NCBI GenBank assembly: GCA_973895155.1
Contig: OZ316899.1
Span: 12,899,934-12,963,933, forward strand
Direction: 5' to 3'
Origin: Marsupella aquatica
Taxonomy: Eukaryota; Plantae; Marchantiophyta
Length of the DNA stretch: 64,000 nucleotides
In this document: piece by piece, positions 1 to 64,000 of the stretch
Layout: the number at the start of each line of letters is the position of its first letter
How positions within the stretch are numbered: position 1 is the stretch's first letter
Notes under the pieces: model-generated
What the model saw: the letters and a program-made list of their open reading frames with translations, nothing else
Told to the model about the DNA's origin: nothing
The model's database searches: none
Made by a program: the position numbers and the translations under genes

Positions 1-2405
1 GGACTACAACGGGTACCTCCTCACCCAATTGAAGAAGATCTTGAAGGAGGAACAACAGGCGATCGGTATGGGAAGCGTGTCCCGGCTTGGCTATCACATG
101 CCGCTGTTATGCCGGTATGCCCAAAGTCAGATCTTTGCCCCGGTACTTCCACTGCAAGCAAGGGCACCAAAGGAGGTTCCGGAATAGAGGCTGGCAACAG
201 AGAAACCAGACCAGCCCGACAGTCCTACAATCAAGCAGGTGTTTAGGCCGAGGATGAAGGACTTGCCGATGCAGCAACCAGTCATGCAGAATCTGCTGAA
301 ATTGCTGGAGAAGGAAAAGAGAACGGCAACGGCACAGGTACAGGACACTCCTTCAGAGGTCGGCCTAAGCCGACTCATGAAGGAAAACCCCTTTACCGGA
401 GGCAAGGAAAGAAGGAGGCCGGAACACGAGCCGGGGGTTCGTATGTATGTAGGAGCCTTGAGTCCTGTAGCCGAGGGAAGGCAACCTAAGGCTCTTGTTC
501 AGGGGAAATAGAGGGAGAAGACAACCTGGAAGCCAGAGGAGGAACTAGGACCTGCTAGCTATGATTGGCAGGAGGCAGTGTTCACGGCAAGACCAGGGGA
601 GCAGCGGGGGGAACCGGTAGTCCAAGCAGTGGAGGAGGCGGTGGAGGACTACGGCAATGATGACTCCGGCTACAGGTTGGACCATCATGTTCCAGGAATA
701 AGGACCTATGGCCGTTTCATCCCCACGCTTCCAAGAGTAGTTCGAGGGGACCTCACCCAACAGAACAGTCCCGAGTCCCCCCAGCCAGATGTCACTCCCC
801 GAGCTTTGACGGCATAAAATAGACGGCACAAGAGTTTCAATCAGGAGCGACTCAGGGAGGAAGAGAGGGCAGCCCTGGCTAGGGAGAAAGATTTACCAGG
901 GGGAGAATGGCCAGAGGACATCAGGCAGCTTGCAGAAAAATGAACCAGCCCTCCAGCCACGATAGAAGAAATCCGCAAGACGGCTTGGGAACAAAGGCCA
1001 CGGTGGTTGATGCCGATGACTTCTACTCACTCCACCTATGCTAAAGAAAGAGCCATGGAGTACGAGGAGATGTGTGGGGAACTTGCGCTTAGCATCTTTG
1101 GGGAGGAGTTGGAGCAGGGACCTTTTTTCCAGAGGGAGATGTTGGAAAAACACTGATTAGAAGAAGCGGTGGCTTTAGAGAGAAGAAAGAAAGACGAGGT
1201 CATCCATCGACTTAGGGCAAGGGAAGTCAAGGTGGAAGACCTGAAGGCGGCCAAGAAAGCCCAAGATGAGTTGCGGATTAAGCGGCATGAGCTAAACATC
1301 ATGCAGGGGCAATTGGATACCGCTCAGTCTGATAATCAGATTATCAAGGATAACTGACTCGGACCCAGGGGGAGTTGGCCGTTGCGGTCAAGGAAAGGGA
1401 GAAGTGGAAGCGGGAGCTGATGGACGCAGAGGAGGCCCACATAGCAGCCAACAATTGGGCCACTCAGAGAAGGGAAAGGGCGTTGAAGGGGGAACTCGAG
1501 GATATCCACGGAGCCCTTAAGCAGAAGGAGGCCGAGTTAGGGAAATCCTATCAAGGGATTATTGTGCTGCAGCAGGAGCTTGCATCCCTGACGGCCAGCT
1601 TCAAGGCCGACCTGCGTGAGAAAGACGACCAGCTCGATCAAACTTATGCCAAGATGAATAAAATGGAGTCTGAGGTCGTAGCAAAGCTCAACAAGGAGCT
1701 AAGAGCAACCCAGGAGGAGAGGGCTACCTTACAAAAGGAATTGGAGGAAGCCCAGAAGGAGCTGGAGGAGGCGCGCAAGGACCTGGATGAAGTGCAGGAG
1801 GAGTTGGAGGAAAGCACGAGGAAGATGGAGAACTTACAACGGTGAGCCGACAACCAAACAGAGCGGCTAAAGAAACAAGCCGCAGTATTTAAGTGCTTGG
1901 CTTCATCAAGTCCAATTGGGGCAACCAAGTTGCCAGGAGTAGTACTGGCCAAAGGACAAGCCGCGACACTTGCACCGGTGCCGAAGATAAGTGGCAAGGG
2001 GAACGGACCAGCTGCCAAAACAGGGAGAAGAAGAAGCGGAAACCTTATGGGTCAGGGAGTAATGCGGCTTCTCAAGCCGTCGTGATAGAGGAGGTACAAC
2101 TGGCGCCAACCTCAGGCAGGATCATGATAGATCCACCCCTAGAAGGCGAGGATGGTAAGGCCAAGGCCGGAACAATCAGTGATAAAGCCGGGGTATCGGA
2201 TCCTCTACTGGAGCATGTTGGGGAGGCCGTAGCCGTATTAGAGGCTGTGGCCGATGCTGAGACCGAAGCCGAGGGTGAACCCAATCAAGCCGATGGAGAG
2301 TTGACTCAGTCCGGGGCAGGTAATCTGTCAGAGGACGGACCTACGGCAGTGGCTACGGAAGAAGCGTTGGGGGCGTCCATTGAGGATCAGCCACCGCTAC
2401 CATGA
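1..2405 (+). pseudogene. Gypsy accessory ORF remnant (PMD-like C-terminal segment + long coiled coil), frameshifted and with stops
   Basis: Consecutive + strand ORF fragments (239-511, 1169-1357, 1375-1845, 1893-2405) with E/K/L heptad coiled-coil composition. The start of the window reads DYNGYLLTQLKKIL...RLGYHMPLLCRY, resembling the end of the PMD-like domain at 12011-14458. Ends just before a PPT and LTR. Confidence 0.5.
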
Positions 2406-2441
2406 CGGTGGTGGAGGGCCGCTCCTTTTAAGGAGGGCGGA

Positions 2442-3065
2442 TGTGGAGGGAGGAGGCGTGAGTGGGCAAGGTGGGCTCAGATCTCCAAGTTTAGAACTAG
2501 GATCAGGACTAGGAGGCGGCCCTGACACTTAGATTAGTGGGATTGCGGATCCACTGGTAAGAGCAACACTTGTGCTCCTGCCTCGCTGTACGTAGGTAGA
2601 TTACAGTTAGGTAGATTAGGCTTACGTTGCAAAGAATTAGGTGGATCCACTGCCAGGATAAGTACCTGGGCTGCGGGGAGTTCAGGGCCTTCTTCTTTAG
2701 CAAGTTTTTAGTGCACCGCCAGGGCTGGGATCAGGTAGTAAAAGAAGCTCTCGATTAGTTATACTATGACCCTTGTGTATATTCACGTTTCCTCATGCCT
2801 AAGAGATGAATAGAGTTGGCCTCACGGCTTAGTGCGCAGATCTTGTGTATGAGAAGTATTGTTTGTATGGCAAGTGCATGGTATAACTCAGTCAGAAGGA
2901 GTCATTTTGCTATTTGTGTGTTGCATTAACTTGTTTGAAGATTGCCCACATCAACCAAGAGAAGGGAGTAAGCAAGGTAGTAAGAGTTGGATGTGTCAAG
3001 CTAAGAGAGGTCTTAGCGGCTTACCCAAGCCCGTTGGGGATCATTCCGGTCGCGGGATCCAAACA
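2442..3065 (+). mobile_element. 3' LTR of a Gypsy element
   Basis: Purine tract TTTTAAGGAGGGCGGA (about 2426-2441) followed by TGTGGA...; ends ...GGATCCAAACA, after which unrelated gag/pol-like sequence begins. Confidence 0.6.
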
Positions 3066-4770
3066 TACCTAAAGGAAGACCAAGAGAGGAGACCAAGGGA
3101 AGACATAGAAGAGGCCGACTACATATCTCATGACCCGATGAAGGATCTGTCCAATATATGTGTGTAAAATGTTAGTAGAAGGAGGTTAGCAGCGTCCCAT
3201 GCCGCTAAGCCGCAAAACCGGTCTGGCCAAGGGCAAAACCTGCGGGAATCGGCTTGTGCAAGGGGGTTTCTTGGGTTTAGGGAGCCATGGGACGCACCAC
3301 AATGCCAAAGAGGATCAAGTCCCTTGGAGGGGAGTTGATGGACAATGAGTTCTTTGATGCGGAAGAGGAGCTCATGGACTTGGACGATGCGGAAGAGGAG
3401 CTCATGGGAACTGGAAGCGAAGTTGAGTCTATGGCAAACAGGGACCCGACTGAAGGGAAAGAGCGAGAAGGCATTACCGTGCAATCAAGGACCATTCATG
3501 TCATGGGCTCAATGAAAGGAAACGGTTATGCTTACCGAGATGGATACTGGGCTCGAGCAAGTCCAGAGAGCGAGTGCCAGTTGGAAGGAATGGAAGGCAA
3601 GGTGCGGGCGCTCATTGATTCTGGCTCAGAGATCAACTTGATGGATCCAAAGGTATTTCAAAAGAGGAATTGTCCGGTGGATAATGAGTTTCTTTGGAGT
3701 CGGTGAGGTCGATGAAGGACTATCTTTGGGGCGGATGTCCAAATGTGATGGTGAAGTTTGGGAATGTCAAGCAGGCTTGTAACATTTTTGTTCATGAGCA
3801 CTTGTCATTTTTGGTGATATTGGGCATGCCGTTCATCACTGAATGGAGGATGGACGATACTACCTTAATGGTGAAGGTTCAAGGCAAAGATGATAAGGAG
3901 GTGGTTCAGTTTCCGGCGGTTCTACCTGGAAATGAGAGGAACCAAAAGCAGCTGCGAGATCCAACAGCAGCAAAAGTTGGCATTGCTATGGGGGAGAACC
4001 GAGATGCTAAGATGGATCTAAGTGCAGAGTTCAAAGGGGAGCCAATTTTGGACCAAAAGATGGGGAGTCTAGTGTTCAAGGAAGAGTGTTACTCAGGAGA
4101 GCTACTGGACATTGGGAAGTATCAAAGTGACTTTGGGAAGCAGCTGAAATGGGATGGTGAAGAGTTCGAAGACATTCAAGTGAACTCTAATAAGTTCATT
4201 CTTAGAGAGGGCTACCTTTGGCGGAAACCTAAGGGCCCCATGCTAGTACTGATGAGAGTTGTTGATTCTAAGCATGAGCAAAAGCAAATTTTGGAGGAAG
4301 TCTGATGCTGAGGTCAAAGGTGGTTTGAAAGGAATAAGGGCAAAGGTCTGTGAGCAGATCCAAAAGGAGTATTGGTGGCCAGATTTGTATTGGGATGTTC
4401 AAGAGTATGTTGACAATCGAGGGATCCATCACAACTTGAAGAGGCAGATTCAAGAGCTTGATCGGATTGACTATCAAGTCATTGACATACGGGAGAGAGT
4501 GAAGGTTTGCAAGGTGCAAACTAGAGAGGGAATGAACTCAAGTTCCGACTTGAGTGAATTTGAAGAGGAGGCACTGGTCTAGGCGCATCCGTTGGACTTG
4601 AGTTTTGAAAGTGGCTTGACTGGTTCTGATTCGGATGAGTTGGACTTCGAGTTTCTAGAAAGTGGAGTGCCTAAGGCCGAGTCTGAAGGCTTTGGGTTTG
4701 AGTTTCTTGAGGAGGAAGTGGTCCAGGCGCATGGTTCGAGTTCGGACTCAGACTTAGAGGAAATTTGATG
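3066..4770 (+). pseudogene. Internally deleted Gypsy pol remnant (aspartic protease; integrase zinc-binding region)
   Basis: ALIDSGSEINLM and VILGMPF protease motifs (3287-4305); KEYWWPDLYWDVQEYV integrase N-terminal segment (4259-4582); no RT core. Confidence 0.75.
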
Positions 4771-4813
4771 GATTGGAGCAGACCGGAGGCTGCTCAGGTT
4801 TACTGGGGGAGGA

Positions 4814-5377
4814 TGTCATGCCAAAAGATTTCGGCTCAGGAATGGCTTTTATAGGGAATGATGGGCGAGGCCTCCCGGTTGGGTTGCATGCATGCTGACT
4901 TGGAGGGGCTGCTTGGTTGGATGGATTGAAGTTTGGTGATTGGGTGACTCGTTGTCACCAGGTTTGGTGTTTGGGTTAGTCACCAGGCTTGGAGTTTGGA
5001 TGAGCCTCGCTGATGGCAGCTGGCTCAGGCTGGATGGTTGGGTTTCCAATGCTACTTAAGACTTGAGCCTCAGCTCATTGAGGTTGGCGGTTGTCTATTG
5101 AGATCTGTTGAGTTTTGTTCTGTGAGTTTTGCTCCGTTCTGCGGAACTTGACTATTGTGCGGTGGTTTTGGAGTGTGCAAGTCTTGGATCCAGGTGTGGA
5201 GTTTTCGATCCAGGCGGGGATTTCTAAAGTTTGGAGCCTCGTTGGTCCAGGCCCAAGTTTTGTGTGAGCTATTTTGACTAGTTGAGTAGCTAGTCAAGTT
5301 TTGGTTTTGTGAGCTAAGGAGGAGAGTTTTTCCGTCAGATTTCAAGTAGATAGTCACGCGAGGAGTTCAGCTTGACA
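4814..5377 (+). mobile_element. 3' LTR of the deleted Gypsy element
   Basis: PPT ACTGGGGGAGGA immediately upstream; terminal inverted repeat TGTCA...TGACA. Confidence 0.75.
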
Positions 5378-5914
5378 AGTTAGAGGTAGCGGCCCGCCGT
5401 AGGGCCAGCTACCAGACTCTTGCAAGCAAGCTTACTCGAGGGCACCCATTGTAACCTTTGTGAGAAAAGTAAAAAAAATAAAGGAGTGAGAGTTCGCTCC
5501 GAAAAGTGCTTGTCGCCTGTCCCGGTTGCAGCCAGAAATGCGTAATTTACCCAAGGAGCCCCTAACTTTAAGTCCTGGCAACAACGTATTGAGGAATTTA
5601 GGGAGAATTTTTTTACCAGCGCCTGGCGCTAGTACCAACTTGTATTCAAATCCTCTCATTGGGTCCTTATAAATTAATGTCTCATTACTTGTGTTTTTTA
5701 CAAGCGCCGGGCGCTCGCCAAATGGTGATTCATAAAGCGAATATTTCCAGCTCTTATTTGTCTAACACGGCCGTTTGGTCTTTGTCGTGTCCTACCAACG
5801 GTCATCATAATGAGACAAATAGTAGGCAATACATAGTATAATATACGTTTTGGATACCAATGGCCATTTCATTTAGGTCCGTTAGTTTGCCAAGGAAACC
5901 CACATGGACTGTAT

Positions 5915-6240
5915 TCGGATGACATTTTTGGATCTCTAGGATGACATTTTCGGATCTCTTGTTGACAACATTTTTGGATGACATTTTTGGATCTCTTGTT
6001 GACGACAGTTTTCAAGGACGACACTTGTCGCGGACGACAAGTTTTGGGACCGACGACCATTTTCTCTGATGACACTTTTTGCGCACTTCAATTCTCGCGG
6101 TGGACAGTTTTTGGGCCCACGACCATTTGCGGACGTTTTGCAAAAGATACAGTTTGGGCGTTTCACGGAAGACATTTTTTGCGGACGACATCTTTTGGAC
6201 CCACGACTGTTTGCGGACCTTTTGCGGGCAGTTTTTTCAG
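5915..6240. repeat. Degenerate short tandem repeats (GACATTTTTGGATCTCT / GACAGTTTT-like) in an unclassified TE-like segment
   Basis: Repeated GAC(A/G)N(T)n units at about 20-40 bp spacing. Confidence 0.55.
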
Positions 6241-7359
6241 AGGGGAAGTTGACACTTGATTGGGCTCTATTCAACATGGAGAGAAACGGTGAGCTCATGG
6301 ATTGGGAGGCAATGTTCCTCCCTTCTTGTGTGTGTCCGGAAGAGAGCCATTTCAGTTCTTTTGAGTCACGGATGGAGACTGAAGAGACTGAAACCTCTAC
6401 TTTCCGGAACCGTCATGCTCTACCGTATGATGAGGCTATTAGTCCTGGAGAAAAGAACATCCCGTGGATCGTTGATTCTCCTCCGCTCCCATTTGCAAGC
6501 AGGTTCTTGTCTCATCAGGCTGTTCCTGTTGATGGTGTATTGCCAATCGATAGGAGAGCTCAAGAAATGTTTGCACAAGTTGACTTTAAGGACAGTAATA
6601 TTCCCAATGAAGGTTTTACGAGGGCAGTGCGTCGGGGTCCTTATGAGAGATACATTTGATTGCGTGGTCTTGGATACAAGAAAATTGGAGGAGAGAAGCG
6701 ACAGGAGTGGAGGATGATTGCAACTCTGAAAGCTAGATGCAATCACTTATTTGTTGTTCCTCCGGTTTTTCACAAAGAACGACATCACATTGTTCACTTT
6801 GGTGATCACTTTAAGCTAGCGCCGAGCGCTGCTTAAGCTCTTTCGATGTTTTGGGATGGAGTCATCCTCGGCTTAGTTGTTAGGGTTTTTCCCGGTTGTT
6901 GTCTTCAGGAATTCCATAGTTTTTCTTGCAGTTGTTGGCTAGCACCAAGCGCTACTTTTGTTTGACTGGCAATCCTCAGCCGGGGTTGACCGTGGCTTTT
7001 GTATATTGGATTTCTAGGCCTACAGGTTTGAACTTATAAGTGCGTTTTTAGGACCTGCGCCGAATGCGTTTTGTACTTTGCGATTATATATGACAGTTTT
7101 ATTTCCCCCTGCGCATTTTGACATATATTGGTCCCGGATTTTGTTTATCTCAATTGTGAGACGGTTTTATTTGTTGTAAAATACATGATTCCATTTAGTC
7201 CAATTTCCTTTCACGCGGATCGTCTTGATTTCTATACCAGTAGTTTGAAACGCATCTTTTGTCTCCTTTTTTCCTGATCACTGTTCACTGCTAGCCAAAC
7301 ACTGTTCATTGGTAACAGTTTCTTTTAGTTGATAACAGTAACTGTTATTTGTTTGTTGT

Positions 7360-8360
7360 CGTTTGTAAATTCCCCATCCCATGGTAGTAACTCCATCTTA
7401 ACAATCGTGGATTGTTTTTTCAAGATGACATATTTCTTGCCGACTACAAAATTGGTTTTGGCTTGAGAGATTGTCGGTCTAGTGTTTGACAATATCTTTT
7501 GACAATGGGGTTTGCCATTGCGTATCCTATCCAACCATGATACCAAGTTCATGGGCCATTTTTGGAAGGCGTTGTTCCGATTATTCAGAATGGACCTTAC
7601 TAGGGGATCAGAGTATCATCATGAGACTGATGGCCAAACGGAATGGGTGAATGGTATTGTGGAGGACTACTTGCGTCACTTTGTGATGGCCAATCAAAAG
7701 GGTTGGGCAAAGCACTTAACAATGGTCGAGTTTAGGTATAACTCAACCAAGCATTCGGCAACGGGGTTTGCGCCGATTGTGTTGGCCACAGGGAGGAAGC
7801 CAAGGGTGCCCTCCTAGTTCATAAATCCGGAAGCTTGGTGGACGAAAAGCAAGGTTCCTTCTGTAGACAATTTTATTTGAGAGTGGCGCCTAGTTGTGGA
7901 AGCCGCTACCAAGGGTATGACCCTTGCCCAAAGTTGATACAAGGAGCAAGGGGATAAACATCAACGCCAGGTAAGCTTTGAAATTGGGGAGAGCGTCTGG
8001 TTGCAGTTTGAGACCTGAGCAATACCACGGGAACATAAGTAGGAAGCTGGCTCCCATATATGCGGGGCCCTATCGCATCATACGATGGGCCCACAAGGAT
8101 AATCCGGTTTTGGTGGTGTTGGAGACACCCAAGGAAATGGGCGTGGGCAAATGCTACCATGTCAGCCAGCTCAAGAAATTTGTCAAAGACAATGATCCCA
8201 ACCGGGATCAAGTCTTGCGTCCGGACACCATGCTGGTGGAGGACGCTGAGGAATTTGAGGTGGACGCAATTCTGGACCACCGTTACAAATACAAGTTGGG
8301 AAGACACATCTTAGAGTATTTGGTGAAGTGGGCTGGCTATGATCAGGCTGAGAGCACTTG
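7360..8360 (+). pseudogene. Chromovirus (Gypsy) integrase core, GPY/F motif and N-terminal part of the chromodomain
   Basis: SILTIVDCF, GLPLRILSNHDTKF, HHETDGQTEWVN, KLAPIYAGPY, EFEVDAILDHR...YLVKWAGYDQAESTW; several in-frame stops; interrupted at 8360 by the MULE. Confidence 0.9.
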
Positions 8361-8405
8361 GAGGGGAGGTAATCCATAAGTTATTAGTCACTGATATCAG
8401 TGGCC
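8361..8405 (+). repeat. Left TIR of the MULE
   Basis: Imperfect inverted match to 33467-33511, directly adjacent to the TSD. Confidence 0.85.
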
Positions 8406-8419
8406 CCCCTTTTTTTTCT

Positions 8420-8765
8420 AATCTCGGAGATCTCTTCGAGATGGCGACAATTTTTTTTGGCAATCTCGGAGAGGCTCTCCGAGATCCCTACCATTTTTTT
8501 TGGCAATCTTGGAGACCTCTCTGAGATGGCAACAATTGTTTTTGGCAATCTCGGAGAGGCTCTCCAAGATCCCTACCATTTTTATGACAATCTCGGAGAG
8601 GCTCTCCGAGATCCCAACACCCTTCCAGGAGTATGTTGGAGATATGGTAGTTTGTTTGCTCACCATGTCAGAGAGCCTCTCCGAGATACCAACTCACTTT
8701 GCAAACCATCTTCGACTTTCCCATTCCACTTCTAAGACCATCTCAAAGAGCCTCTCCAAGATACA
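8420..8765. repeat. Left subterminal array of the palindrome ATCTCGGAGAG(G/C)CTCTCCGAGAT
   Basis: About 8-9 variably decayed copies at about 42-45 bp period. Confidence 0.9.
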
Positions 8766-8885
8766 AATACAAAAAATTTGCAAGTGATACACATCACATT
8801 CACTTTTCATATATATTATAATGTGTACACAACAACACTTCATCATTGCTACCTTCTCTAAAGCTAACCCATGTTGGCCACTACT

Positions 8886-9966
8886 TTAGTCTATTATCTG
8901 ATATGTGCTCAGGTCATAAATAATCTTCTTTCGCAAGTTTCCTACCTGGCTGCCATCAAAATCCATAGGAGCATCTCGACTTATGCGCTCTGCATAGTTA
9001 AGGATAAATACCCCACAATTTACACTATCTTCTTGTGATGGAAGGCCTGACACTAAAGTTCTAGGCCAGTTGTATGCATCTGGTGACTTGCTTCATCCTT
9101 GATATACCTTGTTAGAGTATACATGAGATACTCATTTCGAGCCTCCCAAAAGTTTCCTGATTTCTCCCAAAGCGAATCTAGGAACAACACCTCATTTCCA
9201 GTTAAATCAATCACTGCCAACACCCAATGCTCCCTGTTTGCCTGGTGGATAGGGACCAATATCCTGTCATAATCAAATATATTTTCTGTTTTGGTCCATC
9301 AAGCAACATTGGCAAAACAATATACGGGCGTTGAGAGCAACGTGTAGAATACTGTGATGAAAAATGCACACTGTGGATAGCCTCTTGATCTCCCCCTAAA
9401 CTGCAACAAGGCCAAGTATGCATCAATGATATCTGAATGTAGCCATTGAGCTGTTGTTCTTCCTTCAGACAAGCATCTCATTGACGCCCTGGTCAACTTG
9501 TAATCTACAAAGTTGAACAATACTTCCTCGTCTGGGAGCTCTGTGGATACTATGTCAAAAAAGTCTTGAGAGCAGACTACTTCAGCAAATAACCCAGGTA
9601 TCCGGGTATTCCCACCACGTGCTGCATAGGATTGAACAGCATGGCATTAGGCATCATCTTGATCTGAGCTATAGGTCACAAAAGAAGGGTGAGCTATCTT
9701 GTCACTATCATTGCTGACACTCTCACTTTCATTGTAGTCTACCTCTATTGCTCTATCATCTACAAATCTAGATTTTTGCCTCTTTGTGTACTTCTCAGCT
9801 ACACCCTTGAGCCGTTTGAAGGGGCGTGAATCAACAATCCCTTCTGCGTAAGTTGGAAGGCAAAATCTTTCTGGAGAGAAAGTTTTCGATGCTTCCTCCC
9901 ATGCTTCACGGACTTTGTCCTTGTCCGATGTGTGCCATTGTTTGGACTTGATGTTCCTGTAGTGAA
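8886..9966 (-). pseudogene. Cargo gene last exon: linker + Ulp1/SENP (Peptidase_C48) SUMO-protease domain
   Basis: WLHSDIIDAYL, FF..FY..L, VPIH...EHWVLAVID...FLDSL, PSQEDSVNCGVFIL (catalytic H, D, C and oxyanion Q present). Acceptor CAG at 9969-9967; premature stops near 9647 and 9299; one frameshift near 9050. Confidence 0.85.
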
Positions 9967-10106
9967 CTGCCTATTGGTTAAGTAGACAGTTTAAGGTAAT
10001 ACCATAATAATGTGGAACTTCACATTTTTATTGATCCTCACCATGGCACCATGTAAATTGCAAACTACCTACAACAAATGGGTTCTTGGATTCAACGTTT
10101 ACTCAC

Positions 10107-10614
10107 AATCCTGAGCATCCCCACCCTTGCCTTCTGCGGCATCCTCCTCTGAATCAGACTCAAGGACCAGCTTCTTCCGCCCTTCAGGCTTCTTAGTCTC
10201 CTTGGCCTCCTCCTTCTTACTCTCCTCGCCCTCCGTCTTGGTCTGATTGCCCTGCTGCGTTGAAAGGAGTTTTGACACCACTGAAGCTGCTGACTCACCA
10301 AAGTAGTCATGCGCTTCCATCCCAAATACTAGTCGCCCACAATTATTGGCAGCTTTGTAGATAGCACCAAAGTGGACATTCCAAGAAAATATGATATCGT
10401 CGGGACTGGTGATGTGCTCTATGATGCATTGCAAGGTTGCAGGCAATAACGTACCGGCTAATTTGTCTCTCACTGCATCATCTTCCTTTGTAAAATTGGA
10501 TAGAGCATTGCTCTTTGCTGGGCACAAGTCACCAGTAATTGGCTTCATATGTACCTTTGGGAGGGTCACCTCTGTACCCTTCATGGTGAATATATCCAAA
10601 TGCAGATATTGAGC
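10107..10614 (-). pseudogene. Cargo gene exon: C-terminal half of N4/N6 DNA-methyltransferase-like fold + acidic tail
   Basis: LQCIIEHITSPDDIIFSWNVHFGAIYKAANNCGRLVFGME parallels the beta-class MTase pattern LERLI..SS.PGD.VLDPFAGSGTT..AA...GR.FIGIE, with a degenerate FxGxG. Phase-compatible CAG acceptor (10617-10615) and GTGAGT donor (10106-10101). Confidence 0.6.
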
Positions 10615-11138
10615 CTGTCACATCATGCAAAATAGATTTGCACTTGTTAGCAACACTAATTAACTTATCCGAATCGGTCCTACCTATCTCAGAGAGGCTC
10701 TCCGTGATTCCAAGTACCTATCTCAGAGAGGCTCTCCAATATGGATCCTACCTATCTTAGAGAGGCTCTCCAAGATCCAAGCTACTTATCTCAGAGAGGC
10801 TCTCTGAGATCCAAGCTACCTATCTCAGAGAGGCTCTCCAAGATCCAAGCTACCTATCTCAGAGAGGCTCTTCGAGATGGATCCTATTTGAGAGAGGTTC
10901 TCCTACCTATCTCAGAGAGCCTCTCCGAGATCCATGGTACCTATCTCAGAGAGGCTCTCCAAGATGGATCAGGCTCTTTGAGATTGATCCTACCTATCTT
11001 GGAGAGCCTCTCCGAGATCAATCTTACCCATATGGGAGAGGGTGTCCGAGATCGTAATTGCGGACACATTTTTCAACTATCTCGGAGAGCCTCTCCGAGA
11101 TGACTTCTATTGAAATGCCAAAATTGAAGTGAACTTAC
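10615..11138 (-). repeat. Intron filled with palindrome array
   Basis: GTAAG donor at 11138, CAG acceptor at 10617-10615; about 12-13 palindrome copies with TACCT/GATCCAAGC spacers. Confidence 0.85.
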
Positions 11139-11598
11139 AGCTTTTTTGCTTGACGCCATGTAGCAAGGTGTGTCATTCCAAATGGTGAATGAGTCAATGT
11201 GATCCAAATTCTCAGCCCAGTCAATGTGAAGGTACTCAAAGATTGAGTTTGTGTGGGCAAATGAACCACTATGCACGATGCACAGGAAACCGTCATTTGT
11301 GAGTAGAGAGTCTACCAATGTCGTCGCCACTTCTAGGTCACTGAGCCGAAATCTATTCCACATCGGAACATTATTTTCAGCGTGCGCTCTGCGATAATTT
11401 GTCCCTAGTTGAACAAAGATCATATCACAACCATGGCCCTTAGGTACACCATCAACTATCCAACCTTGTTTTTGCAAGCCAGCCAACTTCAATTTCTTAC
11501 ACAGTCCCGGAATTCCCTCATGAATGGAGGGAGAGGCAACTTTCCTGTGGTTGGCTGGTATTTGTCCTTCAGCCAAGAAGAACACTCTAGTAAGGTCA
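11139..11598 (-). pseudogene. Cargo gene exon, 3' part: N-terminal half of the MTase-like fold
   Basis: CDMIFVQLGTNY at the position of D-L-I-x-x-DPPY and LLTNDGFLCIVHS (motif VI-like). Continues from 15442-15909 across the solo-LTR insertion, with one frameshift. Confidence 0.55.
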
Positions 11599-11603
11599 TA
11601 TGC

Positions 11604-14600
11604 TGTGACACGGGTAACGTGTCACTTGACCGAACCCAGGTCGTAGATTAGGACTTATACGGTCATTAGGACCGTAGCCATAGCGTAGAATAGCACGTAT
11701 AGCCGTCAAGTTACCATTATGATTAGATTAGGAGTAGGTTAAGATAACCGAATAATTACGAGTTCAGGAAAGGGATTATTACGCACGACCGAGGTACGGT
11801 GGCGGCAGCGGAGTAAAAATCAGTTAGAAGAATCACGCTTGCACCGAGACGCCGACTTCAGCTCGTTATCAATGACCAAATGGCCTGACCTTCTCACGCT
11901 CGGGCTCGTCCGGGCACCCCCATAAGAGAGGAGCCGATGGCACTGCGGGCCATTCGCTCACGTTTACCTTTCTGGAATTCACGGACGCTGCCATCCGCTC
12001 CCCTTTTTGATTGAATCCAGTCGACCTTTACAAGGAAATTATCGAGGGAGAAGAGCGGAATGTGGCAAGATTTAGTCAGGACGAGCGAGGCCTCCGCGAA
12101 AAAGGACCAGCCAGGTGGGAACGTGGACGCAACGAACCGGACTACGAGGTTAGTATGACCCTCACAGCCTTGGGATTTTGGACCTTGTTTGGCGAGGTAG
12201 GTGCTAAGTTCTCCGAGACTTACTGGTACTCTTGCCCCGAGAAAGCCGCTTACGAACGAAGGTACGCGAAGCTGGTAACCAAGGTAGCACTGGTTAATTG
12301 CGAAAGAACAGCCATCACCAGGGATTCTAGCTATAACGAGCTGCGAGACTACATCACCGAACTATATCTCAGCGAGGAAGGGCTTAGATCGGTAGCAGAG
12401 GCGATTCTTGAGGTTCCAGCTAAGTTCTTTAAGCTGAAGGGCAACCAGCGGCTTACTCAAGCGGAGTTCGACAAGATTCCGGGGTACCTAGACCAGCAGA
12501 TCGCAGCCGAAAAGCGCCAAGAAGACATCAGCAGACAACGGGAAGCGGCACGTAATCTCACGTTCCTCGGGGAAAGCTCCAACGCCTTCAACTGGGATAT
12601 GGCTACCCCAGCGCCTCAACCGATGACCACCGGAGTACCGCTGAACCAGTCCCAAGTCCATCCGGTAATCAACGCGGAGTGTTCTTCGGGTTCCGAGCGA
12701 GCTAGTCCGCAGCTCGAACAGCGTCCTCGTAAGCGGTCAAGGACTACGACGGCCCCCGAATCAACACGGACCGACGTCGCGCCTGCACCTGCCCCGGCAA
12801 ACCCCCCGACCAACCAGACCCGACGGCCCCCGGATAACCCAAAGTCCAACTTATTACAGGTAATCCGCGTCCCCGAGGTAGTCTGGATCGCGATCAAGAA
12901 ACTCGAACATGCGGACTATCTCAAGGAGCATCAGTTGGAGCGGTTCGCCCACTTACTATGGAGGCCGTGCGCCACCGGGCCGAAGGAGATTTGTGAGTTC
13001 ATCTCCAATTTCGACACTGATGCGTCAACCACCAAGGTTTCGAGGCAGACCTTATCACTCACGGAGCATCGGTTAACGCAAATTTTTGGCCTACCAACCG
13101 GGCCGGTGCCGGTGGAAATCCGAATTCGGGATAAGGAGTATACACCGCGGCACTTCAAACCCGAGGGTAAGACGGACAACGGATACAAGCAGGGGGCGTG
13201 CACCAACTTAACCTATATGGAGCGGCTTAACTTCGTACGGACTACCCTACACATGATTGAGCCACGATCCGAGATTTCCCTCTGCACGATAGTGCAGGTG
13301 GAACAGTACAAACGACGAAACTGGGCCCAATTCTTCTACCGAAGATTCTCGGGGGAGCTGAAGCGGGCTCAGGGTGGTATGGCTATTGGAGGGAAGACTT
13401 ACTTGGGAAGTCATATCGCCATTATCCTCGCCTGGTACAAGGCACGGCGGGAGGCCAGAGGAAAGAATACGGCCACCTCAGCCCCGGGTAATGTCACCCC
13501 CGCCCCAGAGGAGGCAACCCCGACTACGCGGACTACTGTCCCTCGGACAAACCCCGAGCCGGAAGCCCCGACTAATACTCCGCAACCGCCCCCTGTGGAA
13601 ATTCCACCGCCTCCTTCCGTTGAGCCTCCGCTACCTGCAGTACAACCACCCCCAATCCCTCCACCACCTGAAGAAACCTTCCCCTCCCCAGCGTTGACTA
13701 CGGAGGAGCTCATTGCCCCTGCCGAGGAACCACCAGTACCCGAGAGGATGGAGGACTACCAAGTAGCCCCGGGGACCATGGCCTACGACCTGGTCCAGAA
13801 GTTTAGCCAGACTATGTCTGGAGAGTTGGCGACATACATCGGACAACAAGTCTCGGCGTACTTTCAGCCAGCCTTCTTCATGTTAGAGCACCAACCACGG
13901 ATCGTCAGCCGCTTGGAAGAAGAACTCATGGCGAAGGGGAATGAGATCGGGCGTCTCCAGATGCTGGTAGAGCACCTCGAGGAAGAGGCAACGACCCGCC
14001 GCGAGGATTTAGTCCACACTGTCGAACAGAGGGACGGACTACCCCAGGAGTTAAGCGGAGCGCAGGCCGAACTCAAGAAGCTGGACGACACCGTGCTTCA
14101 ATTACGCTCAGAATCTTCGGCTCGGGTTACCAGCCTGACCGACCTCAACAAACAATTCCTGCAGGCAGCACAGCAGGTGGCTAGTCTCTCCGCCGAACAA
14201 GATAAATTGCTAGCGCAAGACCAGGTCCATCGCGACGCCATCGACCAGCTCAACTTGGAGGTGGCGCGGCTCCAGACTGAAGCCGATGAAGCTGCAAACG
14301 AGGCGGAGGAAGCATTACGGGACAACAAGGCTTTGCAGGACCGCGTCACCCTGCTCGTCCTCCAGCGGGGAAAACCTGGGCCCACCTCTGATCAAGGCGG
14401 CTCGAGGTCTTGCCCCGACAAGGGGACCAGCCCGGGTCCAACCACTGCACACACGTAAGGGGTAGTTAGCGAATGGTAGAAGCAGGCGCCGCGCGAGGCG
14501 GTTAAGTCAGCGACATCTTTTAGTTAGGCGTAACGACAGAATGACTGTCATTAGGCGCCGATTAGCGGCAGTAGGAAGAATTAGGGCCAGTCAGTTAGGA

Positions 14601-15441
14601 TCAGCCAACGTAGGATTGAGTCCATCAACGGACTAGAGTTTGTCAGTAGGCTTGGCCGCTGCCATTCTGGTTGGCACACTCGTAGTCGACGGTCAACCGG
14701 TCAGTGCAGCGCGACCAGTAGTCAGCAGTTAGTTAGTCAGTAGGTAGTACCCTGGAAGGTAGTATCCTCCGGTTCTCTTCCGCTATGGTGGTATTTAGGC
14801 TCCCCCTTCCGCGATGGGAAGGGGGAGAAGGCTTAGTTATCTCAGCAGAAGAAAGGCGAGGCACGGGGAGTCCCGGCCTGAGTAGGGTCAGAGCGTACCA
14901 AGGAGTGAGAGCCAGAGTCGAGCTTGCTGGGCAAGTGCGAGGCAGGGCCTCGTAGAGACTGGGCATCGACTGCCGTTGGGCCTGCTGACCCCCTTTGAAG
15001 TCGAGTCAACCATGTAAACTGATGCTTCGCTGACTAAATGTAGTCTTTTCCCCTTAATGTTTCTGAGAGTAACTGGTGTTGTGTGTATGCTTCGTCCAGG
15101 CAAAGGCGCCATTTTAAGGGACGTACCGGGTGCGGACTAATGGTAGGGATTGCCACTCATTGCATGTCACAAGGTCCTGTCACGTCGATGGCTTGAAAAG
15201 CCCCAAGTCGGGAGTTAGTCCGCGTCACTAACTGAGGGAAAATTCCAGCGGTGGAAAATAAATATACCTATGACAAGTACGAATTATGCGAGTGTTATAC
15301 CAGTAAGTATAGCGGCTTAGCCCGACTTAGGGCTATTGAAGGTCACTACACACCTCCTTGCCCGAACCCTCACCCCTACTGGTGGTCGAGGTCGCACCAC
15401 GACACTAACCCGGATTTAAGGCCCAGGGTAGGGGTGCGACA
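11604..15441 (+). mobile_element. Giant (3838-bp) ORF-carrying Gypsy solo LTR
   Basis: TGTGAC...GCGACA ends; 5-bp TSD TATGC (11599-11603 and 15442-15446). The last 110-120 bp match the reverse complement of 53394-53520, which is followed by a PBS and gag. Confidence 0.85.
12011..14458 (+). CDS. LTR-internal protein: PMD-like/plant-transposon domain + Pro-rich linker + coiled coil
   Basis: Uninterrupted 815-codon ORF (first ATG at 12155). The segment EFISNFD...LSLTEHRLTQIFGLP...NWAQFF...YLGSHIAIILAWY aligns with 48577-50605. Confidence 0.75.
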   Translation: MNPVDLYKEIIEGEERNVARFSQDERGLREKGPARWERGRNEPDYEVSMTLTALGFWTLFGEVGAKFSETYWYSCPEKAAYERRYAKLVTKVALVNCERTAITRDSSYNELRDYITELYLSEEGLRSVAEAILEVPAKFFKLKGNQRLTQAEFDKIPGYLDQQIAAEKRQEDISRQREAARNLTFLGESSNAFNWDMATPAPQPMTTGVPLNQSQVHPVINAECSSGSERASPQLEQRPRKRSRTTTAPESTRTDVAPAPAPANPPTNQTRRPPDNPKSNLLQVIRVPEVVWIAIKKLEHADYLKEHQLERFAHLLWRPCATGPKEICEFISNFDTDASTTKVSRQTLSLTEHRLTQIFGLPTGPVPVEIRIRDKEYTPRHFKPEGKTDNGYKQGACTNLTYMERLNFVRTTLHMIEPRSEISLCTIVQVEQYKRRNWAQFFYRRFSGELKRAQGGMAIGGKTYLGSHIAIILAWYKARREARGKNTATSAPGNVTPAPEEATPTTRTTVPRTNPEPEAPTNTPQPPPVEIPPPPSVEPPLPAVQPPPIPPPPEETFPSPALTTEELIAPAEEPPVPERMEDYQVAPGTMAYDLVQKFSQTMSGELATYIGQQVSAYFQPAFFMLEHQPRIVSRLEEELMAKGNEIGRLQMLVEHLEEEATTRREDLVHTVEQRDGLPQELSGAQAELKKLDDTVLQLRSESSARVTSLTDLNKQFLQAAQQVASLSAEQDKLLAQDQVHRDAIDQLNLEVARLQTEADEAANEAEEALRDNKALQDRVTLLVLQRGKPGPTSDQGGSRSCPDKGTSPGPTTAHT

Positions 15442-15909
15442 TATGCTCTTTTGCATGGCAAAATTGCAGGGCAGATGTAATAGCATGAGAGGGCCGAGGT
15501 ACTCCCAAAATTTTGCAAAGATCATCCTCCAGAATTTCCGGGGCTTCTGTTGAAACTGGCTTCTTTGTGGGTTTGTCTATTCTCTTCTTGACTTTCTTCT
15601 TTGGCCGACTGGTTGGCTTACCAGAGATCTGTGGTTTGCTTGGGGTCCCACTTGGGGTCCCGCTTGGGGTTGAAAGGTCAGGCTCCTCCTCCTCCTCATG
15701 GCCCTCTGCATTGTCCCCGGTGGCCATCTCATCCTCCTCTCCATTGTCCCCACTTGCCGCTTTCTCATCCTCCTCTCCATTGTCCCCACTTGCCGCTTTC
15801 TCATCCTCCTTTCCATTGTCCCTAGTCTTTCTTGGCTCCATCTTCTCATCCATCGGACGACGTTTGCTTGAGGTAGACCCTGGGGTTCCAAACTTTTCTT
15901 TACTTTTTT
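15442..15909 (-). pseudogene. Cargo gene exon, 5' part: acidic/basic low-complexity linker with NLS-like KKKVKKR
   Basis: Acceptor CAG at 15912-15910 is phase-compatible with the donor at 16018; contains GDNGEEDEKAAS repeats. Confidence 0.75.
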
Positions 15910-16018
15910 CTGCAGAACAAAGTAAGGAGTTTAGTATACATTTTACAATGATACTATCTCGGAGAGGCTCTCAAACATAGGTCAGATGTACAATGCAAGC
16001 TAGGGTGTAAAACCTTAC

Positions 16019-17298
16019 CAGGAGTGCCTTGTTCTGAGGTGGTGTCTTCTGATTCCTTTTCTTTCTTCCCCCGAACCTTCTTCCCATCATACTCTGGCTC
16101 TCCAAGAGGCAAAATGGCCTCCAAGTCCAATGCAGCCTTTGTCGACTGCTCAAGATCTGGCAACTTTGAAGGCGCAAAAAGGTTGTCTCGTAGTTTCCCT
16201 TCCTTTAGGAGGTTGGCAGCTTCCTTCTCTTTGGGCGTAATGAACTCATTCCAATCATTGAACTCCATGAACCATGGACAATTTTGTCTCTCCCAGTCTG
16301 AAAAGACTCTTGCTGTTGGCTTCAGCCCATCTGTTGGATACATTGACAGCAGGCCTTTCTCCATCATCCATGCAGTCAGAGCACTTGGTAACACTTTGAA
16401 AGTAGAGGCTCCAATGCTCTCCTGATGAAGTAAATATCTGACCACACACCTCTTTGCACGCTTCCTCCACATATCTTTGCTTTGCTTTGCTGGATTCCAC
16501 ATCTTCTTGCCCTCCTCATAGGACCAAGTCTGTACAAATTTCTTGTACATCTTGTTGTGAAACTCAACAAACTCGTCTTTGCTTCCATTGAAGTTTTGCC
16601 ACTCACCAGAATCATATGCACTCTTGGCAAACTCTGACATGATCAAACTGCCAACATGGGCAATGTAACACCACATTGACCACACTAGCAACCAAGCTCT
16701 CACTGCTGAATCACCATATACATCTGGATGGTGGTGTCGCTTCTTCTCCTCCGCGGTTGAGAAATGAATGCGGAGTAACTTGTTTCGACACTCAACAGGC
16801 ATCACCGCACTTGCAAACAATTTAACTTGATCCAACCCCACTTGCACTTGTGGCCGATCTTTTTGTTTACTCTGCAACTGGTGCAGCTCCTCGGCAATCT
16901 CCAAAAATTCCTCTCCATTTGCTGGATTGACAATCTGAGCAAACTTTTGCATTTTGCCCTCCCAAGACCTACAGGCTTCACTTGTCATGAGTGCGGTTTC
17001 CTTTTGGAACTTATCCGAACTCCAGGCATGGCCAATTGCAGCATCGACTGCCATCTCCTTCGCAAGACGAATCCTCCCGTCTTCAATATTATTCCACAAC
17101 ATGATGTACACAGCAGCATCCTTTGTCATGCACTTGCTATACCATGTCTTTCCATGCCCATGGCTTCTTGCTACTAAGAATCTAGCATAACCATCCGGAT
17201 GAAGCAATGTCTGATACTCCTCCAAAGGTGTCATCAACAGCTTCTTCACCCTCTCTGCATCGGTCAACCAAGATGCCTGCACAAGATTTGCGCTTATC
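16019..17298 (-). pseudogene. Cargo gene exon: large predicted helical region (open throughout)
   Basis: Part of the 454-aa ORF 15954-17318. CAG acceptor at 17301-17299 and GTAAG donor at 16018 keep frame with both neighbouring exons. Confidence 0.8.
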
Positions 17299-17882
17299 CT
17301 GCGTAAAAGAAGCGACAAATGTTGGCGTCAAAGGCTATGTACAAGAAAATTACATCTCTGTCAGATGCTCTCCGAGAAGTCATGGATATCTCGGAGAGGC
17401 TCTCTGAGAAGGCATCGCTCTCCAAGAAGGCATTGATATCTTGGAGAGGCTCTCCGAGAAGGCATGGATCTTGAAGAAGGCATGGATATCTCATAGAGGC
17501 TCTCCGAGAAGGCATGGATCTTCAAGAAGGCATTGATATCTTGGAGAGGCTCTCCGAGAAGGCATCACTCTCCAAGAAGGCATTGATATCTTGGAGAGGC
17601 AATTGAGAAGGCATCGCTCTCCAAGAAGGCATGGATATCTTGGAGAGGCTCTCCGAGAAGGCATCGCTCTTCAAGAAGGCATGGATATCTCGGAGAGGCT
17701 CTCCGAGAAGGGAAGGTTCTTTCTATCTTGGAGAGCCTCTCCAAGATAGCATTTTGAGAGCCAAACATTGTATGTGTGTATGTATCTATCTCGGAGAGCC
17801 TCTCCAAGATAGGATAGCCTATGTGGGTGCAAAAGAACAACAAATGCAAGAACAACCAAAAACCAAGGGGGCAGTCACTTAC
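17299..17882 (-). repeat. Intron containing palindrome array (GAAGGCAT spacers)
   Basis: GTAAG donor at 17882, CAG acceptor at 17301-17299; about 9 palindrome copies plus half sites. Confidence 0.85.
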
Positions 17883-18556
17883 GCATTGAGGCCGTGCATT
17901 GCTTGCTCAATCTTCTTGAATCCTTGTTTTCCAGGTTGTAGAAGAGAGAATCTCACGCAAGGGTGGTACTTTTGCTCGTCAGGATACTCTTCAGCCACTT
18001 GTCTCCATGCATTCAGGCAATGATTTCCATCAAACACCCAAAACATCTTACCCTTCAAAATGTGAAACTCCTCGTACTCATCACACTCCATCTCAAATTT
18101 TGCGTTAGCTTGTTCCCATAGAGGGTCCCAATCCACGGAAAATTCAGACATGGAGTGGGTGGCATTATGCGCATTGGTCTTTGATATGTGGAATTCCAAA
18201 AACTTGTCCACATACCCATTCTTCACGAAGTCCTTCTTCATCTTGAGAATGGAACTCTGTTGGAGAGTCCAAACTGCCTCCATTGTCATCAAACGACATA
18301 GTGGAATCCAAGGTGGCTCTCTGGGCTTCCCGCTTGGTTCAGCTCCAAATGAAACCAAGTACTCCCCAACAATCCCTTCGAATGCACCTTTGTTCAAATG
18401 TTCAGCAGACACATTTTCAAAGTTTAGAACCTTCGGCTCCAGCTTCTTCACTGTGTGAGTTTCCCGACCACTGGCAGTGCTCTCTGCTGTCTTTGATCTG
18501 GTCTGCCAACCAGACAATGAAGGAGAGGGAGTGGGTTTCTTCCTCTTCCCTGTCAT
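17883..18556 (-). pseudogene. Cargo gene first main coding exon: ParB/Sulfiredoxin-like N-terminal domain
   Basis: WIPLCRL...V(W)TL...ILKMKKDFVKNGY...FWVFDGNH(C)LNAW. TGC and TGG are one CpG transition from CGC and CGG, which would restore DGNHR and VR. ATG at 18556; basic KRKK near the N-terminus. Confidence 0.7.
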
Positions 18557-18584
18557 TTTCAAATCTCACCAACTACTGAATTGC

Positions 18585-19050
18585 ACGAGCACAACTTGCA
18601 CAGCACTTGCACCGCCCACAGCTCAGTCGCAGCAAGCTCAATCACTGGCAGTGGCACAACACACAACACAATCGCATCGCTTGCACAGCACTCGCACTCG
18701 CACCGCCATAGGTCACCGCACTCAATCGCACCGCTTCCACCACTCGCACTCACAATCGCACCACCACAACTTAGTCGCAGCAAGCTCAATCACTGGCAAT
18801 GGCACAACACACAACACAATCGCACCGCTTCCAGCACTTGCACCACCACAACTCAGTCTCAACAAGCTCAATCACTGGCAGTGGCACAACACACAACACA
18901 ATCGCACCGCTTTCACAGCACTCGCACTTGCACTACCACAGGTCACCGCACTCAATCGCACCGCTTCCACCACTCGCACTCACAATCGCACTGCTTCCAG
19001 CACTCACACCACCACAGCTCACAACACACAACTCATAGCACACAGCATGC
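18585..19050. repeat. CA-rich minisatellite duplications in a probable first intron
   Basis: AAGCTCAATCACTGGCA(G/A)TGGCACAACACACAACACAATCGCA occurs three times; GTAAG donor on the - strand at 19080. Confidence 0.7.
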
Positions 19051-19614
19051 GGAGAGGGAAAGATCGCAAAGCAACTTACGCTCTCCGAGAAACATGAGGT
19101 AAATTGCATTTGCACTCGCACTCGCTCGGCCTCAATTGCTCGCCTTTCAAATGAGGAAAGGCGAGAGACGGCGGGGACTCACCAAAGTAGTCATCATCAT
19201 CATTAGGCAAAGGAAGATCTAGGGGCATCACAACTGAATTCACTATCGCCATCACGCAGGTCGAGTCCCATCCAAGCAACAGGAGATCTATGGGACCACT
19301 CATTGATTACAAGTGGTAGGGGCCATGGGAGGAAGTTGACATGTTAGCAGTTTATTGGCTTATATGTAGTCATACTCTGATAATGATGAATGCCTAGATT
19401 TGACTCATGTTAGAGTCGCAACACTGAAGTACCTGTACAGATGCTTTCATTATTACTCCCCCTTCACACCATAATGTCCTTGGTACGATTGATTCCAGAC
19501 CAGATAAGATTTCCTATAATTCCTTGGTATTAATGAGTACGATCGTTCAACGACCGGATTTAATTCCAAAAAATATACAGTACTTGCATGACATGTCAGG
19601 CCAGTCTCAACTTC

Positions 19615-20730
19615 CTCATTGTCTCCGAGATGACATGTCACGCCAGGACCCATGTCAGAGAAGCTCTCCACTTTGACATGTCATGGAGGACCCATGTCGG
19701 AGAGGCTCTCCGAGTTGACATGTAAAGTGGGGACTTAAGTCGGAGAGGCTCTCCCAGATGACATGTAAAGTGGGGACTTAAGTTGGAGAGGCTCTCCGAG
19801 ATGACATGTCATGGAGGACCCATGTCAGAGAGGCTCTCCGAGTTGACATGTAAAGTGGGGACTTAAATCGGAGAGGCTCTCCGAGATGACATGTAAAGTG
19901 GGGACTTAAGTCGGAGAGGCTCTCTGAGTTGACATGTAAAGTGGGGACTTAAGTCGGAGAGGCTCTCCGAGTTGACATGTAAAGTGGGGACTTAAGTCAG
20001 AGAGGCTCTCCCAGTTGACATGTAAAGTGGGGACTTAAGTCGGAGAGGCTCTCCAAGATGACATGTAAAGTGGGGACTTAAGTCGGAGAGGCTCTCCAAG
20101 ATGACATGTAAAGTGGGGACTTAAGTCGGAGAGGCTCTCTGAGATGACATGTAAAGTGGGGACTTAAGTTGGAGAGGCTCTCCCAGATGACATGTCATGG
20201 AGACCCATGTCAGAGCCTCTCCAAAATTGAATATTACACAAGATCAGACCTCGGAGAGGCTCTCCGAGATGACATATCAGGTTGGTGATAACTTTGGAGA
20301 GCCTCTCTGACAAATATTGGGCCTAATCCTTGCTACACACCTGAAGATGGCATCTCGGAGAGCCTCTCCAACATGGGTGGAGACTTCATACCTGCGCAAG
20401 ATGCTATCTCGGAGAGCCTCTCCAACATGGGTCAAGGCTACATACCTCCGCAAGATGGCATCTCGGAGAGCCTCTCCAAGATGAAACTTGGTGAGATCCG
20501 GTGCAAGATCTAATCTCGAAGAGCCTCTCCAAGATGAAACTTGGTGAGATCCGGTGCAAGATCTAATCTTGGAGAGCCTCTCCAAGATGGGTCGAGGCTT
20601 CATACCTCCGCAAGATGGCATCTTGGAGAGCCTCTCCAAGATGAAACTTGGTGAGATCCGGTGCAAGATCTAATCTCGGAGAGCCTCTTTAACATGGGTT
20701 GAGGCTTCCAGATGGCATCTTAGAGAGCCT
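19615..20730. repeat. Intergenic palindrome arrays, including a 43-bp tandem GACATGTAAAGTGGGGACTTAAGTCGGAGAGGCTCTCCGAGAT
   Basis: About 13 tandem 43-bp units (19630-20230), then about 10 further palindromes with different spacers and a central C. Confidence 0.92.
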
Positions 20731-20774
20731 AATGGACACCCTAAACTAAGTCCAATAAACTTAGTCACTGTCAA

Positions 20775-21016
20775 TAACAGTTTTCACGCTCACTCACAAG
20801 GGTACGTTGTCAAGAAGGATTCTCACATATTCAACGAGGAAAGAATATTTGAAACAATTTTTACGCTTGGTCTAGGCGATAAGGTACTCTGACAAAACAA
20901 TCTTGACATATTCAACAAAGAAAGAAGCGAGTCTAAGAATTTTTACGCTCTGTCTAGGCAGTAAGGTACTCTAACAAAACAATCTTGACATTCAACAAAG
21001 AAAGAAGCGAGTGTAA
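20775..21016. repeat. Tandem repeat of about 83 bp (left part; split by a Copia insertion)
   Basis: TTTTTACGCT...GGCGATAAGGTACTCTGACAAAACAATCTTGACATATTCAACAAAGAAAGAAGCGAG units continue at 26167-26380. Confidence 0.8.
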
Positions 21017-24000
21017 TGTTGTAAGGTGTGGAATAACTGATCACTTCATTTATCATCTCCCCATTACATATAGCTCCTATGGAGGCTAGGTAGTTAGGCG
21101 GTTGGAATTAGCCTAACTGTAGTAGGGTTTAACCCTAGGTAGGGTAGGTTTAGGTATGGGTTATAACACCCCCCCTTGGGTGTAACATGACCCGGGGTAA
21201 TGTTGCAACCATCTAAGAAAACCCTACTCTAATGTGTAATATGTCCTAGTCTTTGAAAGGTTTATAGTTAGGAATGAAAATGTAACCTCATTAAAACCCC
21301 CTCTCCTTTCTTGTAGGGGGAAAGAGTGTTACCATTTTCTCCAAGCTATATGTTAATGTAAAGTTATTGTAGTCTGTTAAAAAAAAATTAAGTGGGTTGT
21401 CTTATAGACTTTGTACCTATATCGTTTGGTCAGTAGCCTTATACAGTAAGGTTCTACTGTAATTTGCGTGTAAGTCCTCTACGTGCTACAGGTCCAAAGT
21501 TAGTCGTAGTTTGCGTTTAGGGCAGTGGAACTATGTGGAATTCGATAGGTTCATCTGTTTGATCGAGAGTGTTCGAGGTGGCGTTCGATGTTCGGGCTGC
21601 TTTCGTTGCCGTGTTCGCAGTTATCAGGTTATGCGCTGCTGCATTTTAGGATCGTTGTTCTTGATGATGTGGGGCGCTTCTCTTCGGTGGTTCGTGATCG
21701 GGGCACTTGCGCATCAAACGAGTTGTGGTAATGTTGGATTCTTTCTGCTTCATTGGCGTGAGAGTGTGTTGTGTGCTTTCTTCTCCCCCTGATGTGGTAT
21801 TTTCTGGTTGCTCCTTCACGCATTGTTGTGTAGTTGCAAGGTTCAATTTTATTCTCCTCCTGGGCAGGAGACAAGTAGGTCAGAAGCAGTCCGAAAGGTG
21901 TTAGTCCTGCAATGCAGTTAAGTTGCGCAATCCTATAGAGAATGTATGTTGTCTGTGTAGTACAGGGGGAAGTGATTTCATAAACAAATCTGCGATGTTT
22001 TGGGAGCTTTGTATCCATTTAACTGCGATGCTATTGCCTTGCTGTTCATGCGTAAAGAAAATTTTGGGGGCAATGTGTTTGGTTTGATCTCCCTTGATAA
22101 AGCCTGCTTGAATTTGTTCAACGTAGGCTCTGTTATCTTCGTGAATTTCTGTTGGTGTTGACAGTGTAGGTATGCCTGTGTTCTCATGGATGTGATTGAT
22201 GATGTTGCATAGCCAAATGCACTCCTTGCTTGATTCATAGAGAGCTATAATTTCCGAGTGATTTGACGATGTAGTTGTTAGTGTTTGCTTGCAACTTCGC
22301 CATGAGATTGCGGTCTGGCCCATCAAGAAGACGTACCTGGTTTGAGACTTCGCGTCCTCCGGGTCTGAGAGGTAACCTGCATCAGCATATCCTGTAAGTG
22401 AGTAATTAGTTTCGGATGGGTAAAACAGTCCCAGATCCTTGGTACCCACAAGATAGCGGAAAATGCGCTTTATCCCATTCCAATGCTGAATAGTTGGCTT
22501 GGCACTAGGGCGAGCCAATAGATTGACTGCAAAGGCGATACCTGGCCTTGTCTGGTTCAAAAGGAACATCAGGACACCTATAGCAGATAGGTATGGCTTC
22601 TCTGGGCCAAGCAATGGCTCCATTTCATTTCTCTTTCGGAAGATATCCTTTTCTTTGTCAAGTGAGCGGATGTCCATGGGGGATCTGACTGCAGTGGCTT
22701 TGTCCATGTTGAATTGCTTCAAGATTTTCTTGATGTACGTGGACTGATGCAGGAAAATGCCATTGTGCAGGTGCTCAAATTGTAGTCCTAGGTAGAAAGA
22801 AGTCTGCCCTAGGTCGCGCATCTTGAAAGCCTGTTTTAGGAGTATGATAGTTTCAGCCATAATTTTTCTTGTTCCGAACAGGTTCAGGTCGTCCACGTAG
22901 ATGGCTACTATAATAAATTCTCTATTTTCCTGTTTCAAAAACAGGGTGCAATGTTGGCATTTGTAAATCCCATTGCCAACATTTATGACTTAAAATGTTT
23001 ATACCATGTGAGGCCACTTTGCTTGAGGCCATATAGGGATCTTAACACCTATACTGCAAATCGAGTTCTTCGGGTGGTGTCCCTTTGATGTTGGATAGGA
23101 TCTGTTAGTGCTATCTTCGCTGCAGTCTTGTGGAGTATCGCTGAATTTGTATGCTTGAATGTTTCCGCCTGGTTGTGGATTCCAGCTTTATGTGTTTGTT
23201 TCCCTTTGCTGTGATACTCGACTTATTTCACCAGTTCTGGTGGAGCTTCCATGTATATGACTTTGTCTAAGTGTCCATATAGGTAGGCTGTTACAATATC
23301 CATTTGGTGCATGGATAAGTTGTGGCGTTGTGAGAATGTGATAAGGTACCGGTAAGTGATGACATCCATTACCGGCGAGTATGTTAAGTCGTAGTCCCTG
23401 TCGGGGACTTGTGTGAATCCCCTGGCCACCAATCTTGCCTTGTGTCTGGTTACTTCGCCTTTCGCATTCCTTTTCTTGACCAGTGTCCATTTATAGCTTG
23501 TGAGATGCACCACAGGTTCTGCTATTGTAATTGGTCCAAATACCTGGCGGGCTATCAATGAGTCCAGTTCTAAATGAATGGCTTGTTCCCATTCAGGCCA
23601 ATCAGGTTGGGCCTCAGCTTCTTTAATTGTTCGTGGATCTGGTAATTCCTCTTTGATCTGCTATGCTATGTGGAAGGCGAAGTGTTCGTCTATCGTGGTA
23701 TGGTCTCTGTCCCATACATGTCCAATTCTTCCATAGTTGATTGATATCTCTACATTGTCTTCTGGTACATTTGGTTGGATTGGGGTTTGGTCTCTGATCA
23801 ATGTATTTGGTGGAGATGTTGGGGCGGTTTTGCGCTGTCTTGGCTATCTATTTGCAGATCCCAGTGGGCGGCCTCTCTTTGCTTTCGGTGCAATGATTGA
23901 TGCTGGTGGGGTCTCCATTTGGATTCTTGATGGGGCGTTTGCTGCTGGAATATGGGAGAGCGGGTCACTTGGGCGGCATCTGTAAAGGAGTCGGGTAGGT

Positions 24001-26161
24001 GTTCTACCATCCTGGCCAAGTGGAGGATCCGTTGTACTTCAGTGTCTGCGTGGCTGTCCCGTGGGTTGTTCCAGAATTCAGCATCAATTTGCCAAGTAAG
24101 GTGAGTATTCTTCTCTGTGTCAAGTTGTTGTTTCGTTTGTAAACTGGGAAAGATCTCTTCATAGAAGTGGCAATCTTGGGTTTCTCTGATGAGCTTCTAG
24201 AACATTGTCGTTCCAGGGTGGCCAAGTCTCTTATGCCAGATCTTGGTAAGTGTTCCTTGGGGTGCTTCAATGCGGAAACTGTAGATTTTAGTAGTATAAC
24301 AGCCAGGGGGTGAAGCACATAGGATCTCTCTGATCTTTGTGTTTGGTGGTTCCCCCAAGGTAATGTACAAAACCTCTCATCCATCTTGGGTGCCCGTCTT
24401 GATGTGTAGCTTGTTAGCACGGATATCTCCGAAGCTCAGTAAGTTCCTGGTTGCCTTTGGAGCATAAATGGCAGACTTCACCTGAATGGGCGTGCCGCCA
24501 GGTAGGGTGACCACTGCAGGTCCAAATCCCTCTTCCAATTGGTGCTGGCCCATAATAGTTGTTAGTTTTCTTTGTGATGGTATAATTTGCTTAAATTATT
24601 CCTTATGCTTGAAAATGGAATGCAATGTACTGCTGTTGACTATGTAGTGGGATAGATTTTCTTTTATGGTAGAGTCGTCGCTTGATATAGTCATATTTTA
24701 TAGATGGTATTAGGTCAGTGGATTCTAAGAAGGTCCCATATGTCTCAGGTTCATTTTGTTCAATGCTCTTCTTATATAATTGTACAAGGTGTATAGGGGC
24801 ACGGCAGAATTTTTGAATGTGGCCCTCAGTGCTGCAACGGACACATATAGAGGGGTTTTTGTATTTATCTCTTTGAGCGCTTTGCTGATGAGGTATCCTC
24901 GCTTGGGGTTGAGAATTGTCTCTTTGCCCATTGTTTCTGAAGTTGTATCCATTGTTTTGATATCTTCCCCTAGATCTGCCTCTGAAAGAGTTTTTCTGCC
25001 CCCGCTTCCTCTGAAGGGACCTCCTCGACCTCTATTTGTGTTTCTCCCCCTGAAGCTGCCTCGGCCGCGGTAAGATGATCCCTCTCCCCTTTGAGTTGTC
25101 ACGTAATGAGATTCTGTGTTTGTGACTGGGGGGAGGGTGCCAGGAGGTCATTTTTGGGAGTTCTGTAATAGCAATAGCTTATGCTTCTCAGCTAGGAGCA
25201 TATGTGCGATCAATTCGGAGTATTTGGTGAATCGCATGTTGCGGTATTGCGTGGAGAGGATGAGATTGGTAGAGTGGAGGGTGGATAGCGTTTTCTCAAT
25301 TTGTTCTTCATCATTTACAGGGTGGCCACATATGGCCAGTTGTGATACTATCCGGAATAACTCGTAGTTGTAGTCCGCAATCGTCTTATGGTCTTGGACT
25401 CTAAGATTGATCCAATCATGTCTGGCTGCAGGCAGGTATATGGTGCGCGTGTGATTGAAGCGGGATTGGAGTTCTTCCCAGAGGATCCTTGGATTGTATT
25501 CGTTCATGTACTGCCGCTTCAAGGAGTCGCTCAAATGGTGTCTAATTAGTATCAATGCCTGCGCCTTTTGCTGGAGAGTTAGGCCATTGTCAGTTATTAC
25601 AGTATCCTGTAGATTCTTTGAAGTTAACTGAGCTTCAGTATCAAGCGACCAGGACAAGTAATTGGCGCCATCGATGCTGAGTGGTTGAAATAAAAGTTTC
25701 TCCATGGAATTCGTTGACATTTTTTTGGATAATTTCTTATTGATAAACTCAATTGGTGAAGTTGAAGGAATTGAGAATAAAATTTCAAATCGTGTTCGGA
25801 AAATTTGGAGGTTCTTATCTCATTGCCCGATTTTGTATCCAATTCATTTTGATCATTGACATCCAGTCTCACGGGATGATTTTGGCCACTGCTGCACCTT
25901 TGTCTACTTTTAATCCTTCCCTTAATGGTGGAACAAAATCTTGCTATGGAGGGAAAAAAATGTAATCCCTAAAAAAATTTGATTCAAATCCAACATCGTG
26001 CTGATAACGTGTTGTAAGGTGTGGAACAACTGATCACTTCATTTATCATCTCCCCATTACATATAGCTCCTATGGAGGCTAGGTAGTTAGGCGGTTGGAA
26101 TTAGCCTAATTGTAGTAGGGTTTAACCCTAGGTAGGGTAGGTTTAGGTATGGGTTATAACA
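21017..26161 (-). mobile_element. Copia LTR retrotransposon (Bianca-like), integrase core deleted
   Basis: 152-bp LTRs at 21017-21168 and 26010-26161 (2 differences); TSD TGTAA; PBS CGTTATCAGCACGA; PPT; gag 25148-25720; RT YVDD and RNase H YADAGYLSDP at 21901-23558. Confidence 0.95.
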
Positions 26162-26166
26162 TGTAA

Positions 26167-26380
26167 CAGTTTTTACGCTCGGTCTGGGCGATAAGGTACT
26201 CTGACAAAACAATCTTGACATATTCAACAAAGAAAGAAGCGAGTCTAACAGTTTTTACGCTCTATCTGGGCGGTAAGGTACTCTGACCAAACAATCGTCA
26301 CATATTCAGAAAGAAAGAAGCGACTCTAACAGTTTTTATGCTTTGTCTGGGCGATAAGGTACTCTGACAAAACAAAGTCA
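26167..26380. repeat. Tandem repeat of about 83 bp (right part)
   Basis: Same unit as 20775-21016, about 3 copies. Confidence 0.8.
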
Positions 26381-26599
26381 TAAGAATCAATAACAGTTTT
26401 CACATACTGTTTGCTGATTAAGTTACGCTCTTGAGAAACAAAGAGGAATTGAGCAAGCCGGAAAGGCAATAACATCCCTTACATGAACGAGGCATCTCTC
26501 GGTAGATGCCACTTGAACTCTCTTGGTGCTCATTTTTAGTCTTTCTTCAAGTGGTTACACATCCTTTGCGATGTGTAAAGGCTGCCCATTCCATTCTCA

Positions 26600-29154
26600 G
26601 AGTGCATTATCCCCAACGAGTCATGACTCTGCCGGAATGGTATGATGGGGATTGCATTTTTTAGCTCCCCCCATTCACAGGTATCCACACAAAGGGTGCC
26701 TTCTTCTTGGGTATGGAGCGGAGAAATGACTGCTACTTGTGGAGCAAGCTCATCAAGACAGGGGCCCAAATTGGACCCAACCTGAACAAGGGAGGCTTCA
26801 AGTATAAGATTGGGAATATGAGATGCCTGGGCTCTTTGCAATGTCCACATTCAGATTGTCCGGCTTTTACAAGTAAGAATGAGCGCAATTGCACAAAATG
26901 GCAGCGAGATAGGGGTGGGAGAAATGAGGTTTCATTTCCTGTTGGGCGACTAGTTCCAGTAGAGAGTGTGATTTGCGCCTTTTGTGATCGGCCTCCTAAG
27001 TGTATAGCCAAGTGTCCAGCCAAAATGTTCTACATCACTCCAACCTCTCATGACCATTACATTTACAAGCACATGACATGTGTTGCTATGTATGTTGGGA
27101 GTCACTCACATCCGGCCAAATTTGTTCTTAAGAAAGATTGAAAAGCTTTCTTACATAAGTTGATGGAGGAGAAATTGAAGAAGAATCCTCATGCAATGCC
27201 GTCTGTGATCAAGAGTGACACAATTAAAGCCCCAAGGGATATTTTTGATGACAAGGTTGTTGGGATTGTCACATTTGAGGAAGCACAGGATCTGAATGAA
27301 ACATTGGCGATCCTATCAGATTGATTAGTTGTAAGATCTATGATATAGAGCATACGCAAGTATACCCATGCCTCATCCGACCTCCAAGTCATCCTTGAAC
27401 TTCAAAAAGAAACAATGTTTTCATTTGTCCAGAGCACTCTATTTCCAAACCAGAAGCTAGATACAGATGAGCGCCCACACATTTTCAAGATGACTGTAAA
27501 GGGTCCAGGGTCTGGAATCGATCTCATTCAAAGGATGCAGCCTAGTGGAGATCTACAAGACTCATGGGTGATGGTTGATGTCATGCATCGGATGACTAAG
27601 AAGCAATGGTGCACAATGTCAGCTCATGTATACGACCACCTATACATAGGTATCTGCACAATTTTTGTATGCGACCTAGTTTTGAAAGATACTGTTGCAC
27701 TACAAACTGCATGGAAGGTCATGAAGCGAGTGTGTAAGGCAAATGGGCTTGACAATGTTACATTTTGTGGGTTCATTGCCAATAATGCTGCAGTTGGGTG
27801 GAATGCAGTTTGAAACATATTCTAAGATGGAAGAATTAATTCTCAAAATGAGCAATCTGATGCATTTCACTGGGCGCAATGAGTGGAGAAGATGACAAAG
27901 AAATGCATTCTTCCAGGCAAAGCAGTTGATCATAAGGAGCTTCTGGATTCATTGAGGGACGCTGCCAATGTGGTTCTTGCATTTCGGACTTTTGAGAAGA
28001 TGAAGGATTGGTGGAAAAATGGGAATGCAATCAAAGGAAAAACCAAGTCACTAGAGACATGGCTTTTGTGGTGGATTGTGCAGTTCTCCCAATGGGGAAA
28101 CTTTATTCGGCTGGTAAGTCTATGAATTCTTAGTAATATTCCATCTCGGAGAGGCTCTCCAAGATGATTAATCTTGGACATGTTAGAGAGCCTCTTCGAG
28201 ATGGACGACGTGGGTTTTCTCGGAGAGGCTCTCCGAGATGGAACATATGGGTAATCTCCGAGATGGAAGACGTGGGTCATCTTAAGGAGCCTCTCCGAGA
28301 GCCTCTCCGAGATGGAACATATGGGTCATCTCGGAGAGGCTCTCCAAGATGGAACATATGGGTCATCTCGGATAGGCTCTCCAAGATGGAAGAGGTGGGT
28401 GTTCTTGGAGAGGCTCTCCGAGATGGAACATATGGTCATCTCGGAGAGGTTCTCCGAGATGGAAGAGGCGGGTCATCTCGGAGAGGCTATCCAAGATGGA
28501 AGAGGTGGGTCATCTCGGAGAGGCTATCCAAGATGGAACATATGGGGTCTTGGAGAGGCTCTCCAAGATGGAAGAGGTGGGTCATCTCGGAGAGCCTCTC
28601 CCAGATGAAACAAATGGGCGACTCGGAAGACATATTAGAGAGCCAACTTTTGTTTTGTAAACACATGGTTCATCTTAGAGAGGCTCTCCGAGATGAAACA
28701 CCATCAATCCTGGTGATTCAATGGTGAGTCCTGACGATGTAATTGTGGACTTGAATAGTTACCCTGAGCAGATGGATCCATTGAAGCCTGATGTTAGGCT
28801 GAGTCGGCGCAATGGCAAAGGAGATCGGTTGTGATGGCAGATGCAAAGAAACATATTGAGAGTGCCAAATCCGAGTTGATGAGGTTCACTTCCATGACTC
28901 AAATTGAAAAAGGGAATGCAACTGGCTTACAAGTGGTACTTTCCAACACTCATCGTGACCGCAATTCAGCCCATTGTGTACACATATGTGTGTTCCCAAC
29001 TTGCTCTTGTCAAGATTTCATCATGAGAGATACTAGAAGATACTTCTTTCCTTGCAAACACTTGTATTGGTGCTATAAAAACATTTATGGACAAGATCTA
29101 GAGAGTGACCAAGAGATCCACCAGCCAATCTTGACACTTAGGCGAGCTTCGTAA
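26600..29154 (+). pseudogene. MULE transposase: GCM/WRKY-like Zn domain, DDE core, SWIM finger
   Basis: CLGSLQCPHSDC...CAFC...CPAK...GSHSHP (26707-27141); WVMVDVMHR...FCGFIANNA...FHWAQ (27415-27880); intron donor at 28114; CSCQDF...PCKHLYW (28831-29154); several premature stops. Start position approximate. Confidence 0.85.
28114..28700 (+). repeat. Transposase intron filled with palindrome array
   Basis: GTAAGT donor at 28114; about 14 palindrome copies with GGAACATATGGGTC / GGAAGAGGTGGGTC spacers; acceptor not resolved. Confidence 0.85.
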
Positions 29155-29260
29155 ATTGGTGTCAAATGTAGCAGGCTCAGGGTGGATGCATGTCAAAGAT
29201 GTTTCGGGTTTAGTGGGTAGAACGATCTACTTTTGTATCCTTTCATAATAATAAATGTTC

Positions 29261-32200
29261 GGTTAGAACCCATAGGTTAAGTCTACTCTAGGGTAAGGTT
29301 TAACACCAAACCTTAGGTAGTTACTATTAAAGTAACCACCTCAATGTATAAAGACCTCACACATGAATGAGAAGAACCACATTATTCTGGTGGTGTTTCA
29401 ACACGTTATCAGCATGATAACGCTCCACAATTTTTTTTCAAGGAAATCGATGTAGAACCGGATGAGAGTGGCTTGGCTACAGATCAAGGAAAAAAAATTC
29501 TGACTGAGAAATCATTTTTGGACACAAGGGAGATTTCTCTTCTCCCTTTTAGACAATCAAAAAGGGGGATCACAAATTCGAGGAGGATGAGAATGTGGTC
29601 CCCACACATTGAATGACACCACAAAGAGCACCCAACGATTAAAAATGGTTACTGGAGCAACGAACGCAACATTCACAACTGAGAATAGCATAATTCCAAA
29701 GAAAAGAAATGACATTGATTGAGGCGAATTCCCAACGCCCACTTCAAGCTCAGACACCAATCAAGATAATCCATTTCTTTCCTCTCCCTCCGAAATTTCA
29801 GAATTATACCACAGATTGAGACTTTACAATCATCAATTGAGACTTGGATCATAATTATCTTCCCCAAAACATTGGGAACCAATATACAACCAGTGAAAGC
29901 AGATGGCTACCAATACAATGGAAAATTGCTCTTCCAGGCATTAAGCATTGACGGATCTAACTACCTATCATGGTCACTCGATGTAGAGGCGCATTTGACA
30001 TCAAAGGACCTCCAAGATGCTACTCTAACGGACGTAGGACCAACACTTCAGCAAAAAGCTAAAGCTCTAATACTCATAAGACATCATTTGGCAGAACCAC
30101 TAAGGCGACAATATATGAACGAATATAATCCTCGTATACTATGGGATGAGCTGAAAGCACGGTTCGATCACACAAGGACAATATTCCTGCCCGCTGCAAG
30201 GCACGACTGGGTAAACCTGCGAGTTCAAGATTTCAAAACAATTGCCGAATACAACAGTGAGTTATTCAGGATTACCTCACAACTAGCCATCTGCAATCAA
30301 CCAGTGGGAGACGAAGAACAAATCAAGAAAACCTTATCAACAATTCACTCAACAAATCTGATCCTATCTACTCAATATCGGAACATGAGATTCACCAAAT
30401 ACTCAGAATTGATGGCACACATGCTACTAGCAGAAAAGCATCAAATCCTCCTACTACAAAACACGAGAGAAAGACCCCCTGGAACCCTTCCCCCGCAACC
30501 CAACACTGAAACACATTACACTGTACCCCAAAATACACAAAATAGGAACAGGAACCAATATAGAGAAAGAGGTCAATACCGAAGCAGAGGAACATTCCGA
30601 GGTAGAGGAGGATATAACCAAGGGGGAGGAAGAAGACCACCATATGGAGGCAGGGGCCAAGGCAGGGGGAGATACAACAACAAAAGAACAACATGGAGGA
30701 GAGGATCCAGATACCCACAATAGAGAGACCAAGACAGAAGTAACCAAAGAGGGAGACAAGACAACCCAATAACATGCTACAGGTGTGGAACTAGAGGCCA
30801 TACACAAAAGGTATGTCGCGCCCCAACCCACCTGGTAGCTCTATACAAAAAGAGCTTAACACAACCGGAATTTGAGACCCATGGAGCTTTTCTAGAATCT
30901 GCTGAAATCTTACCAGAAATCCACTTGGTAAACCAAAACCCACCCATGAATGATTTGGATTTTTGCATCGTTGAAAGTGGGACAACCCACACAATCCTGC
31001 GGGAGAGAAAATACTTTAGCAAAATAATCCCCTCCCAAAGACGAGTTACTACCATACTAGGCCAACACCAACTAGAGGAGGGATATGGACCTGCAATAAT
31101 AACACTACCAAGAGGGACAATCATCCACATCTCAGCAGCAATATACGCCCCAAAAGCCACGAGAAACTTGCTCAGTTTCAAAGACATACGTGCAAATAAC
31201 CTGCACATACACACCAACACAATAAATACACAAGAAGTGTTACATATTATTGCCAAAACCCCCAATGGAAACGAAGTCAAAGAGACATTCGATGCCTACC
31301 CTACGGGATATTATGCCACAAAAACACAAAGTTACCACACTGCCATACACAAAGAGAATGTTGCAACAGTTCAACATGGACAAAACATCTATGGACATCA
31401 GATCCCTAGATAGGGACAAAGACATGTTCCAAAAGTGTACTGAAAACGAGCCACTACTTGGCTCAAACAAGCCCTACCTATGTGCAATAGGAGCGCTTAT
31501 GTTCTTGGCCACCCAAACGAGGCCAGACATTGCCTTTGCTGTGAACCTACTAGCAAGGCACAGCTCACAGCCGACCATTCGACACTGGAATGGAATCAAA
31601 CGGGTACTCCGCTACCTCTGTGGCACTATAGATTTCGGATTATACTTCCCTACTGATTTAACACCAACTCTTACTGGCTATGCAGATGCCGGCTATCTCT
31701 CTGACCCTGTAGATGCAAAATCACAAACAGGATATGTTTTCCTGGCCGGACCCACAGCCATATCATGGAAGAGCACCAAACAGAGTCTAACAACTACATC
31801 CTCCAACCACTCGGAGATCATAGCATTGTACGAAGCAAGTTGCGAATGCTTATGGTTGAGAAACGTAATTAACCATATCCTACATCACACAGGTATGAAA
31901 ATACTCACCTCACCGACTGTCATCTTCGAAGACAACAGACCTTGCGTAGAACAAATTGCAACGGGCTTCATCAAGGGAGAACGCACTAAATATATCACCC
32001 CCAAATTCTTCTTTGCAAGAGAACAACATGGCAACAGCATCGACGTGAAATGGATCCCAAGCAAATTGAACAATGCAGACCTGCTAACCAAATCGTTACC
32101 GCCTGCCATACATAAAACACTAACACGATCAATTGGCATGCGTCGTTTGTCCACCCTCTTATAGGAATCGAATTGAAATCAAAAAGTCAGGGGGAGAACA

Positions 32201-32889
32201 GAACGGACCAAGGGCATTGAAGAACAAATACCTTAATCAAATCCACAACAACGACACACCAAAGATTTTGAACATCAACCATGCACAAAAGTGGCGAGGA
32301 CAACCTCCAAAATGGAGATGAGACAACCAATCACCAGAGGAAAGGAGCCGACGACCGGAACACAACCCACGACCACCAAGAACACAAGCTCCAACCAAGA
32401 CTAGGGCACAACGCCACCGACTACAAATCCGCAACATTACTCGGGAAAATACCACAACATCAAACCCGACTACAAGACCACCGCACATCAGTAACAATAC
32501 CCCATAGTAGAGAATACACCGCATAAACTACAATACAACACCCTATTCACTTTTCATCCAAAGATGGTAGCACTCTTTCCTCCTGCAAGAAAGGAGAGGA
32601 GGTTTTAATGAGGCTACATCAACACCACCTTCTCATTCTTTTACTAGAACTACATTACACAATCAAATAGTTAACACCCTCACAGTAGACTCAATATGGT
32701 TGCATCACCTTAACCAAACCCATGATGCGATGCACCCAAGGGGGAGTGTTAGAACCCATAGGTTAAGTCTACTCTAGGGTAAGGTTTAACACCAAACCTT
32801 AGGTAGTGACTATTAAAGTAACCACCTCAATGTATAAAGACCTCACACATGAATGAGAAGAACCACATTATTCTGGTGGTGTTTCAACA
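29261..32889 (+). mobile_element. Copia LTR retrotransposon (Bianca-like), integrase and most of RT deleted
   Basis: 143-bp LTRs at 29261-29403 and 32747-32889 (about 2 differences); TSD TGTTC; PBS CGTTATCAGCATGA; PPT AAGGGGGAG; gag 29872-30723; protease ESGTTH; RNase H 31250-32164. Confidence 0.95.
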
Positions 32890-32894
32890 TGTTC

Positions 32895-33455
32895 AAGATT
32901 TCAAATGATGTTGATCCCATCTCGGAGAGGCTCTCCGAGATTCCAAGTGATGTTCATCCCATCTTGGAGAGGCTCTCCAAGATTCCAAGTGATGTTGATC
33001 CCATCTCGGAGAAGCTCTCCAAGATTTTAACCCAGTGTTTTTGGCAATCTCGGAGAGGCTCTCCGAGATTCCAACCCAGTGTTGATCCCATCTTGGAGAG
33101 GCTCTCCCAAAATTCCAAGTGAAGTTGATCCCATCTCGGAGAGGCTCTCCAAGATTCCAAGTGATGTTCATCCCATCTCGGAGAGGCTCTCCAAGATTCC
33201 AAGTGATGTTGATCCTATCTCGGAGAAGCTCTCCAAGATTTTAACCCAGTGTTTTTGGCAATCTTGGAGAGGCTCTCCAAGATTCCAAGTGATGTTGATC
33301 CCATCTCGAAGAGGCTCTCCAAGATTCCAACAATTGTTCGAGACATTGGTGACCAATCTTGGAGAGGCCTCCAAGATTGACACAAAATAGGACGTCAATC
33401 TCGGAGATGCCTCTAAGATTGATTAAAAAAAAGGGGTCAATCTCGGAGATTGTCC
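32895..33455. repeat. Right subterminal palindrome array (about 42-bp period)
   Basis: About 12-13 copies with GATTCCAAGTGATGTTGATCCC spacers. Confidence 0.92.
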
Positions 33456-33466
33456 AAAAAAATGTT

Positions 33467-33511
33467 GGTGACTTATATTAGTCACTAATAACTGATGAGA
33501 TTGCTCCTCTC
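33467..33511 (-). repeat. Right TIR of the MULE
   Basis: Imperfect inverted match to 8361-8405, followed by TSD GAGCACTTG. Confidence 0.85.
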
Positions 33512-33520
33512 GAGCACTTG

Positions 33521-35517
33521 GGAACCGGAAGAAAATTTGGGTAATGCCTCAAAGATCCTTCAAAGCTATCGTAAACAAAGTGGCTGTCGTTGTGAACTGG
33601 TACAGGCAACTACAACTACCTTTGTGAGTTGTATCCTAGTTTCACTCCTCCCGGCCTATTGAGAATAAAGTTGGATTGCGTGGGCGCTAGAGGTTGTTGG
33701 GCCACCTATTTGCTTTTCACGAGTGGAAGTTGATGGTGCTCGCCTCACATCTGTGGGCGGGCTGTTCAAACCAAAGGGGAGTGCCCCAAGGAGAGAACAC
33801 TGGGTCCAACGAGTTTGAAGTTAGCTTACCCGATTGGACTGGCATCCTACTTGGACAAGTGGGATAAGTTGGAATTTCCTAAGTCTGGAAGGCGCATACC
33901 AACCTGGTTTGCATCACCCTTATGGGCAAACCATATGTTACCTCATAAAAATTTTAAGGCCTAAAGTGGTCTAGGCATGCTGGAACGTTTACTGAGGTCA
34001 CACGGACGTGACCATTTTTAAGGGGGGGTGCAAGTTGCGTAACTCGACTACCTTAACACTTAGCTCCGGCATTGCTGACTTTGACGCCAAGCTCCCTTAT
34101 GGTCCAGGCTCGGATAGGCCATCCGGGAAGGACTTAGCATGGGGAGACTTGTGGGCAATGGGAAATGGCACTAGCGAAGGCAAGGCGCGAAGCTGGTGAC
34201 ACACACTAAGGACTTAGGGTAGCTGAGAGCTTGTTGGGTCAAGGGGAAATAGGCCGGACTCAAGGTCGACCGTCTGGACCCCCGGACGGACTTTGAGTTC
34301 AAAGGGCTTGAGTGAGAGCTCCTCTTAGGCCCAAGGCCAATGGAGTTGATGCCATGGGCAACGGACGCTTGGGGCGCAAGTTATGGCCCGATCCGGGTTG
34401 GGCCGGTCAGGGGCCCCAAGCGGCAATGAGACCTGAGGGCCTAGGCATGAGCACCGGGTTGGCCCGATCACAACGTGCTAAGGCACTCCGCTTGCGGAAG
34501 CCTAACAAGAAAGATATGGGCGTTGCCAGTTGGTGGCGCGCCAAGTATGCGCGATAGGCCAAATGTTTAGGGACCAAAGCTGGTACGGGGGTGGCAGGTC
34601 TCCAAAAGCATATATGAGGGGATTGTTTTCTCCCTAGGGGCCAAGGGCGAGCCAAAGTCGTGAGCCACGGCGGTCGCGACACTAAGGGAAAACACCAAAC
34701 GGAAACGGCAATATATTCCCAACGGGAAGTCTGTTGAAAGACTTCTTGGATGCATTGGAAAGTTCTCAAGGAGAGATACATCCACCTGATCTCATCTGGG
34801 TCTGGGGATACCATGGGTTCTTGAGGTTTGCGGGTGTTAGCTCACCCGTTTGCCAAATCCTGCCGAAACAGTAGCCAAACCACGTTCAGTCTCCCAAGGG
34901 AGCTTGCATTGCGGAGGCAAGGCCAAGTAGGCGTGGAGGTTGAGTTCCAAGGGTGCTTGGCCCCTAGACCATCAGTGGGGCAAGAACCAGGAGTTGGTTG
35001 CTAGAATCAAGGCCATTCTGGTCCCGACGTGTTGGGACAAGCTTGAGACAAGCTTTAGGACAAGCTATGCTATTTGGGCCATGAACATGTCCTGGGGTCA
35101 GAGCGGTCAGTTGGTGATGGATAGGTACGAGGGGGAACCCGGCCCGCGCCCAAGGAAGGAACTATTCTGGACAAACAGTGGGCGTGGGTTCTGGTTCTGG
35201 CTTATGGCATCAGGAGGACCTATTATTGACCTATTTACCAATGTCTGTTGAGCTTGAGTTAGGATGCTAGACTTGGTGATTTCTAGATCTTGAAGGGTTA
35301 GTTACCAAGGTGCTTGGTTGCTTGTGCAGACAGTGAGGACTATTGAGTAGCGGTCGCGTTGGAAAGCAAGTGCGGCTTCGTATGGGAGGGGCCGCTGGTG
35401 GTGCAAGGGGCACTAGGTTGTTTGCTCAAGGTATTCCGTGGAGGCGTTTGGGCACCAGGGGCACTTAGGCGTGGGTGCTAGGATTGGTGAGGGCGCGCTG
35501 GGTGGCAAGGTCCACCA
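33521..35517 (+). mobile_element. Remainder of the chromovirus: chromodomain end, 3' UTR, PPT and 3' LTR
   Basis: EPEENLGNASKILQSY completes the chromodomain; PPT TTTTAAGGGGGGG then TG at 34029. The right end of the LTR is only approximate. Confidence 0.7.
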
Positions 35518-38500
35518 CTCTCTGTCTCCCTTGCTCGACCAACTTTCTAGATGCCACTTACCTTGCTCTTTTGGCCGGGGTGGTTTCTTTGTTGTAGGTC
35601 ATCTTCCTCTTCATTTTGACTGCTCTTGATGACTCCCCCAACACTATTGCTTTTGTCCACGCCTCTGTGCAACCCTTCAGGTCCCAATGTTTGTCGTTGC
35701 AGTGGTTAGTGGCCTCTTGGATGCCGACAATTATGTTTGTTTGAAATAGAAGATTGTCGAGTTGATCGGCAGTAGGCGTCCACAAGAAGTCAGCCTTGAT
35801 GAGCTCTCCTAGAAAGACAAACTTCTGCAATTCCCATAGCCAAGCAAGCTCCTGTCATTCTCGGGCTGCTCTCTCCTACTCCTCATCCTCGTATGTCCCA
35901 ATGTACTCAATTGCCCGTTCAAACAGGCATCCCCAGAAGTGTGCAGCTTGATTGACGTGCTCACTCCCACCTTGCGTCAATGCTCGGTATTTGCTTCCGC
36001 ACTCAGTGTTCACCTCAATAGCTGATAGTCGTTGGCTTCTCCTTGCAAGTTGCTCGATCAATGTTTGTGAATTTGCCATCACCCTTGGTGAACCTCCCTT
36101 ACCCCCCTCCGACCTGCAGTTGCCTGACTTTGTTGTTGATTACCTGCAATCGCCGGTGCTTAGCGTACCCTAACCCTAATCGTGCCCCTTGGTTGCCGTT
36201 GTGCCTATTACTCTTGGCCTTGGCTCGGGTTCCATGGATACCCTTAATTGTTTATATTTTCTTATTTTTCCTCCTTATACTAAGGATTTTAGTGTATACC
36301 ACCCGACTTTACTATTTTACAAGGCCTAGTGATTCCTGGCTAGGCATCACAGACGTGCTCCCCATAATCTGGCAAAATTCCTATTAAATCTTGATGACTC
36401 CACGCGAAGACATCTTTGTATTCTTCAAATAACTTCTGGATGGTCTTTTCCTCCGGAGCTTGTAGGCCGTACCTTAGGTTGAAGGTCCTTTCCATTCCCA
36501 TGGTATACTTGCGATAGTGCTCCTTGTAGATTACATCCACACAATTTTGTGTAGCCTGATTGAGGTTGCCCTCTAGCTCCTTTAGTCTGGTACCGCCATA
36601 GGCCATGGGTTCCAAGGCTGTTGGCCGTGCTTTGAGTGGCTCTATCGACTCCTCCTTCGTGGACGATACCTCGAGACTCCATGTAATCCTTTTTTTTAGT
36701 TATTTAGTAGCAAGGAAGGCGCCGTCCTTCAGTATACTCAATAGGAGAGCCCAAGGGGTGATCTCCGTAGGGGTTGCTGGTATTGGCGAGTCCTCGCTAG
36801 CTATTTCCTCACCATTCTTTGGTGCCTCAAGTGCTCTGACAAGGGAGGAAGGTTTGGGATGGTTCAATATATGGGCTTCTTGGGTAGCCTCTACCCCGAA
36901 GACCTCTTCCTTGTTAAGTTGAGAGATTACCTCAATTATGTCCACCTTGGATTTTGATATCTCCTCCTCGAAGTCATACTCCTTGGGTCCTTGTGGCATT
37001 TTGCCTTAATAGTCTTCCTCCTTCCATGACACGGTCGAGGTAGGGTTACCAAATCGTAGCTCCTTCTTTCCCCAGTCTGTTATGACTCGAGCATCATAAA
37101 ACCAGGGTCGTCCCAACAGTATTGAGTATGAGGAGGGTCGGACTGGTTGCATAACCAGGTAGTTCAGGAAGAACTCAGATCCTCCAATCCACATAGATAT
37201 CTTAGTTAGCGTCCCCAAAGGCATAATCCGCGCGCCATTAGCCAACCAAATGGCCCGGGCTGTTGGTTGATATGAGGTGTATCCCAGTTTTACGGACATG
37301 TCTTCTGTCATGATGTTTACCCCGGACCCTCCATCCATTGGTACAAACCAAAATGGCACAGCCTAGTATTTGAATGGGGATCTCAGGTGCCCCAAGCTGT
37401 TGGTAAATCATCATACAGCTAGCTAAGGTGCTTACCCGAGGGAGTTGTCTGCGCCTCTTCCCAACCAGCATATCCTTAAGCTGCTATCTATATTTTGGGT
37501 TATCCTGCATCAATTGTCCAACCGTAGCAATGGTGGCACAGTTTTGAACATCCTTCTTGATGTCATACTGTTCTGCCGGTTGGGTTGCGGCCTCCTTTTT
37601 AAGTGGCTCTGCCTCCTTGACCTTGGGTTCCAGTTCTGCCTTGGTTTTCTCAGCTTCTTCAGCCGCCTTAGCATCCGCAATATCCTTTTTAATGGCCTTC
37701 TCCTGCTCCTGAGCTTTGTAAGCTTCTAATTGTTTCTTGACCAGTTCCTCCACTCGAGGGTAAAACAACTTTGGATTATCCCGTTGGTAATCTTCCTTTT
37801 CTTCCGGCTCAACCGGGATAGGTTTATCCGCGATAGATCCCCCCTGCTTACGGTCTCTTTGAGTCCGTCCGTCCTCATACTTGTCCTTCTTTCAAGATGA
37901 CGGAGTAGAGACACGGTAGCACTCGTTGTCTGCGTGCGCTCCCGTCTGTTTGACTGCTTCTATTAAGTCAATCCACTTTGTGGTGTCGTCTTGTTATTCC
38001 ACCGTGACCATCTAGACTACCGCATCCGTGCTAGGGGTGGCGCAGGTAGGGCGGCACGGATGGCTCGGGCCTTTGCGGCTAATACCAACGGACAGTTTGC
38101 CATGGAATGTGCCTTGGTGCAACAAAATTGGCACAACGGAAGTGCTCTCCCATCTCCTTGCTTGCGTTGCTCCGTACATTCTTTTTTTAATTTTAATTAT
38201 TTTATAATTTTGATTTTATTCCGCATGAACCCCATGGATGGGGGAACCAGCAGGCCAAACGGCAGCAGAAGCCACAAAGGGCAAAAGGGTAACAGGACAA
38301 ATAAGAGTCCAAAAAAGTCAAGGACATCAGATCCCACAAGTGTTGAGAACTAGTAAGAATCAAGTGTTGACTTCACTGGCACTCAGATAGTTGCATCTAA
38401 TGAACTCAAGGGCAAAGCAGAATCAAAATAGTGCCAATGCAAGGAGATGGATGTCTTGTCAGAAGTATGGTCCTAAAGGCTTTTCAGCCAACCAAGCCTA

Positions 38501-38674
38501 CAAGGGTTAAAAAAGGGGGGGTAGTCAAGCAGGTTAGAATGCCGTAATAAGATCTAGGGCAGGCATAAGAGCAAAAATTACTAATCCTAAAGATATAAAT
38601 TAGGCCTATGATCAAGGACACAAGGGCAGCTAAGTAAACTAGTAACTAAGAGCTTCTGTGGCCTAAAAAAAAGA

Positions 38675-39245
38675 TCAAAGCGCCGGGTGTCCTCCTGCAG
38701 CACCGCCATCCAGGATGGATTCAATCCTCCTAACCCCACTGCTGAGAATGTTGATGCATTCTGTCTCTATCAGTCCTTTAGCACCTGAGAGGCGTCGATG
38801 TTTGCGGCTTAAAAGAGAGGTAGACAGCACCAAAGTGGATGTGATAACCGCATTCAAGTGGTCTAGAATCTCAGAGATCACCAGCAATTGATCAAAGATT
38901 CTATGTCGAGTTTTGTCAAAATTTTGAGCATTATGGGCTAGCCAAATGCACCACAAAATCTGGTAGACCGTGTTATTTCCAAAGAGAGTGAATAGGCAGT
39001 TTCCCTGCAGCGGAAAAAATCAGAGTGAATAAACTTGGTGTTCCATCGCAGAGTGCACCCTCCATCCACCCGTGGACCTCCAGCCAACAGCAACAAGCAT
39101 GACGGCATGAAAAGAAAATGTGAGGAATAGTTTCAATCATCCCAACACATAAGCCACAACAGCCATCCGACTTGCCAATCCGTAGAGCACGGGAGCCAGA
39201 GAACAAGCCTTGCGCAATAATCCGCCACAGAAAGACCTTAGCACG
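38675..39245 (-). pseudogene. L1 ORF2 C-terminus (zf-RVT region)
   Basis: KVFLWRI...CGLC..IETIPHIFFSC and WCIWLAHNAQNF. Confidence 0.8.
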
Positions 39246-42200
39246 TGTGATAACATGGTTAAGAAGAAAGGAATAAAGAAAGTGGAAAAATTAATTAATT
39301 TTTGCCTTTGAAGCGGGAAAGAAGAACCTTAAATGCTAAGAAAACCATTATTGAAAGTCTAACAACCATTCAAGAGATTAAGAGAAGGAAAAGAGGCTCA
39401 ACCGGAAGAAAGTATTTCTTGGTAAAAAGAAGGAAACCGGATCACGAACCGGAAGCCGTAAAATCGTCTCCAAACGCTATCAAGAACATCTGACACCAGG
39501 TTCTTGAAGCCGAGGCTACGCTCTTCGTCCTGGGGAAAACCCATAAGCATTGGACTCCTGACAGTGAGCCGGAATCCCTCTTAAGGCCGAACCGGTTCTT
39601 CTCTTCTCACACCTCTCAAAGCTGAACATAGTAAGTTTTGAGCTCCCGAGTGAATAGGCTTGTCGAAGCAGTAGAGAAAGGAGGCTCTTCCCTTCCGGTT
39701 GAGGATCTTGGATCCGGATTATAGGACCATTCTAGTTTCTGTGAGAGGAAGGTATAAGAGAGCCTTGACCGACTCGTGTGAGGTGGCAGCCTACTCCTAC
39801 GCTTGGAGGGAAGGCTAGGGATGTGGAGATTGGCGCTAAGGCCCCCTGTTTTGATAGTTGTCTACTTCCGGGGCTTGAGCCGGTTTCTGAACCGGAACTG
39901 AACTGGTGGCAAACCGGTTTCTGATATATCTCGCTTGCTGGACGTTCGTTTTCGTTGAAAGTGTGCTGAGATGGGGAAGGTTGGCTGATGTACGCGACGG
40001 AGTAATTATAGAGGCTATATTCACTTCTAGCTCCTACCTTCTACCTTCACCGGTTCAAATCTGTTTGCTACTCCAACTACCAGGCAGTATGAAGAGTGCC
40101 AAGAGCAGTCCTTCTTCCAAGACTCAGAGTGGGACTCCAGTAAAGCCTGAAGTACGACGTTCAAAGAGGAAAGAGGCTCAGATCACCATGAAGCCCTTGA
40201 GACCCCTCATTCCTACTGATGCAGCTGAGAAGGAACAACTCCAAAAAGATCTTACACTAATGGGCTGTGCCTCCTTGATGGATCTTACTTGGGGATTTCT
40301 GAGTGAAGACATGGTAAGGGAAGTGCTGGCAGGAGTTCCTCCCACAGAATTTCAGAAGACTGCACGAGCTCGACCAGAAGCTTGGACCAAGGCATTCGTT
40401 GGAGAAGCTTTTCAGCTACCAGTGAAAGGGAGTGGCTTCTGCCCCAGAGGAGAGAATCTCACAGTGGAATACTTTGGTGGCAAGATGGATGCCAAAGAAG
40501 AATGGACCATCAACCAGTGTACTCACAAGGACCTCAGGAACGTGATGGCATTCCTAGTCCCCCTCATCTATCCAGAGAAACCAAGGAGGGTGATTCTTAA
40601 AGTAGGAAGTACTATCATTGCTTCCTTCTTCAAAACCATAGAGATATCATGGGCTACTATCTTCTCAAGTGTTCTAGAGAAGCAGGTCTCCGCCCTGTCC
40701 AACAGAGCCCCCATTGCTTTCTCCTGTTACTTGGTACATCTATACTCTCATGACCAAACCTTATTCAAACATGAGAAGAGTGCATTTGGCACCAAGAGCA
40801 GCTATGTGAAATATGGAGTCTTGGATCCAGAAATTCAGAGTTTACCAGAGTCTGAAGATGACCCAGAGCCAGAAGAGATCGACTTTGTAGGGCCAACCAG
40901 GAAGCGGAAGCTCGACAAAACTGAACCGGCTTCTGATCCGGCTTTTGAACCGGTTTCTGACCCGGTTTCCTACTCGATGAGTGGCGCTACTACCTCTTCA
41001 GCCGGTCTTTCACACTCTACCTTACACCATTTTTCTTGTTTATTCAAGGATCTTTTGGCCATCAAGACCGAGATGGGAATCATGGAACCAGTGCTCTCAA
41101 GACTCTCCCAAGTGACTGGTGTGGCTCCTGCTGACCTTGTGAAGAAAGTGGAGGACCTGATGAAAGGAGATGAGAACAAGGTCAAGATTGAGCAGCTAGA
41201 GAAATCATTAGAGGAAGAGAAGAAGAAGAACTATCATCTTGAACAGTTGCTGCACAAGGCAAAGGAGAAGACCACAACGGAGCAACTACTCTTCGATAAC
41301 ATTTCCAGAGCTATGGATCACCTGGAACCCTTAGTAGAAACCAAAGGAGAGGACCTGGTACAGACCCAACTATTCAGGCAGTACTTCATTGATGTTCCCA
41401 ATCCCCTTCTCATGCCCTTAGTCATCCAGATTGCACATGACTATGGTGACAAGGTGGAAGAATGCCTCTTTGCCCTCAATCTTATCCTTGCTGAACTGAA
41501 GAAATTCTATGACCTTTCTGATGAGGAGCAGACTCAATTTGCAGAGAAAGTCACTGTTCCATCTCCACAGGTGACACCAGCAGAAGGATGGGCTGACTCT
41601 CCTGACCCTGATATCACTTCTACCACAGTTACACCCAATTTTCCACCCATTCCGACCTCACCATTTACTACTACCTTTGGAGGTGTCACTTTCATGCCAA
41701 ACCCTCTCAACTCCATTGATCTAGTAGTAGACTCCACATCGGTGAAGCCTGACACTTCAATTCCCGAAGAGTAAAAAGTTATTCCATCCGGAAGTTGAAC
41801 CGGCTTCCCATCCGGTTTCCCACCCGGTTTTTGATCCGGTTTCGTGTTTGAAGCCCTATAAAACTTAGTATAGGAAGAATTAGACTTTGAATTTTTGCTG
41901 AGAGCTTTATCTCATAGTCTAGTTTCAGACCTTAGCATTACTTTTTACTTTTACACTCAAGTTAGGAATTGAAGGGGCATACCTCTTCAACTTTTGTTTA
42001 GAGGAGACTTGTCCCTAAGTATAAGAGGGAAAGTTTCCACCATTTTACTCAGACTTACATTTCACTTTTGAAAGTCTCCTTCTTGAAGAGAAGTAATAGA
42101 TTCATAATTTTGGTGATCTATGCTTTGTGTTTGGACATTAGTGTGTGACCATTCTTGCTAGAAAATCTATGGAAAGTGACTAGCAATATCATAGTTAACC

Positions 42201-42800
42201 TTTAGGCTGACTGGAAATGCATGCCTGAGATCATGCAAAGGTCTAAAGATTCATGTTGACTATGGAATACTTATGGCTTATTAAGTATTAGTGGAAGAAG
42301 CACCATACGAGAACTCACAAATTGCATAGTCCAAAAAGAGCAATCTGAAGGATTGAATAAAAGAATAAGTTAGTTCGGAGTGATGAGTACCACCTTTGCC
42401 TTGACATAGGTCAGAAAGTTAATACGGGCTATCTTATATACATCTTTTACAAATTCTTAGATGGTTGGCTTTAAGGATTAGCTTTAGGCATCAGCCTAAT
42501 TTAGTCAGACTCTCTGTTGACTCTTAATCATGCCTAACTTAGTCATAGATTGCTAAGTGGCGAGAGGAGATGAGGCATTTAAGGCTCGCCTAATCCTCTC
42601 TTTACGCCTCCGGCTTTTGGTTGTTTTATTATAGTTTTAGAATTAATTATTGCACTGTTGATGATGCAAACATCACAATACCTGAGGATGTATTAAAAAC
42701 TCCTTCCACCTGACCTAAGCATGTCGGTAAAGGCTTAAAATCTGAGATAGGTTAGCTTAACTATCTCAAAGTATATTAATACAATCTTTTAGGTTTCACA
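39246..42800 (+). mobile_element. TG...CA-bounded 3.55-kb unit with one ORF (probable giant LTR of another family)
   Basis: TGTGATAAC...GGTTTCACA ends; interrupts L1 ORF2; no matching TSD; right boundary may extend to about 43065. Confidence 0.55.
39906..41774 (+). CDS. PMD-like/plant-transposon domain + coiled-coil protein (probable ATG at 40089)
   Basis: Open 622-codon frame: LMDLTWG...EAFQLP...QCTHKDLRNVMAFLVPLIYP...ISWATIF...YLVHLY, then a coiled coil; same layout as 12011-14458. Confidence 0.7.
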   Translation: MANRFLIYLACWTFVFVESVLRWGRLADVRDGVIIEAIFTSSSYLLPSPVQICLLLQLPGSMKSAKSSPSSKTQSGTPVKPEVRRSKRKEAQITMKPLRPLIPTDAAEKEQLQKDLTLMGCASLMDLTWGFLSEDMVREVLAGVPPTEFQKTARARPEAWTKAFVGEAFQLPVKGSGFCPRGENLTVEYFGGKMDAKEEWTINQCTHKDLRNVMAFLVPLIYPEKPRRVILKVGSTIIASFFKTIEISWATIFSSVLEKQVSALSNRAPIAFSCYLVHLYSHDQTLFKHEKSAFGTKSSYVKYGVLDPEIQSLPESEDDPEPEEIDFVGPTRKRKLDKTEPASDPAFEPVSDPVSYSMSGATTSSAGLSHSTLHHFSCLFKDLLAIKTEMGIMEPVLSRLSQVTGVAPADLVKKVEDLMKGDENKVKIEQLEKSLEEEKKKNYHLEQLLHKAKEKTTTEQLLFDNISRAMDHLEPLVETKGEDLVQTQLFRQYFIDVPNPLLMPLVIQIAHDYGDKVEECLFALNLILAELKKFYDLSDEEQTQFAEKVTVPSPQVTPAEGWADSPDPDITSTTVTPNFPPIPTSPFTTTFGGVTFMPNPLNSIDLVVDSTSVKPDTSIPEE

Positions 42801-43065
42801 AGCTCTTAACGGGAACGAATTCTGGTTGTTTAAGAGGAAAGTAGTTCATATTTCCTTAAACCCTACTCTACAGCATGGGTAGAGAGGTCAGCAGTCCACA
42901 CAGTGTTCCACACTCTATTCCAATCCTCCTCCGGTAAAGTTTCTCCCTAGATCCGGTTCAGCCGGGCGGAGTCAGTGCCTTTTGGGCAAAGCAACTCATA
43001 AGCATGTGCATTCGTTAAGTCAAAACGATTCATTCTCTCCTCCCGTATATTCAATCTAGCCGCTT

Positions 43066-44855
43066 GCCAACCAAGTAAGCAAGATATTTTCCAAAATATG
43101 CCGACCAAGAATGAAACCGGTCTGTTGCGGACTTATCATACGGGGCAGCATCACCATCAGTCGTCGAGCAAGCAGCTTAGCCAAAATCTTGTAAGTAATG
43201 GTAAGCATCGTCAGCAGCCTCCAGTCGCTCAGATGCCGCTTGTCAGTCTTTTTGGAGATAAAGCGGATCACTCCATCCTTGATGCCATAAGAAATATGAC
43301 CAATCCTCCAAAAGGCACAGATCATATCATAGAAATCAGCTTTCACAAAATCCCAAGAGGCCCTCAAGACCTCGGCGGTCATACCATCCACTCCAGGCGC
43401 CTTGTCATTGGGTAGCATGAGCAGAGTATCATGTACCTCTTGTATGGTAGGTAACATATCTAGATTTCTGTTCTCAGTGGCAGACGGGGAGAAATGAGTG
43501 TGTTTGCAAAGCCTCCGATGAGCAGATCTCATCTCCAGAACCTCCACAGCACTTCGTTCAGGTGGAGAGTACAATGATTCACAGAATGTCTGAACCTCCT
43601 TGATAATCATATTTTCATCTCTAATTTCTTTGCCATCCTCTCCAATTAGGCATTCCATCGTTTCTCTCACTCGCTTCGCCTTGACCAATGAGAAATAGAA
43701 CTTAGAAGGTTCTTCCCCCTGGCCAAGCTAGTTGATTCGGGAAAGACGCCGGTAGTAGTGTGCATCTTCAAGCTCCAGCTTGCGAACGCAATTATCTATG
43801 AAGGAAAAATCCTGGACAGCTCCCAGAGAGTACTCATCCATGATAGCAATTTTAAGGAGGCAAAGTTTGTTCTTCAGGAGTGCCAATTCTTCCTCGCGAG
43901 GCACAGGCAGAGATTGAAGCTCCATGTAGCATTTCCAAAATCTTTGAAAGGCCCCAGCAAAACATAGATGCGGGTCCGCCAAAATAGCTCCTTCCCCCTT
44001 CCATGCAGCTGCCAATAATTCCAAGTTTCCAAACTTCCAAAGTACCAAGGGGTTTGCCTTAAAGTAGGTCGCTCTTCTCCTGTTGGAGTCAATCATAGGT
44101 GAGGGATTAAGACAAAAGGTAATCAGTACAAGATCGTGATCAAAAAGCGCTGATGTTCCATCATGTTTAAGCTCGACAATCTCAGAGGTCCAGCGGCCAG
44201 CCTTGCTGAAGTAGAAGCGGTCAAGTCTTGATTGTGACAGTTTACCATTGCGGACTCTGCGCCAAGTAAAGGAAGCACCAGTAGCCTGGCCTAGGATAAA
44301 GATAGCGTCTAGCAGGTCAAACTTAGTTTTGAGAAAGCGCCAAAATTCCAACTCACGGCCGCAAATGAGAGGGGATACTCCAATAGAATCTTCACTTCTC
44401 TCAGTCATATTGAAATCACCACAAATTATCCAGCGGTCCTAAGGCAGGACATTCAACAAGTTGTTCCATAACAACAATCTTTCTCTAGTCGAATTGGGTG
44501 CCTAAAGGCTAACCAGCCCAAAATTCCCCTCAGCATGCTCCATCTGAATCCAGACCGCTCTTCCTCCGTCAAGAACGCCAGATGTTGTAACCTTGAAAGA
44601 GGGGTGAATGAGAATAGCCATCTCGCCATGGCCATCTTCAGGGGGAGAACAAAAGTGTTGGAAGGAGGGCAGAATAGTGCGTAGAGCATTATCCAATCTG
44701 AATCCATCAGCCTTGATCTCCTGTAAAGCCAAAGCATCAAGAGGTGGGCGCAAAGAGGAAGCCCACTTAAGAACAGCGTGCTTACAATCCGGATTACATA
44801 GTCCGCAAACATTCCATGAGGCAAAATGGAAAATTCTCATGCTCCGTGATATCAC
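43066..44855 (-). pseudogene. L1 ORF2: APE endonuclease and start of RT
   Basis: SWNVCGL, LQEIK, GDFN, SRLDRFY, DHD; KAPGVDG, WRLLTML, PQQTGF; stops and frameshifts; RT core missing. Confidence 0.9.
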
Positions 44856-44878
44856 TTCTCAGAGGGAGCAAAACCAGA

Positions 44879-47324
44879 TTAGTTACACAGGGTAAGCGGT
44901 GACTTAGCAGGTTCCAGCATCGGCAGGGTTGGACTCAGAAGAGGGTTACTTGTTATCCCAGCACGAGGGTCGGCCGAAATTGCCAAAGTATCATTGATTT
45001 CATCGAGAGTCATAGTCAAATGCATCCTAAGTTCACGTGACAAACGCCTCTCCGGTGTCACCCATCCAGCCGCATCCTGCAATTTAGAATCCAGAGCAAA
45101 TTGTAAGGATCTTTGCTTCCTGGCCTTTTTCTTACCCTTGTCCTTCTTTTTATCTTTGGGAGGGGAGCGCCTTGCCAGCTTCCGAGCTTGTTCTTTCTTG
45201 ATGGCAAAGCGAGAGATGATGCCTTCATATTCCGATAGGTCCATGTCGGAGGGAATGTCAGAGGCCAAAATGTCATCCTCAACAGCAATAAGTTCCTCAG
45301 ATTCAACTTTGACAATCATCAGCAGCAACTGAGGGACAAGAATGGTTGCGGCAGAATTCGCATTCAAGGCAGGGAGAGAGTCCAAGAATTGGGGTCTTGG
45401 TTGAATTATAGAGTCAGATTGGACCTCCTGAAGATCTTGTATGATCTTGGGGAAGTCAACGTTGTAAAAAAGTAATAGCGAAGAAGGGTCGTACCGGGCA
45501 GCACCAGTGGAGGCCTCCTCAATTTTGCGACTTGTAACGACGGGATAAGGGTCAACATCAGGATTCCTGGAGCTTCCAAAAAGTAGACTTTCAGTGATTG
45601 CAGGTTTGTCAGGCAGGGCATCATTGGTAGCCCCATGTAACACAATGGTGATGGATAGTGAGTTCTCATCAGGAGGTATCAAAGCCGGGTCCAATGAGGG
45701 AATCACGTTCACTGGCGAGGGGACATTCAGAGGGGGGGGGGGGGGCAGTCTCCATAGCAGGAGCAGGATTGGCAGCACCTTGACTTTTGGTAAGTTCAGG
45801 TTCTTCCTCCTCGTGTGCGCGACAGTCTCTCGCTAAGTGGCCTTTCTTGCTGCAACGAAAGCAATGGAAAGGAATATTTTTAAAGACCACCGGCTGCCAG
45901 ATAGAAAGTCCAGTCTTAATCAGCACTTCAACACTCAGTGGCAATTCCCATTGGGTGTCCCACAGAATGCAAGCACGATCGTGGGCATAGGAGCTTAATT
46001 CATCACCTTGAATGTAATGCAAAATGTTGCCCAGGGAGGCCGCAAGTTTCCTACGGCACAGCTCCAAAATGAGAGCACGGAAGGGGATTTTGATCCAAAC
46101 ATGGAGAAGCGTGTATGATTCACTTTTGATATCGAAGGAAGGGTCCCAAGGAAAAGTAAATACAAATTTACGATCCAGAAACCAAGGAGCCTTAGCCAGT
46201 GCTAAGTCACGGTGGGCAGGATCCTTGAACACAACCATGTAAAAGTTCTTTCCCACAAACTTTACCTGGGACATCAGCCATTTTAAGTCAACCACAAAAG
46301 TCTTGTTCACCCAAAATTTGAACGTCGGGAGCAAAGGGGGTCAATCAGTGAAGCAGCACATCATTGTGCAATTGAATAGTTCCTTCACAATCTCAGCGGC
46401 CTCCTCCAAGGACCATTCAATTGTGGTATGCAGCTTAGAAGGCCAGTCCTGAACAGACAGGTCAGCAATGCGTCTCAAAATGGGAATGCAGGCTTCCGCC
46501 TCATCAGCACGATGATCAGCAAAGGGGTGATCAATCAAGGGTGGAGCACCACAAGCACCAGACCCCAGGCCAGACCCAAGCGCCGCTCTGGGAAGATGAG
46601 AAGGTCTCTCAGCCGCAATTGAGTCGTTGTTAGTTGCATCAGCATCCATTCTGTCCCCAATGTCCTCCCAAAAGTGATTATCATATGGTACCTTCAATCT
46701 GTCCTCCAGCACATCCATTGGTAAAGGCTCCAGTCGAGGGGGGTCCCAGTGCGAGAACCCATCCGTCTCAGGACCAGAAGCCCATAATCCAAACCAACTT
46801 TGTTTATTGCTGACCGGATTCCAGTTCCCAGGATTGATGTAAGGTCCAGTATTCAAGGGGCCGCCAGGGCCAGAACGGACATCTTGATTTGAAAAATTCC
46901 TGCCTGAATTGTCTCCACAAGCAAGCGGCCCTGCCATAGCCAATGGTGCAAGCGACGGTGGAGCAGGAGAAGCAACCCAATGGCCTGCCCCTCCCTCAAC
47001 ATCTTTTGTTCTTGGATCTCCATGCAGAGTCGCCACGTCACAAAAAGCTTGGCCATCCCTCAAGAACACAGGGCCAAAAAGGAGTGCACCTCCACTAGAA
47101 GAGGGGGCGCCAAAGCCCCAAGATCCCCGACGATTAGAATTCATCCCAGTTGTACACAAGGGAGTGATAAAGTCTTCCCAAAAGGGTTTGCAAAGCGTAA
47201 GTAAAGACGAAAAGGAAAAGAGTATCAAATGCAATGACCCACAAAAGGGCGGAGATTCACTCACCGCATAAGGGGACACAATTGGAAAGGTGGTCACAAC
47301 TGATACCCAATCTAGAAGAAACAC
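44879..47324 (-). pseudogene. L1 ORF1 (DUF4283-like + CCHC zinc knuckle)
   Basis: APWFLDRKFVFTFPWDP, VWIKIP, CFRCSKKGHLARDC; frameshifted. Confidence 0.85.
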
Positions 47325-47696
47325 AACGTGGAGTAATAGTCATCTCAGGGTAGCAGGAACAATCCCGGGAATAGACTAGTAACCAGTAATAGCGTGGGGG
47401 TTCCGAATCCAAAGCTTAGTTCCCAGATCTCCAAAGCAAGATAACGCATGCAACTTGCCGGAGAAAGTTTCAATCCTCCAAGGGGTAAACAACCAGGGCA
47501 GTAGAGCCCACAACGCCACCACAGCCCCAAGGGAGCCCCACCTGAAGTGCCGATTAATACACAGTCTAAAACGTTTAACACCCGGATTCCAATGAGACAG
47601 GTGCTGCTTAGCCCTAAAACACTTAACGCAGATGAGAAACATCATTTAGATGCAGGGAAACAAGCTGATCGATTTAGCACTCGTAGTTAATCGCAT

Positions 47697-50600
47697 TGTC
47701 ACGTCGTTAGCCTAGGCCTTAACCCGGGCTTTGGCTTAGACAGGCACATCCTTCGTAAATATGAGGGTTCAGGTAGGGAGGGACGCACATAATGCTCCTA
47801 ACTCACGTAAACTAGCGCTAAGTGCGCTTACTGTTATGTACAGACACCTCCTAGGTATAGTTTGTGTTCCGCCGCCGGAACGTACCTTAGTCAACATGGG
47901 GTTGACCCCGGCTCACGGACTTCTAAGCCTTCGTGTTACCGCCTTCAATCTGGATCCATTAGTACAAGGGCTCAACCCGGGCTCGCAACCCCGTACCCGT
48001 ATCCGGCACCCCGTGCACGGTTGGCATAGCATTTTTGGCCCGGTGTTGATACTTGCACACGAGACTCATACATGCATTCATACATAACAGAAATCTCAAT
48101 TTACACAAAGGAATTAAGGAGAAAGGATTTCATTCATTTATGATCATACACTTTACGATTGGTTCACCCGACACCTCGTGAACAAATGGGCCCAAGGCCA
48201 AGGAGTATACACTACAACGGAGCTCGGCTCCGCACTCGCCCAACAAGCTTAGTCGTATACCCTCCCCTTGGCACTCCGGTACTTCACCAAGTTCGGGACT
48301 CCCCGCGCGTACTGCAAATGGCCAACCTCTGAGTCTAAAATCCCCCTCCCCTAACCTCTACTGGGGGCCGCTAAATACTAAGGGCTGAGGACTGGCCTGG
48401 GCTCGTGCCCGAATCTACGCTAACTTATATCCTTGCTAAGCTTTGCCTGCTTGTCCTATTAGTCTAACCTATTCTACACAGGCTGGCTAATGTATCAGCG
48501 CCGCTATCTTCTGGCCGACACTTGTCCTACCAGCCTGTTTTAGCTACTCCTAATCTATTCTAAGCCTAACCCTCCGCTAATGTCTGGTGCGCTTGCCAGA
48601 GCCGTCTGAGTGGGAGCGGCCATCCTGCTGCCTACGGAGTCTGTCATTGTCCGCCTTGAGGAGCTGGACTTGGTCCAGCAGAGATTTGTTTTCTTGCTTT
48701 GCCGCGTCCGTCTCCTGAGCTGCCTCCTGGCATGCCACTTCCAGTTGCTGGGCGTTGCTCGTCAGCTTGTCCACCACCTCAGTCATTTTCTTGGCTTTGG
48801 CTTGAAGCCGTGCCACTTTGCCCTGCAGGGTGGCAATCTCTGCAGTGTCATGCTGGGCCTGTTCTTCGGCCTCCTCTAGGTCTTTTTGCCAGATGATAGT
48901 TTGGTTCTTCAAACTGTCAACCTGGGTCCGGAGCCGCGCAATCTCGGCCTCCTTCCCGGCTTTGGCCTGTTCGGCTAAGGCGGTAAGGGCATGCGCATTT
49001 GCTAACAACTCATTGGCGGCTGCAACCTTGGGTCGTAGTTGCATAAGCTCAGCCTCTTGAGCTGCAACTTCATCCTTTAGGTACACGGACTCAACCCGGT
49101 ACCGCTCTATCCGCTGAAGGGCCTCCGACTGAGCCTGACCTGCCTTTACTGCGGTAACCAACTCCTGATTGAAGAAGTAGGCTACCTTCCAAGCCATGAA
49201 CTCCCCGGTATCCCGGGCTATCTGTTGGGAGAAATCTCCCAAAAGCCCATTTAGAAATGTACCCGGTACGAAGAGTTCCGGGTGGTCCAGGTTATGCCCG
49301 TCTAGAGTTGGGCATGGGCAGACGTTAACTCGTGTGGGAGCTGGGGTAGTGACATCTAGCCCTAGGGATGTAGTGTTGGAAGGGGCTGGAGTGTCCTCCT
49401 CTACCATCGGGCTGTCCTCTGGAATAGCCACTGGTGGGTCTTCTGGACCCTCGGGCTTGGGCAAGGCCTCCACTGCCCCGACTTCTGCACCAGACCCGGC
49501 CTGGTTGATCGCGTCTAAGGTTGCCATCACTGCCTCTTCCGGTACTTCTTCGGCCACGGCTACCGCTACCTGTGGAGGTTGGATGGGTGAGGCCTGCATC
49601 GCTGCCAGACTTCGGGCCTTGGGTTGAGGCCGTCTCTCCAAGGCCGGGAAGATCCACTTAGTCGGGACCAACTTAGTTACGTTGACCCGGGGAAGGGTTC
49701 GTTGATCAAACCGGGCGTACCACTTGAGAATTTTCTCGATGTGGCTCGCAAAATACGCCTTCCCGCCGTTGTATAGCGACTTCCTTTGCCACTCCATCTC
49801 TTCATGGAACTTCTTAGCGAAGTACAAAGCCCACTTCCTAGGTCGATAGTTCTCGACCTGGATAACCTGGGCAGCGGAGATCTCGCCCCAGGGTTCCATC
49901 ATGTGGAGGGCGTACCTCTGGAACTCCAGCCGCTCAGCATTTTGGGGATGAGGCAGGTCCTCATCACGAACCCGTTGTCCACTGACCCCTCGGAGGGAAA
50001 ACTCAAGGATTGGTACTTGGCTACCTTGCCCCCGGGAGCCCGTGATTTGACTCGGTGATTGCCCTCGGGTAGCCCAAAGATCATCCTGAGCCGCTCCTCT
50101 GTGAGGGACATATTCCTCCCCCGCAGCCAAGTATGCTGACGGACGTCGTCATAATTCTTGACAAACTCCGTCATGTCCTCCCTGTATATCTGCAGGTGTT
50201 CCAGGGGAGAGAGGCGAGGTGCTCGAACCCCCGAGTCTTCAAGTACACCGCATGTTTGGGGTGGAGGATGTTCTTATGCACGTTTTCCCCCATGTGGTGT
50301 ATTGTTACCGTGGCCATGGGTAACCTGGATACAGCTGTGGGTTCCTTCCTATTCTTTCCCCGAGACTGGCTCCCATGATGGCTTGGGGAGGGTGACACCT
50401 CCCCATCCTCCCGATCGGGTATGGGTAGTGCCACCGCCGTTAGTATTGGGGCCGGGGAGGCTACGGTTACCGTGTTATCCGCTGGAGCCGCTACTCGGGT
50501 CCGGGCGTGGGGAAGGGGCAATGTAGTGCCGGCTCCCTGGGTGCTTGCTCCTCTAGGCCGCCTGAGCAGGGGTAAGGTATCGTCTTTGTCATCGCTGAGG

Positions 50601-51672
50601 TCCACAGCGTTGATGACGGAGCATACTTGTACTGGCGGGCGACCGGCGGTGGGGATTGGCTAGGTTGAGGTTGAGGTTGAGGCTGAGACTGAGCCTGGAC
50701 TGGTGCGGGTACGGGCATGGTTGGGCTAGCACTGGTAGTTGATGGTGTAGTTGCCATGAAATTTTGTAGGTGTCGGTAGAGGTTTTCTGATGCAAGTGTA
50801 GACGCCCTTGTAGATCGGGTAGCGCTGGACTCGTTGTTGATGATGTCCCGGACCCGAGCGGGGATGTGGTCAAAGTGGTGCCGTTGTAAGTCGATCGTGC
50901 TTGGGATATTGAAGACCTCGTCCGAGAGCCAAAGCAATGCCTCCCAGAAGCTGATATATTTGCCTCCGTTGAAGAAGTCCCCTGATATTTTTTTGGGTCG
51001 GTAAAGCTCGCTTTGGGACGGGTAATCAAAGTTAGGGAGATAGTGATGGCGGCCTGCTAGGCGGATGGCTCTCTCGTACTTGCGTTCGATCTCGTATCGT
51101 TGCGGGTTGGCATGTTTCAACGAGTCGGCCAAGTGCCCTCTGATAGACAGGAATGCGTCCAAAATCGTATGGCCGAATTGGAAAGGATTGTGTGCGACAT
51201 TCAGAGGAGATGGAAGGTGACTAAAGATAAGCGAGAGAACTAGGGTCCAAGCTGGCGCGTGGACTGAAGAACTGGTGCACTGCAAAGGATCGGCCCCCTT
51301 TTTATACTCTAAGAGCTCGTCGATCGCCCGTCGCCTCCTCATGGTTTATAGGCCAAGCCTTTCACGCTTGCAGTGTACCGGCCACTCCGCCAGTCCAGGT
51401 CAGCGTGTGTCAGTGGCCGCCTCCCGAAGTTTGTTATACGGACCCGAGGGGGAAAGGGGAGGGCCCATTACACGCTCGTAACCTGGGCATGCGAATGGCG
51501 ACCCGCCGCCAGCCCAAACACGAATGCCCTTATTGACTAATGATTTTCTACTCATAATGGCTACCTAAATACTATCATTATGCTAATAATTATGGCCTAA
51601 GATACCTCTACTGCACGTGCTAAGCGTGGTTAGGCCAAATCATTTATTAGCCACCGTACCGGCAACGTCACA
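47697..51672 (-). mobile_element. Second giant (3976-bp) ORF-carrying solo LTR, related to 11604-15441
   Basis: TGTGAC...GTGACA on the - strand; 5-bp TSD CGCAT (47692-47696 and 51673-51677). Its terminus CCCGGGTTAAGGCCTAGG...GACA resembles CCCGGATTTAAGGCCCAGGG...GACA of the first unit. Confidence 0.85.
48577..51342 (-). pseudogene. Frameshifted homologue of the 815-aa LTR-internal protein
   Basis: EFVKNYD...MSLTEERLRMIFGLP...DNGF...ERLEFQRYALHMMEPWGEIS...WALYF...GGKAYFASHIEKILKWY plus coiled coil, spread over four overlapping ORFs. Confidence 0.8.
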
Positions 51673-53520
51673 CGCATCCAGAAGGACGCAACAACTATCA
51701 GCACATCAACGACACGAAGGACAGGCCAAGGCAGGCCGCAAAATCCACACCAAAAAAAAAAACACAAAAAAAAAATAGGAAGGCTGCGCCAGTTCTCTCA
51801 ACTCTCAGTTCTCTCACTTCCTCTTCAACCCTGCTCCGTACATTCTTGTGCAAAGTGGTCGGACTTCTCGCAATTATAGCACACCGGAGTCCGCCAGACC
51901 CCTGGTTTAGGCAGTATACTCAGATTACTAACCACTTGAGGGCTGCACCCATTCTGGGGATATGAGTATGGGGTGTGGAACCCTGGATTGTGCCCGCTTA
52001 GTGTGCAAGGTCCGGTCATACTCATCTGAAACACTACTTTGGCCGGATCCTCAAAGAAGTACTCCATCGTGCTTCCCTCAAGTTCTGATTGTCCAGGTTC
52101 CAACTCTATTTGATGTACTCGGGTATTTCACCTTGGACATTCTTGAACCACGTGTCCAGACTGGTAACACTTGGAGCACCAAGCATGTGCTCTAGTTTGT
52201 GGTGGTTTCTTCTTCTCTGGTGGTTTTTTGGCCAAATGCACAGATAGTGCCTTAAGCCAATCCGTAATTTCATTCAGATTTTCCTCCTCCACAGCCTTGG
52301 GGTCCATAGCGGCAGCCTTGGCTTGCGGTCTGAGTTTAACCAAGCTTGACCAAGAGTCCTTCTTTTTCCGTCGGGCTTGAGAGTGGACAAACTGCTAGAC
52401 AATGATTTGCTAGACTTCAAGTCGTAGTCTGAAGAGGAGCTCATCCTCCCCTTCTTCTTACGTTGCTTCCTTATTTCCTCCTCTTCTCATTGTACTCTGA
52501 GTTCAAATTGCTAAAGGTCTGATATCTTTGGCTCTTCTTACTTTTTGTTCTTTGATTAAACTGAGAGGCATAGTGCAATTCCCAGAAGGATTCCGCACTA
52601 TCGATTGCCTGTTTAAGGTGGTGGTCCTCTTGTCCAGCACCGAGAACGCCATCTTTTGAGGCAGCGCATTCACAAACCACTTCATTAAAAGTGAGTCAAC
52701 GGGCTTTGGTCAAATCTTGGCAGCAGCCTTCTGGAACCTCTGCAAGAATTTGCTAAGTGAGTCATGCTTACCCATCTGCATTTGTCCTATCTTTGACAAG
52801 GCCCAGGATTCAATGCCAACGGGCCTGAATTCCTGTAGGAAGGCTGACTGGAACTGGCCCCACATGAAGCTGGGTGGTTGCAAGTTAAACCACGGTCGTG
52901 CTTCTCCCCGTAGTACGCCTGGAAGAATGGTTAGCTTAATGGCTTCCTCGTCATTCGCCTTAGTCATGGCCTCAAATTTGGCCAACCACTCATTTGGGTC
53001 ATCTGTAGGCCTTCCCTTGAATGGTCGATAGTGAAACTGAGATTGCTGTGGCACAGTGGTCCGAGACCAGGGGGAGGTCACAATGCACCTGGTGTTGGTG
53101 GCGGCGGTGGAGCCAATGGAGCTTCTTTGCCTGCTGGTGCTTGGGTCCCCATTGTAGTATTCAACCCCCTTGGGGCGGCTCCGCTCCCTGCCTCGGTTAA
53201 TGCATCTTCTCCTCCCAAGCTCAACGCTCCTTCCGTATGCTATAAATATGCAGATTGCAAGCAGGTAAGGGGCATGCCCCTTTCTTAATCCGCACGAGAC
53301 ACAATCACTTGTTTAATAAATCACTACACGGCTCCACTCGTAAGGCAAAATGAGTGCCCCCTCCATCTAGTGCCAAAAAACCAGGGGCGTATATGTTGCG
53401 CCACTAATCTGGGCCTTAAATCCGGGTTACTCGCACACGACCTCTAGTAGGGGTGAGGTTTCGGGCAAGGAGGGGTGTAGTGGCCTTAATTAGTCTAAGT
53501 CGGACTATATATGTAGGTAC

Positions 53521-56500
53521 TGTTGAAACACCACAACATGGAAATGACCAATCTTCTCATTCATGGGGAAAGACTTTATACAAGAGGTAGTTACTAAGGA
53601 TGTTAGTGTAACTACCTAGAGGTGGAGGTTTAACCTTGGTTAATGGTAGACTTAACCTTGGGTTATAACACTCCCCCTTGGGTGCACCATGGAAACATGT
53701 TATGGTGCAACCAACAAGTCTACCATATGTGAAGTGAAAGTGTTGTATTTCTAAGATATGGCCTATTGGAAATGAGAAGAAATGGGGGGATGTAACCTCA
53801 TTAAAACCTCCCCTACTTTCTTTTGGGAGGAAAGAGTGTTACCCATCCCGCCTTATTCAAAATGTAATGTAATGTTAAGTGTAAGCAGTGTCAACTAGTG
53901 TGACCTAAACTACTCAGATGAATGAGGTCGTTCGTAAGGTTAGCCGCATTCGATGAAGGAAGTGTCGAAGAAGAATGAGCAGTAGTTGTTGCAAGGGAAA
54001 AGGAAGTTTGTGAGGTTCATCGTTTAGGGAAAAGCGGATTAGAGGAGCAAATGTTGGGAGGAGCGTCAAAGATCGATGGGTGTGGGATTGTTGTGTAACC
54101 ATATACTCAGGTTCAGTAAGATTTCCATTTGCGCTCCTATGGATATTTGTATGAACTGGTGACTATGCGTCTGTGTAAGGGCCTGCTGCAGCTGATCGCG
54201 TTGATGTTTTGTTGTTGTGATGTGCTCCAAAACTGATCCGTGTAGTTGATCTGGGGCTGTAAGCTTGAAGTTCTGAGGAATGAGATGGAGTCATTGTCCC
54301 TCGACGCCACGTTGGCTTGCGCTCGTGTTTGTCTTGATCAGGTTATTCCCTCACTGGTTTTGCTTGTTGCAGTTGGGTGCAAAACAGCTTTGTAGACTCA
54401 CTACGATTTGTCGTTGGTTTCGAAAATAGTTGATTTGACAATGGGTAGCCTCTTCATAACGCTAATAGCTTGTTCTCCCATGTACAATCGTATCAATCTC
54501 CCCCTGGGCTTGTCATTTACTTGTTCTGCTTCACGTCAGAGTGAACCCTGTATAAAAGAAGATAATCTCCGCATGCCTATGGACTTTGTTAGTTCACTAT
54601 GGATAGATGGGGGTAATGCTTTGGTTAGTAGGTTGGCACGGTTTTGTTGGCTACGAATCCATTGTACAGTAATTGTATCTTCCAATTGTTCGTGGGTAAA
54701 GAAAAATTTGGGGGTGATATGCTTGGTTTTGTCTCCTTTAATAAATCCAGTGGCGATTTGTTCAACACAGGGGCGATTGTCCTCGAAAATAATTGTTGGA
54801 GATGTGAGTTTTGGCATACCTGTATGCTCTGAGATGTGACTGATCACATTTCGGAGCCAGATGCACTCACGGCTGGCTTCGTATCCTAAACTATAATACA
54901 AGGTTGCGCCTTTTTATGAAGTGGTCGTCATTCAAATTTGCAGTGTCCAAAAAACGTTAATCATGTTAAAGAGAAGGAATAAAGGTTATATTAAATTTAG
55001 TGTGCACCAAAAAAATAATGAATACATTCCAAACAAGAGGGGAATCAAATGGGAGACACAAAAGTAGGGAGCCAATGCTAGAACCAATGGGGCACACAAA
55101 ACAAGAGAGTGAATGTACATGCATGAGTATCAAGGAGGTATACACATGAAATACCAAAGTACATAATATATATGATACTATATATAATAATGATATTAAT
55201 TTAATTAAAAATAGGTTAGATTACAAAGACAATATCAAAAGCTGTAATAAAATGTTACTTTTTATTTATTATAGTAGTCATTCAAATCTGCAATACCCCA
55301 AAAATGAAAAACATGAAAGAATGATTTCTTTTGTGAATGAAAATGGAGAGCAATGTTTCCAAGCAAAAAATGAATTTAATAGTACAAAGAAAATAAGGAG
55401 GGTCTCTAGCAATGCAAAGAGTATCAAGGAGACCCTTCCTTTACCATGCACCACTATAATCCTGATCCCGTCCCTTTATAAACTTAAAAAAGTGACAATC
55501 AATCTTGAATGTTCATCAAAACATAATTTTTTTCACACTTTAAGATCTATCCATACACCCCTTCTACAAGTAAGTTCCTGCCCAAGCTACCCTTTAACCT
55601 TCCCATACCTGCCACAATTGAAAAAATTAATCAAATGTTAATTAAATTTATTAATATATAAATAATTCTAATTTTTTTGAAATAATTTCAAATATAAATA
55701 AAATATAGATAAAATATTTTCTCATCTTGACATCTTTTCTTCATATTAAGATCTTCTCCTCAAGATCTTTGCTCATCTTGACATATTTTCCTCGCCTTGA
55801 GATCTTTTCTCACCTCAACATATATATTATATTTGTCTCGTTTTGCCACCTGGTCATCTTTATCTCACCACAACATCTTTCTTCACCCTCAACATTTTTT
55901 CCTCATATTGACATCTTTTTCTCATCTCACCATCTTTTCTCTCCTTGACTTATTTTTCTCACCTCCGAATGTTTTTCTCTAATATGACATCTTTTCCTCA
56001 CCTTGCTATATTTTCTTTCCTTGACATATTTTTCTCAGCTCAAAATGTTTTTCTCTTATTGACATCTTTTTTCACCTTGATATATTTTCTCACCTCAACA
56101 TGCATCATTTGTGCAAAGCATAGGTATCAGGCTCGATATGTACTTAACAACATCTTTTACTTCACAACATCTTTTAGTAATGACATACTTTATCTATTGA
56201 CCAGTTTATACTTAACAACATCTTAATACTTGACGACATCTTTGGCATAACGACATTGTTGGTGACATGACATCTACTTACTTGACACAATTTTTTACTT
56301 GATGATCTTTAGGGCAACATGCCATCTTTGGCAAAATGACTTCTTTTTCTTAACAACATCTTTTTACTTCATGACATTTTTCACATAAGAACATCATTAT
56401 TGGGAAACACAATATATAATTCTCTTAAGAGCATTTTGGGAGCCACAACACTTTCCTCTTAGCGACATCTTGGGGGACACTACATCTTGGGCGCCATGAT

Positions 56501-59500
56501 ATCCTTATTTTAATGATATTTTGGGAGACACAACATTTTTTTTCTTAACAACATCTTTTGTGCATTGCATGGGTAATTCCCTCAATGATGTCTTGGCCGA
56601 CACGACATATTTTCTCTCCTTGATGTCTTTGCCGACACGACATCTTTTTTTCAACGACATCTTGGCCGACATGACAACTTTTTTTCAACGACCTCTTGGC
56701 CAACATGACATCTTTTTTTCTCAACGACTTTTTTTCTCTCAACCACCTCTTGGCCGACACGACATTTTGTCTCTCCACGACCTCTTGGCTGACACGACAT
56801 CTTTTTTTCTCAACGACATCTTGGCCGACACGACTTCTTTTGTGCAACGCATGGGTATTGAGCTCGTAGAGCAATAATTTTGCAATGATTCAATGATGTG
56901 GTGGTAAGAGTTTGCTTGGTACTTTTCCAAGACATCGCTGTTGAGCCGATCAGAAAAATATATCCTGTCTGTGATTTAGTATCTGCAGGGTCAGAAAGGT
57001 AACCGGCATCTGCATAGCCGGTTAGTATGCCATCTGTTTGTGTGAGGAAATGCAGGCCCATGTCCACCATACCAATTAGGTAATGGAAATTTCTTTTCAA
57101 ACCATTCCAATGCCTGATGGTTGGCTGTGAGTTGTGTTGAGCTAGTAGGCTCACTGCAAACGCTATGTCCGGATGAGTCTGATTAGCCAAGAACATGAGA
57201 GCCCCTATAGCAGATAGGTAGGGCTTCTTAGAGTTGAGAAGTGGCTCGTTCTCCTCTCTCTTACAAAAAATGTCTTTCTGCTGATCCAGTGATCGCAGAT
57301 CCATTGGAGAGGTTACTGCTTTGGCCTTATCCATGTTAAATTGTTTCAGTATTCTGTTCGTGTATGTTGTTTGATGTAAGAGAATGCCATCAGGTAAATA
57401 ATCAAACTGCAGTCCGAGGCAGAAAGTAGTCTGCCCCAAATCTCTCATTTTGAATACACGTTTGAGCAGTTTAATTGTTTCCAGTGTTATTTTGTTGGTG
57501 CCAAACAAATTAAGGTCATCTACGTAGATGGCCACAATGATGAATTCATGGCTTTCTCTTTTCATAAAGAGGCATGGGGTGATGTCTGAATTCCTAAAAC
57601 CCATTGCTAACATTTCTGTTTGAAAGCGTTTGTACCAGGTCCTGCCGCTTTGTTTAAGCCCATACATGGAGCGAAGCACCTGGACAGAGAACCGGGTTTT
57701 GGCTAATAGAGCCCTCTTATCTGGTTCTAGCCTGGAAGTGGTTTTCATTATAATGGCTTGTGATGTTGACCGGAGTGTATCCTGGTCTGTATGCCCGAAA
57801 CCTCCTTCAGGTGGCTTATGTGGTCTTGTTTTGGACTGCTCCCCCTTACAGTGGTGTTGGACCCTTTGTATTAATTCTATTGGAGCTTCCATGTGTATAG
57901 ACTTATCAAGTTTTCCATAGATATAGGCAGTCACTATGTCCAGTTGGTGCATGGATAGTTTATGCCTCAAGGCAAAGGCTATGAGGTATCTGAAAGTAAT
58001 TACATCCATTACTGGGGAATAAGTTAAATCATAATCTCTCCCTGGTACCTGAGTAAATCCTCTAGCAACTAACCGTGCCTTATATCTAACGACTTCTCCC
58101 ATAGCATATCTCTTTTTAGTGAATGTCCACTTGTAGCCTGTCAGGTGGATATCTTGTGTAACAGGTGTAATGGGGCCAAAAACTTGGCGCGAAATTAATG
58201 AATCAAGTTCTGAGTGTATGGCCGCCTCCCACTTAGGCCAATCTGGTTGACTCTGTGCTTCCTTTATTGTTCGGGGGTCAGGGGTCTCATTAAGCATTTC
58301 TTGTGAGATTTGAAAAGCAAAAATTTCATCTGGTTTTGTCTGTGTTCTATCCCAGATCTTCCCACTTATATTATAGTGTATGGCCGTCTCTTCATTATCA
58401 TCAAGCCTTACAGTTGGTGTAGGGTTAATTACCAAATCGGTGGAGTTTGTTGAATATTGTTGACTGGCCTTCGTTGACATGGTTGTTTATCAATCAATCC
58501 TGGTGGTCGACCACGCTTTGCTCTTGGGGCCGGTTCTGTTGCCTATTTTGTTGTTATCTCAATTCTTGAGGGTGTATTGGCAGCAGGTATGTGAGACCTT
58601 GTAACCTTTGCTGCATCTGCAAAAGAGTCTGGGAGTTGTTCCATCATCCGCAGCAGGTGGAGAGTCCTTTGTACTTCTGTATCTGTTTGTGCCATTCTAG
58701 GGTCGTTCCAGAAATTGGACTGTATTTGCCATTGCACTTTTGTTAGTGCCTTCTGATTTAGTCCTGTCTGTACGCTTAGTGTGGGAAAAACATTTTCGAA
58801 GAAGTGGCAGTCTGAGAATCTTGCTTTGAATACATCTGCTGTTGTGGGCTCGAGATACCGTATGATTGATATCGAGTCAAAGCCTATGTATATTCCTTTC
58901 TGCCGTTGGGGGCCAAGTTTGGTACACTTAGGACCCATGATAGGCACTAACACTTGACAGCCGAAGGTTCGCAGATGTGAGATGTCGGGAATAGTTCCAT
59001 ATGCTAAATGGTGAGGCGTGCTCGTATTGAATGCCGATGGCCAATACTGGAGCATCGCTGCTGCATGTAGGATAGCGTGTCCCCAGGCAGAATGAGGTAA
59101 ATTTGATTGCATGAGCATAGGGCGGGCGATCATTTGTAATCGCTTGATTAAGGACTCTGCTATCCCATTTTGAAAGTGAACATAGGGGACGGGGCACTAA
59201 GTGTCAATGCCGGCAGACGTACAGAAGTCGTCAAATGTTTTGGAGGTAAATTTGCCGGCGTTGTCCACCTGAAGTATTTTGATAGGGTGGTCCAAAAATT
59301 GGGCCTTCAGTTTTAAGATGTGAGCCAGTATCCGGGCGAAAACCAGGTTGCGTGTGGAGAGTAGGGAGACCTGTGACCACTTAGAGGAGGCATCGATTAT
59401 GGCCAGGAAAAATTGGAAAGGTCCGCTGGGTGGGTCAATTGGTCCACACACATCCGCGTGGACCCTCTCGAGGAAATTTGGGATTCTGTTTTCTGTTGTC

Positions 59501-60124
59501 GGTGGTGAAGGTCTGGTTATAAATTTGCCTTGTGAGCATGGCAAGCATGATCCCTTCATGGCAGGGGGTGGACTGTATGTGGAATGCCTTTAGTGTCTTT
59601 GATGATTTTCTGGAACATCGTTGTACCTGGGTGGCCCAATCTTCTGTGCCAGGTTTCTGTAATGGTGTAGGCCTGTGCTTCCATGTGGAAGCTGTGTATT
59701 TTGGTAATGTAGAAGCCAGCTGGATATGTTGCTAGTGTCTCTTTAATCTCTGTACCTCTAGGGGTATAGCATATGATGTGCAGTACTTCTTGTGCGTTTG
59801 TTGTGTCCATATGAGCATGCAGGCCATTGTCTTGGATATCTCTGAAGCTCAGAAGGTTTCTTGTGGCTCTTGGAGCGTATATGGCCGCTTTATGTTTATT
59901 GTTGTTCCATTTGGTAGAAAAATCATGGTTGGGCCATACCCCTCTTTGATCTGCTTCTGTCCTGTTATTGTTGTGACATTCCAATGTGAGGGGGTGATTT
60001 GTTTGAAGTATTCTTTTCTGCGCAGAATTGAGTGGGAAGTCCCGTTGTCGACCACGCAGGAGCTGTTGTCATCTAGGTTAGTCTGTGTGGGGGAAGCTGT
60101 TACCAGGTGTATCTCTGGGAGTAT
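53521..60124 (-). mobile_element. Copia LTR retrotransposon (Bianca-like): 3' LTR and pol, interrupted by a Helitron and a CACTA element
   Basis: LTR 53521-53670 (TGTTG...TAACA) with PPT; RNase H 54536-54883; RT 56867-58480; integrase HADVCGP and VDNAGKF at 58543-59559; protease VDNGTSH near 60050. Confidence 0.92.
54884..56866 (+). mobile_element. Non-autonomous Helitron
   Basis: Inserted between A and T. 5' end TCCTAAACTATAAT; 3' end GTGCAACGCATGGGTATTGAGCTCG (hairpin remnant and CTRR-like end). Excision without a TSD restores the Copia frame IALYEA. Internal GACATC(T)n repeats. Confidence 0.8.
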
Positions 60125-62080
60125 CACTAGAAGAAAACAGGGCCCTTTATGACTAATCACCCAATGACGAAAATGAATAAATGACCAAAATTCCCAATGA
60201 CACAAAAAGAATGATGGGAGAATGACTATCCAAAATGACCAATAGACTGAAATGACAAAATGATAACTTTTGAGTCATTTGGTATAATGTCTGTAATGAC
60301 TGATGCGACCAAAATGACACAATTTCCTAAAATGTCAATTTAGACACATGTCCCACATGACACAATAAATAACAACAATGATAAATCAGTGTTTAGCACC
60401 ATTATAGTCACTTTGGACAATGATTGAAATGACCAAAAATCTATTTGGGTCGTTTTGGATAACGGTGATAAATGACAAAAAATGTATTGCCGTCATTTTA
60501 ACCAACGGTGTTAAATGACAAAATCTAGGGTCAATCTCAAAATAAGAATATATCAGTGTTTACAACAACATACCGTCATTATGTAGTTCTCTCATAAATG
60601 ACTAACTCTAGGGTCAATCTTGAAATTAGGATATATCAATGTTTACAACAACATACTGTCATTATGGACTTGTCACATAAATGACTAAATATAGGGTCAA
60701 TCTAAAAATCACGATATATCAATGGTGACAATAACATACAGTCATTATGGACTTATTGCATATATAACTACTTATAGAGTCATTAAAGAACCCAAGAGAT
60801 ATCAAGATTAAAATACTCAATAGTCATTCTAGACACCCGTCATAATTGTAGAGTCATTGAAGAATGCCAATGACTACAATAAGGGTAATGTCAGTGGTCA
60901 TCTTAGAGGTCATTTTGACCAAATGACTATATAAGTCGTCATTCAAAACATCCCTCATGGTGTCATTATGGACTAGCATAATGAATATTTTTGGTCTACG
61001 AGCTTAAGGTGGGCCCCAGTATGTCATGGGCCCTACATAGAGGTGAGAACCCCTCCACTTGGTGCGGGACACTATACTCATCATTGTCCAACCACTAGTT
61101 GCGGCATTAGCAATTTGAACACATGTCTTTGCATTTACTTAAGGCATGATGCACCTTTGGGGAAATCACTCCCAAGTCGTACGACTTTGGAGTGATTTTC
61201 CAAAAGTGTCACCATGGATGCATACCATCACATCCAAAGGCAAATAAAAGTTGTTTTTGGGTTCTCCAAGAGGTAGTGCTACACCAATGGAATGGGCAGG
61301 GGAGTCGTGCTTCTCTGTATGGTGTGGGTGCGGGTTAGGGAAGAGGAATATTCCAACCTTGCAAGGAATCTAAAGCGGGCTCTCTTTGGAGGTACTAGGG
61401 CCTTTATTGGGTCATATGTGAGCAATGGACCGTCATAAATGCCAATGACTACAAGTAGGGTCATTAAAACTGTCATATGGGAAGTCATATAAGTCTAATG
61501 ACTGCAGTTGTGGTCATTTGAGGGGTCCCTTGTGTAGTCATTAAGCAAAAGCACAAATGACCAGTTTGGGGCTAGAGGCTGGAGGTGGGCCCTAGAGTGC
61601 CCTGTGGCCCCACATAGAGCTCGCAACCCCTCCACTAGGTGTCAAATACTATATTTACTATTCTCCAACCACTAGTTGCACCATTAGCAGTTTGGAGCCA
61701 TGTTTTTGTGTTTACTTAAGGGATGATATAATCTTGGGGAAATCACTCCCAAGTCATACAACTTTGGAGTGAGTTGCCAAAAGTGTCACCATTGATGCAT
61801 ACCATCCTATCTAAAAGGAAATGAAGCCATTTTTTTGTCTCTGCAAGAAGTAGTGCAAGGTTGTCGTCCTTCCAATCATGTAATTGTGTCATGTTTGTGC
61901 CGGTGTTTGGATGGGGAATATTCTATTTGCAAATGAATAGTGACGGGGCACTCAAGGAGGTAGTGTAATCTTCATTGAGTCATTTCTGAAAAAATTGGTG
62001 TCATAAATACCAATGACTACAAGTAGGGTCATTAAATCTGTCATATGGGCTGTCACATGAGTCTCGGTATTTGTAGCTTG
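60125..62080 (+). mobile_element. CACTA (EnSpm) element left end with subterminal AATGAC/GTCATT repeats
   Basis: CACTAGAAGAAAACAGGGCCCTTTATGAC begins exactly where Copia pol stops; dense ATGAC/GTCAT motifs; matching right TIR not seen in the window. Confidence 0.75.
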
Positions 62081-62435
62081 CAATGGAGTGCATTGAATTG
62101 GCCTCTTGTTTCATTCTGAGTTGTTATCGATTAGATTCAATTTGCTCTTGCTCTGTCCCACTTTCTCATGAGGTATGGCCAATTTTGTAGTGGAGACCTT
62201 GGACAACAAGGTGATCCTCATGGATTCGTGAATCACAACTTTATTTGCTTGGATACCACAGTCCAGCCATCCATAGTTGATGCCAAGGTAGAAAATCTAG
62301 TATCTGGGCATAAGGTTTTGAAAGCCCCCAATAAGTCACCTTGTCGGATAGTAGCAGCAGCAATAAGGAAGAGGAAATGGGTGCTACCTTGGAGAGTGAC
62401 AATTCTGGAAGCAAGTCCTCTGGACAGATTCTAGA

Positions 62436-62795
62436 GATGTGGCCCAAGAAAAAACAGAAGAATCATGAGAAGAGTGATGGAGAAGTTCATCTACAGAAAC
62501 AAAACAAACAAAGAAGGTGAGGAAGGTGGTGGACAATGATCACATTGGCCCTCTGGTGAGAGCTTATTGGAAACATTTTACTGAATTCAGCAAAGGGCAA
62601 AAGCAAAAAGTGAAGCAACTAGTCCCAGCTAAGGTGTGGGAGAAGATCTATGTTGACTACAATGCAACATTTCCAAGATCACCATTTGAGGAGGAGACTC
62701 TTAAAGACTATCTAAGGGACAGTCTCAAAGATATGCAATCAGGAGTGAATAACCCTGAGAATGGGGATGGAGCAACTCTGCAAGATGCAAATCTG
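62436..62795 (+). pseudogene. Truncated Harbinger accessory (Myb/SANT-like) ORF
   Basis: LVRAYWKHF...KVWEKIYVDY...LKDYLR; convergent with the Harbinger transposase, as is usual for PIF/Harbinger. Confidence 0.45.
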
Positions 62796-62799
62796 ATGT

Positions 62800-63740
62800 T
62801 TAAGCTAAATCTCAACTGTGCATACGGTAGTGCAGACTGTATATTAAATGTTGAGCCCAAGAGCACTCTCATGAGATTCCATGGTTTCAAAGTTGTAGCC
62901 CATCCCCTATTCTCTTCTCCTCTGACCATAGGACCAATTATTTCTACTTGCATATCCCTCCTTTGCCTTTGCAGGAAATTGGTGAGCAATGCAATTGCCC
63001 TAGATGTGATGGCAAACTTAGGTCTCACAAGATCAAATCTTTTCTGCAATTGCATCCATTTTTGTTTCATACCACCAATTCCCCACTCCACCTTGACTCT
63101 GTATCCGAGTGCATCTTGTTGAATATCTTCACCAGGCTTTCATCCAATTCCATAGCCCGGATTTCCACCTCACTGAAACCTCTCATCACATAATTCTCCA
63201 TGCTTGTGTATCCCTGATCACCAAGCAAATACTCATAGTAGTCATCCTGATTTGCAAACAGGGTTCTCCAATTTGTGCCCACCCAAGAATCCTTCAGAAT
63301 TGTGACATCATGGAAACTACCAAGATAGCCAGGGTCAACATAGATAAAAAAAAATCCATTATGATCTACTAGCACTGTGGAATAAAAGCAATACATCTTT
63401 TTCCGCCCTTGATACCATTTACTGTGATAGGGATCGTGAAAGGGCCTGTGAATTTTGAATAAGGTGCCATCAACAAATCCTATGCATCCAGGCAAGTTGG
63501 TGATGACATTCCCCAACTCCAATCTCTCATTGACAGTAGGCCATCGGATCTCATTGGCCAAGGCTTCATTTACACAAGAAGCTACAAAAATGGCATCATC
63601 ACATACTGATGATCTTGCCAAATTCCAATGAGCAGCATCAAAATAAATTGTGTTGTCATGCTTCATGTAAAAGATGTAGCTAAGCAATCTCTGTTCTGGA
63701 GTCAATTTGCTAGAGCAACCTAGCTCCTGTCCGGGATGTA
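62800..63740 (-). pseudogene. PIF/Harbinger DDE transposase (DDE_Tnp_4), frameshifted
   Basis: CIGFVDGT, GSFHDVTIL, LLGDQGY, FNKMH...VEWGIGGMKQKW. Confidence 0.88.
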
Positions 63741-64000
63741 CCACGACCCAATGAAGGGGGGAGGGGCGGTACCCCTTTATAACTGGCTCCTGGCTTAGAC
63801 CGGGGGGCTGATGATTTCAGCTTAAGAGATAATCTAGTAGGCCCAACATTCTGTTCTATGGTGGGACAAAACAATTGCACATAGCTCTACAAATTCCTCA
63901 AGAGTGAAATTTGTGAGGTCCTTGAACAATTGTGGAGTTTGAGAGTATTTAGAGAGTAGGTCATCTACTGGTCGTCTTGGGTTCACACTCACCTGATTCT

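Follow-up and report, generated by a model that had tools for sequence, protein, structure and literature searches.

The 64,000-nucleotide Marsupella aquatica stretch analysed here (the window) raises the question of what a long spliced gene with prokaryote-type domains encodes within a plant transposon, and whether the Ulp1 frame behind it belongs to the same protein. The earlier note had joined ParB/Srx-like, N4/N6-methylase-like and Ulp1 parts in one frame of 1490 codons. All six exon segments were verified in the sequence: their coordinates hold, the introns run from GT to AG, the phases are 2, 1, 0, 1, and the joined exons measure 4471 nt. The ParB-methylase cargo gene is a real gene. Splicing up to the TAA at 9649-9647 gives a 1236-aa product, containing a single X and a stop only at its end, that is collinear with a 1244-aa protein of Riccia. 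Global alignment with the Riccia sorocarpa protein P0182 scored 718, against at most 28 for shuffles (n = 20), and paired exon 5 with the C-terminus of P0182. The single frame running on into Ulp1 is unsupported as drawn, since this TAA is likely genuine. The features of the locus are collected in Table 1.

Table 1. Features of the Marsupella locus, in positions of the window.
Feature	Position	Strand	Description
Mutator-like DNA transposon	8361..33511	.	25,151 bp, of which about 12.5 kb remain once three nested LTR insertions are subtracted
Left terminal inverted repeat	8361..8405	+	pairs with reverse complement of right end
Palindrome array, left subterminal	8421..8770	.	
Ulp1/SENP (Peptidase C48) frame	8886..9646	-	private TGA at 9301, 16-base gap at 9083
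Candidate alternative intron	9622..9726	-	105 nt, would remove the TAA; sequence only
Exon 5	9647..9966	-	conserved tail motif, acidic stretch taken to be SIM-like, then family-wide TAA 9649-9647
Exon 4	10107..10614	-	methylase-like C-half, degenerate motif I (IIFSWNVHFG), acidic tail
Palindrome array, intron 3	10680..11101	.	
Exon 3, second half	11139..11598	-	methylase-like N-half, degenerate motif IV (DMIFVQLG), 1-base gap at 11501
Solo-LTR-like insertion, 3.8 kb	11604..15441	+	interrupts exon 3; 815-codon open frame at 12011-14458
Exon 3, first half	15442..15909	-	acidic/basic linker, collinear with Riccia linker
Exon 2	16019..17298	-	conserved domain of about 400 aa, no Pfam match
Palindrome array, intron 1	17355..17816	.	
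Exon 1	17883..18556	-	basic N-terminus, then predicted ParB/Sulfiredoxin-fold domain at residues about 57-225
Palindrome array, intergenic (cargo/transposase-like)	19620..20730	.	
Transposase-like gene, broken	26665..29154	+	oriented divergently from the cargo gene; terminal SWIM finger; a likely intron spans about 28114-28771
Palindrome array, likely transposase intron	28136..28700	.	
Palindrome array, right subterminal	32894..33440	.	
Right terminal inverted repeat	33467..33511	-	pairs with left end

The host element is flanked by a 9-bp target duplication, GAGCACTTG, at 8352-8360 and 33512-33520, and its terminal inverted repeats are imperfect; a target duplication of 9-11 bp together with terminal inverted repeats marks it as Mutator-like. 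The transposase-like gene gave only a SWIM match (E 0.031) and no MULE match in Pfam or PDB; some of its motifs we take to be of Mutator type. Both genes are broken in this copy. The solo LTR said to split exon 3 was recovered as a 3838-bp insert with TG..CA ends and a 5-bp duplication, GCATA; no internal LTR pair was found within it, and contigs of sequencing runs X1 and X4 cross the empty insertion site uninterrupted (with loose ends at 11604). Spliceosomal introns and nested plant LTR elements rule out bacterial contamination. The completeness of the Mutator-like element, its palindrome arrays and the degenerate methylase motifs are observations beyond the earlier note.

Other copies of the family were seen through contigs of four runs (X1-X4) from two studies. 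The 1-base gap at 11501 is private to this copy: the other letter was found in all four runs, with depth shares of 93% and 100% in X1/X2 and about a quarter in X3/X4. Likewise private are the TGA at 9301-9299, where each of the four runs has a sense codon at 82-100% of depth, and, from contig variants, the 16-base gap at 9083, which explains both the TAG at 9055 and the final frameshift. Of the two frameshifts and two premature stops previously proposed for repair, both frameshifts and the TGA are private breaks; the TAA probably does not belong with them. Among the 40 of 52 variants listed, none alters the TAA, although contigs span it and the neighbouring site 9661 is present. Twelve Riccia proteins share the tail motif of exon 5 (profile match, E 0.0025), and 11 of them end at the point matching the TAA, 55-76 residues past the motif start, compared with 72 in the window protein. 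Because the listed variants repair the other breaks and leave the TAA, and because of these Riccia ends, the TAA is likely genuine, and its origin as copy-specific decay was rejected. A genuine stop between the methylase-like and Ulp1 parts of intact copies, which the earlier note had named as evidence against its fusion, is what is found at the DNA level.

The assignment of exon 1 to ParB/Srx was borne out by structural modelling. A model built from a 120-sequence alignment reached pLDDT 84 (35 from the single sequence), and its top Foldseek match was ParB (E 0.013). In the structural comparison, all 12 rows with Z >=2 belonged to the ParB/Srx superfamily, KorB being the best (Z 7.2, rmsd 2.8, 93 aligned). 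The ParB/Sulfiredoxin fold is thus predicted, with middling fold scores. The arginine-bearing nucleotide-binding motifs, VR-x-L and DGNHR, are kept in the family; in this copy, W and C replace the two arginines. Sequence searches of Pfam and PDB gave no ParB match; DndB alone was matched, by 3 of the 120 members (E 0.028). Pattern scans of prokaryote genomes and viral contigs, which are insensitive and have no bearing on origin, found no sequence relative of exon 1, and no alignable prokaryotic ParB-methylase fusion was found. Pfam and PDB searches of the exons revealed neither a helix-turn-helix nor another DNA-binding domain; phage ParBs are described as able to switch on a DNA-modifying enzyme while lacking any obvious domain for DNA binding (PMC13229309, partial text). 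Exon 2 shares 27-52% identity with Riccia and Calypogeia proteins (15 matches) and has no Pfam or PDB match; a word-indexed search returned nothing for it, although homologues exist.

Exons 3-4 go back to a beta-class N4/N6 methylase (PF01555), as judged from profiles and motif order. The methylase ancestry proposed previously therefore stands, with the PF01555 match running through the Riccia homologues: searches of Pfam and PDB with the window exons themselves gave no methylase match, whereas 16 of 21 Riccia methylase pieces match PF01555. The family was carried by 25 of 30 Atlas matches. The Riccia profile finds both the second half of exon 3 (E 1.4e-9) and exon 4 (E 2.9e-10) in the window, and a profile match to five prokaryotic methylases reached 96% (E 1.9e-9). 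In the alignment, motif IV precedes motif I, as in beta-class enzymes. The cargo protein resembles prokaryotic N4/N6 methylases and ParB/KorB/Srx proteins in fold and motif order; the methylase similarity is remote, with phage and plasmid matches weak (tblastn E 0.1-1). UniRef labels Riccia homologues "trimethylguanosine synthase"; this label was rejected and PF01555 preferred. Both methylase motifs are lost: the catalytic (D/S/N)PP(Y/F) motif reads DMIFVQLG in the window versus DMVLCDPPYG in phage, and the SAM-binding D-x-F-x-G-x-G motif reads IIFSWNVHFG versus VVLDFTMGSG.

The Ulp1 domain itself is confirmed (PF02902, E 4.7e-15; SENP2, E 2.6e-18), and only its placement beyond a premature TAA lacks support. 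The His, Asp, Cys triad and the oxyanion Gln are in place (REHW, FLDS, QEDSVNCG), and the frame stays open in other copies according to contig variants. The frame has no start codon of its own, and SENP2 homology begins at about 9535, with the first in-frame ATG about 18 codons further downstream. An alternatively spliced fusion is possible because the frame retains the triad yet lacks its own start. A candidate alternative intron has a donor at 9726 (GTGAGA) and an acceptor at 9622, both in phase 1 and the latter accompanied by a CTAAT branch-like site; the exon-4 donor is compatible with this acceptor as well. This phase fit is cheap, since 10 of the 14 AG sites in that stretch share the phase. 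The Ulp1 frame may be expressed by such splicing around the TAA, to which we lend appreciable credence, if short of even; expression from a separate transcript is a reasonable possibility, held with slightly less confidence, and read-through and non-expression jointly take the remaining share.

The element carries a 21-bp palindrome in 62 copies (<=3 mismatches), all 62 inside the element and none in exons; at <=2 mismatches there were 50 matches, versus 0 in 100 shuffles. The arrays thus lie in the non-coding DNA of the element only. The motif ATCTCGG-N9-CCGAGAT recurs in intron 1 of a metagenome locus, L007, with 45% protein identity, and a related motif was found in intron 1 of both L007 and L008; the short intron sequence examined in L009 and L010 contains no such palindrome.

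This layout makes an anti-silencing role a candidate, because it is that of VANC of the Arabidopsis VANDAL Mutators, whose motif arrays lie within introns, between genes and at the termini (PMC5735166, partial text), and of the ParB gene of Plavaka elements (bioRxiv 10.1101/2025.02.11.637652, partial text). We regard it as an evenly balanced proposition that the cargo gene is an accessory gene of the Mutator-like transposon, encoding a 1236-aa protein (predicted ParB/Srx fold, probably inactive methylase) that would bind the element's own palindrome arrays and counter silencing, with Ulp1 desumoylating. Binding would be as a dimer, as the palindrome symmetry suggests. The dead methylase fold may serve as a DNA- or protein-binding module, the acidic exon 5 tail may bind SUMO, and the product of the adjacent Ulp1 frame would likely take SUMO off chromatin at the element. 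The element would then escape host silencing in a VANC-like mode. The palindrome arrays could equally be explained as transposase sites. It is unlikely, though conceivable, that the locus represents a second Mutator anti-silencing system, of seed-free land plants and unrelated to VANC. It would comprise a bacterial ParB/parS-like pair, in which the ParB-fold protein is loaded onto the palindrome arrays, a methylase decaying in the various lineages from an enzyme to a binding module, and a splice switch at the stop codon between a SUMO-binding tail and a fused SUMO protease clearing repressive SUMO from the element.

Somewhat less credible again is that the cargo protein binds the arrays and aids transposition instead, holding the two ends together in the manner of a ParB clamp or a CACTA TnpA helper. 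ParB folds bridge DNA, and arrays adjoin both terminal repeats; however, most palindrome copies are intronic or intergenic and distant from the element ends, and Ulp1 with the tail that we take to be SIM-like suggests chromatin. A VANC-like distribution of motifs (PMC5735166, partial text) also speaks against end-bridging. There is little to recommend an active N4-cytosine or N6-adenine methylase that marks the element carrying it, a role put forward for algal transposons, even though the beta-class motif order is preserved, D-x-P is retained in Riccia and fern homologues (DLPTG, DVPFG) and DFAGGWG in Riccia, and liverworts use bacterial-type 4mC methylases (bioRxiv 10.1101/2021.02.12.428880, partial text). 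In the Marsupella family motif IV has become QLG and motif I SWNVHFG, all four runs still encode Gln at the variant listed for motif IV, and not even the Riccia copies have the aromatic of DPPY; the domain is likely inactive in this family.

A ParB-methylase-Ulp1 fusion made by intact copies through a TAA-skipping splice form is compatible with the anti-silencing reading and merits tentative belief, below even. It gains from the SENP2 homology upstream of the first ATG, the matching splice sites, the open frame in other copies and the Arabidopsis KAONASHI (KIU) genes, which are VANC-Ulp1 fusions (PMC13317346, partial text). Against it, PF02902 was found in 0 of 30 long homologues and 0 of 30 scanned ones, the phase fit is cheap, and the would-be intron codes for a conserved protein end. 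The Riccia, Calypogeia and Adiantum gene models examined contain no Ulp1; those of Riccia are fragmentary, and Riccia elements may lack Ulp1 altogether. It is very improbable that the gene is a passively captured passenger that does nothing for the element. The broken state of both genes would fit such a passenger, but the breaks are private to this copy, and domain order, the position of intron 1 and motif residues are conserved in liverworts, in ferns and at four metagenome loci.

The closest known system by description is the accessory gene of Sola1-1_Ec32, a giant DNA transposon of Ectocarpus: a 1104-aa protein with ParB-like and N4/N6 methylase domains, encoded on the strand opposite the transposase, with a proposed role in binding and modifying the transposon that carries it (PMC12477816, partial text). 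The Marsupella gene shares the domain pair in one protein and an opposite-strand transposase-like gene; it differs from the brown-algal case in its liverwort Mutator-like element, its lost methylase motifs and the Ulp1 frame behind it. In Bostrychia Plavaka PAG2/PAG3, a ParB accessory gene adjoins tandem inverted-repeat arrays and an adenine methylase is cargo of the element, but ParB is fused to a 2OG oxygenase, the methylase-SET fusion is a separate gene, and the element is a red-algal EnSpm member (bioRxiv 10.1101/2025.02.11.637652, partial text). With VANC/KIU, as far as the partial texts describe them, are shared a Mutator accessory gene, tandem short-motif arrays in non-coding DNA and Ulp1 in some members; VANDALs have no terminal repeats and non-palindromic motifs of 8-9 bp, in contrast to the terminal repeats and 21-bp palindrome here. 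The cargo protein has ParB and methylase folds, and no VANC-type family appeared among its Pfam results.

A prokaryote-type module with introns, held notable by the earlier note, is indeed present; its novelty is lowered by the algal ParB-methylase cargo (PMC12477816, partial text) and by Ulp1 described from plant Mutators (PMC13317346, partial text). The land-plant combination of ParB-methylase cargo with Ulp1 was not found in the literature. Binding of such cargo to its own element is so far a proposal only. If the anti-silencing reading is true, transposon counter-defence extends past VANC, and a bacterial partition module has been reused in the plant nucleus and linked to SUMO removal. The idea is testable in a transformable land plant because the candidate site is explicit and the family occurs in liverworts and ferns. 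Its direct homologues there are unannotated: hypothetical proteins of Adiantum, Calypogeia fissa CAM6094717.1 and the Riccia sorocarpa proteins (e.g., R1sor_007218, P0182), which are collinear, share the C-terminal motif and retain more of both methylase motifs than the Marsupella copy.

The cargo gene on the minus strand (18556..8886) is real and well preserved. All six exon pieces proposed in the earlier note are open, carry GT-AG ends and join in phases 2, 1, 0 and 1 to a total of 4471 nt. Read to the TAA at 9649-9647, with the gap entered as X, it encodes 1236 aa with zero internal stops. The end-to-end alignment of this product with P0182, a 1244-aa Riccia protein, scores 718 (20 shuffles gave at most 28), and exon 5 aligns to the last 94 residues of P0182. 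The position of intron 1 is identical in all four metagenome loci with relatives of the gene, and the exon 1-2 junction is common to a Calypogeia model and the window gene. The insert splitting exon 3 (11604-15441) is solo-LTR-like, as had been proposed: it has TG..CA ends, is flanked by a 5-bp duplication and contains no LTR pair.

A search with exon 1 returned 187 relatives at E ≤ 0.001; 15 of the 20 looked up were named, from Riccia sorocarpa, Adiantum and Calypogeia fissa. The nearest of these is a Calypogeia protein, 52% identical over 110 aa of exon 2, which makes a liverwort host likely. The structure model of exon 1 was built from 120 sequences (pLDDT 84). Its first Foldseek match was ParB (E 0.013, probability 1.00), and in a wide structure search all 12 matches with Z of at least 2 belonged to the ParB/Srx superfamily, the best being KorB (Z 7.2). 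The predicted fold scores in the middle range, yet the match list is uniform, and the ParB/Srx-like domain is thereby confirmed. The exon 1 family keeps VR-x-L and DGNHR; the window copy has lost both arginines. In the Adiantum homologue P0080 (1176 aa), which may be a merged gene model, the ParB-like and following domains are fused to a phosphatase of the NIF/FCP1 type (E 2.4e-12); here, too, a eukaryotic enzyme related to chromatin occupies the C-terminal position.

The ancestry of the N4/N6-methylase-like domain was confirmed with a profile of 21 Riccia methylase-like pieces, which among 1560 frames found window exons 3b and 4 at E ~1e-9. PF01555 is matched by 16 of these 21 pieces and carried by 25 of 30 Atlas matches, and the Riccia profile against five prokaryotic methylases gave 96% over 61 columns. 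The motif order is that of the beta class. However, motifs IV and I are degenerate: the window reads DMIFVQLG (Riccia DCLYLDLPTG, fern DFIFFDVPFG, phage DMVLCDPPYG) and IIFSWNVHFG (Riccia IVIDFAGGWG, phage VVLDFTMGSG), respectively. We infer that so many changes are not the decay of a single copy a few percent off its family; since, in addition, the variant listed within motif IV in the contigs is silent, the domain is likely inactive.

Parts of the window are present in six sequencing runs, none recorded as RNA, and the four best (X1-X4, from two studies) were compared as contigs. They show a multi-copy family, with most pieces 90–99% alike, and in X1 and X4 contigs span the empty site of the exon 3 insert. 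Most breaks repaired in the earlier note are mended in other copies. The 1-base gap at 11501 is filled in all four runs (93% of depth in X1, 100% in X2, about 25% in X3 and X4), a sense codon stands in place of the TGA at 9301-9299 in all four (82–100% of depth), and one X2 contig closes the 16-base gap at 9083, with loose ends there in the other three runs. Loose ends at 9542/9549 in 4/4 runs point to a further in-frame gap. The TAA at 9649-9647, in contrast, has no variant row among the 40 listed of 52, yet its region has bin depth in all four runs and is covered by listed contigs, with a row at the neighbouring position 9661; it is therefore likely family-wide, as judged on these 40 rows. 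The single ParB-methylase-Ulp1 frame obtained by stop repair is thus not upheld. A tail motif, Y-x-L-P-x-Y-A...F-V-D-D-x-A, occurs in 12 of 207 stored proteins, 11 of which end 55–76 residues past the motif start, mostly in V-x-L-S-S-D-E-E; the window protein stops 72 residues past it (tail profile E 0.0025). Peptidase C48 was found in none of 30 long homologues and in none of 30 homologues scanned.

The Ulp1 domain itself, behind the TAA, is well supported: the frame matches PF02902 (E 4.7e-15) and SENP2 (E 2.6e-18) and retains His, Asp, Cys and Gln. The SENP2 homology starts about 18 codons upstream of the first in-frame ATG. Translation of the domain would thus have to start further upstream, which splicing past the TAA, a transcript of its own or read-through could provide. 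Fusion by splicing, rather than stop repair, is possible, and we rate a splice form skipping the TAA a little below an even chance: a phase-1 acceptor lies at 9622, with candidate donors at 10106 or 9726, but 10 of the 14 AG sites around this acceptor share its phase, so the phase fit alone proves little.

The cargo gene lies inside an element that spans 8361-33511, has imperfect inverted repeats at its ends and is flanked by a 9-bp duplication; its insertion site is the chromodomain-coding end of a Ty3-type element. The broken, plus-strand transposase-like gene of the inserted element has a weak SWIM match at the end (E 0.031), and the Pfam search found no MULE match in it; the Mutator assignment rests on the element ends and on motifs of this gene that we take to be Mutator-type. 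A 21-bp palindrome, TCTCGGAGAG[C/G]CTCTCCGAGA, has 50 matches at up to 2 mismatches (0 in 100 shuffles); at up to 3, all 62 are within the element and none in exons. ATCTCGG-N9-CCGAGAT also occurs in intron 1 of metagenome locus L007 (protein 45% identical) and as a degenerate copy in L008; the short intron sequences of L009 and L010 showed none. The gene call P0010, with 53% identity to exon 1, extends into intron 1, and its last residues, HLGEAR, are what the palindrome encodes; its family therefore likely has the same motif.

At about even confidence, we propose that the cargo protein binds the palindromes of its own element and, so bound, would counter host silencing, with the likely dead methylase domain acting as a putative binding module and Ulp1 presumably taking off SUMO. 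That the protein instead bridges the element ends during transposition is unlikely, and that it is an active methylase, given the motifs described, is less probable still; the splice-form fusion is compatible with both. Purely passive cargo is the least credible reading.

Among published relatives, an Ectocarpus Sola element carries a 1104-aa ParB-plus-N4/N6-methylase gene opposite its transposase, and transposons of green and red algae are reported to encode similar proteins (PMC12477816). In red-algal Plavaka elements, a ParB gene adjoins inverted-repeat arrays (bioRxiv 10.1101/2025.02.11.637652). Chlorophytes and chytrids have adenine methylases fused to ParB that were traced to phage loci (PMC4738411), and ParB proteins of phages can activate a DNA oxidase (PMC13229309). 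A review (PMC13317346) covers both the Ulp1 cargo of Mutators and the fusions of VANC with Ulp1, and VANC motif arrays are described in PMC5735166. In the literature listings searched, and in the openly accessible papers, we found no land-plant ParB-methylase transposon gene, with or without Ulp1; by term search, the main text of the Riccia genome paper (PMC11735767) does not mention Mutator, MULE or methyltransferase.

Further features of the window
Feature	Coordinates	Strand	Remarks
Tandem GT-rich repeats, ~82 and ~148 bases	18590-18980		Directly upstream of the cargo-gene start codon; unrelated to the palindrome
82-base repeat unit	20775-20982 and 26164-26375		Present on either side of the first nested Copia-type element and upstream of the transposase-like gene; may be a promoter repeat
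Copia-type element nested in Mutator-like element	21017-26161	minus	5-bp duplication TGTAA
Second nested Copia-type element, internally deleted	29261-32890		5-bp duplication TGTTC
627-codon frame	39891-41774		No family match; 12-base tandem repeats; likely a retroelement accessory gene
Broken LINE	43056-46340	minus	
Repeats near Harbinger-type transposase	60512-62064		
Harbinger-type transposase	62478-63816		DDE_Tnp_4, E 1.7e-11; opposite-strand frame may be its partner gene

In the 3.8 kb insert in exon 3, an 815-codon frame is intact; it ends in a coiled coil and has no family match. The contig depth of the insert is 20–40 times that of the host element, and its 3′ end is similar to 53391-53507, a stretch immediately upstream of a gag-like frame. 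It is unusual for an LTR to bear such a long gene.
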